This document shows positions 1 to 64,000 of a stretch of DNA of 64,000 bases, one piece after another. The translations under genes were made by a program, and so were the position numbers. The stretch's first letter is position 1; each line of letters begins with the position of its first letter. Under the pieces are notes generated by a model. That model saw nothing but the letters and a program-made list of their open reading frames with translations. It ran no database searches and was not told the origin of the DNA. Where the stretch lies: sequence record DRR723986_585. One strand, given 5' to 3'.

Positions 1-789
1 GTAAAAACTGAAATTGATTCATATTTCATGTGCAGCTTAACCGACATAAGTCAACAAATTGAAGACGCACGCAAAATTCAGGTTCAGAATGAATTACTTA
101 TTAATAAAAATGCCGAGCTAGAACAGTTTGCTTATGTAGCTTCGCATGATCTTCAAGAGCCTCTTAGAACCGCTTCAAGCTTCATTGGTCTTGTATTGGA
201 AAAATACTCTGATGGAATAGACGAAAACGGAAAAGCATTTTTGCGCCGAATTGTTGGAGCCAACAATCGAATGAAAAATTTAATTCAAAGCATTTTGGAT
301 TATTCAAGAATCGGAAAAAACACGCAAATAGCGGAGATCGATTTGAATAAAATAGTAAACGAAATTCTGCAAGACTTCCATTCCATCATTTCAGAATCAG
401 ATGCAGACATACACGTCCAACAACTTCCTAAAATCAACGGTTCTTACAACGAAATTCGAATTCTTTTTCAAAACTTAATTTCAAACGCTTTAAAATTCAA
501 ATCAGACAATCGTCCTGTTAAAATTGAAATAAGTAGCGAGATTCAAGATCGTAATTTCTTTATTCATGTAAAAGACAATGGAATTGGTGTCGAGCCTCAA
601 TTTAAAAAGCGAATATTCTTGATTTTTCAACGATTGCATACCAGAGATGAGTACGAAGGAACAGGAATTGGACTCGCACAGGTCAATAAAATAGCCCAAT
701 TTCATGAGGGGTCCATCAAACTTGAAACAGAATTAGGCAAAGGATCAACTTTTTCCCTGCAGCTACCGATTAGTCGTTTGGTGAGCTAA
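1..789 (+). CDS. Sensor histidine kinase, C-terminal part (HisKA + HATPase_c), 5'-truncated by the window edge
   Basis: H-box ASHDLQEPLR, N-box NLISNALKF, G1 DNGIG, F-box IFLIFQRLH, G2 GTGIGLA; the frame is open back to base 1. Confidence 0.92.
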   Translation, partial: VKTEIDSYFMCSLTDISQQIEDARKIQVQNELLINKNAELEQFAYVASHDLQEPLRTASSFIGLVLEKYSDGIDENGKAFLRRIVGANNRMKNLIQSILDYSRIGKNTQIAEIDLNKIVNEILQDFHSIISESDADIHVQQLPKINGSYNEIRILFQNLISNALKFKSDNRPVKIEISSEIQDRNFFIHVKDNGIGVEPQFKKRIFLIFQRLHTRDEYEGTGIGLAQVNKIAQFHEGSIKLETELGKGSTFSLQLPISRLVS

Positions 790-791
790 AT

Positions 792-1907
792 TCAATCAAA
801 ATTTTCAATTCGTTTTTCTCCCTGCTCATCCCAGTACTGCCACTCTCCTATTTGCTTGCCGACCTTGTATTTGCCTTGCATTTTCTTCTTACCGTTTTCG
901 TAATAATCAATGCGTTCTCCATCTAACTCTCCATTTAACCAGTTCGCTTTGACTTCAAGTTTACCAGATTCATAATTTCTGAAATACGGCCCTGATGAAA
1001 GTCCATCAACCTTTGTTTGCTGAAAATGAATGTTTCCATTTTCATAATAGGCCGTACATACCCCAGCATATTCTCCTTTGTGCTTTTTACCCGATTCTTT
1101 CTTATTACCGTTTTTGTAATAAACCACATATTCGCCTTCCAACGTGTCATTTACAAAATTCCCTGTGGTATGTAAAGTTCCGTCTTCGTAATAATTCTTA
1201 GCTGAGCCTTCTTTTAATCCATCAATATTTTCACCTTCGTAACGTATGTTTCCATTCGGATGATACCAAATCTCAGGACCAGATAATTGACCCAAAAAGT
1301 AATTCAAACGCTTTAATAGTGTGTCGTTATAATAGATTTTATACTCTCCGTGATATTGACCGAGCATGCTAAAGTTTTCTCTTGTAATACTATCTTCTGA
1401 TGAGTACTCGATTGATTCACCCATAGGAAAACCACTGAAATATTTAGAGTCAATAATGGTTTTACCATTTTCATCTTTCACAATTTCATGCTCAATAAGC
1501 AAGTCTTTTTTCCAACTGATAAACACCTCATTATCAGACTCTAGATAATCATTCAAATTAGATTTTTTCTTCGGCAATTTTACGGTTAATGTTACAGCAA
1601 TTCCTGACTCCGCAACATCCACTTTTGAAATGGTAACACCCACTTCTTCGTGAATAGTAGAAAGATTTCCCTTTTTATCTTCAACGCCTTGATGAATAAT
1701 TAAAGTAGCTGGAGTACCGTCAGTCGGTTGATAAGACTTTTCGCATACAAACATAAGCTTCACTTCATCAGATTGAAGGTCTACAACGGCTGCACCAAAC
1801 AATAGGTCAGTTTGCTCAACAGCCGAGGTCATATCAGCAGTTTGAGAAAAACTAAGCGTTTGAAAAAATAAGAAAAGGCAAAATAGAAATTGTGAGTTTT
1901 TAATCAT
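792..1907 (-). CDS. Exported MORN-variant repeat protein (YwqK-like repeats)
   Basis: C-terminal half has repeats of YY.NG.....G.....G; hydrophobic signal peptide after ATG 1907, preferred over the ORF-track start at 2000. Confidence 0.8.
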   Translation of the reverse strand: MIKNSQFLFCLFLFFQTLSFSQTADMTSAVEQTDLLFGAAVVDLQSDEVKLMFVCEKSYQPTDGTPATLIIHQGVEDKKGNLSTIHEEVGVTISKVDVAESGIAVTLTVKLPKKKSNLNDYLESDNEVFISWKKDLLIEHEIVKDENGKTIIDSKYFSGFPMGESIEYSSEDSITRENFSMLGQYHGEYKIYYNDTLLKRLNYFLGQLSGPEIWYHPNGNIRYEGENIDGLKEGSAKNYYEDGTLHTTGNFVNDTLEGEYVVYYKNGNKKESGKKHKGEYAGVCTAYYENGNIHFQQTKVDGLSSGPYFRNYESGKLEVKANWLNGELDGERIDYYENGKKKMQGKYKVGKQIGEWQYWDEQGEKRIENFD

Positions 1908-2019
1908 GTTACTAAAATAATAGAAATTCAGAAAAGAAAGACTTTTCCTAAATTCCTCCAACCTATTAGAAGAGAAAATCGTGATACTGTTTAGACCCAA
2001 TCACTTATGAATCATTCCA

Positions 2020-2718
2020 ATGCTACGAATTTCTATTCTGTTTTTTTGCCTTGCTACCTTACCCTGTTTTGTTGAAGCCCAACGACTTGATGTTGGAATT
2101 AACGGAGGTTTTTTATACGAGAAATCGAACTTTACAAACTTTGGTGGAAAGCAAAGTAGCTCTGTCAAAGTTGATCGTTCACATTTTATTGGTGGAAATG
2201 CAGATTTTAAAACTAAGTTCTTCTTACACAGAATCAATGTTCAATTTGAAACAATGAACTTTAAAAAATCGAGTTCAAACATTGATCCTATATGGGATTA
2301 TAATGTTAGTAGCTCAAATACGGTAAATCAGTCTTATGTCGGATTAAATTATACAATTGGAGTTAAACCATTCAAATCCGTAGGGATTTACCCAACATTG
2401 GGTTTTAGCTCTCTGTTTGGAATTGGAGGAGAACTCGAATACAGATATGATGCAGAAATTGGTTATCCACCAACTTCTGAACATACCTACACAAAAAGTG
2501 AATTTAAATCAAATACTCGCTACATTCTGAGTCCTGGAATCCTATTATGGCAGCCCGTTGGCAAAATATTCGGATTTGAATTATTAATGGGTTATCGTCT
2601 TCCGTTGAACCGTGTTCTTTATTCACACACTTCTCTTAAGTTAAGAGGATTTTATGTTGAGTTCGGTTTTACGGTAAAAGTGTTTGATAAATTCTCTAAA
2701 GAAAAAGAGGTCAAATAG
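2020..2718 (+). CDS. Putative outer-membrane beta-barrel protein
   Basis: Signal peptide ending VEA-Q, alternating aromatic/Gly beta strands, near-terminal GFYVEFGFTV strand. Confidence 0.6.
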   Translation: MLRISILFFCLATLPCFVEAQRLDVGINGGFLYEKSNFTNFGGKQSSSVKVDRSHFIGGNADFKTKFFLHRINVQFETMNFKKSSSNIDPIWDYNVSSSNTVNQSYVGLNYTIGVKPFKSVGIYPTLGFSSLFGIGGELEYRYDAEIGYPPTSEHTYTKSEFKSNTRYILSPGILLWQPVGKIFGFELLMGYRLPLNRVLYSHTSLKLRGFYVEFGFTVKVFDKFSKEKEVK

Positions 2719-2734
2719 AATTCTTCAGCATTAA

Positions 2735-3289
2735 TCAATTCGATAAATTATTGATAACAGTATTCGTTTTTTCGATTGCTAATTTACCGTTCGTATTCTT
2801 CAATAAAAAGCCTACTTCATAACGGCTACATTCAGGTTCAATAACAAAACTCAGGTTACCAGCCACTTCAAAATCTTCCTCCACTTTTCTGCATGTTCCG
2901 TAAGTATAAGAAGTCTTTTCATACACCCAATTAATGTAGCCTTGAGAAAAAGGATCAAAGCTCTTTCTTGATAAAGGAGATTCAATGTAGTTCCCATCTG
3001 TATGGATGAAATCATTTTCTTCTAATTGTAGTTGTGCGTAACCTTTTAATGACTCTTTTGACTCCGGTGAGGCAAAAAATGCGCCTTCCCCAGGTGTTAT
3101 CGTTGCTACAATAGCATTGTTCTCATCCAAAGTAAAATCAACCTTGAAATTTTGTTTAATTGAATTATTATAGATAGTTGTATCAGCGCTGCATCCTTCG
3201 AGTTCTTCTGTTGATTCAAGTAAAGCCTCTTCTTGGCATGACAGCCCAACAAAAAGACATCCGATTAAAAATAAAGTCTGTTTCATCAT
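2735..3289 (-). CDS. Hypothetical lipoprotein, possibly an Ig-like DsbD-N-type fold
   Basis: Lipobox VGLSC; beta-rich mature region; fold suggestion is a weak visual resemblance only. Confidence 0.6.
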   Translation of the reverse strand: MMKQTLFLIGCLFVGLSCQEEALLESTEELEGCSADTTIYNNSIKQNFKVDFTLDENNAIVATITPGEGAFFASPESKESLKGYAQLQLEENDFIHTDGNYIESPLSRKSFDPFSQGYINWVYEKTSYTYGTCRKVEEDFEVAGNLSFVIEPECSRYEVGFLLKNTNGKLAIEKTNTVINNLSN

Positions 3290-3403
3290 TTTAATTTTTT
3301 GGTTTACTCGAATCTATGGCTTTAAACTAAACGAAAATCAGCATTTACATTGATTTACAAAAGTTTTACCTTGTTAAAAGTGGTTGGGTGAAGCAATCTA
3401 GAT

Positions 3404-3431
3404 AAAAAAGCCCCGAACTAATCGGGGCTTT
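3404..3431 (-). terminator. Intrinsic terminator downstream of tmRNA
   Basis: Stem AAAGCCCCGA/TCGGGGCTTT; the A-run at 3404-3409 gives the U-tract on the minus strand. Confidence 0.85.
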
Positions 3432-3465
3432 CACAAAATTATAAAATCGAAGATTTTTGATTTTG

Positions 3466-3865
3466 TGGAGCCGGAGGGGATCGAACCCTCGTCCTAACAA
3501 TGAGTCAATATAGTTTCTACATGTTTATTTTGTGATTAATTGTTAGACCTTAAGCTGAGCACAAACACCCCACTTAGGGCTTAAACTACTTAATTTCGAA
3601 AGCGTATCGCAGTTCTACCCAATCTAGCCCAATAAATGATACCCATGATCCGCAGCCATCAGGCAGAGCCGCAGTGGGTAGTTAGTTCCCCCTACTATAC
3701 TTCGGGTGGAATTAAGGTAATTAGACTTAGTCTAGATTACGCAGCTAACGCGTAAGAATTATTGTTGTCAATTATTCTTGGTACACTACATTTTAACGAG
3801 ATGATGTGCGTTACTCGACATGCTTGTATACCTACCGCAGTTGCAGTCAAATCCAAGTCGGCCCC
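3466..3865 (-). ncRNA. ssrA: tmRNA (transfer-messenger RNA), tag (A)DNNNSYALAA*
   Basis: Minus strand starts GGGGCCGACTTGGATTTGAC and ends GAGGGTTCGATCCCCTCCGGCTCCA; acceptor stem with G3-U70; T-arm; internal ORF 3769-3737 ending YALAA-stop; 400 nt; full CCA not encoded. Confidence 0.97.
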
Positions 3866-3894
3866 AAAGAACTATTCCCTCCGAAAAGGGAAAA

Positions 3895-3902
3895 CAAAAA
3901 TA
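3895..3902 (-). promoter_or_regulatory. Bacteroidota -7 promoter box (TATTTTTG) for ssrA
   Basis: Matches TAnnTTTG about 30 nt upstream of the mature tmRNA 5' end. Confidence 0.65.
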
Positions 3903-4080
3903 GAATAAGTAAATCAGTTCTACACCTTTATCTCTATGATTTATTTTCCTAAATCGATTTAACAAAAGTTAAACTGCTCATTTCGGTCAATTTAGTTAAC
4001 AATAATCAAGGCATTTTAGATTTTAAACACTTGATTAAATCGATAATTTTATAGTTTTGCAAAAATTAAACAGTACTACT

Positions 4081-5301
4081 ATGAAACCCACTTCGATAGG
4101 AATAATTAGAGAAGGAAAAAATCCACCTGACAAAAGGGTTCCTTTGACTCCAGATCAATGTGTAGAATTGAAAAGACTTTTTCCTGAGATTTCTGTAACT
4201 GTTCAATCTAGTGCGGTTAGGGCGATTAAAGACAGTGAATACATCAATAAGGGAGTTGAAGTTTCAGATGATGTATCTCATTGTGATGTACTGATTGGAG
4301 TAAAAGAAGTCAATATAGAAGACTTGATTCCCAACAAAAAATACATGTTCTTTTCGCACACCTTTAAAGAACAACCCTATAATAGAAAACTACTCAAAGC
4401 GATTCTTGAACGAAAAATTCAGTTGATCGATTACGAAGTGTTAAAAGATAAAAACGAGAACCGAATTATTGGTTTTGGTCGATATGCTGGAATTGTAGGC
4501 TGTTATAACGGATTCTTAGCCTATGGTAAAAAACACGGGCTGTACACCTTAAAGTCAGCACACGAATGCGAAGACCGCGTTGAGTTGGAACAAGAAATCA
4601 AAAAAATTAATCTTCCCGCAAACACCAAGATTGTTGCCACAGGCTTTGGTAGAGTTGGTAATGGAGCAAGAGAAATTTTTAAATCTACAGGAATCAGAGA
4701 AGTCAGTCCTGAAGAGTTTTTAAATCAAGAATTTAACGAGCCCGTATTTACGCACCTCAAAGCAAAAGATTATTATGCCAGAGCAGATGGGAAACCATTT
4801 GACAGAAACGCATTTTTTGAATCAGGTGAAGGTCATGTTTCTACTTTTGATCGTTATTTAAAGGTGGCAAACATGTATGTTGCTTGCCATTATTGGGATG
4901 CTAGTTCACCATTTATCTTCACCAGAGATGATTTAAAGCAAGACGGAATTAAAACCTCTGTTGTTGCTGATATATCATGCGATATTGATGGACCAGTTGC
5001 ATCAACCTTAAGGCCATCTACAATTGCTGCTCCTCACTACGGCTATCATCCTGCAACGGAATCAGAAGTTGACTTTATGCGTGAAGACGCTATCGGTGTT
5101 ATGGCGGTAGATAATTTACCATGTGAATTACCGAAAGATGCATCAGAAGATTTTGGAGATGAATTGATCAGCAAAATTTTTCCAGCATTATTTGGAGAAG
5201 ATCCTGATAGAATTATTGCTCGTGCGAGTGAAACGAATCTGAAGGGTGAACTGACGGAAGAATTCAGCTATCTTGAATCGTATATCTCTGAGAATGATTA
5301 A
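4081..5301 (+). CDS. Lysine-ketoglutarate reductase / saccharopine dehydrogenase-like oxidoreductase (AlaDh/PNT family)
   Basis: IREGK..DKRVPLTP, GVKEV, FFSHT.K.Q, IDYE, GFGRYAG, DISCD, MAVDNLPCELP; -7 box TAGTTTTG at 4052-4059 favours ATG 4081. Confidence 0.85.
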   Translation: MKPTSIGIIREGKNPPDKRVPLTPDQCVELKRLFPEISVTVQSSAVRAIKDSEYINKGVEVSDDVSHCDVLIGVKEVNIEDLIPNKKYMFFSHTFKEQPYNRKLLKAILERKIQLIDYEVLKDKNENRIIGFGRYAGIVGCYNGFLAYGKKHGLYTLKSAHECEDRVELEQEIKKINLPANTKIVATGFGRVGNGAREIFKSTGIREVSPEEFLNQEFNEPVFTHLKAKDYYARADGKPFDRNAFFESGEGHVSTFDRYLKVANMYVACHYWDASSPFIFTRDDLKQDGIKTSVVADISCDIDGPVASTLRPSTIAAPHYGYHPATESEVDFMREDAIGVMAVDNLPCELPKDASEDFGDELISKIFPALFGEDPDRIIARASETNLKGELTEEFSYLESYISEND

Positions 5302-5439
5302 GATAAATTAACATCCTCTTTAAAATATATTGATATCACGGTCGTCTAAACTAATAGACCAATGATTCAAATTGTAACCTTTTCTTTGATTAAGAAGTTA
5401 TAGAAAGGAAAAAAAAATTTGATTTAGGAGCATTTTACT

Positions 5440-5471
5440 CTTGACACGAGAGATAGTTTAGCGTACCTTTG
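5440..5471 (+). promoter_or_regulatory. Housekeeping promoter of rpoD (-33 CTTG, -7 TACCTTTG)
   Basis: TACCTTTG at 5464-5471 with (C)TTG 20 nt upstream, the spacing expected for Bacteroidota promoters. Confidence 0.7.
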
Positions 5472-5513
5472 CTCCCTATTTGTATAAACTCAAAAAGAAA
5501 GGAAAATTTAAGA

Positions 5514-6380
5514 ATGAGGCAGTTAAAAATTACAAAATCAATAACAAATCGTGAAAGTCAATCTTTAGATAAGTACTTACAAGATATTGGAAAAGAAGAA
5601 CTTATTACTGCTGAAATTGAAGTTGAATTAGCTAAAAGAATCAAGCAAGGTGACCAAGAGGCACTTGAAAAATTAACAAAAGCTAACTTAAGATTCGTAG
5701 TTTCAGTTGCTAAACAGTACCAAAATCAGGGATTAACTTTACCAGATTTGATTAATGAGGGTAATTTGGGATTGATTAAAGCTGCTCAAAAATTTGACGA
5801 AACAAGAGGATTTAAATTCATCTCCTATGCCGTATGGTGGATTCGTCAATCAATTTTGCAAGCTTTAGCTGAACAAGCACGTATTGTTCGTCTCCCATTA
5901 AACCAGGTTGGTTCTTTAAATAAAATCAACAAAGCCTTTTCGAAACTAGAACAAGAATACGAAAGACCTCCTTCTGCTGAAGAATTAGCAGAGGTTCTTG
6001 AAGTGCCAGAAGATAAAATTAAAGAAAGTATGAAAGTGGCTGGACGTCACGTATCAATGGACGCTCCCCTATCCTCTTCAGAAGATGGTGGAACATTGAT
6101 GGACGTTATGGCAAATGGAGATTCTCCGAAAGCTGACAAACATTTGATGGCAGAGTCATTACAGAAAGAAATCGAAAGATCACTTTCTACATTGACTGAT
6201 AAAGAAAGAGAAATTATTCGTTTATTTTTCGGAATCGGAATGAATCACGGATTAACTCTTGAAGAAATTGGAGCTAAATTCAATTTAACAAGAGAGCGTG
6301 TGAGACAAATTAAAGAAAAAGCAATTAGAAGATTGAGACATACTTCAAGAAACAAATTGTTGAAAGCATATTTAGGATAA
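5514..6380 (+). CDS. rpoD: Primary RNA polymerase sigma factor, Bacteroidota short RpoD/SigA
   Basis: [15 protein letters not shown] start, [48 protein letters not shown]; no region 1.1. Confidence 0.96.
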
Positions 6381-6396
6381 TTGGAATCCTATGTTG

Positions 6397-6428
6397 AAAA
6401 GCCGTTCATATTTGGACGGCTTTTTTTT
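6397..6428 (+). terminator. Intrinsic terminator after rpoD
   Basis: Stem AAAAGCCGTTC/GGACGGC followed by T8. Confidence 0.85.
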
Positions 6429-6518
6429 GTCCTAAATTTTTTCAATAGATATTAAGGTGTAAATTTGCAAAAAACTTCTAATCACAAAATAAACGATTAG
6501 ACAAAAACAAGCAGCAAT

Positions 6519-7970
6519 ATGGAATCAGCCGTAGGTTATGAAAAAGAACTGAAAAGCTACATTGACAATGAAAAAGCAGCAGTAAAGTTAGCAAGTCACG
6601 TAGGTGAATTATTGTATGACAAAGGAATTGAACTGGTTTTGTTCAGAAATCACTTGTTAGACACTACTACCACTGAAATCGTGAAACTGCATGATTATGC
6701 TGAAAAAGTTGTCGGTAAAAAAATATTTACTAAAACAACAGCTGCTTTAGCAGAAGAATTGTGCAAAATGGACATTCCTGCAGCAAAAATTGACATAGGT
6801 AAGTTGGCTTACGAATGGATTCAAGAAAATGAAAACTTTGATTCTAAAGCAGCATTCTTAGAAAACAAGTTAAGCGGATTTTTTACAGATGATTCTCATC
6901 AATTTGAACCACGTGACGTAGTGCTTTACGGTTTTGGTAGAATTGGAAGGCTAGCAGCACGTGAATTGATTAAACAAGCCGGAAAAGGTCAACAATTAAG
7001 ATTGAGAGCTATTGTAACACGTAATGCATCTGATGATCAAATTACGAAAAGAGCGGCCTTAATGAAAAATGACTCTGTTCACGGAGCGTTTAAAGGTACA
7101 GTTGACTTAGACCTTGAAAATAAATGCATGATCATTAACGGGCAAAGAATCCAAATGATTGGAGCATCTAACCCTGAGGATATTGATTACACTGCTCACG
7201 GTATTGATAACGCCTTAGTTATTGACAACACTGGTGCATTCACAGACAAAACGGCTTTAGAAAGACACAGAAAAGCGAAAGGGGTATCAAGAGTATTATT
7301 AACAGCTCCAGGAAAAGAAATTCCTAACGTTGTTTACGGAATCAATCATACAGATTTAGATTTAGAGAATACGCATATTTATTCTGCGGCTTCTTGTACA
7401 ACCAATGCTATTTCGCCTATTCTTAAAGTAATTAACGACAATTACGGAATTGACAAAGGACACATTGAAACGGTTCATGCTTATACCAATGATCAAAACT
7501 TATTGGATAATATGCACAAGAAACCTAGAAGAGGTCGTTCTGCTGCCATCAACATGGTAATTACATCAACGGGAGCTGGTAAAGCTGTTACGAAAGTAAT
7601 TCCTTCGTTAGCAAATAAATTAACTGCAAACGCAGTGAGAGTACCAACTCCAAACGGTTCACTTGCTATCATGAATTTATCAATTGATAAAGCAACGAAT
7701 GTAGATGAATTGAATGCTACGATTAAAAACGCAGCACTTAACGGTCCTTTAGTAAATCAAATTTATTATTCAATTGATCCTGAAATGGTTTCAAATGATA
7801 TTATTGGAAACGTTTGCTGTTCAGTATTTGATGCTCCAGCTACAATTGTTTCTGAAGACGGTAAAAACATTGTGTTGTACACTTGGTATGACAATGAGTT
7901 TGGTTATACGAAACAAGTTATCAGAATGGCGAAATACATTGCCAAAGTAAGAAGACATATCTACTACTAG
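6519..7970 (+). CDS. gap: Glyceraldehyde-3-phosphate dehydrogenase, long form with ~130-aa N-terminal extension
   Basis: YGFGRIGR Rossmann motif, ASCTTN active site, HAYTNDQ, RVPTPNGS, WYDNEFGY; -7 box TAAATTTG at 6460-6467. Confidence 0.95.
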   Translation: MESAVGYEKELKSYIDNEKAAVKLASHVGELLYDKGIELVLFRNHLLDTTTTEIVKLHDYAEKVVGKKIFTKTTAALAEELCKMDIPAAKIDIGKLAYEWIQENENFDSKAAFLENKLSGFFTDDSHQFEPRDVVLYGFGRIGRLAARELIKQAGKGQQLRLRAIVTRNASDDQITKRAALMKNDSVHGAFKGTVDLDLENKCMIINGQRIQMIGASNPEDIDYTAHGIDNALVIDNTGAFTDKTALERHRKAKGVSRVLLTAPGKEIPNVVYGINHTDLDLENTHIYSAASCTTNAISPILKVINDNYGIDKGHIETVHAYTNDQNLLDNMHKKPRRGRSAAINMVITSTGAGKAVTKVIPSLANKLTANAVRVPTPNGSLAIMNLSIDKATNVDELNATIKNAALNGPLVNQIYYSIDPEMVSNDIIGNVCCSVFDAPATIVSEDGKNIVLYTWYDNEFGYTKQVIRMAKYIAKVRRHIYY

Positions 7971-7989
7971 CCCTAGGCTAAACGAAACG

Positions 7990-8023
7990 AAAGCGTCCTG
8001 ATTTATTTCTGGGCGCTTTTTTT
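7990..8023 (+). terminator. Intrinsic terminator after gap
   Basis: Stem AAAGCGTCC/GGGCGCTTT with a T-run. Confidence 0.75.
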
Positions 8024-8037
8024 GTTTATTTTTAACT

Positions 8038-8934
8038 ATGCAAAACGGCTTAAAACATACTATTTGGATATCAGGTATTCTGGTTTTATTAACCTCCTTT
8101 ATCAATATTAACAAAACTCAAAGGTGTGAATCGATTCCTGAAACATCTGGAAAGAAAAAGACCTGGACTAAACATGTTTGGAGCATCATTGATTCTAAAG
8201 ACGCGTTAAACAAACATATATTTGAGCCTTACAATGATTATTTCGTTGGCATAAACCCAGAAACAGAAAGCTTTAGTTTTCATGTTTTGCAAAAGCAAAA
8301 AGCAAACATGAAAGAAAACCTTTGGAATATTCTGCTCTATCATTTTTATTCGAACGAATTAAAGATGTATATACCCTATAATCCAGATTGGGCAATTACG
8401 AAGGATCACGGCCACCTACTTTTTGAAATGAATTCAGAAAATTATGGCTCACAAACAAACGGAACGATTGATAATGACACATTGTTCAGAGAAAACCTCA
8501 TTGGTTTCGAGCTTGTTGGATTTGAATATTTTGATCCATATCCCATTGCAATGACTGATGAATACGGAGATGATTCAATTGACATAGATGGTAATACTGT
8601 GTATTATCCAAACGATATAATTTGGTATCAAGACAAGGATGTCGTTCAGTTCAAAATAAAGGAAACGTGGGAAATCAACGAACAAGGAGCTGTCTTAAAG
8701 AAAACTATTGACGCCATAGCACCTATGAAAAATGAAATAGATGAAAATGGAAATACCGTTGGGGTTCGCGAGCTTTTTTGGGTCGATTTTACAGAGTTAA
8801 AAACAATCTTAGATAATTACTTCATCTATGATGACAAGGACTCAACCAAAAAAATCCATTCGTTTTCAGAATATTTTGATCAAAGAAAGTTCAGTTCAAC
8901 AATTATTGAACAAGACAGTTTACACGTCAAGTAA
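8038..8934 (+). CDS. GldN/PorN-family protein (divergent paralogue)
   Basis: W.K.VW.IID, IKETW....., IDAIAPM, ELFWVDF.EL, SFSEYFDQRKFSS.I resemble the GldN motif order; N-terminal signal/TM segment. Confidence 0.7.
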   Translation: MQNGLKHTIWISGILVLLTSFININKTQRCESIPETSGKKKTWTKHVWSIIDSKDALNKHIFEPYNDYFVGINPETESFSFHVLQKQKANMKENLWNILLYHFYSNELKMYIPYNPDWAITKDHGHLLFEMNSENYGSQTNGTIDNDTLFRENLIGFELVGFEYFDPYPIAMTDEYGDDSIDIDGNTVYYPNDIIWYQDKDVVQFKIKETWEINEQGAVLKKTIDAIAPMKNEIDENGNTVGVRELFWVDFTELKTILDNYFIYDDKDSTKKIHSFSEYFDQRKFSSTIIEQDSLHVK

Positions 8935-9393
8935 TTACTTCAAATTCTTTACGATTTCGCCAAATTCATCCCAAAATTCATCCAACTTGGCAAAGTTGAG
9001 CTTTAAAAAGAGGTGCATTTTGTCCCAGTCATCTCTGTTATACAAGTGACAACCGTCTTTGGCCATGACAATTCTTGAAACCTGTTTTCCATTCCAATGT
9101 TCGTGCTCTTTGAGCCATACAGCCGTTTTCAACTTGTTGTTCAGCACATTTTCTAGTTCAGTAAATTGCTCCCAATATAATGCGCGAATACCGGGGTCTG
9201 GGAATTGCAAATCAATACAAAGCCTACAGCCCTCTTCATCTGCCTCCATTCTAAAATATAGATGTTTTATACCAGTATTGTAGTTCATCCAGTCAACTTT
9301 TGAGCCGTGCGGGTTTCGCATCTTCTCCATTTGACCCTGAAGTCTGGTCCAAAACTCTATTTTAGTTGCCTTTGCTTCTTCTTTACTTAACAT
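8935..9393 (-). CDS. DUF4268-like protein
   Basis: MLSKEEAK...EFW, W.NYNTGIK, YWEQF.EL, DDWDKMH.FL pattern recognised from memory. Confidence 0.7.
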   Translation of the reverse strand: MLSKEEAKATKIEFWTRLQGQMEKMRNPHGSKVDWMNYNTGIKHLYFRMEADEEGCRLCIDLQFPDPGIRALYWEQFTELENVLNNKLKTAVWLKEHEHWNGKQVSRIVMAKDGCHLYNRDDWDKMHLFLKLNFAKLDEFWDEFGEIVKNLK

Positions 9394-9427
9394 GGTGCTA
9401 AATTAATCATCCTTTGGAAATGAATAC

Positions 9428-9444
9428 TATCAATCAAAATGATA
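9428..9444. promoter_or_regulatory. Putative LysR-type operator, TATCA-N7-TGATA (contains T-N11-A)
   Basis: Perfect 5-bp dyad in the 89-nt gap between the divergent DUF4268 and oxyR genes. Confidence 0.5.
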
Positions 9445-9482
9445 ACTAAAATAAACTAATCAATTTTAACTATATTTGAAAT

Positions 9483-10421
9483 ATGTTTAGTTTAATACAA
9501 TTAGAATATATCGTTGCCGTAGACACCTACGGGCAGTTTTCAATAGCAGCTGAAAAATGTTTTGTTACTCAACCCACTTTAAGTATGCAAATAAAAAAGA
9601 TGGAAAGTGACTTGGATGTAGTGATTTTTGATCGATCCAAACAACCCGTTGTTGCTACAGAAGTTGGCCAAAAGATTGTCAGTCAGGCACGAAATATTTT
9701 AGCTGAATCTCAAAAAATTGATCAAATCATTCAATCCAATAAGGACACCATTGCAGGAGATTTGCGTATCGGCATCATTCCGTCAATAGCACCGTATTTA
9801 CTACCAAAATTCATTGGTGGGTTCTCAAAAAAATACCCAGATTTAAACATCCACATTAAAGAAAAACTGACCGAAGAGATTTTAGCAGATTTGGACAAGG
9901 AATTGCTAGATGTCGGAATTGTATCTACTCCTATTCCATCCGGAATGTACCAAGAACGTCCCATCTATTATGAACAGATATACATTTATTGTCACCCCAG
10001 TCATCCGTTTTACAATAAAAAAACCGTTTCAATCAATGAATTGGCTCAAGAAAACATTTGGCTTTTGAGCCAAGGACACTGCTTTAGGAGTCAGGTCATT
10101 AACATCTGCGCACTGAAGGACAATACAAGCGAATTACCCTTCACTTATGAATCCGCCTCTATTGAAACCCTAGTAAAAATGGTAGATAAACAGGGTGGTA
10201 TCACCTTAATTCCTGAACTGGCAGTAAGCGATCTTTCTAAAAAGAAACAGGAAGGCGTTAAACCCATCAAAGAATTAAAACCTGTGCGTGAGGTAGGATT
10301 AATCACTAATAGAATATTCGTAAAACAACGGGTATTAGATGCATTAGAATCAGCCATCAAGGGTGAATTATCAGCAGAAATAAAGCAAGCGGAACGTGGC
10401 GAACGCGTTGATTGGAAATAA
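9483..10421 (+). CDS. oxyR: OxyR-type LysR regulator (hydrogen peroxide-inducible genes activator)
   Basis: LysR HTH (AAEKCFVTQPTLSMQI) and redox motif GHCFRSQVINIC (C-X8-C). Confidence 0.88.
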   Translation: MFSLIQLEYIVAVDTYGQFSIAAEKCFVTQPTLSMQIKKMESDLDVVIFDRSKQPVVATEVGQKIVSQARNILAESQKIDQIIQSNKDTIAGDLRIGIIPSIAPYLLPKFIGGFSKKYPDLNIHIKEKLTEEILADLDKELLDVGIVSTPIPSGMYQERPIYYEQIYIYCHPSHPFYNKKTVSINELAQENIWLLSQGHCFRSQVINICALKDNTSELPFTYESASIETLVKMVDKQGGITLIPELAVSDLSKKKQEGVKPIKELKPVREVGLITNRIFVKQRVLDALESAIKGELSAEIKQAERGERVDWK

Positions 10422-10664
10422 TTATTGATCGCGAAAAGCGAGAAAATCATCTTCTGAAATCACCTCCCAACGTCCATCCAAACAGCTAAGCATGTCTTGA
10501 ATTCTTAATTTCTCGGGATATTGAACGGCTGCCACCCTATGCTCTTGAATGTTCGCTCCAAGCTTTATCAGCTCAACAAATAGCTCAGGAGACTCAATTT
10601 TATAATAAGTCTCAATTCCTACGTATTTTCTGAATTGCGGATATTCGAAAGATTCAGATTGCAT
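10422..10664 (-). CDS. Small hypothetical protein
   Basis: 80-aa ORF filling the gap between oxyR and the TPR gene. Confidence 0.65.
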   Translation of the reverse strand: MQSESFEYPQFRKYVGIETYYKIESPELFVELIKLGANIQEHRVAAVQYPEKLRIQDMLSCLDGRWEVISEDDFLAFRDQ

Positions 10665-10687
10665 CTTAGAATTCTTAAATTTGTACT

Positions 10688-11287
10688 ATGAGTGCCGAAC
10701 AACATTATCAATCAGGGCAAGACAAAGCTAGCAAAAATGACTGGAAAGCTGCAATTGAGTCATTTACTATGGCCATTGAATGCGATCCTAACAATCCGTT
10801 CTTTTACAACGAACGTGCAGTCTGTTACTTAAACATTGAACAATATGATTTAAGCCTGTTTGACATGAACAAAAGTGTTGATTTAGCCCCCAACTATGCG
10901 TATTTCTATACTTCTAGAGGGTTTTTAAAAGCCAGAATGCGAGATATGGAGGGCTGTGTAGCCGATTACGAAAAATCATTGCAGTTAGATCCTAAAAACG
11001 AAATAACCTACAATAATTTAGGATTAGCCCTTGAACAAATGGGCAATATGAAAAAGGCTCAACGGGTTTTTGCTGAAGGAAATAAGGTTTTAGGATACGA
11101 TCCACAAAAACGTCTTACTGAACAGAAAGCAACCAAAACCGATAACTCTGAAAAGAAAGAAATTGAGCCAACTGCCCCATCAAAAGCAAGTATTGCGAAG
11201 GATGTATTTACCAAAAAATCAACTTTTAAAGAATTCATGAGTTTTATCGGTAACGGATTTAAATTGAAAAAAGATGACGAAAGCTGA
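10688..11287 (+). CDS. Tetratricopeptide repeat protein
   Basis: Repeated TPR units (AIE.DPNNPFFYNERA, LAPNYAYFYTSRG, LDPKNEITYNNLG); overlaps nth by 14 nt. Confidence 0.9.
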   Translation: MSAEQHYQSGQDKASKNDWKAAIESFTMAIECDPNNPFFYNERAVCYLNIEQYDLSLFDMNKSVDLAPNYAYFYTSRGFLKARMRDMEGCVADYEKSLQLDPKNEITYNNLGLALEQMGNMKKAQRVFAEGNKVLGYDPQKRLTEQKATKTDNSEKKEIEPTAPSKASIAKDVFTKKSTFKEFMSFIGNGFKLKKDDES

Positions 11288-11921
11288 AAGAGCAGAATAC
11301 GTAGTTCAAGAATTAGAGAAACTTTATCCTACGGTTGATGTTCCTTTAGACCATAAAGATCCATATACACTGTTAATTGCAGTACTATTGTCGGCACAGT
11401 GTACAGATGTCCGAGTGAATCAAATTACCCCTATCCTATTTAAAAGAGCCGACAACCCTTACGACATGGTTAAATTATCAGTTGAGGAAATAAAAGAAAT
11501 TATTCGACCATGCGGATTAAGCCCTATGAAGTCAAAAGGCATTTATGGACTTTCACAAATTTTAATTGACAAACATAATGGCGAAGTGCCGCAGAGTTTT
11601 GAGGCCTTAGAAGAATTACCGGCCGTTGGACATAAAACTGCATCTGTAGTCATGTCTCAAGCCTTCGGTGTTCCAGCCTTCCCAGTTGACACTCATATTC
11701 ATAGATTAATGATTAGATGGGGATTAACAAACGGTAAAAATGTTGTTCAAACCGAGAAAGACGCCAAAAAGCTATTCCCAAAAGAAAAATGGAATAAACT
11801 GCACATTCAAATTATTTGGTATGGCAGACAATACTCTCCTGCAAGATCACCGAAACTGAGTGTGGATTATATCACGAGAACCATTGGCACTAAAAAAGTA
11901 CTGAAAGATTATAAGGATTAA
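11274..11921 (+). CDS. nth: Endonuclease III (HhH-GPD glycosylase) without the C-terminal Fe-S motif
   Basis: LLIAVLLSAQCTD, HhH LPAVGHKTA, PVDTHIHR. Confidence 0.93.
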   Translation: MTKAERAEYVVQELEKLYPTVDVPLDHKDPYTLLIAVLLSAQCTDVRVNQITPILFKRADNPYDMVKLSVEEIKEIIRPCGLSPMKSKGIYGLSQILIDKHNGEVPQSFEALEELPAVGHKTASVVMSQAFGVPAFPVDTHIHRLMIRWGLTNGKNVVQTEKDAKKLFPKEKWNKLHIQIIWYGRQYSPARSPKLSVDYITRTIGTKKVLKDYKD

Positions 11922-13111
11922 TTATTTCCTATAAACTCATCAAGTTCAATTTTTACCTGTTCTATTTTCTCGCTCATTTTTGCTTTTTTTGATTCGTCTT
12001 CTGTATAATTCACAATAGTCTCGTAAAGATAAATCATGATCAACCGATTAAATAAATCCAGATCTTTATCAGCTATTAAATTCAAGATTAAATTTTCAAA
12101 AACTACTAGGTCAGATGACTCTGAAATGGCTCTTCCGGCCCTACCCACGTTTGAATAATAATGATTTTGAGGTGGGTTTTGAATTCTTAACACGGTTCCA
12201 ATCATCAAAGTAGGAACATCAATATTGATTTCCTCTAATTCCTTTATATATGTTGATCTTCTTGCAAAAGCGTAGCTTCCATCCGACATTCTATGGAATC
12301 GATCATTCATTATATCCAAATGACTTCTTAAAAAGATCGACCAACTCACAGTTTCGGCAGCAATAATGGCTATATCCCTAGCATGTCTTCTTGGAGAATC
12401 ATCCATACTGCACATGCCAACTACTTTAGTTGACCTCATTGAGTCCAAAAGATTTAATTTTTCATTCATGGTCATAACTGAATAATTTGCAGGTATTGAT
12501 ATATATCCAGATTCTGCATCCTCAAAAAATTTAGTTTGATTTGTATCAATTAAACAATTCCCATATTGAATTTTCCGAGCTACTTCTTTGCCAAGTCGAC
12601 CGCTCTTAAAAGGACCATTTAGATAAATCACCTGTGTCTTTTTATTGTCCGACTGGTTTGGCAAGAACACCCAATTGTTCTTTATGTCAATTTTTTCATC
12701 TACATATCGAAATTCCCGCTCATGTCCTTCAGTGGTATAGCTATCAACAACTTTAACTTCCTCTTTATAGTAGTTCTGATATTTTGAACTTACAAACAGC
12801 TGAAGAGGACCTACATTTAAACGTGCGTCTTTATCTTTTAAAGCTTTCAAGTCGTATCCGCTTTCTGCAAACTGTTTCAACTTTTTTTCAGGAAGGCTAC
12901 TACTCACCAAATAGCCTGTTGTCTGTAGCTTAGAAAAGTACTTTGGATCCTCTTCACAAACAGCATGTTTAAGGTTTAATGAATCAACAATACCTTTTAA
13001 TTGGTTTATAGTTGTATCGCTGTAAATAAGGCCATTCTCGTGCAATTCAAATTCCTGGGCCAGGCTGAATGTGTGAACTAAAAGTGCTAAGGAAATAGTT
13101 AAAAGTCGCAT
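11918..13111 (-). CDS. Exported hypothetical protein
   Basis: 397-aa ORF with signal peptide ending SLA-Q. Confidence 0.8.
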   Translation of the reverse strand: MRLLTISLALLVHTFSLAQEFELHENGLIYSDTTINQLKGIVDSLNLKHAVCEEDPKYFSKLQTTGYLVSSSLPEKKLKQFAESGYDLKALKDKDARLNVGPLQLFVSSKYQNYYKEEVKVVDSYTTEGHEREFRYVDEKIDIKNNWVFLPNQSDNKKTQVIYLNGPFKSGRLGKEVARKIQYGNCLIDTNQTKFFEDAESGYISIPANYSVMTMNEKLNLLDSMRSTKVVGMCSMDDSPRRHARDIAIIAAETVSWSIFLRSHLDIMNDRFHRMSDGSYAFARRSTYIKELEEINIDVPTLMIGTVLRIQNPPQNHYYSNVGRAGRAISESSDLVVFENLILNLIADKDLDLFNRLIMIYLYETIVNYTEDESKKAKMSEKIEQVKIELDEFIGNN

Positions 13112-13226
13112 AGATTTCGGATTTCTGATAAAACAGCAAGAATTATGCCCATAAATGAACGACTCACTGTTGATATAATTTAAGATGCCTTTAATAGTTA
13201 CATTTCATTTACCGTAATTTTGTTAT

Positions 13227-13511
13227 ATGTTAAAGTTTCTTCCATACATTAAAAACAAGTACATCTTGTGCTCTGTGCTCGTGTTGGTGTATATATTGAT
13301 TTTACATGATACAGATGTGTTCACGCTTACCACAACTAAGAAAAAAGTAGCTGATTTAGAGGTACAAATTGACAAGATCAAAGTAGATATTGCAGAGTTA
13401 AAAGTTGCTCTGGATGATTTGGATGATCCCAGATCACTTGAGAAATATGCGCGTGAACATCATTATTTCAAAAAAGATGATGAAGATTTATTTATTTTCT
13501 CAATGGAATAA
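13227..13511 (+). CDS. Septum formation initiator (FtsB/DivIC family)
   Basis: N-terminal TM, coiled coil, LEKYARE...FKK.DED.F. Confidence 0.85.
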   Translation: MLKFLPYIKNKYILCSVLVLVYILILHDTDVFTLTTTKKKVADLEVQIDKIKVDIAELKVALDDLDDPRSLEKYAREHHYFKKDDEDLFIFSME

Positions 13512-13584
13512 ACAGATTACTAAATTCTGTTAAATCACACTTTTTATCTTATTGAATCGTTAACTTCGCAAAAACATTTTTGAT

Positions 13585-14373
13585 ATGCCAAAGGCACTAT
13601 TCTATTCCATCTGTATATTAATGAGCTCAAGCTCTTTTGGCCAAACCATTTTGTTGGATGAGGATTTTAGCAATGGCATTCCAAGTACATGGGCCGTGGT
13701 TGATGCTGACGGACATACACCTCACGCAAGCATGAGTCAATTCACTGCCGGTTGGATTTTTTATAATGATAGCGGTGATTCAACTGCAGCAAGTACATCT
13801 TATTACACCAATTCTACTGATCAGTCTGAAGATTACTTAATATTGCCGAAAATTAGTTTAGCAACGTTTACGAAGTTAAGTTGGAATGCCCGCTCAGTTG
13901 ATCCTTCTTTTCCAGATGGCTATCATGTGCTCGTATCAACTACAGACTCTTTAATCACCAGTTTCACTGACACACTATTAACCGTGCTAACTGAAAATTA
14001 TAATTGGAACCGAAAAAGCATCATGTTGGATACTATGGGCTTTGCAAATCAAGACGTTTTTATAGCCTTTAGAAATTTCACAACGAACGGATTTATCCTA
14101 GAATTGGATGATATTCTTGTTGAAGCCTCTGATTTTGCTGGTGATGTTGAAACAACTAAACCGTCATTTGAAATCTATCCTAACCCAGCAACTGAACACT
14201 TGAATATCAGATTTTCTGAACCTTTTAAGGCGAGCATTATTGCTATGGATGGAAAAATAATGATACAGTCAACTGAGACAATGATTAACACATCAGATTT
14301 AAGTCCGGGACAGTATATCATTCAACTTCAAACGAAATCTGAGGTACTGAATCAGATTTTAATCATAGAATAA
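13585..14373 (+). CDS. T9SS cargo with cleaved-adhesin (choice-of-anchor J)-like domain
   Basis: EDFSNGIP.TW...DADG, DYLILP, VFIAFRN, LDDI; CTD IYPNPA...LSPGQYII. Confidence 0.85.
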   Translation: MPKALFYSICILMSSSSFGQTILLDEDFSNGIPSTWAVVDADGHTPHASMSQFTAGWIFYNDSGDSTAASTSYYTNSTDQSEDYLILPKISLATFTKLSWNARSVDPSFPDGYHVLVSTTDSLITSFTDTLLTVLTENYNWNRKSIMLDTMGFANQDVFIAFRNFTTNGFILELDDILVEASDFAGDVETTKPSFEIYPNPATEHLNIRFSEPFKASIIAMDGKIMIQSTETMINTSDLSPGQYIIQLQTKSEVLNQILIIE

Positions 14374-14474
14374 AAGGCTTTAACAGCTCTCAAAGCCTTT
14401 CATCAAATCCTTTTGAATATTTTGTAATCTATCAAAATCAAAGCGTTATTTTTGCGGATTGATAAAAGAACAGC

Positions 14475-16616
14475 ATGAAAAAAATCATTTTAATTTTAAT
14501 TACCCTAGTAACGTTTACTTCACAAGCTGATGAAGGCATGTATATGCCGTTTATGCTGAAGAAAAACTATAAAGACATGGTCAAAAAAGGACTTGAGATG
14601 TCTTATAAAAAAATCTATAACCCTAAAAAAGCTTCTGTAAAAGATGCAATCGTTTCTTTAGGAGGATTTTGTACAGCAGAAATTATTTCGCCCAATGGCT
14701 TGATGTTAACCAATCATCACTGTGGTTATGACGCAATACGTGAAAATTCTACGCCAGAAAATGATTACCTGACTGATGGTTTCTGGGCTGCCAATTACGG
14801 TGAAGAAAAGCCTATTCCAGGCTTAACAGCCTCAATCGTTGTAAAAATGGTAGATGTTACCAAAGCAGTGAAGGCTGAATTAAATCCAGGGATGGATGCT
14901 GACGAACGTAAATTAAAAATCAAACAAATTTCTGAAAAACTAGCGGCTGAAGCTGTTGAAGGAACACATTACACTGCATACGTGGAAGAGTTTTATGAGG
15001 GAAATGAGTTTTACTTAATTGTGAACGAAGTATTTAAAGATGTTCGTTTAGTTGGTGCTCCACCATCTTCTATCGGAAAATACGGAGGAGACACAGACAA
15101 CTGGATGTGGACAAGACATACGGGTGACTTTTCAATGTTTAGAATTTATTCAGGTAAAGACAATAATCCTGCTGAGTTTGCTATGGACAATGTGCCCTAC
15201 TCGCCTAAACATCATTTACCGATTAATATCGGCGGGATTGAAGAAGGAGATTTTTCATTTATCATGGGTTACCCTGGATCAACAGATCGTTATTTAACTT
15301 CTCATGGAGTTGAGAACGCGATAGAGCGCGACCAGCCCAGTAGAGTAAAAATTAGAGGTAAAAAGCTTGAATTATTGAAGCAAGATATGGATGCCAGTGA
15401 TGCTGTAAGAATCATGTACGCTTCTAATTATGCTCAAATCAGCAATTACTGGAAATATTTTATTGGTCAAACTGAGCAATTAAAGAAAAATGGTGTTTTA
15501 AAAAAGAAGAAAGAATTAGAGACAGCTTTTACTAATTGGATTAAGGAAGACGAAGACAAAAGGTCAAAAAGATACGGGAATGTTTTAAGAGACATGACCG
15601 AGGCACATGAGATCATTGACATGGTGAACCCAACTTCAGTCTATTACTTTGAATCTGTTTACTCAATTGGAATTAACAAGTTCATGGTAAGCCATTACAG
15701 ACTGTTTAAAACACTGACGGCAGAAGAAGTAAACGAAGATGCTGTTAAACAATTATCAGAGGCATTGAAAGCACAAGCAGAAGGTTTCTGGGAAACCTTT
15801 AATTATGAAACTGAGGAAAAGTTATTAGGAGCTATGTTCAACATGTATTACAATGACGTGCCGAATAACCAACACCCACCGCTATTAGATAGCCTTAATG
15901 AGAAATACTCCAGCTGGCAAGAAATGGTAAGTAAAACAATGAAAAACTCTGCTTTCACAAGTAAAGAGAGATATGAAGAGTTCATCAACAATCCTACGAA
16001 ATCAGTAATTGAAACGGATGATTTGTTTAAATTAAACATGGAGTTATTGGACAACTTCAGATACTGGGCATACGGACCAGAAATAAACAAGGCTCAAGCT
16101 AAATTATCTGCAGCAAATCGATTATTTATTGAGGCATTAAGAAAAATGTATCCTAAAAAGAAGTTTTATCCTAATGCCAATTTTACTTTGAGATTGACTT
16201 ACGGAAATATTCTAGATTACTCTGCTCAAGGAAATGATTATAATTATTACACCACTATGGAGGGATTAATGGCTAAAGAAGATCCAAACAATGAAGAATT
16301 TATTGTTCCTACAAGGTTGAAGGAGCTCTATGAAAAGAAAGACTACGGAAGATATGGTAAAGATGGTGATTTATGGGTCAATTTCATATCAAACAATGAC
16401 ATTACAGGAGGAAATTCAGGATCACCAGTTATGAACGCGAGAGGAGAGTTAATTGGCTGTGCTTTTGATGGGAACTGGGAAGCTATGAGTGGAGATATTG
16501 CTTTTGAAAAGGACTTTCAACGAACCATTTCTTGTGATATTCGCTATATCTTGTTTGTGATTGATAAATATGCCGGTGCTAGCCACTTAATAGATGAAAT
16601 GACAATTGTAGAATAA
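14475..16616 (+). CDS. S46-family dipeptidyl peptidase, DPP7-type
   Basis: ADEGM, TNHHCG, DNWMW.RHTGDF, TGGNSGSPV, FDGNWEAMSGDI (Gly at the S1 position as in DPP7, not Arg as in DPP11). Confidence 0.93.
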   Translation: MKKIILILITLVTFTSQADEGMYMPFMLKKNYKDMVKKGLEMSYKKIYNPKKASVKDAIVSLGGFCTAEIISPNGLMLTNHHCGYDAIRENSTPENDYLTDGFWAANYGEEKPIPGLTASIVVKMVDVTKAVKAELNPGMDADERKLKIKQISEKLAAEAVEGTHYTAYVEEFYEGNEFYLIVNEVFKDVRLVGAPPSSIGKYGGDTDNWMWTRHTGDFSMFRIYSGKDNNPAEFAMDNVPYSPKHHLPINIGGIEEGDFSFIMGYPGSTDRYLTSHGVENAIERDQPSRVKIRGKKLELLKQDMDASDAVRIMYASNYAQISNYWKYFIGQTEQLKKNGVLKKKKELETAFTNWIKEDEDKRSKRYGNVLRDMTEAHEIIDMVNPTSVYYFESVYSIGINKFMVSHYRLFKTLTAEEVNEDAVKQLSEALKAQAEGFWETFNYETEEKLLGAMFNMYYNDVPNNQHPPLLDSLNEKYSSWQEMVSKTMKNSAFTSKERYEEFINNPTKSVIETDDLFKLNMELLDNFRYWAYGPEINKAQAKLSAANRLFIEALRKMYPKKKFYPNANFTLRLTYGNILDYSAQGNDYNYYTTMEGLMAKEDPNNEEFIVPTRLKELYEKKDYGRYGKDGDLWVNFISNNDITGGNSGSPVMNARGELIGCAFDGNWEAMSGDIAFEKDFQRTISCDIRYILFVIDKYAGASHLIDEMTIVE

Positions 16617-16636
16617 GAAAAACATCAATTAAAATT

Positions 16637-16666
16637 AAAGGCTTTGCAACTAGCAAGGCCTTTTTT
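16637..16666. terminator. Probable bidirectional terminator between convergent genes
   Basis: AAAGGCTTTGC/GCAAGGCCTTT stem with T-run. Confidence 0.75.
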
Positions 16667-17168
16667 ATTTCCTGAGGTTTTCAAAAGCAATTTTATTGAT
16701 CCATTGCTGATCAAAAGCATTGTCTATGATTTTATCCATCCTCATTGAAAACTCTAAAGTCAAGCTATTGTTATGAATGAATTCTGTAGCTTCCTTAAAT
16801 GATTTTAGCATACTTTGATAAAAGGCCTCTTGCTTAATTTGGTTCTCTGCATTGTATGCTTGAGCAACTTCAATATTATAAAGCATAAAATCCGCTATCA
16901 ATTCTGGCCTTACACCAAGTTTAATAAATTCCTTAATGAGTTTTTGAGCCACCGATCGCCGTTTCTTCGGTTTTCGTTTACCAGGAGGAAAGTATTCTTT
17001 CGATACCTTAAATTTGGCCTCGTCTATCATTTTATCCTCTTTTGGATTAAAGACAAAGGAATAAAAGGTTTTCACTTCTTTTAATCGATCATGCAATTCC
17101 AAAACCTGCTCTTCTAGCTCTTTTTTTGATAGTGATTCGAGATATTGTTTGAGTTTTCGCTTACTCAT
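16665..17168 (-). CDS. Conserved hypothetical protein (DUF6155-like)
   Basis: MSKRKLKQYL..LSK.EL, KFKVSKEYFP, RRSVAQK pattern. Confidence 0.7.
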   Translation of the reverse strand: MSKRKLKQYLESLSKKELEEQVLELHDRLKEVKTFYSFVFNPKEDKMIDEAKFKVSKEYFPPGKRKPKKRRSVAQKLIKEFIKLGVRPELIADFMLYNIEVAQAYNAENQIKQEAFYQSMLKSFKEATEFIHNNSLTLEFSMRMDKIIDNAFDQQWINKIAFENLRK

Positions 17169-18051
17169 TCTCAGCTATTCCTGATTCAAATCGTTCAAAT
17201 GATTTGTTTGATTTTTCTGACAATACCCTTAAATAGGCTTCAAATGTAAATTGTGGTTGATCAAAAACAGATGGAGCAAATTTGTTCAACAACCTATTTA
17301 AATCTTCATTGAAGACAACTAACTCCTTATTTGATTGATAAATTCTAACGCCACTCACTGCTTCTTGAATTGAAACATTCAAATTTTCTATAAAGCATTC
17401 TTCTCCGTTATTATTTGTTAAAATCAACATTTCAGCGCTAGACGATTCTATAAATCTTTTGGTATACCTACCCGCATACTCAGTAATATTCCCTTTTTTG
17501 TCATAAGAGAACTGCGCCCAGAACTTTTGTAACTCAACGTCATGGGATTTGTGCATTTTTTTTAAGGCCTTAATTTCATCCTCATGCAACATAGAATTCA
17601 TTGGGGAATCAAAACCATACTTAGCTAAAGAACTCAATAATCCTTTCAGAGAATTGAAATGTTGCCAATTCGGCAACACTCTTTCGTAAGTTTCCGAATA
17701 ATTCGCCACACCCATGCTATTTGTCCATGGCTCAACTTTGGAACTCACGTATGTCTTTTCAATCAAAGGAAGTTCTTCAGTTCCATCACGGGTAAGAATG
17801 TCCCAATTTTGCTCAATTCGCTTTACAAATGAATATTGATATTGCTTCGATTTAAAATCGAAAGTATATTTTTTTTGGATAAATTGATTGTAGGATAGAT
17901 TCTCCTCCACTTCATGTGTCAATGCTGCAGATGATAAACCTATTTGAACAAAATCTACCAGCCATTGATTGGCATTTTTATTTTCATCATCAGCAAGTAC
18001 TACTTGTTGCAGCATCACTAAAGTCATAAGAAAACAAATTCTTTTTTTCAT
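17161..18051 (-). CDS. Exported hypothetical protein
   Basis: 296-aa ORF with signal peptide; -7 box TACTTTTG upstream; 8-nt overlap with the next gene. Confidence 0.75.
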   Translation of the reverse strand: MKKRICFLMTLVMLQQVVLADDENKNANQWLVDFVQIGLSSAALTHEVEENLSYNQFIQKKYTFDFKSKQYQYSFVKRIEQNWDILTRDGTEELPLIEKTYVSSKVEPWTNSMGVANYSETYERVLPNWQHFNSLKGLLSSLAKYGFDSPMNSMLHEDEIKALKKMHKSHDVELQKFWAQFSYDKKGNITEYAGRYTKRFIESSSAEMLILTNNNGEECFIENLNVSIQEAVSGVRIYQSNKELVVFNEDLNRLLNKFAPSVFDQPQFTFEAYLRVLSEKSNKSFERFESGIAENE

Positions 18052-18126
18052 TCGGTTGATAGACGTTTGAGGAGTACAAAAGTAGCCTAAATCTATTTAA
18101 GTCTTCACTACCAACAAATGATTTTA

Positions 18127-19116
18127 TCAACACGGGCAGCCTTCAAAGCTCCATGATGCCGCTTTTAACAAGTTCATTTTACGACCTTCAAATTGGTATA
18201 TTGAACTTGACGTGAAGGCTCCAGTTATAATTTCGGGAAATCCATCTTGTTCAACATCAATTACATCAATCAATTCTTCATCAATTTTACTTGATGCAAG
18301 AAATCGATACTGAGCATCCTGCTTTTTATAAAGCACCAAATGATTCACCGTTAAAAATTCGCACATTCCTATTGACTTATTTTCGAGAATCACATAATCT
18401 CCAAATTTCGAATTGAATTCAGTGACATCAATCCGTGTGTACTCATCCTCAGAATCAGATCCGATTTTCGATTCAAGATCCACGTAATAGTCCGAACTTT
18501 TATAAAGGTTAATTAGATCATGATAACTCTCAGTAATTTCATCACCATAATTGTAGTCTTTGGCTATTTTTTCTCCGAACTGTTCGATATCATGCAGTTT
18601 TGAACTCGCCCATGCGTAATAAATATGTTTTTCCGTATCAATATCTGTTACTGCCGCTATGTATGGACTTTCTTGATGCCTGTCGTGAACCAAAACAACA
18701 TCAATAATTGACTGGAGATAAGTGTTGCGCTTAAAATAATGATCGTATAAGTACACTTTTTCTCCAATCAAATTTTTATACTTTAACCTTAAGGTTTGAT
18801 CCTTCAATTGATAGATTTCACAAAATTGAGTTTTCGTAGGATATCGATTTTCTCGAATACAATTATCAAAATTTGAAATATTCAAAAATTCTAGTACAAT
18901 CAAATTAGAATGACTTATCAACGCATAGTCAATTTTAGAAACCTGACGATTATTACGTTTAAAAAGTATTTTAGAAAGCTCCCTAGGCATTAGTGTCTCA
19001 CTTTTCTTTTCCAACGACACTCTCGCAGCAACAGACGAATCTCTTTTGGTTTTTTCTTTAAGAGCTAAAACAGAAGAGCAAAAGACGAGGGCAATAAATA
19101 AGGTCAAGAATTTCAT
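18127..19116 (-). CDS. Exported hypothetical protein with a C-terminal Ca-loop-like motif and terminal CPC
   Basis: Signal peptide; DVEQDGFPEII; ends FEGCPC. Confidence 0.75.
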   Translation of the reverse strand: MKFLTLFIALVFCSSVLALKEKTKRDSSVAARVSLEKKSETLMPRELSKILFKRNNRQVSKIDYALISHSNLIVLEFLNISNFDNCIRENRYPTKTQFCEIYQLKDQTLRLKYKNLIGEKVYLYDHYFKRNTYLQSIIDVVLVHDRHQESPYIAAVTDIDTEKHIYYAWASSKLHDIEQFGEKIAKDYNYGDEITESYHDLINLYKSSDYYVDLESKIGSDSEDEYTRIDVTEFNSKFGDYVILENKSIGMCEFLTVNHLVLYKKQDAQYRFLASSKIDEELIDVIDVEQDGFPEIITGAFTSSSIYQFEGRKMNLLKAASWSFEGCPC

Positions 19117-19254
19117 AGCGTTTTTTTTTATTCAATCTCCGAATTTTTTCTCCAAATCAGTACAGTCCATTACTCTTAGCTCTTCCTGATTTATTATTTG
19201 TCTTCGAAATAGAATTATTTGATTGTGACACAGAATCATTGCTAAATTTGTTAA

Positions 19255-20229
19255 ATGATTTCTATTCTAATGCCAGTGAGAAATGCGGCCACTTTTCTAA
19301 CAGAGTGCATAGAATCAATTGTGAATCAAACCTTCAAAGAATGGGAACTGATAGCTATCAACGACCATTCAACTGATCAATCCAAAACATTGTTGACTCA
19401 ATTTGCAGAAAAAGATAAACGCATAAACGTTCTGGATAATAAAGGTGAAGGAATTATACATGCATTATCACTGGCCTTTGAGAACTCAAAGTACAACTTT
19501 ATTACACGAATGGATGCGGATGATATTATGCATAGAGAAAAGCTTCAATGTTTGTTTGAGGCAATAAATGGTAAAACAGGAGCAGTAGCCACTGCTAAGG
19601 TTGAATACTTTGCAGAAGGTGGAATTGGAGATGGATATCGAAAATACCAGAATTGGTTAAATGATTTAATTGATACTAACAAGCACTACAAGCATATCTA
19701 TAAGGAATGCGTTATTCCTTCTCCTTGCTGGATGACAAGCAGGGAAGTTTTAGACAAAATAGAAGGCTTTAAAAATTTGGAATATCCTGAAGATTACGAT
19801 CTATGTTTTAAGTTTTACACCCACGCCATTCAAGTAGTTCCGGTAAATAAAATATTGCATTACTGGAGAGATTATTCATCCAGAACATCTCGTAACGACC
19901 CAAATTATGCTGATAATACCTTCATTCATTTAAAAGTCAAGCATTTTTTAAACGTGGATTATCGTTCTGACATTCCATTAAAACTATGGGGAGCTGGTAA
20001 AAAGGGGAAAATCATTGCGCAGTTATTGGACCAAAAGGGAGTTCCATTCAGGTGGTACACCAATAACCCCAACAAAATCGGTCATACCATATCAAACACT
20101 GAACTAGAAGATGTTGTGCATCTTGATAAAAAAGAAAATCAGCAAGTGATATTTGCCATTGCACAATTGGAAACAGAAAGTCTTCAAGAAGGATTTAATG
20201 AATTAGTAAAAGTTTACGCATTCTGCTAA
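19255..20229 (+). CDS. Glycosyltransferase family 2
   Basis: ISILMPVRN, INDHSTD, RMDADD, EDYDL. Confidence 0.92.
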   Translation: MISILMPVRNAATFLTECIESIVNQTFKEWELIAINDHSTDQSKTLLTQFAEKDKRINVLDNKGEGIIHALSLAFENSKYNFITRMDADDIMHREKLQCLFEAINGKTGAVATAKVEYFAEGGIGDGYRKYQNWLNDLIDTNKHYKHIYKECVIPSPCWMTSREVLDKIEGFKNLEYPEDYDLCFKFYTHAIQVVPVNKILHYWRDYSSRTSRNDPNYADNTFIHLKVKHFLNVDYRSDIPLKLWGAGKKGKIIAQLLDQKGVPFRWYTNNPNKIGHTISNTELEDVVHLDKKENQQVIFAIAQLETESLQEGFNELVKVYAFC

Positions 20230-20230
20230 C

Positions 20231-20268
20231 CAAAAAGAGCTCATCCGTATCGCGAATGAACTCTTTTT
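20231..20268. terminator. Bidirectional intrinsic terminator
   Basis: AAAAAGAGCTCATCCG/CGAATGAACTCTTTTT; the stem pairs best on the minus strand (G-U pairs). Confidence 0.8.
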
Positions 20269-20358
20269 AAAACCACATAAATAAATACTTCACTTTTGCA
20301 GTGGAAACCACCTTAATAAAGTTTTTACATCCTCATAACGCATCAGGAATAATTCGTT
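20256..20358 (-). ncRNA. Candidate 6S-Flavo-like (ssrS) RNA
   Basis: Minus strand TTCCTG...GGTGGTTTCCACTGCAAAAGTGAAG...ATGTGGTTTT resembles flavobacterial 6S-Flavo blocks as I recall them; apical hairpin CACT-GCAAA-AGTG; ends are approximate. Confidence 0.5.
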
Positions 20359-20371
20359 ACAAATCAAATAA

Positions 20372-20926
20372 TTAATTCGGATATCCGATAAGACAACGGT
20401 CTTCGTTTAATGATTCAATCATATCATCTTCACTAATTGCCTTTACCTCTGCGTCTAGCACATTAGAGATTTGGCGCCTCATTTTCTTCAAAATTTTCCC
20501 ATCATAAAATCGCCGGACATCTTGCTGATTCTCTAATATCAGACGTGGAACCTTGCACAAACTACCATCCTCATTTTTTGCTACCATGGTAAAATAACAT
20601 GAGTTCGTATGCTTTGATTCTCCTGTTTTAGGTTTCAATGACTCCACTCTTATCCCTATAATCATTGAAGAATTCCCGACATAATTAATAGAAGCCGCCA
20701 AACTCACTAATTCCCCTACTTCTACCGGTTCCTTGAACTCAACACCGTCTACACTTACTGTAACACAGTAGGTTCCGGAATGCTTAGAAGCACAAACATA
20801 AGCCACTTTATCCATTAGCGATAATAATATACCCCCGTGAACTTTACCAGAAAAGTTTGCAAATGAAGGAATCATTAACTCTGTAATCGTAGTTCTAGAA
20901 TAATCTACTGTTCTTGCATCTTCCAT
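20372..20926 (-). CDS. Acyl-CoA thioesterase (hotdog fold, YciA-like)
   Basis: ANFSGKVHGGILLSLMD, VTVSVD...F.EPV.VG, FTMVA. Confidence 0.92.
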   Translation of the reverse strand: MEDARTVDYSRTTITELMIPSFANFSGKVHGGILLSLMDKVAYVCASKHSGTYCVTVSVDGVEFKEPVEVGELVSLAASINYVGNSSMIIGIRVESLKPKTGESKHTNSCYFTMVAKNEDGSLCKVPRLILENQQDVRRFYDGKILKKMRRQISNVLDAEVKAISEDDMIESLNEDRCLIGYPN

Positions 20927-20936
20927 ACTTAATGTT

Positions 20937-21407
20937 TTAATCTACTGTCGCCAATATAAGGGCTTTAAACAATTCACCGTTTGAAATAGAATAACCAATT
21001 TCGGTTAAATCAAACATCTCCTGCTCTCTTTGTTTGCTGTAAGGCTTTTCAGCTTTATGAACTTCAAATGCTGAAAAATCAGTAATTGAAGAGAAATCAA
21101 AATTCGTTAAATCAATGGTTGAATCTTTGGTGGAAAGAGCCGCCATTACCATTTTATCTGAATTGCATTGAATTGACTGGATATACGCTTTTCTTTTAAT
21201 TACAAGGAACTTTGTTTGTCTCATCACTTTTTCGAACACCACATCTGAAAATAAATCGACTATCTTTTGCGCATTTTCAGCATCCTCTTCCAACATATTT
21301 TTCCAATCATCTGCGCTTATACCGTTAACAACCAAATATTTTACGAATTCATCTTCAAATGTCGCCAGTTCTTCGTTGTTCAGTAATCTATATTTCGTCA
21401 TTCCCAT
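20937..21407 (-). CDS. Conserved hypothetical protein (DUF6495-like)
   Basis: KYRLL..EEL..FEDEFV.YL..NGI.ADDW, FSDVVFEKV; start at ATG 21407 or 21401. Confidence 0.75.
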   Translation of the reverse strand: MGMTKYRLLNNEELATFEDEFVKYLVVNGISADDWKNMLEEDAENAQKIVDLFSDVVFEKVMRQTKFLVIKRKAYIQSIQCNSDKMVMAALSTKDSTIDLTNFDFSSITDFSAFEVHKAEKPYSKQREQEMFDLTEIGYSISNGELFKALILATVD

Positions 21408-21520
21408 CTTTGAATACAAAATTAAACTTTATTCTAAATATGAAGTTTTCAATACTTTAATTGTGAAAAGCCCAACTAATTCAGGTTGCAACAAACGAAT
21501 TAATGGCTATTTTCGTCATC

Positions 21521-23101
21521 ATGATTATGAAGTCCATGTCAAAAGCAGTTTTTTTAGTAGCAGTAGTTGGTCTATGCCTTGCTTCTTGTAAAAAGGAGAA
21601 AACCTCTTGGGATAGTAATTGGGCTGCACCTATTGTTCATGGACATTTGACCCTAGGAGACCTTATCCCTCTTGACTATCAAGCAACTAATAATGACAAC
21701 TATCTTTCAATTGTATTTCAGGAATCCGTTTACAGCTTTAGTGTAGACACCTTAATTGATCTTCCAGACACAACAATTGAGAAAAAATTGGCGGTAAATG
21801 TGCCAAACTTAACGGTTAGCCCAGGTTTTACTTACGGTGATGTTTATGATCAAGCTTACGTTCTAGATCAAATAGAGTTAAAAGAAGTTATCGTTAGTCA
21901 GGGAACTGTTGAAATGGGATTAAAAAGTCCATGGCCTGGTAAAACGAAGGTCACTATCAACTTCCCCAAAATATTTGACGGTGGGGCACCATTCCTTAGA
22001 GAGTTTTTATTGGACGCTGGAACTCAAGCAAATCCGGCTACAGGTTCTGCCACAATTAATATGCAAGGATTTAGATTAGATTTAACCGGTGTTAGTGGAG
22101 ACCTATTCAATATGATTTCTGGAGACATTAGCGTAGCCTCTAACGAAACAGTCAACACGTTCGACATTACAAACCAGGACTCAATTGAATACGATTTAAC
22201 CTTTAGAGACATGCTACCCTACTATGCTAAGGGCTATTTTGGCAGTTATCAATTAACAGATACCACTGGTTTGAAACTACCATTCATGGATAAAGTATTA
22301 GGTGGCATGATTGATATCGATTCAATAGATTTAAATATTGTCATCAAGAACGGATTCAACCTTATTGCTCAGTCGAAAATCACATTAATTGAAGGATATA
22401 ATTCAAAAACTGGGACAACTGTACCCTTATCTTTTCCTAATTTAAATACGAATATCAATATCAACCCTGCCTCTGGTGGGCTCTATGATTATGTTCCGTC
22501 AGAATACCCACTTTCTATAAACAACACCAATTCTAACGTAACAGATTTTATAGAAAACCTTTCTGACTCTATCTTTTTAGGTTATGAATTGAACATTAAC
22601 CCCTATGGCAATGTGAATGCAGGGTCTGATGAATTGTTCCCTGGATCAACAATGGACATATTTTTGGATGCCGAATTTCCACTTGCTTTTAGTGCGAATG
22701 ACTTAGCTTTAACCGACACATTCAATATTGATTACACTGCCAGCACGTCCTACTCCCCTAAAGACTCTGAAATCATTTTAGATTATGAAAACGGATTTCC
22801 TATTGAAGCTGTGGCCACTTTCTATTTATTGGATGAAGACAATTCTGTCATTTCTACAATTAGTGGAGATAATCAAATTCAATCTGGGACCTATAACTCC
22901 GCAGACTACATTACATCTGCAAGCACAGGAGCCGTAATCTTCAGCTTAACTGAACAAGACTTAAACAATCTGGATTTGGCAAGTAAAATAGCTTTTATTG
23001 TGTCATTTAACACTGATAATGGCCAAAAAATAAAAGTGAATGCAGATGCATTTTTTGACTTCAATTTACGAACGAATTTAAATTTGACAATTAAACTGTG
23101 A
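21521..23101 (+). CDS. Large beta-rich outer-membrane lipoprotein
   Basis: Lipobox LASC-KKE; TATTTTCG box at 21508-21515 suggests a start at 21521-21536 rather than 21503. Confidence 0.8.
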   Translation: MIMKSMSKAVFLVAVVGLCLASCKKEKTSWDSNWAAPIVHGHLTLGDLIPLDYQATNNDNYLSIVFQESVYSFSVDTLIDLPDTTIEKKLAVNVPNLTVSPGFTYGDVYDQAYVLDQIELKEVIVSQGTVEMGLKSPWPGKTKVTINFPKIFDGGAPFLREFLLDAGTQANPATGSATINMQGFRLDLTGVSGDLFNMISGDISVASNETVNTFDITNQDSIEYDLTFRDMLPYYAKGYFGSYQLTDTTGLKLPFMDKVLGGMIDIDSIDLNIVIKNGFNLIAQSKITLIEGYNSKTGTTVPLSFPNLNTNININPASGGLYDYVPSEYPLSINNTNSNVTDFIENLSDSIFLGYELNINPYGNVNAGSDELFPGSTMDIFLDAEFPLAFSANDLALTDTFNIDYTASTSYSPKDSEIILDYENGFPIEAVATFYLLDEDNSVISTISGDNQIQSGTYNSADYITSASTGAVIFSLTEQDLNNLDLASKIAFIVSFNTDNGQKIKVNADAFFDFNLRTNLNLTIKL

Positions 23102-24339
23102 GATTGATATTACTTATAGCACTCTCTATTTCAGCTGGACTGGCCTACACACAGGATCCAGTGTTTATTTTTGAGGACACCATTAATGATGATAACCGGA
23201 TAAAAATTACATCATTTAATTCGTATGCTTCTAATAGACTGTCAAATGAATTCATGGATAAATTCATTTTTGGTGGGAATATTGATAATGAGTTGAAAGA
23301 CAAAATGTCGGGAAAGCTAAAAGGGATGAATGTTGCAGGTCTCGAGGCTGAACAAAGAATAGAAGCCTTTGTGCCAGACATCAACCTATTTGGTAAAGAA
23401 TTTTTCGGAATGAAATTGTCATTTTCCGATAACCATTACGGCTCAGTACAGTTCACTCCAGATTTATTCAATACAGCAATGTATGGAAATGGTGCGTACG
23501 TTGGAGATACTATGAATTTAACCTTTTCTCATTTACAGTATCAACATTATCAAAAAATGGGAATAGGTTTTTATCACCAGCACAATATGTCGAGTATTCA
23601 GCTAAGCTATGTTTCAGGTTCTAAAGGATTAGATGGGCGTTTGTCCGAGTCTTGGATGCACACACGACCAAATGTAGATTCAATTGATTTTTCTGTTCTT
23701 GGAAGCGGGTATTCCACAGAACGATTTTATCCTTACTGGGCATTTCAAGGTGGAGGATTCGCAGTGGACATTGATTACAATTTCATATTTGAAGGTAAAC
23801 TTAAGAATAGACAAGTTGTTAATCTGAAAATCAATAATTTAGGAGTTATATTTTGGAATAAAAACACCAACAATTATATCATGAATTTCAATGATAGTTA
23901 CAGTGGGTTTGATGTCGTTGATTTAATGAATAGAGACACTTCTAGCGACAATACTGTCAATTGGCTCGACACTCTTGGAATTAACAAATCAACAGGGAGA
24001 AATATTGAAACCCTTCCGGTAGAAATTATTGTTCAAAAAGTTGCTGATAGAGGGATAGACGCCAAACTTCAAGCAATATTCGGCTTTAAAGCAATACTAG
24101 TTCCCGATTACTTCCCCTATCTATATGCAGGTGCTTATTATCAACCAACTAAATCTTTAAGTCTTTCAACACGCCTATCATATGGTGGATTCGCTGGGAT
24201 TCGCTGGGGACTAAATATGAATTATTGGCTGAAGGATAAAATGTATTTCTCTGTTGGCTCTTTCGATTTAATTGGTTTAGCATCCAAGAAGCATGGATAC
24301 GGTAGAGGCTTTAATTTCTCATTTTATTATAATTTATAA
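23098..24339 (+). CDS. Outer-membrane beta-barrel, DUF5723/FadL-like (tentative)
   Basis: Signal peptide, GNG.YVG.T, GGGFAVDI.Y, INNLGVIFW, C-terminal GRGFNFSFYYNL strand; GTGA overlap with upstream stop. Confidence 0.65.
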   Translation: MRLILLIALSISAGLAYTQDPVFIFEDTINDDNRIKITSFNSYASNRLSNEFMDKFIFGGNIDNELKDKMSGKLKGMNVAGLEAEQRIEAFVPDINLFGKEFFGMKLSFSDNHYGSVQFTPDLFNTAMYGNGAYVGDTMNLTFSHLQYQHYQKMGIGFYHQHNMSSIQLSYVSGSKGLDGRLSESWMHTRPNVDSIDFSVLGSGYSTERFYPYWAFQGGGFAVDIDYNFIFEGKLKNRQVVNLKINNLGVIFWNKNTNNYIMNFNDSYSGFDVVDLMNRDTSSDNTVNWLDTLGINKSTGRNIETLPVEIIVQKVADRGIDAKLQAIFGFKAILVPDYFPYLYAGAYYQPTKSLSLSTRLSYGGFAGIRWGLNMNYWLKDKMYFSVGSFDLIGLASKKHGYGRGFNFSFYYNL

Positions 24340-25812
24340 ATGATGAAAAAGACACTGATTATATTCACTTTATTGCTGCCATTGATTGGTCAATCACAAG
24401 CAATTAGTTTTTTAAGAAGTTACGGGAACTCAGGTTATGACTACGCCTGTGATGTAAAACAGGATGTTGATTCAGGATATGTTGTGGTAGGTTCTTCGAG
24501 TAGCTTTACCCCTGATAATGGAGATGCGTATATCCTAAAGGTGGACACCCTAGGAAACCAACTATGGTCGTATAATTATGGCGGACAAGGAGCAGATTGG
24601 GCCAAGGCAGTAGAAGTTACGATTGACGAGACATACGCCCTTGCTGGATATACCAATAGTTATGGCGCCGGTGGATTCGATTTTTATTTAGTTAGAACAG
24701 ATGCGGCTGGCGTTCCAATTTGGGAAAAAACCTACGGCGGATCTGATTGGGACAGAGCATTCAACATGCAAGAAATGCCCGATAGTGGCTTTGTTTTAGT
24801 CGGTGAAAGCCATAGCTTTAATAATGGTATCAGAGCTGGATATGCAGTAAGAGTTGATAAATTTGGAGATACCTTATGGACTTTTTCTCATCCCTCATTA
24901 ACCGAAGAGTCTTTTTATAAGGATGTTGCTCTTGATGGTGACACGCTAATCATCTGTGGTGGCATAGCAGACGGAGGAATCAATACTTATGACGGCCTTA
25001 TCATTAAAATGCATGTCGATAAAACAGTGGGATGGATTCAAACTGTTGGTCAAGCCGATAACGATTACTTCAATACCGTATTTGCGGTGAATGGAGTTCA
25101 TTCATTCGCTGGAGTAACAACCACAGACTACACCAATCGTAAGGAGGATACTTGGATTTATAGACTACAAGATGACAGGACCTTTATCAATGAAGGCTCC
25201 TATCCCACTTCTAACTTCAGAGATGATGGAATTAACGATATTTATGTACGAGATTTTAACCAAGACGTCTATTATGCGGGCTATTCGGCTAGTTTCGGTT
25301 TTGGAAATGTTGATGGATTTTCTGATTTCTTCACCGGAAAATACTCATTTGGCGGCTTCAATTTAGCTTATAATAATTATGGCGAAGCTGGAGTTGATGA
25401 AGCGACAGGAATCGATTTCGCTTATGATAATGGGGTTATCATTTGTGGAAATACACAACATTATCAAACTGGAGGACACAACATCCTCTTACTAAAACTG
25501 GGGCCAACCTGGACTTATCCCGATCAATTTACAGATTTAACATTTGATGATCTAACACTTTCAGTAGAAGATTTTGAAAATGATCAAAGTACGACTTTCA
25601 ATATATATCCTAATCCTGCTGAGCAAGTGTTAAATATTGATTCAGACTTAACAATTCAATCTGTTCAAATTTTTGACCACATAGGTAAAATGGTTTATTC
25701 AGAGTCTAGCCCGGGTCAAAGCATCAATGTAAGCGATTTAAATTCAGGAGTTTATATTCTTCAGATTCAAATTGAAGGCAAAGACTACCGCAAAAAATTG
25801 ATTATAAAATAG
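24340..25812 (+). CDS. T9SS cargo with beta-propeller-type repeats
   Basis: Repeats of D.Y.LK.D..G...W...YGG...D.A; CTD IYPNPA...LNSGVYIL...KKLIIK. Confidence 0.87.
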   Translation: MMKKTLIIFTLLLPLIGQSQAISFLRSYGNSGYDYACDVKQDVDSGYVVVGSSSSFTPDNGDAYILKVDTLGNQLWSYNYGGQGADWAKAVEVTIDETYALAGYTNSYGAGGFDFYLVRTDAAGVPIWEKTYGGSDWDRAFNMQEMPDSGFVLVGESHSFNNGIRAGYAVRVDKFGDTLWTFSHPSLTEESFYKDVALDGDTLIICGGIADGGINTYDGLIIKMHVDKTVGWIQTVGQADNDYFNTVFAVNGVHSFAGVTTTDYTNRKEDTWIYRLQDDRTFINEGSYPTSNFRDDGINDIYVRDFNQDVYYAGYSASFGFGNVDGFSDFFTGKYSFGGFNLAYNNYGEAGVDEATGIDFAYDNGVIICGNTQHYQTGGHNILLLKLGPTWTYPDQFTDLTFDDLTLSVEDFENDQSTTFNIYPNPAEQVLNIDSDLTIQSVQIFDHIGKMVYSESSPGQSINVSDLNSGVYILQIQIEGKDYRKKLIIK

Positions 25813-26560
25813 AAGGGTTTATTCCTTTGGTAATCAATCGGTAAACTGCTGCTTTCTCTCGATCTTTCAACTGATCTAAATGACGATTAATCACAGTCTT
25901 ATCACCTCTAAGTGCAGGACCCGTCATTGCCTTTTGAGCTCCAGTTTCAAAAATTTTCTCTACTGTTTCGAATACAAGTGGCCGCAATATATCTAATTCG
26001 TATCCTGAATCCTTAAGTATTTCTTCGGCATAAGCCATCATTTTAGTCGTAAAGTTACAGGCAAAAACGGCTGCCAAATGAATTCTTGATCTGTCAGTAC
26101 TATTAACTTCAAAATACTTCGCCATTAAACCATTAATTACAATATTCTGAATATCCTCCAATGCATTATCATTATTGGCCTCTATCAAAAAAGGAACATC
26201 CGAAATTTCAGGAATTCGTGATTCAGAGAAGGTTTGAAGCGGATACAAAACTCCCCGATTTTCAAATCCTTCTAACACCTCTACCCCAATTGAGCCTGAT
26301 GTGTGAACAGTTAAACAAGATTTAGGAAGCAATGGAACAACAAGTCGAATGGCATCATCCGCAATTGCAATTATATTGGCCTGAACATCATTATTCAATT
26401 GAGAAACATCATCCGTATAGTTTGCCCCTACTTCAATAGCCAGTTTTTGTGCCTTGCTCAAAGTCCGCGAATAAACCGTTTCAACAACAAAATCATTCAT
26501 TACTAATCTTTTAGCTAAATGACCTGCTACTTTACCTGAACCTATTAAGTTAACTTTCAA
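25802..26560 (-). CDS. Rossmann-like + DUF2520 oxidoreductase
   Basis: IGSGKVA, VHTSGS, LYPLQTFS, HLAAVFACNF, TGPALRGD; TTG start. Confidence 0.88.
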   Translation of the reverse strand: MKVNLIGSGKVAGHLAKRLVMNDFVVETVYSRTLSKAQKLAIEVGANYTDDVSQLNNDVQANIIAIADDAIRLVVPLLPKSCLTVHTSGSIGVEVLEGFENRGVLYPLQTFSESRIPEISDVPFLIEANNDNALEDIQNIVINGLMAKYFEVNSTDRSRIHLAAVFACNFTTKMMAYAEEILKDSGYELDILRPLVFETVEKIFETGAQKAMTGPALRGDKTVINRHLDQLKDREKAAVYRLITKGINPSIL

Positions 26561-26653
26561 TTCTAAAAATTTAATCTATCCAATTTATTCCATCAAACTT
26601 ATTAAATTTGAAGGAGACACATTAAGATTATTCTTATAAATAAATCCAATCAC

Positions 26654-27862
26654 ATGAAAGACGTATTTATCGTTGACGCAATTAGAACAGCCATTGGCAA
26701 TTTCGGAGGAACCTTAGCACCTGTTAGAACAGATGATTTAGGGGCTCATGTAATGAAAGAGCTGATTAATCGAAACCCGAATTTTGATCCAAAAGATATA
26801 GAGGATGTGATTTTCGGATGCGCGAACCAAGCTGGTGAGGATAATAGAAACGTTGCCAGAATGAGCTCGTTATTAGCAGGCTTGCCATGGACTATTGGTG
26901 GAGAAACGGTAAATCGCTTATGTTCATCAGGAATGGCTTCAACTGTAAATGCGGCAAGAGCAATTAAAGACGGAGCTGGAGATATTTATATTTCAGGAGG
27001 GGTTGAACATATGACGAGAGGCCCTTGGGTAATTTCAAAAGTTTCAAAACCATTCGGAAGAGACGCACAAATGCATGATTCGTCTTTTGGATGGCGATTT
27101 GTAAATCCCAAAATGAAAGAAATTTACGGTGTTGACGGAATGGGTGTTACGGCTGAGAATTTGGTGGAAATGTACAATATATCTCGAGAAGATCAGGATC
27201 TTTTTGCATACAACAGTCAAATGAAAGCTGCAAAAGCGCAGGCATCAGGAAGATTGGCTGAAGAGATCGTTCCAATCGCGATCCCAAGAAGAAAGCAAGA
27301 CGATTTAATTTTTGATACAGACGAATTCATCAAACCCAATACATCTTTAGAAGTCTTAGGAAAGCTTCGTGCGGCATTTAAAAAAGAAGGTGGATCGGTG
27401 ACTGCTGGAAACGCTTCTGGACTTAATGACGGTGCCGTAGCTCTATTACTAGCCTCTGAGGACGCGGTTAAATCGAACAACTTTAAGCCTATGGCTAGAA
27501 TTGTTTCGGCGGCAGTTGCAGGGGTTGAACCAAGAATAATGGGAATTGGACCAGTTTACGCTTCACAAAAGGCTTTAGCTAGAGCTGGACTTACCTTTGA
27601 TGACATGGATATTATTGAAATCAACGAAGCCTTTGCTGCTCAAGCCCTAGCATGTACAAGAGAAATGGGAATAGCTGATGATGACCCAAGAGTTAACCCT
27701 AATGGAGGTGGTATTGCAATTGGTCATCCGCTTGGCATGACAGGAGGAAGAATTCTGCAAACTGCTGCTATTGAACTTCAAAAAACCAACAAAAGATACG
27801 CACTTGTTACTTTATGTATTGGAGTTGGACAAGGTTACGCTACGGTTATTGAGCGTGCATAG
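26654..27862 (+). CDS. Acetyl-CoA C-acyltransferase (thiolase, PcaF/PaaJ-type)
   Basis: GCANQAGEDNRNVAR, NRLCSSG, NEAFA, GHPLG, LCIGVGQG. Confidence 0.95.
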   Translation: MKDVFIVDAIRTAIGNFGGTLAPVRTDDLGAHVMKELINRNPNFDPKDIEDVIFGCANQAGEDNRNVARMSSLLAGLPWTIGGETVNRLCSSGMASTVNAARAIKDGAGDIYISGGVEHMTRGPWVISKVSKPFGRDAQMHDSSFGWRFVNPKMKEIYGVDGMGVTAENLVEMYNISREDQDLFAYNSQMKAAKAQASGRLAEEIVPIAIPRRKQDDLIFDTDEFIKPNTSLEVLGKLRAAFKKEGGSVTAGNASGLNDGAVALLLASEDAVKSNNFKPMARIVSAAVAGVEPRIMGIGPVYASQKALARAGLTFDDMDIIEINEAFAAQALACTREMGIADDDPRVNPNGGGIAIGHPLGMTGGRILQTAAIELQKTNKRYALVTLCIGVGQGYATVIERA

Positions 27863-27863
27863 A

Positions 27864-28463
27864 ATGTTTTCGAAAGCTGTAGTACTCGACTTTTTTTCAA
27901 TTCTCTTATTAATTTTCGCTTGTTTAATTGGCTGGTTTGACATTCCTGCTACTCTTTTTTACATTGGAACAGAGGTAATTGTTTACAGTATTTGTATTTC
28001 AGTACTGTATGCCATCACAAAACGCGCAGAACGCATAGCAAACATTCTACCAGTTACTGCATTTATAACGATTGTTGTTTTTCTATGCGCAAGCACACCA
28101 GCTATATTAAGCGAAACTTATGACACGAAAGGAGTTCGGTTTTTTAGCGCCATTCCTGACTATTTGATTGACATGATTATGGTCACATGGCCTTTAATTT
28201 TTGTTAAATTAATCTTTGTTATTTCTCAGCTAAAAAAAGCAAATGAAATTAAAAAGGAGCTAGAAGGACAAATGTTTGAAAATATGATCGTCTCACTTTT
28301 TACAAGCATTGGCATTGCACTGATTTGCTTGGCGTTCTTTTCTGCTCAAGCATCAACTCAAACAGGAATCATACTAACTTGCTTAATTATAGCAAGATTA
28401 TTAGCGTTCTTTTATCTTAACAAAAAAGAGCTTTTTAAAATATTTAGAAATAAAAAAGCCTGA
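27864..28463 (+). CDS. Hypothetical integral membrane protein
   Basis: About six hydrophobic segments; ATG 1 nt after the thiolase stop. Confidence 0.7.
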   Translation: MFSKAVVLDFFSILLLIFACLIGWFDIPATLFYIGTEVIVYSICISVLYAITKRAERIANILPVTAFITIVVFLCASTPAILSETYDTKGVRFFSAIPDYLIDMIMVTWPLIFVKLIFVISQLKKANEIKKELEGQMFENMIVSLFTSIGIALICLAFFSAQASTQTGIILTCLIIARLLAFFYLNKKELFKIFRNKKA

Positions 28464-28486
28464 GCAGTAAATTGCTCAGGCTTCTT
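28452..28486. terminator. Bidirectional terminator
   Basis: Perfect stem AAGCCTGAGCA/TGCTCAGGCTT flanked by A- and T-rich tracts. Confidence 0.85.
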
Positions 28487-28503
28487 AACTTTTTTAAAGT
28501 CAA

Positions 28504-28695
28504 TTATTTATTCGACCAAGTACAACCTGCATCTTCGCAGTCTTTTTTCTTTGTGTCATACTCATCTTTGTCCATATCATTGTGAGTGGTAGTAAATTCA
28601 CCACCAAAGATTACACATGTACATGTACCACTTTTTTTACAAGATGTCGCTCCCAACATTAACAAGGCAGCTGCCACTATCATAACTTTTTTCAT
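28504..28695 (-). CDS. Small four-cysteine lipoprotein
   Basis: Lipobox ATSC-KK, then CTC...CEDAGC. Confidence 0.8.
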   Translation of the reverse strand: MKKVMIVAAALLMLGATSCKKSGTCTCVIFGGEFTTTHNDMDKDEYDTKKKDCEDAGCTWSNK

Positions 28696-28721
28696 ATTCT
28701 ATTTATTTGGTTAATTATTGA

Positions 28722-30020
28722 TTATCTATTTTCTACCGGAACGAAATCTCTTGCGTTAGCACCAGTATAAACTTGTCTTGGTCTTCCAATTGGATCTCCA
28801 TTATCTAACATTTCTTTCCACTGCGCTATCCAACCCGGTAATCTACCTAATGCAAACATTACAGTGAACATTTCTGTTGGGATTCCAATTGCTCTGTAAA
28901 TGATTCCTGAATAAAAGTCAACATTAGGATACAAGCCTCTAGACTTGAAGTACTCATCTTCTAAAGCAACTTTTTCTAATTTCTTAGCTATCGCCAAAGT
29001 TGGATCATCAATTCCTAATTGGTCTAAAATATCATCACAAGCCTTTTTAATAATTGTAGCTCTTGGATCAAAATTCTTATAAACTCTATGCCCGAAGCCC
29101 ATTAATCTGAACGGGTCTTCTTTATCTTTTGCTTTAGCAATCCATTTTTCAAGATCTCCACCATCATTTTGGATCATTTCAAGCATTTCAATTACAGCTT
29201 GATTGGCTCCACCGTGTAACGGGCCCCATAAAGCAGAAATACCTGCAGAAATTGAAGCATACAAGTTAGCTTGAGAAGAACCTACGATTCTTACTGTTGA
29301 AGCAGAACAGTTTTGTTCGTGATCAGCATGTAAGATTAATAATTTATTTAATGCAGCTGCAATAACTGGATTCGGCTCATAATCTTCAGTTGGCATTGCA
29401 AAACACATGTGCATGAAGTTTTCAATATACCCTAAATCATTTTTCGGATACATGAACGGGTGACGAACGGCATTCTTATAAACCATTGCCGCCAAAGTAG
29501 GCAATTTGGCAATTAATCTTTTAATTGACAATTGGAAAGCTTCTTGAGATCTGTTTGGATCTTGAGACTCAGGATAAAAAGTTGACATTGAACATATCAT
29601 TGATGCCAAAATACCCATTGGGTGAGCCTTAGCTGGATACGCTTCAAAAAATCGCTTCATGTCTTCATGAACCAATGTGTGATGATCTATTTCATCTTCA
29701 AAAGTCTCTAACTGAGTTTTTGTTGGCAATTCACCGTTTAAGATTAAATAGGTTACTTCTAAGAAAGATGCTTTCTCAGCTAGTTGTTCAATAGGATAAC
29801 CTCTATATCTTAAAATTCCTTTTTCTCCATCCAAAAAAGTAATTGAACTTGTACAAGAACCTGTATTCTTAAAACCACGATCGAGTGTTATATAACCCGT
29901 TTGAGCTCTAAGCTTTGAAATATCTAAAGCCTTTTCATTTTCTGTTCCTGTAATAACTGGAATTTCGATTACTTTTCCATCCAGTTCAATTTTTGCGATT
30001 TCTCCCATTGTTGTTTCCAT
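28722..30020 (-). CDS. gltA: Citrate synthase (type II)
   Basis: LRYRGYPI, HADHEQNCS, GPLHGGAN, MGFGHRVYKNFDPRA, YPNVDFYSG. Confidence 0.97.
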   Translation of the reverse strand: METTMGEIAKIELDGKVIEIPVITGTENEKALDISKLRAQTGYITLDRGFKNTGSCTSSITFLDGEKGILRYRGYPIEQLAEKASFLEVTYLILNGELPTKTQLETFEDEIDHHTLVHEDMKRFFEAYPAKAHPMGILASMICSMSTFYPESQDPNRSQEAFQLSIKRLIAKLPTLAAMVYKNAVRHPFMYPKNDLGYIENFMHMCFAMPTEDYEPNPVIAAALNKLLILHADHEQNCSASTVRIVGSSQANLYASISAGISALWGPLHGGANQAVIEMLEMIQNDGGDLEKWIAKAKDKEDPFRLMGFGHRVYKNFDPRATIIKKACDDILDQLGIDDPTLAIAKKLEKVALEDEYFKSRGLYPNVDFYSGIIYRAIGIPTEMFTVMFALGRLPGWIAQWKEMLDNGDPIGRPRQVYTGANARDFVPVENR

Positions 30021-30137
30021 ATATTATCTAAGCCGATTTAAAATTGTCCCCCCTAATATAGCAGGAATTTTGAAATTAATTTGCTCAAATCACTTTTTTT
30101 ATTTCTCTGTAAAGCTAAGCCCCTTGTTTAGTTCAGG

Positions 30138-32087
30138 TTATAATTCATCTTCAGATAAGACAACTAAGAAGTCACCTTCTTCAATTTTAACTTTTTCATC
30201 TTTTGGTAAATTCAACCGAACACCAAAATTTGAATCTGAATCTTTACTCATTGCCCCTTTTCTAATACCAAGGCAAACCTCTTCTCTTTTACCCGCAAGC
30301 CCGATCAAATCACCAAACCTCACTGTTTGAGGAAATTCAGAAAAGTACAAATCAGCTGGCTTTACATAAATCTCAGACCCGTCTTCAGAGAACAGGTCAT
30401 CATACAACGCTTTAATCAATGGCTCTTCCGATAATTGAGCTAGAATCATAGTGATCAATTTGTTACTGATAATGAAATCATCCACATCCGTCTGCGTGAT
30501 AATTTCTTGATTTTCAGAATTTAAAACTTGTGTAATGATATTAGTTGTCACCTCTATTCCACTCTCATTTTTTATATTTCTCAGTAATAGCAAGATGATA
30601 AGCGTATCAGAATCAATTTTATCTGCACTTAATTCTTCCGTATTCTGAGATAGAATAATGATGTTGTCATTCGCAAAAGGATCCACCTCCTGTAAATTCT
30701 CAAGTTTTAAAGGATCAGAATTCACCAACTCTATTTCGAAATCAGTATAAGCCTTTTTCATCTGATTCACCTTCGATTTCAGCTCATCAGAAGGTTCGTT
30801 AAAAAGAATTTTAACTTTAGTCCCTGCAGTAAGATAATCAGCCGATTCACGAATAAATATCTCGGCCACATTATGCCATCCTAAAATCAAGATGTTTTTG
30901 CTTCGCTGCTCCAATTTTTTACCTGAAAGCTTAAGCTCCACCGGCTTAATGATAGGACTTGATTCAAAATTAATGGTAGAATCATCCTCTGCTAAAATAA
31001 TCACCTGATCTTCTTTTACCAACTGGTAATCCTCTTCTGGTCTTAATCTCAGTCCATCTTCTTCATTATAAACCCCAAGCGGAACACCATCTTTGAAATG
31101 GTAAGGCAAGTCTCCGAACTTAACGCCGTTCCATTTATCTTCATAGAAATAAACCTCACAACCATCAAATGACAGCATTTCGTTGTACACCATCTCTAAG
31201 CCACTGGTTAAAGAGGTTTGAACGAGTAATTTCCCCATAATATCCCAGCTATCTAAAGCTATGATATTATCATCTTTAAAGAAGGATATTATCTCTCGCT
31301 TCTCTTCAGTAAATATTTCGGCAATAATTGGAATGTCATTAGTGCCATCCTGACAAGAAATGATGGCCATTATTGATTTAACGGCTAAAACATCAGAACC
31401 TAATTTATCAGCTTGACTGCTGCTTTCAGAACAATTCGCAAGCAATATAACAGACTTCGCCCCTGTTATATTTACACGCTTCAATTCATTAATATTTGCG
31501 TAGTCCCCTGTTGTGGTAACAATTCTGGTAGTTTTTGTATCCGGCAATCGTTTGGCAATCAAATCGTCCATCTCCTCTTTATCTTCATTAGACAAAATAA
31601 CGACACTGGCATATTTTTCACTTTCATTAGCAATAATCAATTCGCGAATGATATCAACGACTCTTTCATTCCATCCAAGAATCAATGTATGTTCTTCTTC
31701 AATGACTTTACCTCTTCCTTTTCTGAAGTTATAAAAGACATTTTCTAATGTAGTAGTAATGAAGGCAATCAACATGGAGAGAATGATTACACCAACAACT
31801 CCAGAAAGTATCGTAGTAATTTTCAGCCATGAAGGGGCTGCATTGTCTTGATTCATGTTCCCTGGATCGGTTAATTGCAACCAGGTTGCCCAGATATCGT
31901 CCCAAAACGATCCGTGATCAGGATGAGCCAAATCAGGGTTTGACTGAAGCATTAAGAATCGGATTCCTATAATTAGGATAAACAATACCATGAAAACTAC
32001 AAATAGACTCATGAAAATTGAAGAACCGCCCTTATTTAAATAACGCTCAAAACGATACTTCAATTTATCTTTTCTGGAAAATGCCAT
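30138..32087 (-). CDS. CASTOR/POLLUX/DMI1-related putative cation channel
   Basis: TM-pore-TM (W..LTDPGN), then two RCK-like domains (HTLILGWN; NILILGWH), SFDGCEVY, LFSEDGSEIYVKPA, VRLNLPK. Confidence 0.8.
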   Translation of the reverse strand: MAFSRKDKLKYRFERYLNKGGSSIFMSLFVVFMVLFILIIGIRFLMLQSNPDLAHPDHGSFWDDIWATWLQLTDPGNMNQDNAAPSWLKITTILSGVVGVIILSMLIAFITTTLENVFYNFRKGRGKVIEEEHTLILGWNERVVDIIRELIIANESEKYASVVILSNEDKEEMDDLIAKRLPDTKTTRIVTTTGDYANINELKRVNITGAKSVILLANCSESSSQADKLGSDVLAVKSIMAIISCQDGTNDIPIIAEIFTEEKREIISFFKDDNIIALDSWDIMGKLLVQTSLTSGLEMVYNEMLSFDGCEVYFYEDKWNGVKFGDLPYHFKDGVPLGVYNEEDGLRLRPEEDYQLVKEDQVIILAEDDSTINFESSPIIKPVELKLSGKKLEQRSKNILILGWHNVAEIFIRESADYLTAGTKVKILFNEPSDELKSKVNQMKKAYTDFEIELVNSDPLKLENLQEVDPFANDNIIILSQNTEELSADKIDSDTLIILLLLRNIKNESGIEVTTNIITQVLNSENQEIITQTDVDDFIISNKLITMILAQLSEEPLIKALYDDLFSEDGSEIYVKPADLYFSEFPQTVRFGDLIGLAGKREEVCLGIRKGAMSKDSDSNFGVRLNLPKDEKVKIEEGDFLVVLSEDEL

Positions 32088-32284
32088 AAAACAAAATTTT
32101 GATGAAGATAATCATGTTTTCAATTTTAATAACAAATCCAATTTCAAGTCCGTCAAAAGTTACACCAGACTTGTTAAAAAAGCTCAAAATTACCGTTTAT
32201 TAAGTCAGTCTTAAAAAATCATAAAACATTGATTTAAAATAACTTACAAACGATAAGAAGCGTTAAATTTGAAATAAAAAACAT

Positions 32285-32776
32285 ATGAATAAAGCAGCAA
32301 TAATAATTTTATCACTGGCGATTTCACATCAACTATTCGGTCAGGATAAACGACATGAAATCGGTTTAGAACTCAGTCCTATTCACGGAAGAATCAGTCC
32401 AAGTATCAATTATTTATTCTCCATTACCCCAAAACACCAATTGGATTTCACGGGAAGTTTTGCAATGGGTAGAGGTCAGCAAAGTGATTTTATATCCAGT
32501 ACTTTCTCAGCCTATTATAAACGAAAATTCAATATTATTGAAGGCCTGTCCTGGTATGTGGGACCTGGTGCATCATTAAGGTATGGTCGAGTATCAGCAC
32601 CAACATTGCAAGTATTTGATCTTGGAATTGGCGCTCAAATAGGATTAGAATATGATTTTTCTAAACATAATGTTCCAATCGTATTTGGAATGGATATCAA
32701 GCCTGAATATCACTTCGGATCAGGCTTCAATTATTTTGGTGTACAGCCCGGCGCCTCAGTAAGATTCAAATTCTAA
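32285..32776 (+). CDS. Small outer-membrane beta-barrel protein
   Basis: Signal peptide, LSWYVGPGA, GAQIGLEYDF, C-terminal VRFKF; -7 box TAAATTTG at 32264-32271. Confidence 0.8.
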   Translation: MNKAAIIILSLAISHQLFGQDKRHEIGLELSPIHGRISPSINYLFSITPKHQLDFTGSFAMGRGQQSDFISSTFSAYYKRKFNIIEGLSWYVGPGASLRYGRVSAPTLQVFDLGIGAQIGLEYDFSKHNVPIVFGMDIKPEYHFGSGFNYFGVQPGASVRFKF

Positions 32777-32778
32777 AA

Positions 32779-33294
32779 TTACTTCTTAGTGTATTTTTTT
32801 AATCTGGAAATCAATTCGCTGGGTTTTTGATACCCGGCGATTGATCCTATTTTCACTTCTCGTTTTGACAATACAATGAATGAAGGAAAACTCATTTTTC
32901 CTGCTAATAGACTCACTGCTAACTCATTATAGGTTTTACCGTTGTAATTTTTAAGCTCGTACAACTTTTCTTTAAAAACTATTGCTTCCTCTTTTTCCGC
33001 ATTCATTTTTACGGAATAGAAATGTTCGTTCATGTAGGCCACTACATCCTCATCCTTAAAGGTAGATTGATCCATTTTTTTACACCAACCGCACCAATCG
33101 GTGTAGATGTCTATAAAAATGAATTTCTTTTTTTCAGAATTTTTGTCAATGGCTTCTTCGAAACTGAGCCATTCAATTTCTGCATCATTTTCTTTAAATC
33201 TAACCGCCTGGCCCGCATCTCTTTGAAAGATGTCATGAGCAAACAAGCTTAAACTACTCATTAAAAATATTGCAATAATTGTAATCTTTTTCAT
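32779..33294 (-). CDS. Exported thioredoxin-like protein
   Basis: DIYTDWCGWCKKMD, cis-Pro SFPS; signal peptide. Confidence 0.9.
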   Translation of the reverse strand: MKKITIIAIFLMSSLSLFAHDIFQRDAGQAVRFKENDAEIEWLSFEEAIDKNSEKKKFIFIDIYTDWCGWCKKMDQSTFKDEDVVAYMNEHFYSVKMNAEKEEAIVFKEKLYELKNYNGKTYNELAVSLLAGKMSFPSFIVLSKREVKIGSIAGYQKPSELISRLKKYTKK

Positions 33295-33317
33295 ACTTAA
33301 ATGACGAATGACTAACT

Positions 33318-35483
33318 CTAAAGGTTTTCTAGCGTAAAGGTTAACATTTTGTTAAATAAATGTAGCCTCGTGTATCCTCCATAAATTCCGTGATTCTTAT
33401 TGGTATATATAAACATTTCAAAATCTTTATTCTCTTTCACCAACGCATCCACCATTTCCATTGTATTCTGAACATGAACATTATCATCACCAGAACCGTG
33501 AACAATTAGATACTTCCCTTTCATTTTTTCGACATGATTAATAGGTGAGTTATCCTCGTATCCATCATTATTCTCTTTAGGAGTTCTCATAAATCGTTCA
33601 GTATAGATATTATCATACCATTTCCAGTTAGTAACAGGAGCAACAGCAATTCCCATTTTAAAAACATCAGCTCCTTTCGTCATACACAAAGACGTCATAT
33701 AACCTCCATAGCTCCAACCCATAATTCCTATTCTTTCTGGATCTACAAAATCCCATTTTTGAACTTCTTTAGCTGCAGCAATCATATCTTCTGTTTCATA
33801 TTTACCCAATTGCAAATAGGTCGATTTTTTAAACTCAGCACCTCTAAACATGGTTCCTCTAGTATCAACAGAAATTACGATATATCCCTTTTGAGCAAGT
33901 AATTGGTGATACAAAAAATTAGAACCAGCCCAAGAATCGGTAACTGTATTGTGTCCTGGACCATTATAGATATTGAAATAAACCGGATATTTCTTAGCGG
34001 CGTCAAAATTCGGAGGTTTTACGATAAAGGCATTCAAATCATATTTTCCTGATGCATCTTTTAGCGTAATAAATTCCTTTTTAGCAAGGTTATAATTTGA
34101 AAGCCTTTTCTTCAGGTCTTCATTATCCACTAAAACATCAATTTCTTTTCCTTTAGCATTATGAACTGATATCCTTGAAGGTGTGTTAGCGTTTGAATAA
34201 TAATTAATATAATACTTCATTCCTGTACTAAAACTTGCATCATTTGCGCCTTTTAAACCTGACAATTTAGTTTTACCTGAACCGTCAATTTTCACTGAAT
34301 AAAGATCTTTGTAAATAGCACCTTGCTCTGCAGAAACATAGTACACAATTCCTTTTTCGTTGTTTACCCCTTTCAGTTCAACAACATCCCAATTCCCTTT
34401 AGTTATTTGATTCACAGAACCGTCCAAACCTACACGGTAAATGTGGTTGTAGCCATCTTTTTCTGATGTTCGAAGAAAAGATTTTCCGTCTTTCAGAAAT
34501 ATTAAATTGTCGTCTATTTCTACATAAGTTTTAGAAACATCTTTATGGATTTCTTTGATTAGTGTAGCACCTTCTTTATAAGTTACTGTATTGTAAACCA
34601 ATTCATTTTGATGTCTATTCAGAGTCAGATAAACCAGTTGATTATCATTCCTTGTCCACTTCATTCTTGGGATATACTCGTGCTCTCCGTGTTCAACTTT
34701 AACTGATTTTGCCGATTTTAACTCATAAATATGTAAGCTCAATTCTGAATTATCCTCCCCTGCTTTTGGATACCTAAAAGTGTACGGTTTAGGATATAAG
34801 TCGTTTGTATAATAATTCATAGTAAATTCTTGAACCTTACTCTCGTTGAACTTCAAGTAAGCAATCTTGGTTCCCTCAGGTGACCATTCGAAGGCTTTTG
34901 TGATAGAGAATTCTTCTTCATAAACCCAATCTGTACTTCCATTAATGATCTTATTCATTTCTCCATCTGTAGTCACTTCTTTTATTGTACCGCTTGCCAA
35001 ATCTTTGATTAAAATATCATTGTCGTAAACAAAAGCCACCTTACTTCCGTCAGGAGAAAACTCAGCCAACATTTCTTTCGCTTCTTTATCGTAAAGCGCT
35101 TCTGAAGTCTTTGAAGCAATATCAACCACATAATATTTGGCAGTAAAACTTCTTCGATAAATGCTTTTAATTTCTGTAGCAATTAAGAGTTTAGATTCAT
35201 CAGCATTGAAAAAATAATCTCCAATTTCAATCCCCTTAAGTATCGCCCCATCTATAATTGTCGCTACGGGCTTTGAGAAATCTTTGTAATTGTATTTAAT
35301 GATTTTATTCTCTTCAAGCGTTGAAAAATGTTCACCGTCATTCATAGAACGAACAGAATACACATAATCTCCGCTAAACTCGGAAGAAGACCAGATTAAT
35401 TCATTGGACAATTCTTTTTGTTGAGAAAAACCATTACTCAATATGGTAATAGTAGCAAGCGAAAGTAGTATTAGATGTTTCAT
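33318..35483 (-). CDS. Dipeptidyl peptidase IV (S9B)
   Basis: DWVYEEE, YPKAG, GWSYGG, HGSGDDNVH, NHGI. Confidence 0.95.
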   Translation of the reverse strand: MKHLILLSLATITILSNGFSQQKELSNELIWSSSEFSGDYVYSVRSMNDGEHFSTLEENKIIKYNYKDFSKPVATIIDGAILKGIEIGDYFFNADESKLLIATEIKSIYRRSFTAKYYVVDIASKTSEALYDKEAKEMLAEFSPDGSKVAFVYDNDILIKDLASGTIKEVTTDGEMNKIINGSTDWVYEEEFSITKAFEWSPEGTKIAYLKFNESKVQEFTMNYYTNDLYPKPYTFRYPKAGEDNSELSLHIYELKSAKSVKVEHGEHEYIPRMKWTRNDNQLVYLTLNRHQNELVYNTVTYKEGATLIKEIHKDVSKTYVEIDDNLIFLKDGKSFLRTSEKDGYNHIYRVGLDGSVNQITKGNWDVVELKGVNNEKGIVYYVSAEQGAIYKDLYSVKIDGSGKTKLSGLKGANDASFSTGMKYYINYYSNANTPSRISVHNAKGKEIDVLVDNEDLKKRLSNYNLAKKEFITLKDASGKYDLNAFIVKPPNFDAAKKYPVYFNIYNGPGHNTVTDSWAGSNFLYHQLLAQKGYIVISVDTRGTMFRGAEFKKSTYLQLGKYETEDMIAAAKEVQKWDFVDPERIGIMGWSYGGYMTSLCMTKGADVFKMGIAVAPVTNWKWYDNIYTERFMRTPKENNDGYEDNSPINHVEKMKGKYLIVHGSGDDNVHVQNTMEMVDALVKENKDFEMFIYTNKNHGIYGGYTRLHLFNKMLTFTLENL

Positions 35484-35557
35484 TTATGTTGTATTGTTGA
35501 TACGAATATATCAATTATTTTGCCAGACATTCTTTTATGTTTTTGTCGGTCAATATC

Positions 35558-36493
35558 TTATTTCAAAGGAGGATACGATTTGCAAATTTCAGCAACCTGA
35601 CTCAACTTATCATCCAATGGTCTGGCAGCTTCTATCCAATGAATCTTATAATTATTCTTTTCCATTCTTCTAAACCAGGTCATCTGTCTCTTAGAGAATT
35701 GATGAATCGCAGTCTCTAAACCGAAATAAAGCTCCTTTTTTGTGATTTTATTCATTAAAAAATCGCTCAGCCACTTATACTCCAAACCATAATAGGCCAT
35801 AGATTCATGACTTAATCCATTAGCCAGTAAAGCCTCAGCTTCTTCAATCAAACCATTATTCAATCGATAGCTCAATCTTTTGGAAATTTTGCTCCTTCTC
35901 AAATCCCGGTCAATAGTTAAACCGAAGATAATTGAAGGCACCTCAGGGTAAGCTCTTTTCTTCCATTCAGGGTGCAATTTTAAATAATTCGACACCTGAA
36001 TCGCGCGCACTTTTCTTGGCTTGGTTTGATCTCCAATTGCTTGCTTCACTTCAGCATCAGCAAGTTCATACTGCTCTTCGAACTCCTCTTTGGTTAAGTC
36101 ATTTAAACTCTTCTTTTCTGAAGGATCAGAAGGAATACCCAAATAACTGTTCCCTCTCAATGCTGCCTCTATGTACAGTCCGCTACCTCCACACAATATC
36201 GCTTGTGTATCCCTTTCATTCAATTCATTATAAACTTTATGAAAATCAACTTGATACTCAGCTATATTGTATTTATATCCTGGATCATGAATATCAATTA
36301 AATGAACTGGAATTGCTTCTCCATCAATGATGTATTCATCAAGATCTTTTCCTGTACCGATATCCATACCCCTATATACCTGTCTACTATCCGCCGAAAT
36401 GATCTCAGCCTTTAGATTACTCGCTAAATGGCAAGCCAATTCGGTTTTGCCGCAAGCAGTCGGTCCTAATATGGTAATCAATGGTTTAGGCAT
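35558..36493 (-). CDS. miaA: tRNA dimethylallyltransferase
   Basis: GPTACGKT, ISADSRQVYRGMDIGTGK, GGSGLYI, SKRQMTWFR. Confidence 0.93.
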   Translation of the reverse strand: MPKPLITILGPTACGKTELACHLASNLKAEIISADSRQVYRGMDIGTGKDLDEYIIDGEAIPVHLIDIHDPGYKYNIAEYQVDFHKVYNELNERDTQAILCGGSGLYIEAALRGNSYLGIPSDPSEKKSLNDLTKEEFEEQYELADAEVKQAIGDQTKPRKVRAIQVSNYLKLHPEWKKRAYPEVPSIIFGLTIDRDLRRSKISKRLSYRLNNGLIEEAEALLANGLSHESMAYYGLEYKWLSDFLMNKITKKELYFGLETAIHQFSKRQMTWFRRMEKNNYKIHWIEAARPLDDKLSQVAEICKSYPPLK

Positions 36494-37220
36494 TTCTATT
36501 CCAAATTCGCCAGGCCTCTTCAGCCTGTTGCTCTAGCATGGTGCGACCATTTAAAATCCACGCTCCATTTTCTTCTGAACGCTCTAGAAATCTAGTTTTC
36601 GGAGGATTATATATCAAATCAACAACTAAATGTTTAGGTGTTAAAAGTTCATAAGGAATATTTACTTCTTCTTTTACATTAGGATAAGTGCCAACTGGCG
36701 TGGTATTCACAATCATTTTACATGCATCAATCATGGTATCATTGATATCCTGATAGGCAAATTCAAACTCTCCTTTAGGATGTCGGGATATGTAAATCAC
36801 CTCCGCTCCAATCTCTTCTAAAACATGCGCAACAGCTTTTGATGCTCCGCCTGTACCTAATATCATTGCTTTCTGATGATGAGATTTAAAAAATGGTTTT
36901 ATCATTTGTTTAAAACCGAATACATCCGTGTTATGTCCGATCCATTTTCCATCAATAATTTGAACGGTATTTACGGCGCCAATCTGCTCTGCATCTGTAC
37001 TCATTTCATCCAAAAAGGGAATAACTGATTCTTTGTAAGGAACTGTGACATTGAATCCTTTCAAGTCAACCATATTTCGAAGTTCTAACACTTCAGACAC
37101 TTCATTCAATTCAAAGTTCAAGTAATCCGACTCAATCTTCTCATTTTCAAATTTTTCTAAAAAAAACTTTCTAGAAAACGAATGCCCTAATGTCCTACCA
37201 ATTAATCCAAATTTATTCAT
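36486..37220 (-). CDS. aroE: Shikimate dehydrogenase
   Basis: LGHSFS, NVTVPYK, GAVNT, NTDVFG, GTGGAS, DLIYNP. Confidence 0.94.
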   Translation of the reverse strand: MNKFGLIGRTLGHSFSRKFFLEKFENEKIESDYLNFELNEVSEVLELRNMVDLKGFNVTVPYKESVIPFLDEMSTDAEQIGAVNTVQIIDGKWIGHNTDVFGFKQMIKPFFKSHHQKAMILGTGGASKAVAHVLEEIGAEVIYISRHPKGEFEFAYQDINDTMIDACKMIVNTTPVGTYPNVKEEVNIPYELLTPKHLVVDLIYNPPKTRFLERSEENGAWILNGRTMLEQQAEEAWRIWNRNA

Positions 37221-37282
37221 TGAAAAATATCATAAAAAAAGGGATCTCGATAAAGAAACCCCTCTCTGTAATTGAATTTAAA

Positions 37283-38353
37283 TTAAACTCTAATGAGCCA
37301 ATTAAATTTATCATCAATATTTCCTTTTTTATATTCAGAAATATGAGCTTTTATTTTATTTGAAAAAGTTCTTGATTCAATACTTGGCAACTCATAAGTT
37401 TGACCGTCATAACCGATATGACTAATAGGCGCTATTGTAGCCGCAGTACCCGCTCCAAACGCATCTTGTAAAGTACCATTTTTGAGGGCATCAATAATTT
37501 CGTCAACTTTTACAGCTCTTTCTTCTACTTTATATCCCCAATCTTTAGCTAAATCTAAAACTGATCGCTTAGTAATCCCTTTAAGAATGGTGTCTTTTGA
37601 TTCATCTGGAGTGATGATGGTGTCATTAATTACGAAAACAACATTCATTGTTCCCGCCTCTTCAATGAAAGTGTGTGTTTTAGCGTCTGTCCAAATCAAT
37701 TGTCTAAACCCTTCTTCTGCAGCCAATTTAGCCGGATAAAGAGATGAAGCATAATTTCCAGCAGCCTTTGCACGTCCAACCCCACCTTCTGCAGCTCTAG
37801 TATAATATGTTTCTATTTTGACCTTTACCGGATCTGAATAATAAGCACCGACTGGACTTGTGATAATAACGAACTTGTATTTTTCTGAAGGTCTAATCCC
37901 TACATAATCATCTGTTGCAATCATGAACGGACGAATATAAAGCGATTGCCCCTCGTTTGACGGTACCCAATTTCTATCTAAATCTATTAAAGTTTTTAAT
38001 CCTTCAACAAAAATTTCCTCAGGTAAAGTAGCCATGCACATTCTTTCAGCAGATTCATTGAATCTCTTAGCATTATCAACTGCTCTGAATAACAAAATTT
38101 CCCCGCTCGAACTTTTCTGAGCTTTCAAGCCTTCAAATATCGCTTGTCCATAATGTAAAGCTGATGTTGCAGGATGTAAGTCTAAATTCCTAAACGGAAC
38201 GATCGTTGGGGTTTGCCAAGCACCGTCCGAATAGTCAATCTCAAACATGTGATCTGAAAAGATTTTACCAAAAGGCAAATTATCAAAATCAACCTGTGAA
38301 AGTCTAGAGTTTTCGGTCTTTGTAATGCGAATGTTGTTTACTACTGTATCCAT
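37283..38353 (-). CDS. ilvE: Branched-chain amino acid aminotransferase
   Basis: LHYGQAIFEGLKA, LYIRPF, AKAAGNY, EEAGTMN, GAGTAA; -7-like TATCTTCG at 38377-38384 favours ATG 38353. Confidence 0.95.
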   Translation of the reverse strand: MDTVVNNIRITKTENSRLSQVDFDNLPFGKIFSDHMFEIDYSDGAWQTPTIVPFRNLDLHPATSALHYGQAIFEGLKAQKSSSGEILLFRAVDNAKRFNESAERMCMATLPEEIFVEGLKTLIDLDRNWVPSNEGQSLYIRPFMIATDDYVGIRPSEKYKFVIITSPVGAYYSDPVKVKIETYYTRAAEGGVGRAKAAGNYASSLYPAKLAAEEGFRQLIWTDAKTHTFIEEAGTMNVVFVINDTIITPDESKDTILKGITKRSVLDLAKDWGYKVEERAVKVDEIIDALKNGTLQDAFGAGTAATIAPISHIGYDGQTYELPSIESRTFSNKIKAHISEYKKGNIDDKFNWLIRV

Positions 38354-38507
38354 GAATTTGGCTCGTTTTAGTTCCGCGAAGATAGTCATTTATTCTTGTT
38401 TTATCAAGCAATATTTAATTGAGCTGATTAATTTAAAACAGGTTGTTCACTTTCTTTCTATTTTCGTAAACAAAGACCATTGAACATTCTTATTTGATTA
38501 AAGACAC

Positions 38508-40412
38508 TTGGAATCAGCTAAAGACATACTAAAGCAATATTGGGGACACGAATCATTTCGTAAGAAACAAGACAAAATCATAGATGCTGTTTTGAATGGT
38601 CAAGATGTTTTAGCCCTTTTACCTACGGGCGGCGGAAAATCAATCTGTTACCAAGTTCCAGGAATGTTATTACCAGGTACCTGCTTGGTCATTTCGCCAC
38701 TTATTGCCTTAATGCAAGACCAGGTCAACCAATTAAACAAAAAAGGCATTCAAGCTAAGGCGCTAACTTCTACTCTAACGAAAAGACAAGAGGACATATT
38801 ATTGGATAATGTCATTTACGGAGGTATAAAATTCCTTTACGTATCTCCTGAGAGATTAAAAAACAGGTTGTTTCTGACGAGATTCGAAAAAATGAAGATC
38901 AATTTAATTGCAGTTGATGAAGCACATTGTATATCACAATGGGGTTATGATTTTAGGCCTTCATATTTAGAAATAAACAAGCTAAGAGAAATTAAACCAA
39001 ACACCCCAATAATTGCACTCACGGCTACTGCAACCATAGACGTTGTAGACGATATTCAAACGAAACTTGAATTTAAATCGAAAAACCTTATTCAGGATAG
39101 TTTTCTGAGAGAAAACGTTCATTATAAAGTTGAACAGGTAACTAATAAATTCAATAGACTTTTAGAATTACTCAAGAATCAAAAAGGATCTGGAATAATT
39201 TATTGCACTACCAGAAAGGAGGTTAAAAACCTCACAGTATCCTTGATAAAAAAAGGGCTATCTGTTGATTTTTATCACGGCGGTTTAGCCCATGATATTA
39301 GAAAACAACGTCAAGAAGATTGGGTTGCAAACAAAACACAATGGATCGTTTGTACCAACGCATTTGGAATGGGTATTGACAAACCTGACGTGAGAAATGT
39401 AATTCATTACACAATCCCAGAAACCATTGAAGCCTATTTTCAAGAAGCAGGTAGAGCGGGAAGAGATCAGCAACTTGCTAACACCACACTACTTTACGAG
39501 CCGATTGATATTAAAAATCTAAAAGAGAAAATCGATAAAAAATATCCTTCAATTGAGTTCATTAAAACTGTATATCATGCCCTCGGCAACTTTTTTCAAT
39601 TAGCTATCGGTTCTGGAAATGGCGAACAATTTGAAATGGATACGCTTGGTTTTTGTGATCGATTCAACTTTGATTTAATCGAAACATTTAATGCGCTTAA
39701 ATTTCTCGAAATCTGTGGGTTCATTACACTTTCTGAAAACATTAGTAGATCAAGTCAATTGCAGATAATCGTTAGCAACCAAGAACTATACAATCAACAA
39801 GTTAAAAATAAAGATGTTGATAATATCATTCAGTTCATTTGCAGAACACAAATGGGAGTTTTTGAAAATGCAGTGAACGTGAATGAACATAAAATTGCGA
39901 CTCACTTAAACATGAATCTTAAACGAGTTGAAGAAGTATTGAACTTCTTAAATGAATTAAACATTATTGAATACAGTCCTAAACTTAACGGTAGTTATAT
40001 CACTTATCAAACAGAAAGACTTGATTTATCAAACATTTCAATTAACCCGGAACTTTATCACAATCGAAAAAAAATAGCTCAGAAAAAGCTAGACGCAATG
40101 GTCAATTTCTTAGCAAATGAAAGTTGTAGTCAAGCCTATTTATTGAACTACTTTAGTGAAAAATCTGACTATCAATGTGGAACATGTACCTATTGTTTAA
40201 GTCAAGTCAGGCAAACTCAACTAACGGCAAATGAACTCAAAAAACTCTTGAAAAGTCAGTTTCAGTCTGTAGACAGAATAAACATTGAGGAAATAATTGC
40301 TCAAAACAAAACATATTCCAAGGAAAACCTACTAGAAGCTATCAGAGTATTAGCAGACAATGGCTTTATCGCTTTAGACGAACTTGGAAAGTCGGTGATT
40401 AAAAATTTCTAG
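38508..40412 (+). CDS. RecQ-family helicase (no HRDC; long insert before the Zn domain)
   Basis: PTGGGKS, DEAHCISQWGYDFRP, TATA, AFGMGIDKPDVR, QEAGRAGRD, C...CGTCTYC; TTG start. Confidence 0.93.
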   Translation: MESAKDILKQYWGHESFRKKQDKIIDAVLNGQDVLALLPTGGGKSICYQVPGMLLPGTCLVISPLIALMQDQVNQLNKKGIQAKALTSTLTKRQEDILLDNVIYGGIKFLYVSPERLKNRLFLTRFEKMKINLIAVDEAHCISQWGYDFRPSYLEINKLREIKPNTPIIALTATATIDVVDDIQTKLEFKSKNLIQDSFLRENVHYKVEQVTNKFNRLLELLKNQKGSGIIYCTTRKEVKNLTVSLIKKGLSVDFYHGGLAHDIRKQRQEDWVANKTQWIVCTNAFGMGIDKPDVRNVIHYTIPETIEAYFQEAGRAGRDQQLANTTLLYEPIDIKNLKEKIDKKYPSIEFIKTVYHALGNFFQLAIGSGNGEQFEMDTLGFCDRFNFDLIETFNALKFLEICGFITLSENISRSSQLQIIVSNQELYNQQVKNKDVDNIIQFICRTQMGVFENAVNVNEHKIATHLNMNLKRVEEVLNFLNELNIIEYSPKLNGSYITYQTERLDLSNISINPELYHNRKKIAQKKLDAMVNFLANESCSQAYLLNYFSEKSDYQCGTCTYCLSQVRQTQLTANELKKLLKSQFQSVDRINIEEIIAQNKTYSKENLLEAIRVLADNGFIALDELGKSVIKNF

Positions 40413-41869
40413 TTTTTTGAAGGCGTCTCTTCAATCACTTTCACCAAAAATTTCCAAAACTTTTGAACTGATTTTATGTTAACTTTTTCATCTGGTGAAT
40501 GCGGATGTCTGATGGTAGGACCAAAAGATATCATATCACATTGAGGCAAGTGTTTACCTAAAATACCACATTCTAAACCAGCATGACATGCAGCAACCTT
40601 AGGCTCCTCGTTAAACATGCTCACATAATTCGATTTTAACACTTCTAAGATTCTTGAATTAGGATTTGGTTCCCAGCCAGGATAATCTCCTGCTTGCACA
40701 ACACTTGCACCAATATTTTCATAATGTAAACGCAATGCAGTGGCCACATCATCTTTACCTGACTCAACCATTGAGCGCTGCAAACTTTGAGTAATGAACT
40801 CTCCATCTTTTATGATCACTTTTGCTAAAGAAGTTGAAGTTTCAACTAATCCTTCTATTTTATCGCTCATTTTCCAAACACCGTTTGGCGTAGCATATAT
40901 TGCAGCAATGATTTTAGAATTATCAGATTTAGAGAGCATAAGCTGTTTAGCTTCTGTGGATTCGCTCAACTTGAATACTGCGTTAGGCTCCACTGTTGAG
41001 TATTCTGACTGAATCTCCTCTGTCAATTTGCCAAAAGAAGCAACTACTTTAGCTTCATCAGCTGAGTCAAAAGCAATAAATCCTTGACTTTCTCTAGGAA
41101 TGGCATTTCTTAAACTCCCTCCTTCTAACTCTACAATCCGTAGATCTGTTAAAGCATTCAATCCAGCAATTATCCTATTCATTACTAGATTAGCGTTTGC
41201 TCTTCCAGTATTGATATCCATCCCTGAATGACCACCTTTTAAGCCTTTCACAGAAATTGAAAACACTTTATAGTTGTTAGGAATTGACTCAGTTTGATAG
41301 GACATTTTGGTATTTGTATCTATTCCGCCTGCACATCCAACCGAAAACTCATCATCATCCTCTGTATCTAAATTCAATAAGATTTTACCTCCTAATAATG
41401 AACCGTCTAATTCTTTAGCACCAGTCATTCCTGTTTCTTCATCAATAGTAAATAACGCTTCTAGAGCTGGATGTTGAATATCATTTGAAGATAACAAACT
41501 CATAGCTGCTGCAACTCCCATTCCATTATCTGCACCTAAGGTTGTGCCATCTGCCTTTACCCATTCACCGTCTATCATAGACCGAATTCCTTCTTTGTCA
41601 AAATCAAATTGTGTATCCGAATTCTTTTGATGAACCATATCAATGTGACTTTGAAGAATAACCGTTTCTCTATTCTCCATTCCTGGTGATGCCGGTTTTT
41701 TAATGATCACATTACCTATCTTGTCTTCCAACACTTCTAGTCCTAAAGACTTACCAAAATCAATCATGAACTGTCTTATACGCTCTTCCTTTTTAGAAGG
41801 ACGCGGGACTGCGTTCAAATCTTCAAAATGGTTCCAAATAACTTTAGGCTCTAATTCTCTTACGCTCAT
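40409..41869 (-). CDS. pepD: Aminoacyl-histidine dipeptidase (M20C)
   Basis: PRPSKKE, QSHIDMV, TTLGADNG, DEETGM, NLDTED, GGHSG, HAGLECG, HSPDE. Confidence 0.95.
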   Translation of the reverse strand: MSVRELEPKVIWNHFEDLNAVPRPSKKEERIRQFMIDFGKSLGLEVLEDKIGNVIIKKPASPGMENRETVILQSHIDMVHQKNSDTQFDFDKEGIRSMIDGEWVKADGTTLGADNGMGVAAAMSLLSSNDIQHPALEALFTIDEETGMTGAKELDGSLLGGKILLNLDTEDDDEFSVGCAGGIDTNTKMSYQTESIPNNYKVFSISVKGLKGGHSGMDINTGRANANLVMNRIIAGLNALTDLRIVELEGGSLRNAIPRESQGFIAFDSADEAKVVASFGKLTEEIQSEYSTVEPNAVFKLSESTEAKQLMLSKSDNSKIIAAIYATPNGVWKMSDKIEGLVETSTSLAKVIIKDGEFITQSLQRSMVESGKDDVATALRLHYENIGASVVQAGDYPGWEPNPNSRILEVLKSNYVSMFNEEPKVAACHAGLECGILGKHLPQCDMISFGPTIRHPHSPDEKVNIKSVQKFWKFLVKVIEETPSKN

Positions 41870-42162
41870 TTTTTCTGTTTTGACTTAAAAAGTGTCGTGA
41901 ATTTACTGCTTTTACCTTAAAATTCTGAACAAGGAGCCCATATTATTCAAAAATCAATGAAAGAGTAAATAAATTAACGGTCCGTTATTACATCTAGAAT
42001 ATTGGTACAAAGATTATTACCGAATAATCAAAAAGCAACTGTTGTTTCGCCGAGATATTTTTTGTTTAATCAAACAACTTTCTTTCAAAATTTGGCGTCT
42101 TCTTAACATTGTGTTAACTTTAGAAACACTATTATTTAAAATTGATTAATCCAACTCGTTAA

Positions 42163-43335
42163 ATGATTAGTAAGAAAATCTACTCACGCATACTACTGGT
42201 ATTTATACTTGTAATATTCAACAATCAGCTTGTATATAGTCAATATTGTCTGGCAGTTGGACCATCATCTACAGCGGATTCAAACATAGAATTTGTTTCA
42301 ATTTCCGGTGAAAGCGGTAGTTCTATTAATCATAACGGATGTCCGGGAGTAAGTGGTTTAAATGATTTAACCAGTACAGAAAGTGTTGATTTACTGCAAG
42401 GGAATTCTTATTCTCTCACGATACAATTTGGTACTTGTGGTGGTAATTATAGTGGAGCTGGTGAAGCTTGGATAGATTTTAATCAAAATGATGTTTTTGA
42501 TGCGAGCGAATCATTAGGCACATGGTCAGGATTACCTCCTACGGCAGTTTCAGTATTTAATTTTACAGTACCCGGTGCTACACCTGACGGACAGGCTAGA
42601 TTACGAATCATTCAACAAGAAGGGACTACTCTTCCTCTAGATCCTTGCGCCAATTTTACTTGGGGTTCTGCTACAGATTTCTTGGTGAATTTTGGACCAC
42701 CCATTGATTGCTCTGCCTATATAGGAGATGACATGTCTGACCCTCGAATAGTCAGCACCATTCCATATACAGAATCTCACGATAACGACTTTTGTTATTC
42801 TAATGTATCTGAAGTTTATGTTTCACCAGATGTATTCTATCGAATAATTCCTTCGCAATTAGGTATAACTGAATTCAATGTATCTCTTTGCGGATCTTCA
42901 TTTGATACTTATTTAGAAGTTTTAGATACTGACACTAACGTTGTTGCAAATAATGATGATTATGGCCCTTGCGCGCCTCAATCAGAATTAAGTTTTAACT
43001 CAGGCAACCATGACACTCTTTTTATTGTAGTTCAAGGGTGGTCAAATGAACAAGGAAACTATACGATTGAAATTAATAATGGTGAATTCACTAGCGTTAT
43101 CACTGACGAGTTTGAATATCAGTTATTCCCAAATCCTGTAAATGATCTCTTAAGTGTTGCAGGTATTACCGGATATACTGAGATCCAATTCATAAGTTTA
43201 AATGGACAGATTGCATTAACGGATAAGATTGATCAAGATGCTAGTTTAGATTTATCTTATTTAGAAAGTGGAATTTACTTAGTCAGGCTTACCAATAATG
43301 GAAAAGTCTCTCATCAAAAAATTACTGTCTTATGA
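42163..43335 (+). CDS. T9SS cargo with GEVED-like and PPC-like domains
   Basis: AWIDFNQN..FD..E, RLRI, DPC...WGSATDF; SLCGSSFDTYL...NDD; CTD LFPNPV...LESGIYLV. Confidence 0.85.
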   Translation: MISKKIYSRILLVFILVIFNNQLVYSQYCLAVGPSSTADSNIEFVSISGESGSSINHNGCPGVSGLNDLTSTESVDLLQGNSYSLTIQFGTCGGNYSGAGEAWIDFNQNDVFDASESLGTWSGLPPTAVSVFNFTVPGATPDGQARLRIIQQEGTTLPLDPCANFTWGSATDFLVNFGPPIDCSAYIGDDMSDPRIVSTIPYTESHDNDFCYSNVSEVYVSPDVFYRIIPSQLGITEFNVSLCGSSFDTYLEVLDTDTNVVANNDDYGPCAPQSELSFNSGNHDTLFIVVQGWSNEQGNYTIEINNGEFTSVITDEFEYQLFPNPVNDLLSVAGITGYTEIQFISLNGQIALTDKIDQDASLDLSYLESGIYLVRLTNNGKVSHQKITVL

Positions 43336-44558
43336 AGTTAGCCGGATTTTTATCTTTAATAAGTTTACTTTTCATTGCTGATTCTTATGCTGTACAAGTT
43401 TGGAATCAGAAAGCAAACTTTGGTGGAATTGCTCGACACAGAACAACATCATTTACTATCGGTAACAAAGGTTATATGGGCCTTGGTCACTATAACTCTG
43501 GCCCTTCAGGAAATGTACATCTTGAGGATTTCTGGGAATATGACCCAGCTTCGAACACCTGGACTCAAAAAGCTGATTTTGGTGGTGGACCAAGATATCA
43601 TGCCGTTGGAGTTGGTTACGGTTCTAAAGCTTATGTTGGAACTGGAAGATCAATTGGAGGAATATTAAATACAGATTGGTGGGAATTTGATCCCATAGCG
43701 AATACATGGTCGACTAAACCAAGTTTCCCTGGTAACCAATGCAGAGGAGCAGTAGCTTTTCTTTTAGAGGATTTGATTTTTGTAGGAACAGGTCAAACAA
43801 CTTCTGGATTTACAAGCGATTTTTATGCCTACGACATTACGAATGATCAATGGCTGGGTGGAGTATCAACATTTCCAGGTTCACCAAGAACATCAGCAGT
43901 TGCCTTTACTATAGGCGATAAAGCATATGTTGGAACAGGAGGAACGGGTTGTGGAACAACTGACTTTTACGAATATAAATTAAGCAACAACACTTGGGTG
44001 CAACGGGCTAATGTCGGAACCTTAATCAGACAAGAAGCCGTTGGATTTGCTGTAAATGGGAAGGGATATATTGGAACGGGAGATAATTGCTCCAGTGGAA
44101 CAAATTATAAAGACATGTGGGAATATGATCCTGCTACTGATACATGGACAGAAATAGAAGAATTTGGTGGATCGGCTAGACGATACTTGGACGTCTTTGT
44201 AATTGGAAACAAGGCATTTTGTGGACTTGGTACGAGTGGCGTGAATTATGCCGATTTATGGGAGTTTGACCAAACGCTTTCGGTAATTTCTCGAAATAAT
44301 AATTTGCTTGAATTGCAGAACTTCCCTAACCCAGTCGCCCAATATACTACGTTCATTCTTAACGATCTACCAACAGGGGTTGATTATGCTGACTTGAGCT
44401 TAGAAATTTATAATATCACTGGCCAAATGGTTTTCAATTCGATTTTCGATTCAAATGAATTAGTGTTTAATAGAACTAATGAAGCTGCTGGAATGTATTT
44501 CTATTCACTTACCTATGAAGAACAGCATGTGAAAACCGGTAAATTGATCTTAGAATAA
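43332..44558 (+). CDS. Kelch beta-propeller T9SS cargo 1
   Basis: Six Kelch blades (F.IG.KGY.G.G...WEYDP..NTW); CTD FPNPV...GMYFY. Confidence 0.9.
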   Translation: MKLAGFLSLISLLFIADSYAVQVWNQKANFGGIARHRTTSFTIGNKGYMGLGHYNSGPSGNVHLEDFWEYDPASNTWTQKADFGGGPRYHAVGVGYGSKAYVGTGRSIGGILNTDWWEFDPIANTWSTKPSFPGNQCRGAVAFLLEDLIFVGTGQTTSGFTSDFYAYDITNDQWLGGVSTFPGSPRTSAVAFTIGDKAYVGTGGTGCGTTDFYEYKLSNNTWVQRANVGTLIRQEAVGFAVNGKGYIGTGDNCSSGTNYKDMWEYDPATDTWTEIEEFGGSARRYLDVFVIGNKAFCGLGTSGVNYADLWEFDQTLSVISRNNNLLELQNFPNPVAQYTTFILNDLPTGVDYADLSLEIYNITGQMVFNSIFDSNELVFNRTNEAAGMYFYSLTYEEQHVKTGKLILE

Positions 44559-45712
44559 TGAGATTATTATTCTTTTCAATATCTATTCTTTTCGTTTCGT
44601 TTATTGGTCATTCGGCCCATATATGGAATCAAAAAGCATCTATTCCAGCTGAAGGCCGGCATAGAACTACAGGTTTCTCAATTGGGAACAAAGGATATAT
44701 TGGTCTGGGACATTATAATTCAGGTCCCATGGGCAATGTAGCTAAAGCCGATATTTGGGAATATAGCCCTGCGGATGATTCATGGACTCAAAAAGCTGAT
44801 TATGGTGGAGGAGCAACATACGGCGCAACAGCTTTTACAATTGGTAATAGAGCCTACGTTGGTGCCCACGTCTATGGCTCTCAAGAATTTTACGAATTTA
44901 ACCCACAATCTAATACTTGGTCTATAATAGCACCTTGCCCAGGAGGAAGTTCAGATCACCCATCATTTACTGTAAATGACAGAGGCTATTTCATTGGCAC
45001 AAACGCCTTATATGAATATGAACCGACTTTTGACACTTGGATAACTCATGGTTCAACTCCCGTTTCTGTTTGGTCATGGGACAAAGCTTTCAGCGTTGAC
45101 GGGAAAGGTTACTTACTGACAGATAACGGCTTTTTTGAATACAAACCTAGCACGGATAATTGGGCAATGAGAGCTCAATTTCCAGGAGAAGCAGTTGGAG
45201 GTTGGTCATGTTTTGGAATCAACGGAAAAGGATATGTTGCCACAGGATATATCAGCTTCCTTAACCCTACTTCTCGCCAAACTTGGCAATATGACCCTCA
45301 AGTAAATGAATGGCATCAATTAGCTGATCTACCAGGGTCAACCAGAAGATTTTCTGCTTCGTTTAAAATAGGAAACAAAGGCTATCTTGGAACAGGAACC
45401 AATGGAACTAACTTGAAAGATTTTTGGGAATTTGATGAAACTTTAGTCGCTGAGGAAAATTCTCATCAAGTAAATCTAACAGTATTCCCTAACCCAACCG
45501 TTGATGACCTATTTATACAGTTTTCTGATTTTATTTTCACGGATATTATAACAATCGATATTTATAATCAATCTGGTGAAATCGTTTTACAACAAAACCT
45601 TAACCAGGCTAACAATAAAATTGAATTGAAACATCTATCAAAAGGCATTTATTTTTACAATATTTATGCTTCAAATGAAGATTTGAAGCAAGGGAAAATT
45701 ATTTTGAATTAA
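44558..45712 (+). CDS. Kelch beta-propeller T9SS cargo 2
   Basis: Six blades (3 and 4 shortened); CTD VFPNPT...LSKGIYFY. Confidence 0.9.
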   Translation: MRLLFFSISILFVSFIGHSAHIWNQKASIPAEGRHRTTGFSIGNKGYIGLGHYNSGPMGNVAKADIWEYSPADDSWTQKADYGGGATYGATAFTIGNRAYVGAHVYGSQEFYEFNPQSNTWSIIAPCPGGSSDHPSFTVNDRGYFIGTNALYEYEPTFDTWITHGSTPVSVWSWDKAFSVDGKGYLLTDNGFFEYKPSTDNWAMRAQFPGEAVGGWSCFGINGKGYVATGYISFLNPTSRQTWQYDPQVNEWHQLADLPGSTRRFSASFKIGNKGYLGTGTNGTNLKDFWEFDETLVAEENSHQVNLTVFPNPTVDDLFIQFSDFIFTDIITIDIYNQSGEIVLQQNLNQANNKIELKHLSKGIYFYNIYASNEDLKQGKIILN

Positions 45713-45714
45713 TT

Positions 45715-46959
45715 ATGAAAAAAAACTTACTCCTAATTTTTATTCTTAGTTTTTCACTTTTCGAAGCTGCATATGGTCAAAACATGTGGACTGAGAAAGC
45801 TTCTTTTGGAGGCGAAAAACGAACCCGAGCGGTTTCATTTGCAATTGGCGATTACGGATATGTTGGATGCGGTGAAGACACCGTTGAAATGACTCACAAT
45901 GATTTATGGAGATACGATCCTGTTGCAGATGTTTGGTCTCAAATGATGACTTTACCTGGCTCAACTAGAAGAAATGCTACCGGTGTAGCTATTGGCGATA
46001 AAGGCTATATTGGATTAGGTGCGGATTCATCTGTATCTTCAGCAGGTTCAATTTTAGATGACTGGTGGGAATATGACCCAAATACCAACGCTTGGACTCA
46101 AAAAGCCAATTATCCAGGAGGAATTGATGTGAATGGAAGTTCAGGTTTTCAAGGCGTTTATTTCGCTACAGCCTTTGCTATAGATACCAAAGGATATGTT
46201 TGCGGGGGTAAAATGGGATCAGATTTTTACGGAACAGATCTTTGGGAATATAATCCTGGCTCAGATTCATGGACTAGAATGGCTGATTTTCCAGGAGGAG
46301 ATCGATATCAGATGTCAAGTTTTAGTGTAGAAGGAATGGGATACGCTGGAATGGGTATTGACCATGATTTGTTCAGAAAAGATTGGTGGAGATATGATCC
46401 AAACACAGATAGTTGGACACAAACCACCTCACTACCTGGATCTGAGAGAGCAGCTGCTAGTTCTTTCGTATTAGGTCAAAGAGGGTTTATTGTTTTTGGA
46501 TCTGATGGTGGATACAAAGACGAACTTTGGCAATATAATCCATTTACGGAAGCTTGGAATATAAAAGCGAACTTTCCACCTAGCGGAAGAAAAAACGGAA
46601 TTGCTTTCGCTATTGGCGACAAAGGTTACGCCGGAACGGGTTCAGCAGCAACGGGTAAAAAACGAAGCTTTTTCGAGTATGCTCCACTCCATCCAATTGG
46701 ATTTAGCGAAAACTCAACAGCTGACATTAGCGTTTATCCAAACCCAATAGTTGATCAAGCACAAATTATTATTAACGGCACAGATGCGGCATTATCTTAT
46801 GAAATTTGGGATTTGACAGGAAAACTGATCACCAAAGAGTCTCTATTCTCTAATACACTATTTGTCAATCGTAATGACTTCAATTCAGGAACCTACCTGA
46901 TAATAATTAAAGATGCTGACGCCAACACAATTAAAACAGATAAATTGATCTTTATATGA
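45715..46959 (+). CDS. Kelch beta-propeller T9SS cargo 3
   Basis: Six blades; CTD VYPNPI...FNSGTYLI. Confidence 0.9.
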   Translation: MKKNLLLIFILSFSLFEAAYGQNMWTEKASFGGEKRTRAVSFAIGDYGYVGCGEDTVEMTHNDLWRYDPVADVWSQMMTLPGSTRRNATGVAIGDKGYIGLGADSSVSSAGSILDDWWEYDPNTNAWTQKANYPGGIDVNGSSGFQGVYFATAFAIDTKGYVCGGKMGSDFYGTDLWEYNPGSDSWTRMADFPGGDRYQMSSFSVEGMGYAGMGIDHDLFRKDWWRYDPNTDSWTQTTSLPGSERAAASSFVLGQRGFIVFGSDGGYKDELWQYNPFTEAWNIKANFPPSGRKNGIAFAIGDKGYAGTGSAATGKKRSFFEYAPLHPIGFSENSTADISVYPNPIVDQAQIIINGTDAALSYEIWDLTGKLITKESLFSNTLFVNRNDFNSGTYLIIIKDADANTIKTDKLIFI

Positions 46960-48173
46960 GAATAGCATTCATAACTTTATTTCTTGCTACAGGAATTTCA
47001 TCTTTTAGTCAAGATGCTTGGATTCAAAGAGATTCAATTAAAGGACCAACTCGTGCAAACGCTGCTTCTTTCGTGATAGATAATGATGACGGATATATAG
47101 TTTCAGGATATGACGGTTTTGGTAAAAAAAGATCTGCTGTTTCTTATGATGTTGATCAAGATGATTGGGATTCTGAAACTTCATTAGGAGGCGTAACTGG
47201 AGATGGCTTGAACAGAACCTCTGCTATAGGCTTTAATGCTAATAATTATGGTTTCGTAGGCCTTGGAGAAGGTGAAGGATTCGTTTTCCAAGATTTATGG
47301 AAGTATGATAAACAAACTGATGCCTGGACCCAAGTAGCAGATTTTATTGGTCCTGCTCGTACGCAGGCGGTTAGCTTTGCAATTGATGGTTTTGGTTATG
47401 TGGGAACCGGAAAAGGGGCAGATTTATCAACACTTTACAACGATTTTTACAAATATGATGAAGCCTTAAACACATGGACCCAAGTTGCTGACTTTCCTGG
47501 AACAGGAAGAATGGATGCGGTAGGTACAACATGTGGAGCTCAAGGTTATGTTGGTTTCGGATATGATGGCACCAGCTACACGTCTGACTTCTATCAATAT
47601 TTTCCCTTAACAGATACTTGGAATCAAATCGCAAGTTTCCCCGGTACTGCGCGAATCAATGCGGTAGCATTCGGCGTTTTTCCTCAATTATTTATTGCTA
47701 CTGGTGATGATGGGTTTAATTACCTAAATGACACTTGGGAGTATAACGTGTTTGGCAACGTTTGGTCGCAAAAGGCAGATTTTATAGGTGATCCTAGATC
47801 AGGAGCGAGTGCTTTTGTGATTGAAAATCGACCTTTCGTAGGTGGTGGATTCGGATCAGGAGTTTATTATGATGATTTCTATGAATACACCTTTACTTTG
47901 TCAACAGAGGAGCTTTCAATTGTTGATGTAGACATATTTCCAAATCCAACAAGTGATTATTTAACAGTTCGTTTATCAGAAAACCTCAAACATCCAAGTT
48001 TCAGATTGTTCTCTAGTGATGGAAAAGAAGTTATAATAGAATCGAATTTGCAAAATTCTTATCAAGATATTACGCTAAATTTGTCCGACATTAAATCTGG
48101 AATTTATTATTTAGCAATTTATGAAGACGGACAACTTGTTCAAAACAAATCAGTTTCGGTACTTTCTAATTAG
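46956..48173 (+). CDS. Kelch beta-propeller T9SS cargo 4
   Basis: Six blades; CTD IFPNPT...IKSGIYYL. Confidence 0.9.
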   Translation: MRIAFITLFLATGISSFSQDAWIQRDSIKGPTRANAASFVIDNDDGYIVSGYDGFGKKRSAVSYDVDQDDWDSETSLGGVTGDGLNRTSAIGFNANNYGFVGLGEGEGFVFQDLWKYDKQTDAWTQVADFIGPARTQAVSFAIDGFGYVGTGKGADLSTLYNDFYKYDEALNTWTQVADFPGTGRMDAVGTTCGAQGYVGFGYDGTSYTSDFYQYFPLTDTWNQIASFPGTARINAVAFGVFPQLFIATGDDGFNYLNDTWEYNVFGNVWSQKADFIGDPRSGASAFVIENRPFVGGGFGSGVYYDDFYEYTFTLSTEELSIVDVDIFPNPTSDYLTVRLSENLKHPSFRLFSSDGKEVIIESNLQNSYQDITLNLSDIKSGIYYLAIYEDGQLVQNKSVSVLSN

Positions 48174-48564
48174 TGCAGTGATTGCTGCGTTGATCTTGAG
48201 TTGTGACTCAAACTCTGCAGAAAATGAAAAATCTGAAACCTCTTCAATCGTAGACACTTCTGTAGAAGTTGATACGAGTAAATCTGAATTAGAATCTGAC
48301 TATCTTGAGAACGAAAACTATTCTTATCAAACGATATTGAATGATTCTATTGGATGGGGCTACCAAATTTTAAAAGGTAATAAAGTCTATATCAATCAGC
48401 CTCATATCCCAGCCATTTCAGGAAACAATGGATTTAAATCTGAAGAAGATGCAGCAAAAACGGCAGCATTCGCAGTATACAAAATCGAAAATGGAATCGT
48501 GCCTCCTACCCTTTCGAAATCAGAACTTGATAGTTTAGGGGTAATAGATATAAAAGAAGAATAA
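48121..48564 (+). CDS. DUF4907-like lipoprotein
   Basis: Lipobox ILSC; GWGYQI......INQPHIPAISGN.GF.SEEDA.K.A......I..G..PPTLS..EL. Confidence 0.82.
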   Translation: MKTDNLFKTNQFRYFLISAVIAALILSCDSNSAENEKSETSSIVDTSVEVDTSKSELESDYLENENYSYQTILNDSIGWGYQILKGNKVYINQPHIPAISGNNGFKSEEDAAKTAAFAVYKIENGIVPPTLSKSELDSLGVIDIKEE

Positions 48565-48599
48565 GATTAGATATCTTTGTAAAAGTTTATTCGATTTAA

Positions 48600-49940
48600 A
48601 TGAAAATTATAATTACCGGTGGAGGAGCTGTAGGCTACCACATTGCAAAAATGATGGCCAGTGAGGCTCACGATATTTATCTTATAGATGAAAACAAAGA
48701 CCGGCTAAATTATGTTCAATCTCACTTAGATGTATTCGCTATTCATGGAGACGGAAAATCCATCTCTGTATTGAAAGAAGCGAAAATTGAACAGTGTGAT
48801 TTATTAATTGCTGTAACGGCTAATGAAGAGACCAATTTATTGGTATCTATTTTGGCTAAAAAATTTGGAGCAAAACGCACGATTGCAAGAATCAACAACC
48901 TAGAACTACAGCAACAAAGCAATATCGAAATATTTGAATCTTTAGGAATTGACACGATTATCTCACCGGTTCAACTGGCAGCTGAGGAAATCATCAGATT
49001 AGTCGATAATTCTGTATTCACAGATGATCATGAGTTTGAAGATGGAAAATTGACTGTTTTTGGAATTTCCATTGATGATTCAAGTCCACTTAAGAACAAA
49101 ACGATTTCAGAATCCGCCTATCTAAACCCGGATTTATCTTTTAAACCAATTGCATTGCATAGAAAAGAGGAAACAATTATTGTTAACTCTGAAACAACCA
49201 TTAAGGAAGATGATATTGTTTATTTTATCTCAAACGAAGAAGCAATAGATTCTGTCATCAATATTTGCGGAAAGGAGTGTTTTGAAATTCGAAACATAAT
49301 GATCCTCGGAGGAAGCAGCATTGGAGTACTCGCGGCTCAACTCCTTGAAAATCAATATAAAGTTACATTAATTGAAAAAGACAGAGAACTCGCAGAAGAA
49401 ATCGCCGGTAAACTAAAAAATACGCTCGTTTTAAATATAGACGGAAGGGACGTTTCAGCCATTGAAGAAGAAGGTTTGGCAGATATGGATGCCTTTATTG
49501 CAGTTACTGGCGATTCTGAATCCAATATCATGTCCTCATTGGTTGCTAAGAACCATAATGTTAAGAAAACTATCGCGAGGGTCGAGAATATTGACTATAT
49601 CCATCTTTCTCAAAACATAGGAATTGACACCTTAATTAATAAAAAAATCATTGCTGCCAGCAATATTTTCAAGTATGTGAGAAAAGGTGATGTTACCGCA
49701 ATTGCCAATCTACATGGAGTAGATGCTGAGATTATAGAATTCGTTGTAAAACCTAATTCTAAAGTAACGAAGAAACGAATTCGAGACCTTAAATTCCCTA
49801 AAACTGCCAATATTTCGGGTGTTGTTAGAAACAATGTTGGATTCATTCCTTTCGGAGGGTTCCAATTAGAGGCTGGAGACCGTGCTGTTGTTTTTTCATT
49901 GACAGAATCTATTCATAAAATAGAGAAATTCTTTGCTTAG
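48600..49940 (+). CDS. trkA: Trk potassium uptake NAD-binding subunit
   Basis: Two RCK_N/RCK_C pairs (GGGAVG; GGSSIG); -7 box TATCTTTG at 48572-48579. Confidence 0.95.
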   Translation: MKIIITGGGAVGYHIAKMMASEAHDIYLIDENKDRLNYVQSHLDVFAIHGDGKSISVLKEAKIEQCDLLIAVTANEETNLLVSILAKKFGAKRTIARINNLELQQQSNIEIFESLGIDTIISPVQLAAEEIIRLVDNSVFTDDHEFEDGKLTVFGISIDDSSPLKNKTISESAYLNPDLSFKPIALHRKEETIIVNSETTIKEDDIVYFISNEEAIDSVINICGKECFEIRNIMILGGSSIGVLAAQLLENQYKVTLIEKDRELAEEIAGKLKNTLVLNIDGRDVSAIEEEGLADMDAFIAVTGDSESNIMSSLVAKNHNVKKTIARVENIDYIHLSQNIGIDTLINKKIIAASNIFKYVRKGDVTAIANLHGVDAEIIEFVVKPNSKVTKKRIRDLKFPKTANISGVVRNNVGFIPFGGFQLEAGDRAVVFSLTESIHKIEKFFA

Positions 49941-51407
49941 ATGGCGAAAAGCATCATTAACGGACAAGTAATTACTCATGTTGTAGCAAACATAATTATC
50001 ATCATGGGAATTCTAATGCTCCCAGCTTTAGGATTTTCAGCATATTATGAGGGGTCAGATTTTTACCCTATCCTCTACTCTTCCTTACTTACACTAGTAA
50101 TTGGTTTTAGTTTAAGGTTCATTACTAGAAAAAGTAAAGATGCAGAAATTAAAAAGCGAGATGGTTATTTAATTGTAACCTCTTCCTGGGTTGCCATGGC
50201 GGTATTTGGAACACTTCCCTATTTATTCAGTTCAGCTATTCCTGATATTTCCTTTGCCTTTTTCGAATCCATGTCTGGATTAACAACCACGGGAGCAACA
50301 ATTTTGGATGATATAGAATCATTACCGCACGGTATTCTATTTTGGAGAAGCATGACGCAATGGATCGGAGGAATGGGAATCATTGTTCTTACTATCGCTA
50401 TTTTACCTCTTTTAGGTATTGGAGGAATGGAATTATTTGTTGCCGAAGCTCCAGGCCCAACTAAAGACAAAATCCATCCAAGAATTAAAGAAACGGCTAA
50501 AAGATTATGGTTCATTTATTTAATTCTTACGATTACAGAAACTATTATCCTCATGTTTTGTGGGATGAACTTTTTTGATGCTATTAATCATTCTTTAACG
50601 ACCAATTCAACTGGTGGATTCTCCACTAAACAAGATAGTGTTGCTGCCTTTAATTCACCCCTAATTGAAGGCGTGATTATGTTTTTCATGTTTGTTGCAG
50701 GTACAAACTTTACACTAATTTATTTCGGCTTTAAAGGAAAGTTTAACCGCTTTTGGAACAATGATGAGTTCAAATGGTACTTGGGAGCGGTAATTGGCCT
50801 CATTATCATCTTGACACCTATCGTATTTTTCCAAACCGATATTTCTTTTGTTAGAGCAATAAGAGATGTTTCTTTCCAAGTTGTGAGTATCATTACAACC
50901 ACAGGCTATGCCACTGCCGACTTTACCCTTTGGGGACCACTAGCGACATTTGTATTCTTTTTAATGTTATTCTCAGGAGCATCCGCTGGTTCTACTTCAG
51001 GTGGAATTAAAATTGTTCGAATTGTTTTATTAATGAAAAATGGATTTCTTGAGTTTAAAAAACGTCTGCATCCTAGTGCAATTCTTCCAGTACACTTGAA
51101 CAAACAAACCGTTCCTCCTAAAATTATTTATAATCTTTTGGCTTTTATTTTTCTCTATCTATTCGTGTTCACAATCGGCGCACTAGCTATGACGGCCTTA
51201 GGAGAAACTTTTGATGTGGCGTTGTCTTCTGTTGCTACCTCTTTAGGTAATGTTGGACCAGGCATTGCAGAAATTGGACCTGCTAATACTTTTTCTGAAA
51301 TTTCAGATCCAGGAAAATGGATATTATCCTTTCTAATGTTGTTTGGTCGTTTAGAATTGTTTACAGTAGCTCTACTGCTAACTCCCTACTATTGGCGAAG
51401 AAATTAA
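49941..51407 (+). CDS. trkH: Trk potassium uptake membrane subunit
   Basis: FESMSGLTTTGAT, STGGFS, TTTGY, GSTSGGIK, LGNVGPG, GRLEL. Confidence 0.96.
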   Translation: MAKSIINGQVITHVVANIIIIMGILMLPALGFSAYYEGSDFYPILYSSLLTLVIGFSLRFITRKSKDAEIKKRDGYLIVTSSWVAMAVFGTLPYLFSSAIPDISFAFFESMSGLTTTGATILDDIESLPHGILFWRSMTQWIGGMGIIVLTIAILPLLGIGGMELFVAEAPGPTKDKIHPRIKETAKRLWFIYLILTITETIILMFCGMNFFDAINHSLTTNSTGGFSTKQDSVAAFNSPLIEGVIMFFMFVAGTNFTLIYFGFKGKFNRFWNNDEFKWYLGAVIGLIIILTPIVFFQTDISFVRAIRDVSFQVVSIITTTGYATADFTLWGPLATFVFFLMLFSGASAGSTSGGIKIVRIVLLMKNGFLEFKKRLHPSAILPVHLNKQTVPPKIIYNLLAFIFLYLFVFTIGALAMTALGETFDVALSSVATSLGNVGPGIAEIGPANTFSEISDPGKWILSFLMLFGRLELFTVALLLTPYYWRRN

Positions 51408-51470
51408 CGACTTTAGGAGACTTTTCAACATTGATCAATCCTTGTGCTTATTCTCGTAGCTTTGTTCTAA

Positions 51471-53561
51471 GTGCAAAGTCCTCAAGAAATATTAAAAAGT
51501 GTATTCGGTTACAACGAGTTTCGTCCATTTCAACAAGAAATAATTGAACATGCTTTAGCCAATCAAGACGGTCTTGCGATTATGCCTACGGGTGGGGGAA
51601 AGTCTATCTGTTTTCAAATTCCAGCGATATTAAAACCTGACGTTACCTTAGTTATTTCACCATTGATTTCTCTCATGAAAGACCAAGTGGATGCATTAAG
51701 GGCAAATGGTGTTGAAACCGCATTTTACAACAGCTCTATTTCGGACGCAGAAAAGCAGGAGATTTATTCAAAGGCCGTTAATAGTCAACTGAAATTGCTA
51801 TATCTTTCACCAGAAACACTCGTTGGAGGAATAGATTGGTTGCAACGAATTCCAATTAGTATGATTGCGATTGATGAAGCGCACTGCGTTTCAATGTGGG
51901 GACACGATTTTAGACCTGAGTATCAGCAAATTGGGCAACTAAGAAAGCATTTTAGCAATGTTCCATTCATGGCTTTTACGGCAACTGCCGATAAGATTAC
52001 TCGGTCTGACATCATTGAAAAACTTGCTTTAGAGCATCCTTCAACATTCATCTCTTCATTTGACAGACCAAATTTATCTCTGGCCGTAAGATCTCAGATA
52101 CCGAAAAAACAAAAAGAGAAAGAAATCGTCTCATTTATTAAGCAAAGAGTTGATGAAGCTGGAATTATCTATTGTTTGAGCAGAAAAGAAACCGAATCAT
52201 GGTCTAATTTCCTCAACTCAGCAGGAATAAATAGTCGGTATTATCACGCAGGGTTATCGTCACAAGAAAGAGACGCAATTCAAGATGGATTTATTAATGA
52301 CCAGTACCAAGTAATATGTGCTACCATTGCTTTCGGGATGGGGATAGACAAATCTAATGTGCGCTGGGTAATCCACAATAATTTGCCTAAAAATATTGAA
52401 GGATACTATCAGGAGATTGGAAGAGCTGGCAGGGATGGAATGCCAAGTGACACTATTCTTTACTATAACTATAGAGATGTTGTTTTATTGAATGATTTCG
52501 TACAAGACAGCGAATTTAAGGACGTTTATCATGAAAAGATAAACCGGATGCTTAAGTATGCAGAAGCAAGTGCCTGTAGACGAAAGATTTTACTGGCTTA
52601 TTTTGGAGAACATTTAACGGAAGATTGCGGAAATTGTGACATCTGCAACGATCCTCCTGCATTTATTGATGGCAAAATTATAGCACAAAAAGCGATTTCT
52701 GCGTCCCTTAGATCAAAAGAACAATTGGGTATCAACCTAATGATCAATGTTTTAAGAGGAGCAAAAACTATTGAAATTTTTGAAAAAAATCTTGACAAAA
52801 TAAAGACCTATGGTGCCGGATCGGAATATTCTTTCAAGCAATGGCAGCATTTTATCAATCATTTAATCAATCAAGGAGTGTTTGAAATTGCTTATGATGA
52901 AAACCTTCATCTCAAAGTGTCGGATTTAGGCAAGGCCATTGTGGAATCTAAACAATCCATCCAGTTGACAGAATTCTCTGAAAAAACTACTAAATCAACG
53001 AAAAAGAAAACCTCAGACAAAGCCGGAGATAATGAAGTTCTTTCTAAACTTAAAGCATGGCGTAAAGAAATTGCAGCAAAAAATAAGGTGCCAGCATATG
53101 TCATTTTTCATGACGCTACACTCAATCAATTAGCACAAGACTTGCCACTCAGCATTAATGATTTAGCCGATATTCAGGGATTCGGAAAGGTGAAGATTGA
53201 TCGGTTTGGATCTGATGTATTGGGCATTATTAAAAACTCCTCGTCCAAAATATCAACTTATGAAAAAACGCTACTTCTGCATGAAAAGGGCTTGAATTTA
53301 GAGCAAATTGCAAGTGAACGGGGAATCAGTCCTCAAACTGTAATGAATCATTTGATTAAGCTTTTTGAAGAAGGAAAACCGGTCAATTTGTATCGATTTG
53401 TAACAGAGTTTGAAGTTCAACAAATCAAAACCATCAGAAAAAAGCTTGGAAACACATTTCAACTCAAACCAATATTTGATGGACTTTCAGGAGAAATTGA
53501 TTATGGAAAAATTAATGCTGCTATAGCAATTCTAGAGAAACAGAAAAAACAAATTAACTAG
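51471..53561 (+). CDS. recQ: DNA helicase RecQ (helicase, Zn/RQC, HRDC, C-terminal HTH)
   Basis: PTGGGKS, DEAHCVSMWGHDFRP, YYQEIGRAGRDG, CRR...CGNCDIC, VPAYVIFHDATL; GTG start. Confidence 0.95.
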   Translation: MQSPQEILKSVFGYNEFRPFQQEIIEHALANQDGLAIMPTGGGKSICFQIPAILKPDVTLVISPLISLMKDQVDALRANGVETAFYNSSISDAEKQEIYSKAVNSQLKLLYLSPETLVGGIDWLQRIPISMIAIDEAHCVSMWGHDFRPEYQQIGQLRKHFSNVPFMAFTATADKITRSDIIEKLALEHPSTFISSFDRPNLSLAVRSQIPKKQKEKEIVSFIKQRVDEAGIIYCLSRKETESWSNFLNSAGINSRYYHAGLSSQERDAIQDGFINDQYQVICATIAFGMGIDKSNVRWVIHNNLPKNIEGYYQEIGRAGRDGMPSDTILYYNYRDVVLLNDFVQDSEFKDVYHEKINRMLKYAEASACRRKILLAYFGEHLTEDCGNCDICNDPPAFIDGKIIAQKAISASLRSKEQLGINLMINVLRGAKTIEIFEKNLDKIKTYGAGSEYSFKQWQHFINHLINQGVFEIAYDENLHLKVSDLGKAIVESKQSIQLTEFSEKTTKSTKKKTSDKAGDNEVLSKLKAWRKEIAAKNKVPAYVIFHDATLNQLAQDLPLSINDLADIQGFGKVKIDRFGSDVLGIIKNSSSKISTYEKTLLLHEKGLNLEQIASERGISPQTVMNHLIKLFEEGKPVNLYRFVTEFEVQQIKTIRKKLGNTFQLKPIFDGLSGEIDYGKINAAIAILEKQKKQIN

Positions 53562-54585
53562 CAATTTCGCCTTCTTCAGACAGCATGATGGCAATTCCAC
53601 GCGTTTTTGGAAAATGATTAAAGACTATCATCAAAGTGACAGTGATTGGTACACATAAAAACATTCCGGCAATTCCCCAAATCGCGCTCCAAAAAGTCAA
53701 TGACAGCAGAACCACCAAGGGACTTAAATTAACTGATTTACCTACTATTTTTGGTTCTAGGATATTGCCAAAAATGATTTGAATTCCCAATAAAACGCCT
53801 AATAAGACTGAAACCGTTACCAAGTCTTCAGTTTGTAATAGATATATTAATACTGGAAACAATACAGAAGCGAAGGCACCAATAAATGGAATAAAACTGA
53901 GTAAAAATGTTAAAAACGCCCATAAAAATGCAAATTCTACTTCAAAGAAAAACAAGACGATATAGGTAATTACAGAAACAACCAAAGATAATATGGACTT
54001 GGTGGCAATATAAGCGTGGACAGAATCATCAATCTTATCAATTACTTCAGAGAAATTATTCCGTTGTTCACTCGTTGCGAATAGTTTTCTGATCTTTTTC
54101 GTGAAAGAACGTTGTTCTAAAATCAAGAATAACACATAAAATATCACTACCATTAAAGCGCTAATAAAGTCAAGTGAAGAACTTAAAAACCCTGATGCAT
54201 AAGACGATAAGTCTAGTTCTTGACTCATATCACTTAAAGAAGTCACATTGAGTTTTTCCCCAACTACTTTTACATACTTCGAAAATTTGGCACTGTATTC
54301 TGGTAGCACCTTTTCTAAATTATTGAGGTTGGCCTTTAGCATCACCCCTATTAGCCAACATACTCCTCCAAAAATGGAAACGGCTGTCCAGTTTTGGATA
54401 GATCGTGGTAACCTTTTTCCCTTGATTTTTATTCGCGCTATTAATTTTCGAATGGAATTAATCAAATACCAAACTAATAAGGCTAATACGAATGGAATAA
54501 ATATATTCTGTCCGATAAATAGTCCCAATATTATCAATGATAACAATAGAATATTAAAGACAGGATGATATTTTTTGTTTTCCAT
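53554..54585 (-). CDS. AI-2E family transporter
   Basis: Multi-TM; FIPFIG, GNILEPKIVGKSVNLSP, WGIAGMFLCVP. Confidence 0.92.
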   Translation of the reverse strand: MENKKYHPVFNILLLSLIILGLFIGQNIFIPFVLALLVWYLINSIRKLIARIKIKGKRLPRSIQNWTAVSIFGGVCWLIGVMLKANLNNLEKVLPEYSAKFSKYVKVVGEKLNVTSLSDMSQELDLSSYASGFLSSSLDFISALMVVIFYVLFLILEQRSFTKKIRKLFATSEQRNNFSEVIDKIDDSVHAYIATKSILSLVVSVITYIVLFFFEVEFAFLWAFLTFLLSFIPFIGAFASVLFPVLIYLLQTEDLVTVSVLLGVLLGIQIIFGNILEPKIVGKSVNLSPLVVLLSLTFWSAIWGIAGMFLCVPITVTLMIVFNHFPKTRGIAIMLSEEGEIAS

Positions 54586-54658
54586 ATCTGTGAAGATAGA
54601 AAAATACTGTGCTAATTACTCAGTAAATTTCTGTATTTTCGTCTACAAAATATATAAT

Positions 54659-55027
54659 ATGAAAAAATACTATTTATTCTTGATTTTTGCGTTTGGATTA
54701 ATGCTTACATCATGTGGAGGAAATGAAGAAGAAACGGAAACTACTGAAGAAACTAGTGAGTTGGTTGCAGATCACGAATGCTGCTCTGAAGAGTGTGGTG
54801 ATGATTGTGAAATCCATGCTGAAGAAAAGAAAAACTGTGAGAAAAAGTGTAACAAGGGAGATAAAGCTTGTTGCGATAAGGATGGAAAAAAATGTGATAA
54901 AGAAGGAAAAACTTGTGACAAAGACAAGACTACCATTGAAGAAGGTGTAGATAAGATCGAAGAAGGAATCGACAAAGTAGAAAACGGAATTGATGCCGTA
55001 GGAGAAAAAGTTGACGAAGTATTTTAA
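54659..55027 (+). CDS. Cys-rich, charged lipoprotein with heptad repeats
   Basis: MKKYY signal, lipobox LTSC; 10 Cys in a 48-aa stretch; TATTTTCG box at 54634-54641. Confidence 0.8.
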   Translation: MKKYYLFLIFAFGLMLTSCGGNEEETETTEETSELVADHECCSEECGDDCEIHAEEKKNCEKKCNKGDKACCDKDGKKCDKEGKTCDKDKTTIEEGVDKIEEGIDKVENGIDAVGEKVDEVF

Positions 55028-55048
55028 TCCATTAAATAATTAATAATG

Positions 55049-55080
55049 AACTTCTTTGGGTTTGCCTGAAGAAGTTTTTT
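55049..55080 (+). terminator. Intrinsic terminator
   Basis: AACTTCTT/AAGAAGTT stem followed by a T-run. Confidence 0.65.
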
Positions 55081-55091
55081 AATACCTAAAA

Positions 55092-55877
55092 ATGAAGACG
55101 AAAGAAGAGATTGTAAAGGATTGGCTGACCAGATATACAGGAACGGCATTAGAAGATTTTGGCGAGTATATTTTACTTACAAATTTTCAGGGGTATTTGA
55201 AAATTTTTGCAGAATTATACAATGCTGAAATAAAAGGTAATGACAAAGCCATGCCAACAGCTACTGCAAATGGAATTACCATGATTAATTTCACAATGGG
55301 CTCAGCGAATGCCGCAACAATTATGGATTTATTAAGTGCCATATCACCGAAGGCATGTTTATTTTTAGGTAAATGTGGAGGATTAAAAAAGAAAACAGCC
55401 ATTGGTGATTTAATTTTGCCTATCGCGGCGATTCGAGGAGAAGGAACTTCCACTGACTATTTTCCGAGCGAAGTTCCTGCCCTACCCGCCTTTACTTTAC
55501 AACGTGCGGTTTCTACAACGATTAGAGAGCATAATAAAGATTATTGGACGGGAACTGTTTATACTACAAACAGAAGAGTTTGGGAACATGATGATGAATT
55601 TAAAGCATACTTGCGTAAAGTACGAGCTATGGCAATTGACATGGAGACGGCTACACTTTTTGTAACTGGTTTTCATAATCGGATTCCTACTGGAGCATTG
55701 CTGCTCGTTTCTGACCAACCAATGGTTCCTGAAGGAGTTAAGACCTCTCAAAGTGACAAATTAGTTTCATCAAGTTTCGTAGACGAGCATATCAAAATAG
55801 GAGTTCAATCGCTTGAAGAAATTAAAAACAATGGTACTTCCGTAAGACACTTGAAGTTCCCATATTCAGAGGACTAA
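55092..55877 (+). CDS. amn: AMP nucleosidase (short Bacteroidota type)
   Basis: YILLTNF, MGSANAAT, FLGKCGGL, AIRGEGTS, AIDMETA, LLVSD. Confidence 0.9.
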   Translation: MKTKEEIVKDWLTRYTGTALEDFGEYILLTNFQGYLKIFAELYNAEIKGNDKAMPTATANGITMINFTMGSANAATIMDLLSAISPKACLFLGKCGGLKKKTAIGDLILPIAAIRGEGTSTDYFPSEVPALPAFTLQRAVSTTIREHNKDYWTGTVYTTNRRVWEHDDEFKAYLRKVRAMAIDMETATLFVTGFHNRIPTGALLLVSDQPMVPEGVKTSQSDKLVSSSFVDEHIKIGVQSLEEIKNNGTSVRHLKFPYSED

Positions 55878-55881
55878 TAAA

Positions 55882-57099
55882 ATGGGATTTCTTAGCCCAT
55901 CTTATCCCAAATTTGCGTCAGAATCTGATTCAGTAAAATTTAATCTGATTTGGAGATTATCAATCATAGGTGTTGGTATATTAGCTTTATTGACCACTGT
56001 ATTCTTTTTTGATGAATCTTCAGCTAAATACACTTATTTAACAGGCCTATGCCTCTGTGTTTTCGGCGTGTTTTATCTCGCAAAAACCAAAAATTATCAC
56101 GTTTTGTATTTGGTATATGCCACGGTGGGCAGCCTGGTTATTCAAATTGACACTAATGTAACATTAGACACCCCCCATTTAGCAAATTATTTCTGGATTT
56201 TGCTGATCGTTATCATGACCGTGTTTGGATGCAATTTGAAGATTGCCCTATTCTTTGCTGTACTCAATACACTTGGTGTTATCTATTATGCCAATTTCAC
56301 TATGGCTGAGCATTATGAAGTGATGCACTCAGTATCATATATCAATGGGTTTGCCGTGAGTCTTGAAATGGCCTGTTTGTGCCTTTTTATTAGTTATATC
56401 ATCTACCTATTCGCAGATCTGAGAATCAAAGCTGAAAGTCAGTTGCTAGATAAAAATGCGAAACTGGAGGAATCCTATGATCTTATTTTAAAGGGTAACA
56501 AAGAGAAAAATATTCTTGTTAAAGAAATTCATCACCGGGTTAAAAACAATTTGCAAATCATCATCAGTTTATTACGGTTACAAATGACTGAAGTGCGGAA
56601 CCTTGAGGCTAAAGAGCATTTTTCTGAAGCAATAAATCGCGTCATGGTGATGTCATCAATCCATCAAAAATTATATCAAGAAAAAGACATAACTGAATTC
56701 AGTTTGCAAGACTATGTCTCAGAGTTATCGCAAGACTTAAAGATGTTTTTCTCAGAGGAATTCCCCATTGATTTTAAGATAAACATTGATTATGAAAATA
56801 TGGACCTAAAAACAGTGGTACCGCTTGGATTAATACTTAACGAACTCCTATCCAATTCATTTAAATATGCCTTTGAAGAAATGAATAAGGGTCAGATTGA
56901 AATCACAATCACGAAAATTTCTGACGGGTTTGAGATGACATATTCAGATAACGGTCATTGGAAAGATAATTCCAAAAATGAATCTGGTTTTGGTTTAGAG
57001 TTAATTGATATATTAACAGAACAATTGAACGGAACCAAATCATTAACGACCAATGATTCAGGGACGTCCTATATTTTTAATTTTAAACCTGAACTTTAA
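55882..57099 (+). CDS. Membrane sensor histidine kinase, HisKA_2 type
   Basis: N-terminal multi-TM region; EIHHRVKNNLQII, IHQKLY, NELLSNSFKYAF, GFGLELI. Confidence 0.9.
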   Translation: MGFLSPSYPKFASESDSVKFNLIWRLSIIGVGILALLTTVFFFDESSAKYTYLTGLCLCVFGVFYLAKTKNYHVLYLVYATVGSLVIQIDTNVTLDTPHLANYFWILLIVIMTVFGCNLKIALFFAVLNTLGVIYYANFTMAEHYEVMHSVSYINGFAVSLEMACLCLFISYIIYLFADLRIKAESQLLDKNAKLEESYDLILKGNKEKNILVKEIHHRVKNNLQIIISLLRLQMTEVRNLEAKEHFSEAINRVMVMSSIHQKLYQEKDITEFSLQDYVSELSQDLKMFFSEEFPIDFKINIDYENMDLKTVVPLGLILNELLSNSFKYAFEEMNKGQIEITITKISDGFEMTYSDNGHWKDNSKNESGFGLELIDILTEQLNGTKSLTTNDSGTSYIFNFKPEL

Positions 57100-57102
57100 C
57101 AC

Positions 57103-58098
57103 ATGACGGATAGAAGAAAGTTTATAAAAATTGGCACAATTGGAAGTTTAGCATTAATTACCGGAACTTCCTGCCAAGAAACTGAGGAAATAAAAGAAGA
57201 AATTACTGGAAACCTTAATGCAGTTAAACCAATTGCAATTTCTACTTGGAATCATGGTGTTCAGGCGAATGAAGCTGCATGGAAAATATTAGCAAAAAAA
57301 GGAAGTGCCCTAGATGCCGTTGAAGCAGGAGTTCGAGTTACTGAATCTGACCCTGAAAATATGAGCGTTGGTTTAGGAGGACTGCCCGATAGAGAGGGAA
57401 AAGTTACCCTGGATGCCTGTATCATGAACCATAACAACGAATGCGGGTCTGTAGCCTTTTTACAGGAAATTGAAAATCCTATTTCAGTAGCTAGAAAAGT
57501 AATGGAAGAAACTGAGCACGTAATGTTAGTTGGTGAAGGAGCAAAACAATTTGCTTTAAGCCAAGGGTTTACAACTAAAAATCTGTTAACGGAAGCCGCA
57601 AAAAAAGAATGGCAAAAGTGGTTAGAGACTTCTCAATATGAAACGATTATTAACAGTGAGAATCATGATACCATAGGCATGCTCGCACTTGATGAAGAGG
57701 GAAATTTGGCAGGTGCTTGCACAACTAGTGGAATGGCTTATAAAATTCACGGTCGAGTTGGTGATTCACCCATAATCGGAGCCGGTTTATTTGTTGACAA
57801 CGAAGTGGGTGCTGCATGCGCAACAGGTGTAGGAGAAGCGGTTATCAGAGTTGCCGGATCGGCAATGATTGTAGAGCTGATGAGACAAGGAAAAACTCCT
57901 CAAGAAGCTTGTGAAGAAATGGTTAATCGAATTATTAGCAAACACAAAAACATAGATGGTTTACAAGTTGGGTTTATTGCCCTAAATAAGAGAGGCGAAT
58001 ATGGAGCTCACAGTGTTTACGCAGGATTTAACATGGCCATTAAGTCAAATCAAAATGACGATCTGATTGATGCGAGCTATGAGAATGAATGGGATTAG
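57103..58098 (+). CDS. N(4)-(beta-N-acetylglucosaminyl)-L-asparaginase (Ntn hydrolase)
   Basis: STWN.G, SVGLGGLPD, autocleavage NHD|TIG, GRVGDSPIIGAG, ATGVGE; Tat motif RRKFIK. Confidence 0.92.
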   Translation: MTDRRKFIKIGTIGSLALITGTSCQETEEIKEEITGNLNAVKPIAISTWNHGVQANEAAWKILAKKGSALDAVEAGVRVTESDPENMSVGLGGLPDREGKVTLDACIMNHNNECGSVAFLQEIENPISVARKVMEETEHVMLVGEGAKQFALSQGFTTKNLLTEAAKKEWQKWLETSQYETIINSENHDTIGMLALDEEGNLAGACTTSGMAYKIHGRVGDSPIIGAGLFVDNEVGAACATGVGEAVIRVAGSAMIVELMRQGKTPQEACEEMVNRIISKHKNIDGLQVGFIALNKRGEYGAHSVYAGFNMAIKSNQNDDLIDASYENEWD

Positions 58099-60392
58099 TT
58101 TGCTTTTTCAAGCCTGATTTCAACAAACTTAGAAACAGGTGTATTACTCCCTTTTGCAACACTTTTTAGCGGAACCAAGACATTCGCCTCAGGAAAATAA
58201 GTCGCAACACATCCTTTGGCAATGTCATATGCAACAATTTTGAAATAATTAGCCTTTCGTTCTTCACCATTGAATTCACTCACCAAATGCACAACATCTA
58301 GTTCCTTAAATCCTTGACTTTTAATATCCAGTTCGTTCATTAGAACAACCCTACGCTCTCCCTCTACCCCACGATACCTATCATCCATTCCATAAATGGT
58401 GGTATTGTATTGATCATGAGTTCTAATGGTCATCATGATTAAATTACCTTCTTTAACCTTTCGATTCGGCGCTTCAATCACCGAAAAATTCGCCTTTCCA
58501 TCAGGCGTTGTAAACTTTCTATCTCTTGCTCCATTTGGCAAGTAAAAGCCTTGAGGAATTCTAACTCGTTTATTATAATTTTCGAATCCACTAATTGTTG
58601 CTTCAATATGATTACGAATCACGTCATAGTTTTCCTCCATTTCAGACCAGTTAACCGGACTATCCCCAAAAGTAGCAGCACCTATTTTGGCAACAATTGC
58701 CGGCTCACTCATTAAATCATTTGAAGGAGGATCTAATCTCCCTTGACTTTTATGAACTACTCCCATTGAGTTTTCTACAGACACAAATTGTAAGCCTGAC
58801 GCTTGTTCATCCCTGTCAGATCTAGCGAGACAAGGCAATATTATCGCCTCATTTCCAGTCACCAAATGAGATCTATTCAATTTCGTTGAAATTTGAACTG
58901 TCATTTCACAATTCTGAATAGCCTCACCTGTTAATTGACTATCCGGTGTTGCCGAAATAAAATTCCCCCCCATAAACATGAAAAACTTCACTTTTTTATC
59001 TAAACAAGCCTGGATAGATTCTACGGCATCAACCCCATGTTTTCTGGGCGACTGTATCCCGAAGTGTTTATTTAAATTATCAAGAAAATCATCCTTAGGT
59101 TTTTCCCAAATCCCCATGGTTCTGTCTCCTTGAACATTTGAATGCCCTCTTACTGGGCATGTTCCAGCACCTGGTTTTCCAATACTCCCTTTAAGAAGGA
59201 GGATATTTACCACTTCCTTTATATTGTTAACTCCGTTTTCATGCTGAGTCAATCCCATTGCCCAACAGATGATAATTTTTTGTTTAGCTATAAACAGTTT
59301 GGCAACCTCTCTAATTTGACTTTCAGCGATACCTGACTGAGCCACCATTTCATTAAAATCAGTTTTTCGAACATCCGCTATTAACTCATCATAACCATTG
59401 GTAAATTCAGCTATAAAATCTAAATCAAACACTGTACCTGGAGCTTTTTCTTCAGCTTCAAGCATTAAAATCATAATTGCCTTTAATAATGCTACATCAC
59501 CATTAATTTTAACTTGTAAGTAGTGATCTGTTAATTGGGTACCACCTTTTATAATTGCTAATGGATTTTGCGGATCAACAAAAACATTATTTCCTGCCTC
59601 AGGAATCGGATTAACTGAAACGATTTTACCACCATTCTTTTTGCACTTTTCTAAGGCCGTCAACATTCTTGGATGGTTCGTACCCGGGTTCTGCCCCATC
59701 ACGACAATCAATTCAGATTCATACAAATCATCCAAAGTCACAGACCCTTTCCCTATTCCAACAGTTTGACTCAAACCGGCACCTGATGATTCATGACACA
59801 TATTTGAGCAATCCGGTAAATTATTCGTTCCGAATTGTCTCACTAACAATTGATAGGCAAAAGCCGCTTCGTTACTAGTTCGCCCTGATGTATAAAACAC
59901 GGCCTCGTCAGGGTTATTTAGAGATTTTAGCTTCGTTGCAATCTTTTGAAAAGCATCATCCCAAGATATTTGTTCATAATGAGATGCTCCTTCTGGTAAG
60001 TACATTGGATGCGTAATTCTACCAGATTTACCGATTTTATAATCTGTCCATGTAGACATCTCTTCAACCGAATGCTTCTTAAAAAAATCTGGTGTCACTC
60101 GTTTTGAAGTTGCTTCTTCTGCAATCGCCTTTGCACCATTTTCACAGTATTCCCCTAAGCCCGAACGTTTACCATCTGGGTCAGGCCATGCACAACCCGG
60201 ACAGTCAAAACCATCCTTTTGATTCATTTTATTGAGCAATTTGATCCCTTTCCAAACTCCCATCTCCTTTGAGATATGCCTCATAGTTGATACAATCGCT
60301 GGCACACCTACCGCTTTTTTCTTTGCTTTTGATAATTTTAAATTCTCAAAGTTTTCTGGAGGTAAAATTTGAACCTTTCTCTTTGTTGTCAT
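58095..60392 (-). CDS. FdhF/YdeP-family molybdopterin oxidoreductase
   Basis: GFDCPGCAWPD, CENGAKA, YTSGRTSNEAA, PDCSNMCHESS, RGHSNVQGDRTMG, RTHDQYNTTIYG; start ATG 60392. Confidence 0.93.
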   Translation of the reverse strand: MTTKRKVQILPPENFENLKLSKAKKKAVGVPAIVSTMRHISKEMGVWKGIKLLNKMNQKDGFDCPGCAWPDPDGKRSGLGEYCENGAKAIAEEATSKRVTPDFFKKHSVEEMSTWTDYKIGKSGRITHPMYLPEGASHYEQISWDDAFQKIATKLKSLNNPDEAVFYTSGRTSNEAAFAYQLLVRQFGTNNLPDCSNMCHESSGAGLSQTVGIGKGSVTLDDLYESELIVVMGQNPGTNHPRMLTALEKCKKNGGKIVSVNPIPEAGNNVFVDPQNPLAIIKGGTQLTDHYLQVKINGDVALLKAIMILMLEAEEKAPGTVFDLDFIAEFTNGYDELIADVRKTDFNEMVAQSGIAESQIREVAKLFIAKQKIIICWAMGLTQHENGVNNIKEVVNILLLKGSIGKPGAGTCPVRGHSNVQGDRTMGIWEKPKDDFLDNLNKHFGIQSPRKHGVDAVESIQACLDKKVKFFMFMGGNFISATPDSQLTGEAIQNCEMTVQISTKLNRSHLVTGNEAIILPCLARSDRDEQASGLQFVSVENSMGVVHKSQGRLDPPSNDLMSEPAIVAKIGAATFGDSPVNWSEMEENYDVIRNHIEATISGFENYNKRVRIPQGFYLPNGARDRKFTTPDGKANFSVIEAPNRKVKEGNLIMMTIRTHDQYNTTIYGMDDRYRGVEGERRVVLMNELDIKSQGFKELDVVHLVSEFNGEERKANYFKIVAYDIAKGCVATYFPEANVLVPLKSVAKGSNTPVSKFVEIRLEKAN

Positions 60393-60477
60393 GTCATTTT
60401 TTTCAAGTCTGCTAAAGATAAACAAAATATCACTTTTTTTAACGGACTGTTATTTTGATATTTACTAAATTCATCCA

Positions 60478-62511
60478 GTGAAATTAACTCTAATCATACT
60501 GTTTCTTGCGTCCAGCGTTTCATTTTCACAATACAGTGAAAAAAAACAGCAGGCAATTGACTCATTAAAATCAATTGCTGAAAGCAATGCGCATGACACA
60601 ATTCGAATAAAAGCATACTTAGATTGGGATAATTATATCTACCAGGACGATATAGATTTGGACATTAAAATTGGCAGGACTGTTTTAAAGTTGACTCAGA
60701 ATGGTTTAGAAAAAAAAGGAATCAGCCCAGCAGAGCATGAATTTTACTACGAAAAGCGTTCTATGTGTTACAACATTTTAGGGCTAGGCTTGTGCAGCAA
60801 AGGAAATTATATAGAATCTCAAAAATACTTTGAAAAATGCGTTTCTGCCGCAGAAATGGCTAACGACACGAATCATATCAGCAGTGGATTAAATGGCCTT
60901 GGAATGATTATGCAAATTCAAGGTAATTATGAAAAAAGTATTTCTTATTACGAAAAGTGCTTAGAAATGATAGATGATGATGATTATTCTATAGGAATTT
61001 TTCTGAACAACATAGGCCTATCCTATTACGACTTAGGAAAACCGAAGTTAGCTATCAATACCTATCAAAAATCTCTTTACCACTCTGGTTTAGCTGGGGA
61101 CATGTTCAACCAGGCAAATACCTTGGGAAATATTGCCGAAATTTATTTTAAAGCGGGTAATAAAGATTCTGCCTTTTATTACTTGAATAAGGCATTAGAT
61201 TTAGATGAAGCTGCTGGCGCATCAGCCGGAAATATTTTTCGTAGGATAAAATTGGGCTATTACTATCAACAATCTGGACAAGCAGAAAACGGACTCACGC
61301 ATTGTTTAATTGCAGAAGAACTTAACAAGGAAAATTACACGCTCTCTAATCATGTAGATTGTCATGAGTGCCTCTACCTCTGCTATAAAGATCTAAGTAG
61401 AATTGATAAAGCCTTTCATCACCTTGAGCAATATAAACAGCTGAACGATTCATTGAATAAGGAAACGGCAACTAAAGAAATATTAGAGAAAGAGTATAAT
61501 TTCACCTATGAAAAACAAAGAATAGAAGACAGCTTAGCAATTGCTAACCAACAAACTGTTAAAGAAATTCAACTTAAGGCTGACCTTACTAGTAAAACCT
61601 ACATCCAATACATTCTTTATCTGGGGATTGTAGCTTTATTAATTATCGCCTTTGCAATTTTCAGAAATTACAAAATCAAGAAGAAAGATAACGAAGTCAT
61701 TTCAGCCCAAAAAAGGATGGTTGAAAATCAAAAGCATTTGGTTGAAGAAAAAAATCAAGAAATTACCGATTCTATCACCTACGCCAAACGCTTGCAAGAG
61801 GCTATTTTGCCTTCACAAGATAAAATCAAAGCTGTTTTGACCAATAGTTTCGTGTTATACTTACCTAAAGATATTGTAGCAGGAGACTTTTATTGGATTG
61901 AGGAATCTGGAAGCAAAGTCTTATTTGCTATTGCAGATTGCACAGGACATGGTGTGCCAGGCGCCCTTGTGAGTGTCGTTTGTAACAACGCGCTAAACAG
62001 AGCCGTGCGAGAGTTCGCCTTAACCAAACCGAGCGAGATTCTTGATAAAACGAGAGAATTAGTTATTGAAACCTTCAAATCTTCTGATACAACCGTCAAA
62101 GACGGGATGGATATCACACTTTGCTGTTTCGATCGATCTTCAAGAAAATTAGAATATGCAGGTGCCAATAACTCTTTGTATTTATTGAGAGAAGGGGAAT
62201 TAATTGAGTATAAAGCGGACAAACAACCAATTGGAACATATTCAGATCCGAAACAGTTCACCAATCATCATATTGAGGTCATTGAAGACGATCAAATCTT
62301 TTTATTCACTGATGGTTTTGCTGACCAATTTGGCGGCGAGAAAGGAAAAAAATACAAATACAAACCTTTCAAGAATTTTCTAATTGCGAATGCCAAAAAT
62401 AGCTCAGTAAAACAAAAAGCTGCTCTTGAGAATGAATTCTCAACTTGGTTGGGAGATTACGAACAAATTGATGATGTATGTATCATGGGGGTGAAATTCA
62501 ATCACCAATAA
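60478..62511 (+). CDS. TPR-sensor / TM / PP2C (SpoIIE-type) phosphatase
   Basis: Signal peptide, TPRs, one TM, coiled coil, SITYAKRLQEAILP, VAGDFYW, ADCTGHGVPGA, DGMDI, TDGFADQFGG, QIDD. Confidence 0.92.
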   Translation: MKLTLIILFLASSVSFSQYSEKKQQAIDSLKSIAESNAHDTIRIKAYLDWDNYIYQDDIDLDIKIGRTVLKLTQNGLEKKGISPAEHEFYYEKRSMCYNILGLGLCSKGNYIESQKYFEKCVSAAEMANDTNHISSGLNGLGMIMQIQGNYEKSISYYEKCLEMIDDDDYSIGIFLNNIGLSYYDLGKPKLAINTYQKSLYHSGLAGDMFNQANTLGNIAEIYFKAGNKDSAFYYLNKALDLDEAAGASAGNIFRRIKLGYYYQQSGQAENGLTHCLIAEELNKENYTLSNHVDCHECLYLCYKDLSRIDKAFHHLEQYKQLNDSLNKETATKEILEKEYNFTYEKQRIEDSLAIANQQTVKEIQLKADLTSKTYIQYILYLGIVALLIIAFAIFRNYKIKKKDNEVISAQKRMVENQKHLVEEKNQEITDSITYAKRLQEAILPSQDKIKAVLTNSFVLYLPKDIVAGDFYWIEESGSKVLFAIADCTGHGVPGALVSVVCNNALNRAVREFALTKPSEILDKTRELVIETFKSSDTTVKDGMDITLCCFDRSSRKLEYAGANNSLYLLREGELIEYKADKQPIGTYSDPKQFTNHHIEVIEDDQIFLFTDGFADQFGGEKGKKYKYKPFKNFLIANAKNSSVKQKAALENEFSTWLGDYEQIDDVCIMGVKFNHQ

Positions 62512-62702
62512 TTCATTAACAATTTAATTCTCAAAACTTTTTAATCGATTTAGTGAGATTTAACCTCCTTGCAAACTACCGTAAATATTGCAGTTTAAAA
62601 GATTTGAAAATAATCTAACATTAAATCTAAGAATCGTTATTCTAAAAATGGTCGAAGTCCTGATTTAATTCCGTAATTTTCCTTAAACTAAAATATATTT
62701 AT

Positions 62703-63782
62703 ATGAAAAGAAATTTACAAATTTTAGTGGTTGCGGGATTATTATCCGGAACGACTTTTGCCCAAAAAAATGCGGAATATGCTCCAGTGAATCACAGCGA
62801 GTTTGCCGCTAACACAGTACATGAAACTACTGACAGAGCATTATGGGATGTTCAATTAAATGTTGACCCAACTACAGTTGCAGCTGCTTTAGCAGGATGC
62901 TTCTGGGATGGAACTCAATTTTGGGTAGCACAATGGAATAGTGATTCAATTTACACATTAGACGCAACAGGAGCAGTAACTGACGACTTCGTAATTGCCG
63001 GTGTTTCTGGTGCTAGAAGTTTCACTTCTGACGGTACCAGCTTGTATATCGGAAGTGCAACAACGGCCATTTGGCAAATAGACCCAGTTGCAAAAACCCT
63101 TACTTCAACAATTAATACTTCAGGTTTAAATTGTAGATACCTTACATACGACCCTACTCTAGATGGAGGTAATGGCGGTTTTTGGACAGGTCAATATGGT
63201 GATGACATCACATCTGTAACCATGAGCGGTGCTACTATCAGCACTTTGCCTGCTACTACGCACGGGTTATCTGGTGTATATGGAATGGCTTATGATGATT
63301 ATACATTCGGAGGTCCTTATTTATGGGCTTTTGATCAAAGTACAACATCTATTGCTGACCTTGTTCAATTAGATATGACTGGTACACCAACTGGAAATAT
63401 TTATGATACACAAACTGATTTCGCTGGTGGATTAGCTGGAGGATTGTGGTTTGGAACTTTTGGAGGACAAGCTGCTTCAATTGGTGGAATTAGCCAAGGA
63501 ACCTCTTTGTTCGTATATGAAAGAACACAACCTGCTGGTTTGTCTGAAAATCCAGAAATTGATTTCACTGTATTTCCTAACCCTGTTGAAGAAACAATGA
63601 CTTTAGCGATTAACGCTGAATCAATTAATGAAGTAACTATCTACACATTAGATGGTAAAGTTTTATTAAACAGCACTTCGAAAGTGAAAACTTTTGACGT
63701 AAGTGATTACACTGCTGGTGTTTATATTGTTGAAGTAAAAACTGATAAAGGCATTGCTTCTCAAAAATTCACAAAAAAATAG
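62703..63782 (+). CDS. T9SS cargo with beta-propeller-like repeats
   Basis: Repeats WDGTQFW / SDGTSLY / YDPTLDG..GGFW / YDDYT.GGPYLW; CTD VFPNPV...GVYIV...QKFTKK. Confidence 0.85.
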   Translation: MKRNLQILVVAGLLSGTTFAQKNAEYAPVNHSEFAANTVHETTDRALWDVQLNVDPTTVAAALAGCFWDGTQFWVAQWNSDSIYTLDATGAVTDDFVIAGVSGARSFTSDGTSLYIGSATTAIWQIDPVAKTLTSTINTSGLNCRYLTYDPTLDGGNGGFWTGQYGDDITSVTMSGATISTLPATTHGLSGVYGMAYDDYTFGGPYLWAFDQSTTSIADLVQLDMTGTPTGNIYDTQTDFAGGLAGGLWFGTFGGQAASIGGISQGTSLFVYERTQPAGLSENPEIDFTVFPNPVEETMTLAINAESINEVTIYTLDGKVLLNSTSKVKTFDVSDYTAGVYIVEVKTDKGIASQKFTKK

Positions 63783-63800
63783 AGTTTATTCAACTTATAG

Positions 63801-63833
63801 AAAAGGCGTTTGATCATTCAAACGCCTTTTTTT
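63801..63833 (+). terminator. Intrinsic terminator
   Basis: AAAAGGCGTTTGA/TCAAACGCCTTTT followed by further Ts. Confidence 0.9.
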
Positions 63834-63891
63834 ATTCCAAAAATTCATTGATTACACCTCGTTCCAAGCATAATGACTATCTTCATAGTCA

Positions 63892-64000
63892 ATGAAATTT
63901 ACAGAATTAAACTTAGACGATTCGCTTTTAGAAGCATTGTCCTATATGGGGTTTGAAAATGCCACCCCAATACAAGAAAAGGCTATTCCTATTATTTTAG
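63892..64000 (+). CDS. DEAD-box RNA helicase, 5' fragment (not in the ORF track)
   Basis: Manual translation MKFTELNLDDSLLEALSYMGFENATPIQEKAIPIIL is a Q motif. Confidence 0.88.
   Translation, partial: MKFTELNLDDSLLEALSYMGFENATPIQEKAIPIIL

Follow-up and report, generated by a model that had tools for sequence, protein, structure and literature searches.

Linkage of predicted secreted Kelch propellers to DUF4907 proteins in Bacteroidota and a six-gene form of the pair

Introduction

T9SS cargos and surface lipoproteins influence the attachment of Bacteroidota to particles, algae, and hosts, as well as their feeding on and interaction with them; to our knowledge, those T9SS cargos that carry no enzyme domain mostly have no known role. 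A stretch of 64,000 nucleotides (the window, by which we mean this DNA at its full length) poses the question in a compact form, as six adjacent genes encode a GEVED protein, four tandem Kelch propellers, and a small DUF4907 lipoprotein. What might such a set do, and does the lipoprotein belong with the propellers or simply sit beside them? The explanation that we favor, and hold tentatively, is a conserved envelope cluster in which surface-bound, non-catalytic binding propellers would be joined by a periplasmic DUF4907 partner.

The cluster and its surroundings

Six co-directional ORFs, evident from the ORF list and from reading the sequence, occupy the plus strand from 42163 to 48564 (Table 1). 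Domain models place a GEVED protein with a T9SS sorting domain (CTD) first, followed by four six-repeat Kelch proteins, each likewise with a CTD, and finally by the DUF4907 lipoprotein. The junctions from gene 1 to gene 6 are ATGA, TAATG, a 2-nt gap (TAA-TT-ATG), ATGA, and a 53-nt overlap, all just as the initial annotation had described them. The layout is tight and operon-like, and junctions of this kind suggest that the six genes are co-transcribed. In Crocinitomix genomes, the site of the cluster is fixed on the chromosome, flanked by a dipeptidase gene and trkA. T9SS context within the window is provided by a GldN-like gene (8038-8934) and three further CTD proteins.

Table 1. Positions of the genes and sequence elements of the cluster in the window
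Feature	Position	Strand	Description
Intergenic region, 293 nt	41870..42162	+	Divergent dipeptidase gene on one side, gene 1 on the other; presumed promoter site
Gene 1, 390 aa	42163..43335	+	Putative signal peptide, GEVED, beta-sandwich-like middle domain, T9SS type A CTD
Kelch 1 (gene 2), array position -4 counted from DUF4907, 408 aa	43332..44558	+	Putative signal peptide, six Kelch repeats, T9SS CTD
Kelch 2 (gene 3), position -3, 384 aa	44558..45712	+	Most degenerate propeller; shortened loops; T9SS CTD
Kelch 3 (gene 4), position -2, 414 aa	45715..46959	+	Putative signal peptide, six Kelch repeats, T9SS CTD
Kelch 4 (gene 5), position -1 (adjoins DUF4907), 405 aa	46956..48173	+	T9SS CTD
TAAATTTG, -7-like box (TAnnTTTG)	48076..48083	+	Inside Kelch 4, 37 nt 5' of the DUF4907 ATG
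DUF4907 lipoprotein (gene 6), 147 aa	48121..48564	+	Lipobox Cys28, then a linker (acidic/polar, about 40 aa) and a C-terminal domain (about 70 aa)
TATCTTTG, -7-like box (TAnnTTTG)	48572..48579	+	20 nt 5' of the trkA start

The TAnnTTTG motif lies upstream of 15 of the 54 window genes, compared with a frequency of 3.2% in 80-nt windows drawn at random, and the copy in front of trkA (TATCTTTG) probably indicates where, on the 3' side, the transcription unit of the cluster ends. On the 5' side, the intergenic region contains no exact TAnnTTTG box on the plus strand; its sigma-70-like matches are generic only and no commoner than in shuffles, and an Rfam search of it gave no match. The copy inside Kelch 4 (TAAATTTG) may be either an internal promoter confined to this lineage or a match due to chance, boxes of its type being unconserved at other loci (5 of 39, versus a background of 8%). 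The absence of internal terminators claimed earlier stands insofar as a scan found four terminator-like sites where shuffles lead one to expect 5.1, and it needs qualifying for a single weak plus-strand site within gene 5 (47353-47370).

The GEVED protein and the propellers

Gene 1 matches GEVED (PF20009) over residues 102-176 with 53.1 bits against a Pfam cut-off of 24.4 (5.8e-14), and its CTD is recognized by Por_Secre_tail (43.4 bits, 4.3e-11) and by TIGR04183 (1.6e-11). Its initial description as a GEVED/PPC protein is therefore half retained: the PPC model (PF04151) remains below its cut-off (14.9 versus 25.9 bits, E = 0.051). For the middle domain, ESM Atlas leads with scores of 0.86 or less hint at a PPC/GBD-like sandwich. 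Orthologues of gene 1 lie directly 5' of the array in the window and in all 9 fetched loci that have the position -3 clade described below.

In each of the next four proteins, several Kelch models exceed their cut-offs (e.g., Kelch_3 with 40.5-73.4 bits against 22 in Pfam), as does the T9SS type A CTD (PF18962, 30.6-50.8 bits against 27), and TIGR04183 gives 34-46 bits against a cut-off of 23 in all five larger proteins. Six repeats per propeller are seen in alignments of the paralogues, the DNA repeats being spaced about 141-159 nt, in agreement with the earlier description of four tandem Kelch proteins with six blades and a CTD each. The N-termini of the larger proteins are hydrophobic and were judged by eye to be Sec signal peptides, which together with the type A CTDs predict export to the surface or the medium. 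An Arg at the blade start, read from the aligned sequences, is kept in 19 of the 24 blades (6, 2, 5, and 6 for Kelch 1 to 4), so that most blades indeed have it, with Kelch 2 as the exception; a rough pattern count agrees apart from two misplaced matches. Since we take this Arg to be part of the general Kelch motif, it says nothing about the ligand. The second blade of Kelch 4 has a clade-specific loop of the form GG..G.GL.R.

The propellers might instead be secreted enzymes, either NanM-like mutarotases or other carbohydrate-modifying proteins, with DUF4907 as an accessory. Partial, weak matches to the NanM/YjhT/permuted-mutarotase models (E of 1e-5 to 1e-20) point in this direction, as does an esterase-like secreted gene (Pfam Abhydrolase_2 plus CTD) found 5' of the cluster in two other loci (L002 and L003). 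However, these matches span single blades and reflect the shared repeat, and at 23-71 bits they lie far below the cut-offs of NF010730, TIGR03547, and TIGR03548 (416, 256, and 243, respectively), which upholds the earlier statement that no catalytic domain is recognizable. The closest solved sequences are also non-enzymatic, the best PDB matches being designed (SAKe) and KLHL Kelch propellers (E of 1e-17 to 1e-7). Moreover, the invariant residues of the position -1 orthologues are repeating scaffold positions. No sialic acid genes occur near the cluster within the window. We consider an enzymatic role very unlikely. At the site of the Abhydrolase_2 gene, another locus (L004) has a CTD gene of similar size.

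Conservation of the Kelch-DUF4907 pair

The initial annotation had staked its reading on a Kelch-DUF4907 neighborhood that recurs in other genomes, and such a neighborhood is found. Of 40 loci retrieved by means of a DUF4907 profile, 28 show a Kelch ORF immediately adjacent to DUF4907 and in the same orientation (27 upstream, 1 downstream), a proportion that is not a rate for the 3095 clusters of the family, since the DNA pattern of the genome scan came from this subfamily. The pair is present in Flavobacteriales, Chitinophagales, Saprospirales, Marinilabiliales, and Bacteroidales among the named orders, and a 13-kb plasmid of Hymenobacter (Cytophagales) carries DUF4907 followed by a Kelch+CTD gene, with relaxase and MobC genes aboard. 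Spacing was measured at 26 of the fetched loci, and at 24 of them the DUF4907 start either overlaps the Kelch stop or lies within 26 nt of it. The number of propellers differs, Crocinitomix catalasitica ATCC 23190 (L009) having a two-Kelch form. The linkage is genuine and ancient.

DUF4907 does not occur only with Kelch, as it has other neighbors in 10 of the 40 loci; in four of these loci, it follows a lipoprotein M2 peptidase. This would be expected if it were a small lipoprotein of general use in the envelope that only happened to be near the propellers or co-transcribed with them and had no direct functional tie to them; the failure of family searches to find Kelch-DUF4907 fusions and the internal -7-like box in the window are also consistent with such an arrangement. 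Against this, the two genes stay next to each other in five named orders, with stop and start codons that overlap, and also on the plasmid. Furthermore, 66 of the 67 Kelch ORFs in the 597,604 bases of fetched loci stand in runs contiguous with DUF4907 and the remaining one is a gene away, with none elsewhere in these flanks. A mere shared neighborhood thus appears distinctly unlikely to us.

The propellers of the pair are not all predicted T9SS cargos. While 58 of the 67 Kelch ORFs carry a CTD, those without one in three loci (L015, L038, and L039) are lipoproteins that begin C-E-K-D-D, C-N-E-D-E, and C-K-D-E-E, respectively. These N-termini fit the Bacteroidota lipoprotein export signals in the form in which PMC5080379 gives them, C-X-K-(D/E)2-X and SDDDD. 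This pattern fits a propeller whose surface destination would be kept under two export routes, the T9SS and lipoprotein export.

Array positions as orthologous lineages

The four window paralogues are 28-42% identical to each other, and the initial annotation saw in them a diversified panel of surface proteins that bind or modify ligands, with DUF4907 as a surface-exposed anchor or partner. Its premises hold in part, as all four Kelch proteins are predicted T9SS cargos and the linkage to DUF4907 is conserved. In addition, when the window is compared with a 98.9%-identical locus (L001), the Kelch genes show more amino-acid change, with 16 codon differences nonsynonymous and 33 synonymous, than trkA, trkH, and recQ, with 5 and 51, respectively. 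However, the tree assigns each array position to its own orthologous clade across genera: position -4 (Kelch 1; 6 rows, SH-aLRT 96), position -3 (Kelch 2; 10 rows, SH-aLRT 100), position -2 (Kelch 3; 18 rows, SH-aLRT 100), and position -1 (Kelch 4; 18 rows, SH-aLRT 99). Mapped on this tree, the position labels require 3 changes, which is as few as there can be, whereas shuffled labels average 31.2. Columns that differ in all four window paralogues are 37-52% identical among orthologues. Because every paralogue belongs to a conserved line of orthologues that preserves its distinctive residues, the Kelch set is best read as one of fixed, specialized subunits and not as a variable, fast-diversifying panel.

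The DUF4907 protein and its location

The last gene of the cluster is what the initial annotation took it for, a DUF4907 lipoprotein, with 72.5 bits to PF16250 over residues 75-137 (cut-off 25, 2.4e-20 in Pfam) and a lipobox that, by a simple pattern, ends in Cys28 after ...AALILS. Its conserved C-terminal domain comprises three strands followed by two helices (AF2 domain pLDDT of about 92-98), for which the PDB holds no relative by sequence or by fold. With a profile built from 28 relatives, the family extends to 3095 clusters (50% identity) at E of 0.001 or less, and its 150 best matches are all 82-181 aa long.

Lipoproteins bound for the surface carry, as PMC5080379 states the rule, a polar residue or Lys and then at least two acidic residues just past Cys+1. 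The window protein reads C-D-S-N-S-A and lacks this signal. Our own simple pattern detects a lipobox-like Cys in 175 of the 188 representatives of the family, and two consecutive acidic residues at +2 to +6 are found in only 21 of these 175, applying here a rule derived from three species outside Crocinitomicaceae. Some members (P0053, P0154, P0057/58, and that of L038) have non-lipoprotein N-termini. As the family mostly lacks the surface-export signal and some members are not lipoproteins, a periplasmic role is likelier than that of a surface anchor, and DUF4907 is probably periplasm-facing. This does not sustain the idea of the lipoprotein as an anchor, even though the long acidic linker downstream of the Cys might function as a spacer or as a variant export signal. 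Together with the orthology of the array positions, it leaves a diversified, surface-anchored panel as an unlikely account of the locus.

A small second gene that is tightly coupled to the first and probably periplasmic in its product also recalls an effector-immunity pair, in which an antagonistic propeller would harm competitors or bind an envelope component, and DUF4907 would shield the producer. The occurrence of the pair alone on a small plasmid with relaxase and MobC would suit such a role. Nevertheless, domain models detect no toxin domain in the cluster, PADLOC returned no match, and DUF4907 is highly conserved in alignment rather than hypervariable. Likewise, the chromosomal site between the dipeptidase gene and trkA is fixed across Crocinitomix genomes, and one DUF4907 would have to serve up to four propellers. 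We regard a conflict role as highly improbable.

Proposed role and significance

Under our preferred reading of a binding cluster with a periplasmic partner, an old two-gene core, in which a small DUF4907 protein accompanies a Kelch beta-propeller bound for the cell surface, would have been enlarged in this genome into a fixed set with a GEVED protein and four specialized, non-catalytic six-bladed propellers. The five larger proteins would be exported by the T9SS to the cell surface or medium, where the propellers most likely act as adhesin- or lectin-like binding proteins, possibly in one hetero-assembly with the GEVED protein. An adhesin flavor is lent to the set, by analogy, by the GEVED domain, by YadA-head-like repeats in the Kelch protein of one locus (L018), and by a YadA_head protein that neighbors the pair in another (L017). 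DUF4907, an outer-membrane lipoprotein devoid of a surface-export signal, most likely remains on the periplasmic side, where it may contact a propeller that is awaiting or undergoing export and serve as its dedicated escort, docking, or capping factor.

More broadly, the pair might represent an unrecognized envelope module of Bacteroidota, in which a periplasmic DUF4907 escort or cap serves a surface-destined propeller whether it travels by the T9SS or by lipoprotein flipping. In Crocinitomicaceae, the module would have expanded into a hetero-assembly of fixed composition, with four specialized propellers and one GEVED protein, and would amount to a new type of T9SS-dependent surface binding organelle. 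This larger proposal is doubtful at present. We found no mention of DUF4907 in the literature, nor any published group of T9SS cargos that is arranged like this one or that has DUF4907 as a dedicated partner. Retention of the pair in five named orders and on a plasmid provides a first functional context for a family of about 3,100 clusters, with a concrete handle in cultivable strains such as C. catalasitica ATCC 23190. In such strains, one could ask whether certain surface proteins require a periplasmic partner of their own regardless of how they are exported.

Comparison with known systems

The GEVED domain was defined in fibrillar adhesins, where, according to PMC10952558, it occurs alongside ligand-binding tips. 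Gene 1 shares this domain with the CshA-type fibrillar adhesins of that account but has no NR2 match or stalk repeats and is a short, predicted T9SS cargo of 390 aa. The NanM/YjhT sialic acid mutarotases resemble the propellers in their six Kelch repeats, a location outside the cytoplasm (predicted for the window proteins), and partial model matches, whereas the window proteins score far below the cut-offs of that family and carry a CTD. Eukaryotic KLHL/Keap1-type and designed SAKe propellers are the best solved-structure matches and are non-catalytic binding propellers; in contrast, the window proteins are bacterial, lack BTB/BACK, and are predicted to be secreted, the similarity being one of repeat scaffold only. 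With T9SS type A cargos (TIGR04183/PF18962), the cluster shares the type A sorting domain at the end of five of its six proteins. Finally, SprF/PorP-like accessory genes adjoin SprB-type cargos, which have type B CTDs, and the small accessory gene kept next to a cargo gene is the feature in common. However, SprF-type proteins are outer-membrane barrels, whereas DUF4907 consists of a lipid-anchored soluble domain of some 70 aa and also accompanies lipoprotein-exported Kelch proteins and M2 peptidases.

Organization and surroundings of the cluster

As the initial annotation held, six co-directional ORFs are read in the sequence, with the junctions ATGA, TAATG, TAA-TT-ATG, ATGA and a 53-nt overlap. 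They encode a GEVED protein, four Kelch proteins with six repeats seen in each propeller, and a DUF4907 protein whose lipobox has no further in-frame ATG ahead of it; the first five end in a type A C-terminal sorting domain (CTD) of the type IX secretion system (T9SS). Two details of that annotation hold only in part. The GEVED assignment of gene 1 stands, but the accompanying PPC assignment is marginal (E=0.051), and the ESM Atlas gives a mere lead towards a PPC/GBD-like sandwich. Likewise, terminator candidates are no more numerous than in shuffled sequences; a single weak one, on the + strand, falls within gene 5.

The cluster is flanked by a divergent dipeptidase gene on one side and trkA-trkH-recQ on the other. 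A RecQ-family helicase gene lies on either side of it, the first under the cut-off of the RecQ equivalog model (507 vs 640 bits) and the second over it. Other parts of the window encode three additional T9SS CTD proteins, of which one has a Cleaved_Adhesin domain, and carry a GldN-like gene. PADLOC returned 0 matches, Rfam returned 0 at E <= 0.1 over 41500-49000, and the base composition is not unusual.

The pattern TAnnTTTG is found at most 80 nt 5' of 15 of the 54 window genes, as against 3.2% of random windows, and often just 4-20 nt ahead of the start codon; overall it is rarer than expected (56 found vs ~84). Such a distribution is what a -7 promoter element of the Bacteroidota type would show if the leaders were very short. 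The 293-nt upstream region would drive co-transcription of all six genes, and trkA transcription would begin afresh at such a box. A conserved internal promoter before DUF4907 was considered and rejected, a box being kept there in 5 of 39 other loci against a background of 8%.

Coordinates of the cluster genes and of related features (L numbers, loci fetched from the genome collection; L041, Hymenobacter plasmid)
Feature	Sequence	Coordinates	Strand	Content
Gene 1	window	42163-43335	+	GEVED, type A CTD (Pfam, NCBIfam)
Gene 2 (Kelch 1)	window	43332-44558	+	Kelch repeats, type A CTD (Pfam, NCBIfam)
Gene 3 (Kelch 2)	window	44558-45712	+	Kelch repeats, type A CTD (Pfam, NCBIfam)
Gene 4 (Kelch 3)	window	45715-46959	+	Kelch repeats, type A CTD (Pfam, NCBIfam)
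Gene 5 (Kelch 4)	window	46956-48173	+	Kelch repeats, type A CTD (Pfam, NCBIfam)
Gene 6	window	48121-48564	+	DUF4907, 72.5 bits vs cut-off 25 (Pfam)
Kelch 4 second-blade loop	window	47187-47216		GG..G.GL.R
RecQ-family gene, first	window	38508-40412
RecQ-family gene, second	window	51471-53561
GldN-like gene	window	8038-8934
CTD protein	window	13585-14373
CTD protein	window	24340-25812
CTD protein	window	62703-63782
Promoter-like box	window	48572-48579		TAnnTTTG
Promoter-like box	window	51457-51464		TAnnTTTG
Promoter-like box	window	9471-9478		TAnnTTTG
Esterase-like gene	L002	2787-3983		Abhydrolase_2/Esterase_PHB, CTD (Pfam)
Esterase-like gene	L003	2275-3387		Abhydrolase_2/Esterase_PHB, CTD (Pfam)
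CTD gene in the same place	L004	2768-3883		CTD
M2 neighbour	L014	306-2605		Peptidase_M2
M2 neighbour	L019	8140-10411		Peptidase_M2
M2 neighbour	L026	8389-10417		Peptidase_M2
M2 neighbour	L037	658-2932		Peptidase_M2
Chitinophagaceae locus	L016	3554-8558
Chitinophagaceae locus	L017	2467-10369
Chitinophagaceae locus	L018	935-3924
Chitinophagaceae locus	L023	2960-8159
Split DUF4907 gene	L040	9772-10233		three reading frames
Plasmid pair	L041 (NZ_CP094540.1)	294-1896		DUF4907, Kelch+CTD; order reversed; relaxase and MobC genes adjoin

Linkage of Kelch and DUF4907 genes across Bacteroidota

A profile of 28 DUF4907 relatives (alignment A1) was used to fetch 40 loci from the genome collection; their ORFs of at least 70 aa were scanned with our own HMMs for the propeller, CTD and DUF4907, and neighbours were checked by Pfam. 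Because the DNA pattern for fetching derives from the DUF4907 subfamily of the window, the figures describe this sample rather than all 3095 clusters of the family, and the Bacteroides/Parabacteroides contexts fall outside it. The closest named relatives are Crocinitomicaceae, and one locus (L001), a MAG contig of 10,491 nt, aligns gaplessly with the window at 98.9% identity. Cultivable carriers include Crocinitomix catalasitica ATCC 23190 (L009), C. algicola (L012) and Roseimarinus sediminis (L038).

A Kelch ORF adjoins DUF4907 on the same strand in 28 of the 40 loci (27 upstream; downstream in L036), a count that includes L011, with only a 120-aa Kelch remnant, and L040, where DUF4907 lies in three frames through either assembly errors or pseudogenization. 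One further locus (L032) has Kelch+CTD one gene off on the opposite strand, and another (L030) is truncated by the contig end. Carriers assigned to a named order belong to Flavobacteriales, Chitinophagales, Saprospirales, Marinilabiliales and Bacteroidales. In addition, the single plasmid recovered by tblastn, from Hymenobacter monticola and 13 kb long, has just the pair, a DUF4907 lipoprotein gene with a Kelch+CTD gene after it; this pair may be mobile as one unit. Given the linked loci and this independent plasmid, the conserved linkage on which the initial annotation had staked its proposal is found.

Mere co-location of the two genes would sit well with the ten loci that have other neighbours: Peptidase_M2 in four, and in single loci a divergent CTD protein, an FAD oxidase, a thiolase, EPSP synthase, MarC and a TPR protein. 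Set against it, the 597,604 bases scanned contain 67 Kelch ORFs, 66 of which stand in runs contiguous with DUF4907, the flanks having none elsewhere; and of the 26 fetched loci in which the spacing was measured, 24 have the DUF4907 start overlapping the Kelch stop or no more than 26 nt from it.

Several loci show local variations. The ACE-like Peptidase_M2 replaces Kelch as the upstream neighbour in one DUF4907 clade (SH-aLRT 93). In Chitinophagaceae a response regulator lies directly 5' of the Kelch-DUF4907 pair, LuxR-type or, in L023, a LytTR domain protein; a histidine kinase is near the pair in L016, L017 and L023, in the last 3' of it. A locus titled Arenicella sp. and binned as a gammaproteobacterium (L005) has the full Crocinitomicaceae-type cluster with the trkA-trkH-recQ synteny, and is probably a binning error rather than a gene transfer.

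Array order and divergence

The four window propellers share 28-42% pairwise identity. Our tree comprises 63 propeller domains; the near-identical L001 was left out, as were four rows with a best HMM match spanning <200 profile positions. Each array position, counted back from DUF4907 so that Kelch 1 to 4 are -4 to -1, forms its own group: -4 (6 rows, SH-aLRT 96), -3 proper (10 rows, 100), -2 (18 rows, 100) and -1 of multi-Kelch arrays (18 rows, 99). The position labels can be placed on the tree with 3 changes, the lowest number there could be, whereas shuffled labels need 31.2 on average. The array has four Kelch genes in 6 loci, three in 7, two in 6 and one in 10, and a gene-1 orthologue stands directly 5' of the array in the window and in all nine fetched loci with the -3 clade. 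In L002 and L003 the GEVED gene has a secreted esterase-like gene ahead of it, and L004 has in its place a similar-sized gene known as a CTD gene only; the window has no esterase-like CTD gene there.

Columns at which all four window paralogues differ are 37-52% identical among orthologues of other genera, and paralogue-specific insertions 44-69%, figures that rest on 6, 10, 15 and 16 rows per position. Such orthologous positions with conserved paralogue-specific residues argue that the propellers form a fixed, specialised set rather than a rapidly varying one; the diversified panel envisaged in the initial annotation is not borne out. Between the window and L001, the Kelch genes differ by 33 synonymous and 16 nonsynonymous codons, and trkA/trkH/recQ by 51 and 5, which indicates purifying selection on the Kelch genes that is looser than on their neighbours. 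Looser purifying selection is common for surface proteins.

Binding or catalysis by the propellers

An enzyme role for the Kelch proteins, or an effector-immunity pair made of Kelch and DUF4907, would be rival accounts of the cluster. No enzyme family matches the propellers, in agreement with the initial annotation: the NanM/YjhT/permuted-mutarotase models reach 23-71 bits against cut-offs of 243-416, and the residues invariant in 20 position -1 orthologues are repeating scaffold positions. The Arg noted in "most blades" is present in 19 of 24 by our reading of the alignment, and we take it to be part of the generic Kelch motif.

A second-blade loop of Kelch 4, GG..G.GL.R, is nearly invariant at position -1 of multi-Kelch arrays and absent from other array positions and single-Kelch partners. 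One propeller may touch another through this loop; the idea that it determines DUF4907 binding in general was rejected because all single-Kelch partners lack it.

Export routes and the location of DUF4907

The CTD is present in 58 of the 67 Kelch ORFs. In L015, L038 and L039 the CTD-less Kelch proteins are lipoproteins reading C-E-K-D-D, C-N-E-D-E and C-K-D-E-E after the lipobox. These N-termini are consistent with the lipoprotein export signals C-X-K-(D/E)2-X, SDDDD and SDDFE, which drive surface exposure according to PMC5080379. With a CTD in most proteins and an export signal in these CTD-less ones, the propeller is predicted to reach the surface by either route.

In the initial annotation DUF4907 was a dedicated partner or anchor, and a surface anchor is a rival reading of its role. 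A lipobox-like Cys is found in 175 of 188 family representatives starting with M; only 21 of the 175 have two adjacent acidic residues between +2 and +6. The window protein reads C-D-S-N-S-A, the N-termini of P0053, P0154 and P0057/58 (family members) and of the L038 DUF4907 protein are signal-peptidase-I-like or membrane anchors, and the M2 peptidases of L019 and L037, the two read, are lipoproteins with C-K-N-E-S. Together these features suggest that DUF4907 faces the periplasm.

AlphaFold2 on A1 predicts a domain of ~70 residues, three strands then two helices, at high confidence (domain pLDDT ~92-98), behind a low-confidence linker to the lipid anchor. A fold search of solved structures, with signal peptide and linker in the query, gave 0 matches at E <= 0.001, and the ESM Atlas returned DUF4907 clusters only. 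SPIN, the sole solved-structure sequence match (E=0.17), was set aside as chance. No longer protein was matched in the protein search, which is weak evidence against fusions; the best 150 of 3095 profile matches are all 82-181 aa.

Proposed role and relation to known systems

We propose that the five CTD proteins would exit via the T9SS and then serve as non-catalytic binders, and that DUF4907 would meet the propeller on the periplasmic side and serve as its escort, its docking factor or its cap. The CTD proteins have an adhesin flavour because of GEVED, linked to adhesins in PMC10952558, and of YadA-head-like repeats, seen in an N-terminal extension of the L018 Kelch and in an extra neighbouring YadA_head and Peptidase_S74 protein in L017.

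We found no paper naming DUF4907 or PF16250 and no relevant one tying Kelch proteins to the T9SS; searches on Crocinitomicaceae with type IX secretion and on kelch repeat with Bacteroidetes gave nothing relevant. The content, order and conservation of the cluster are directly observed, and among T9SS cargo clusters it is a real, conserved and uncharacterised envelope module. The closest solved sequences to its Kelch proteins are designed and KLHL/Keap1 propellers.
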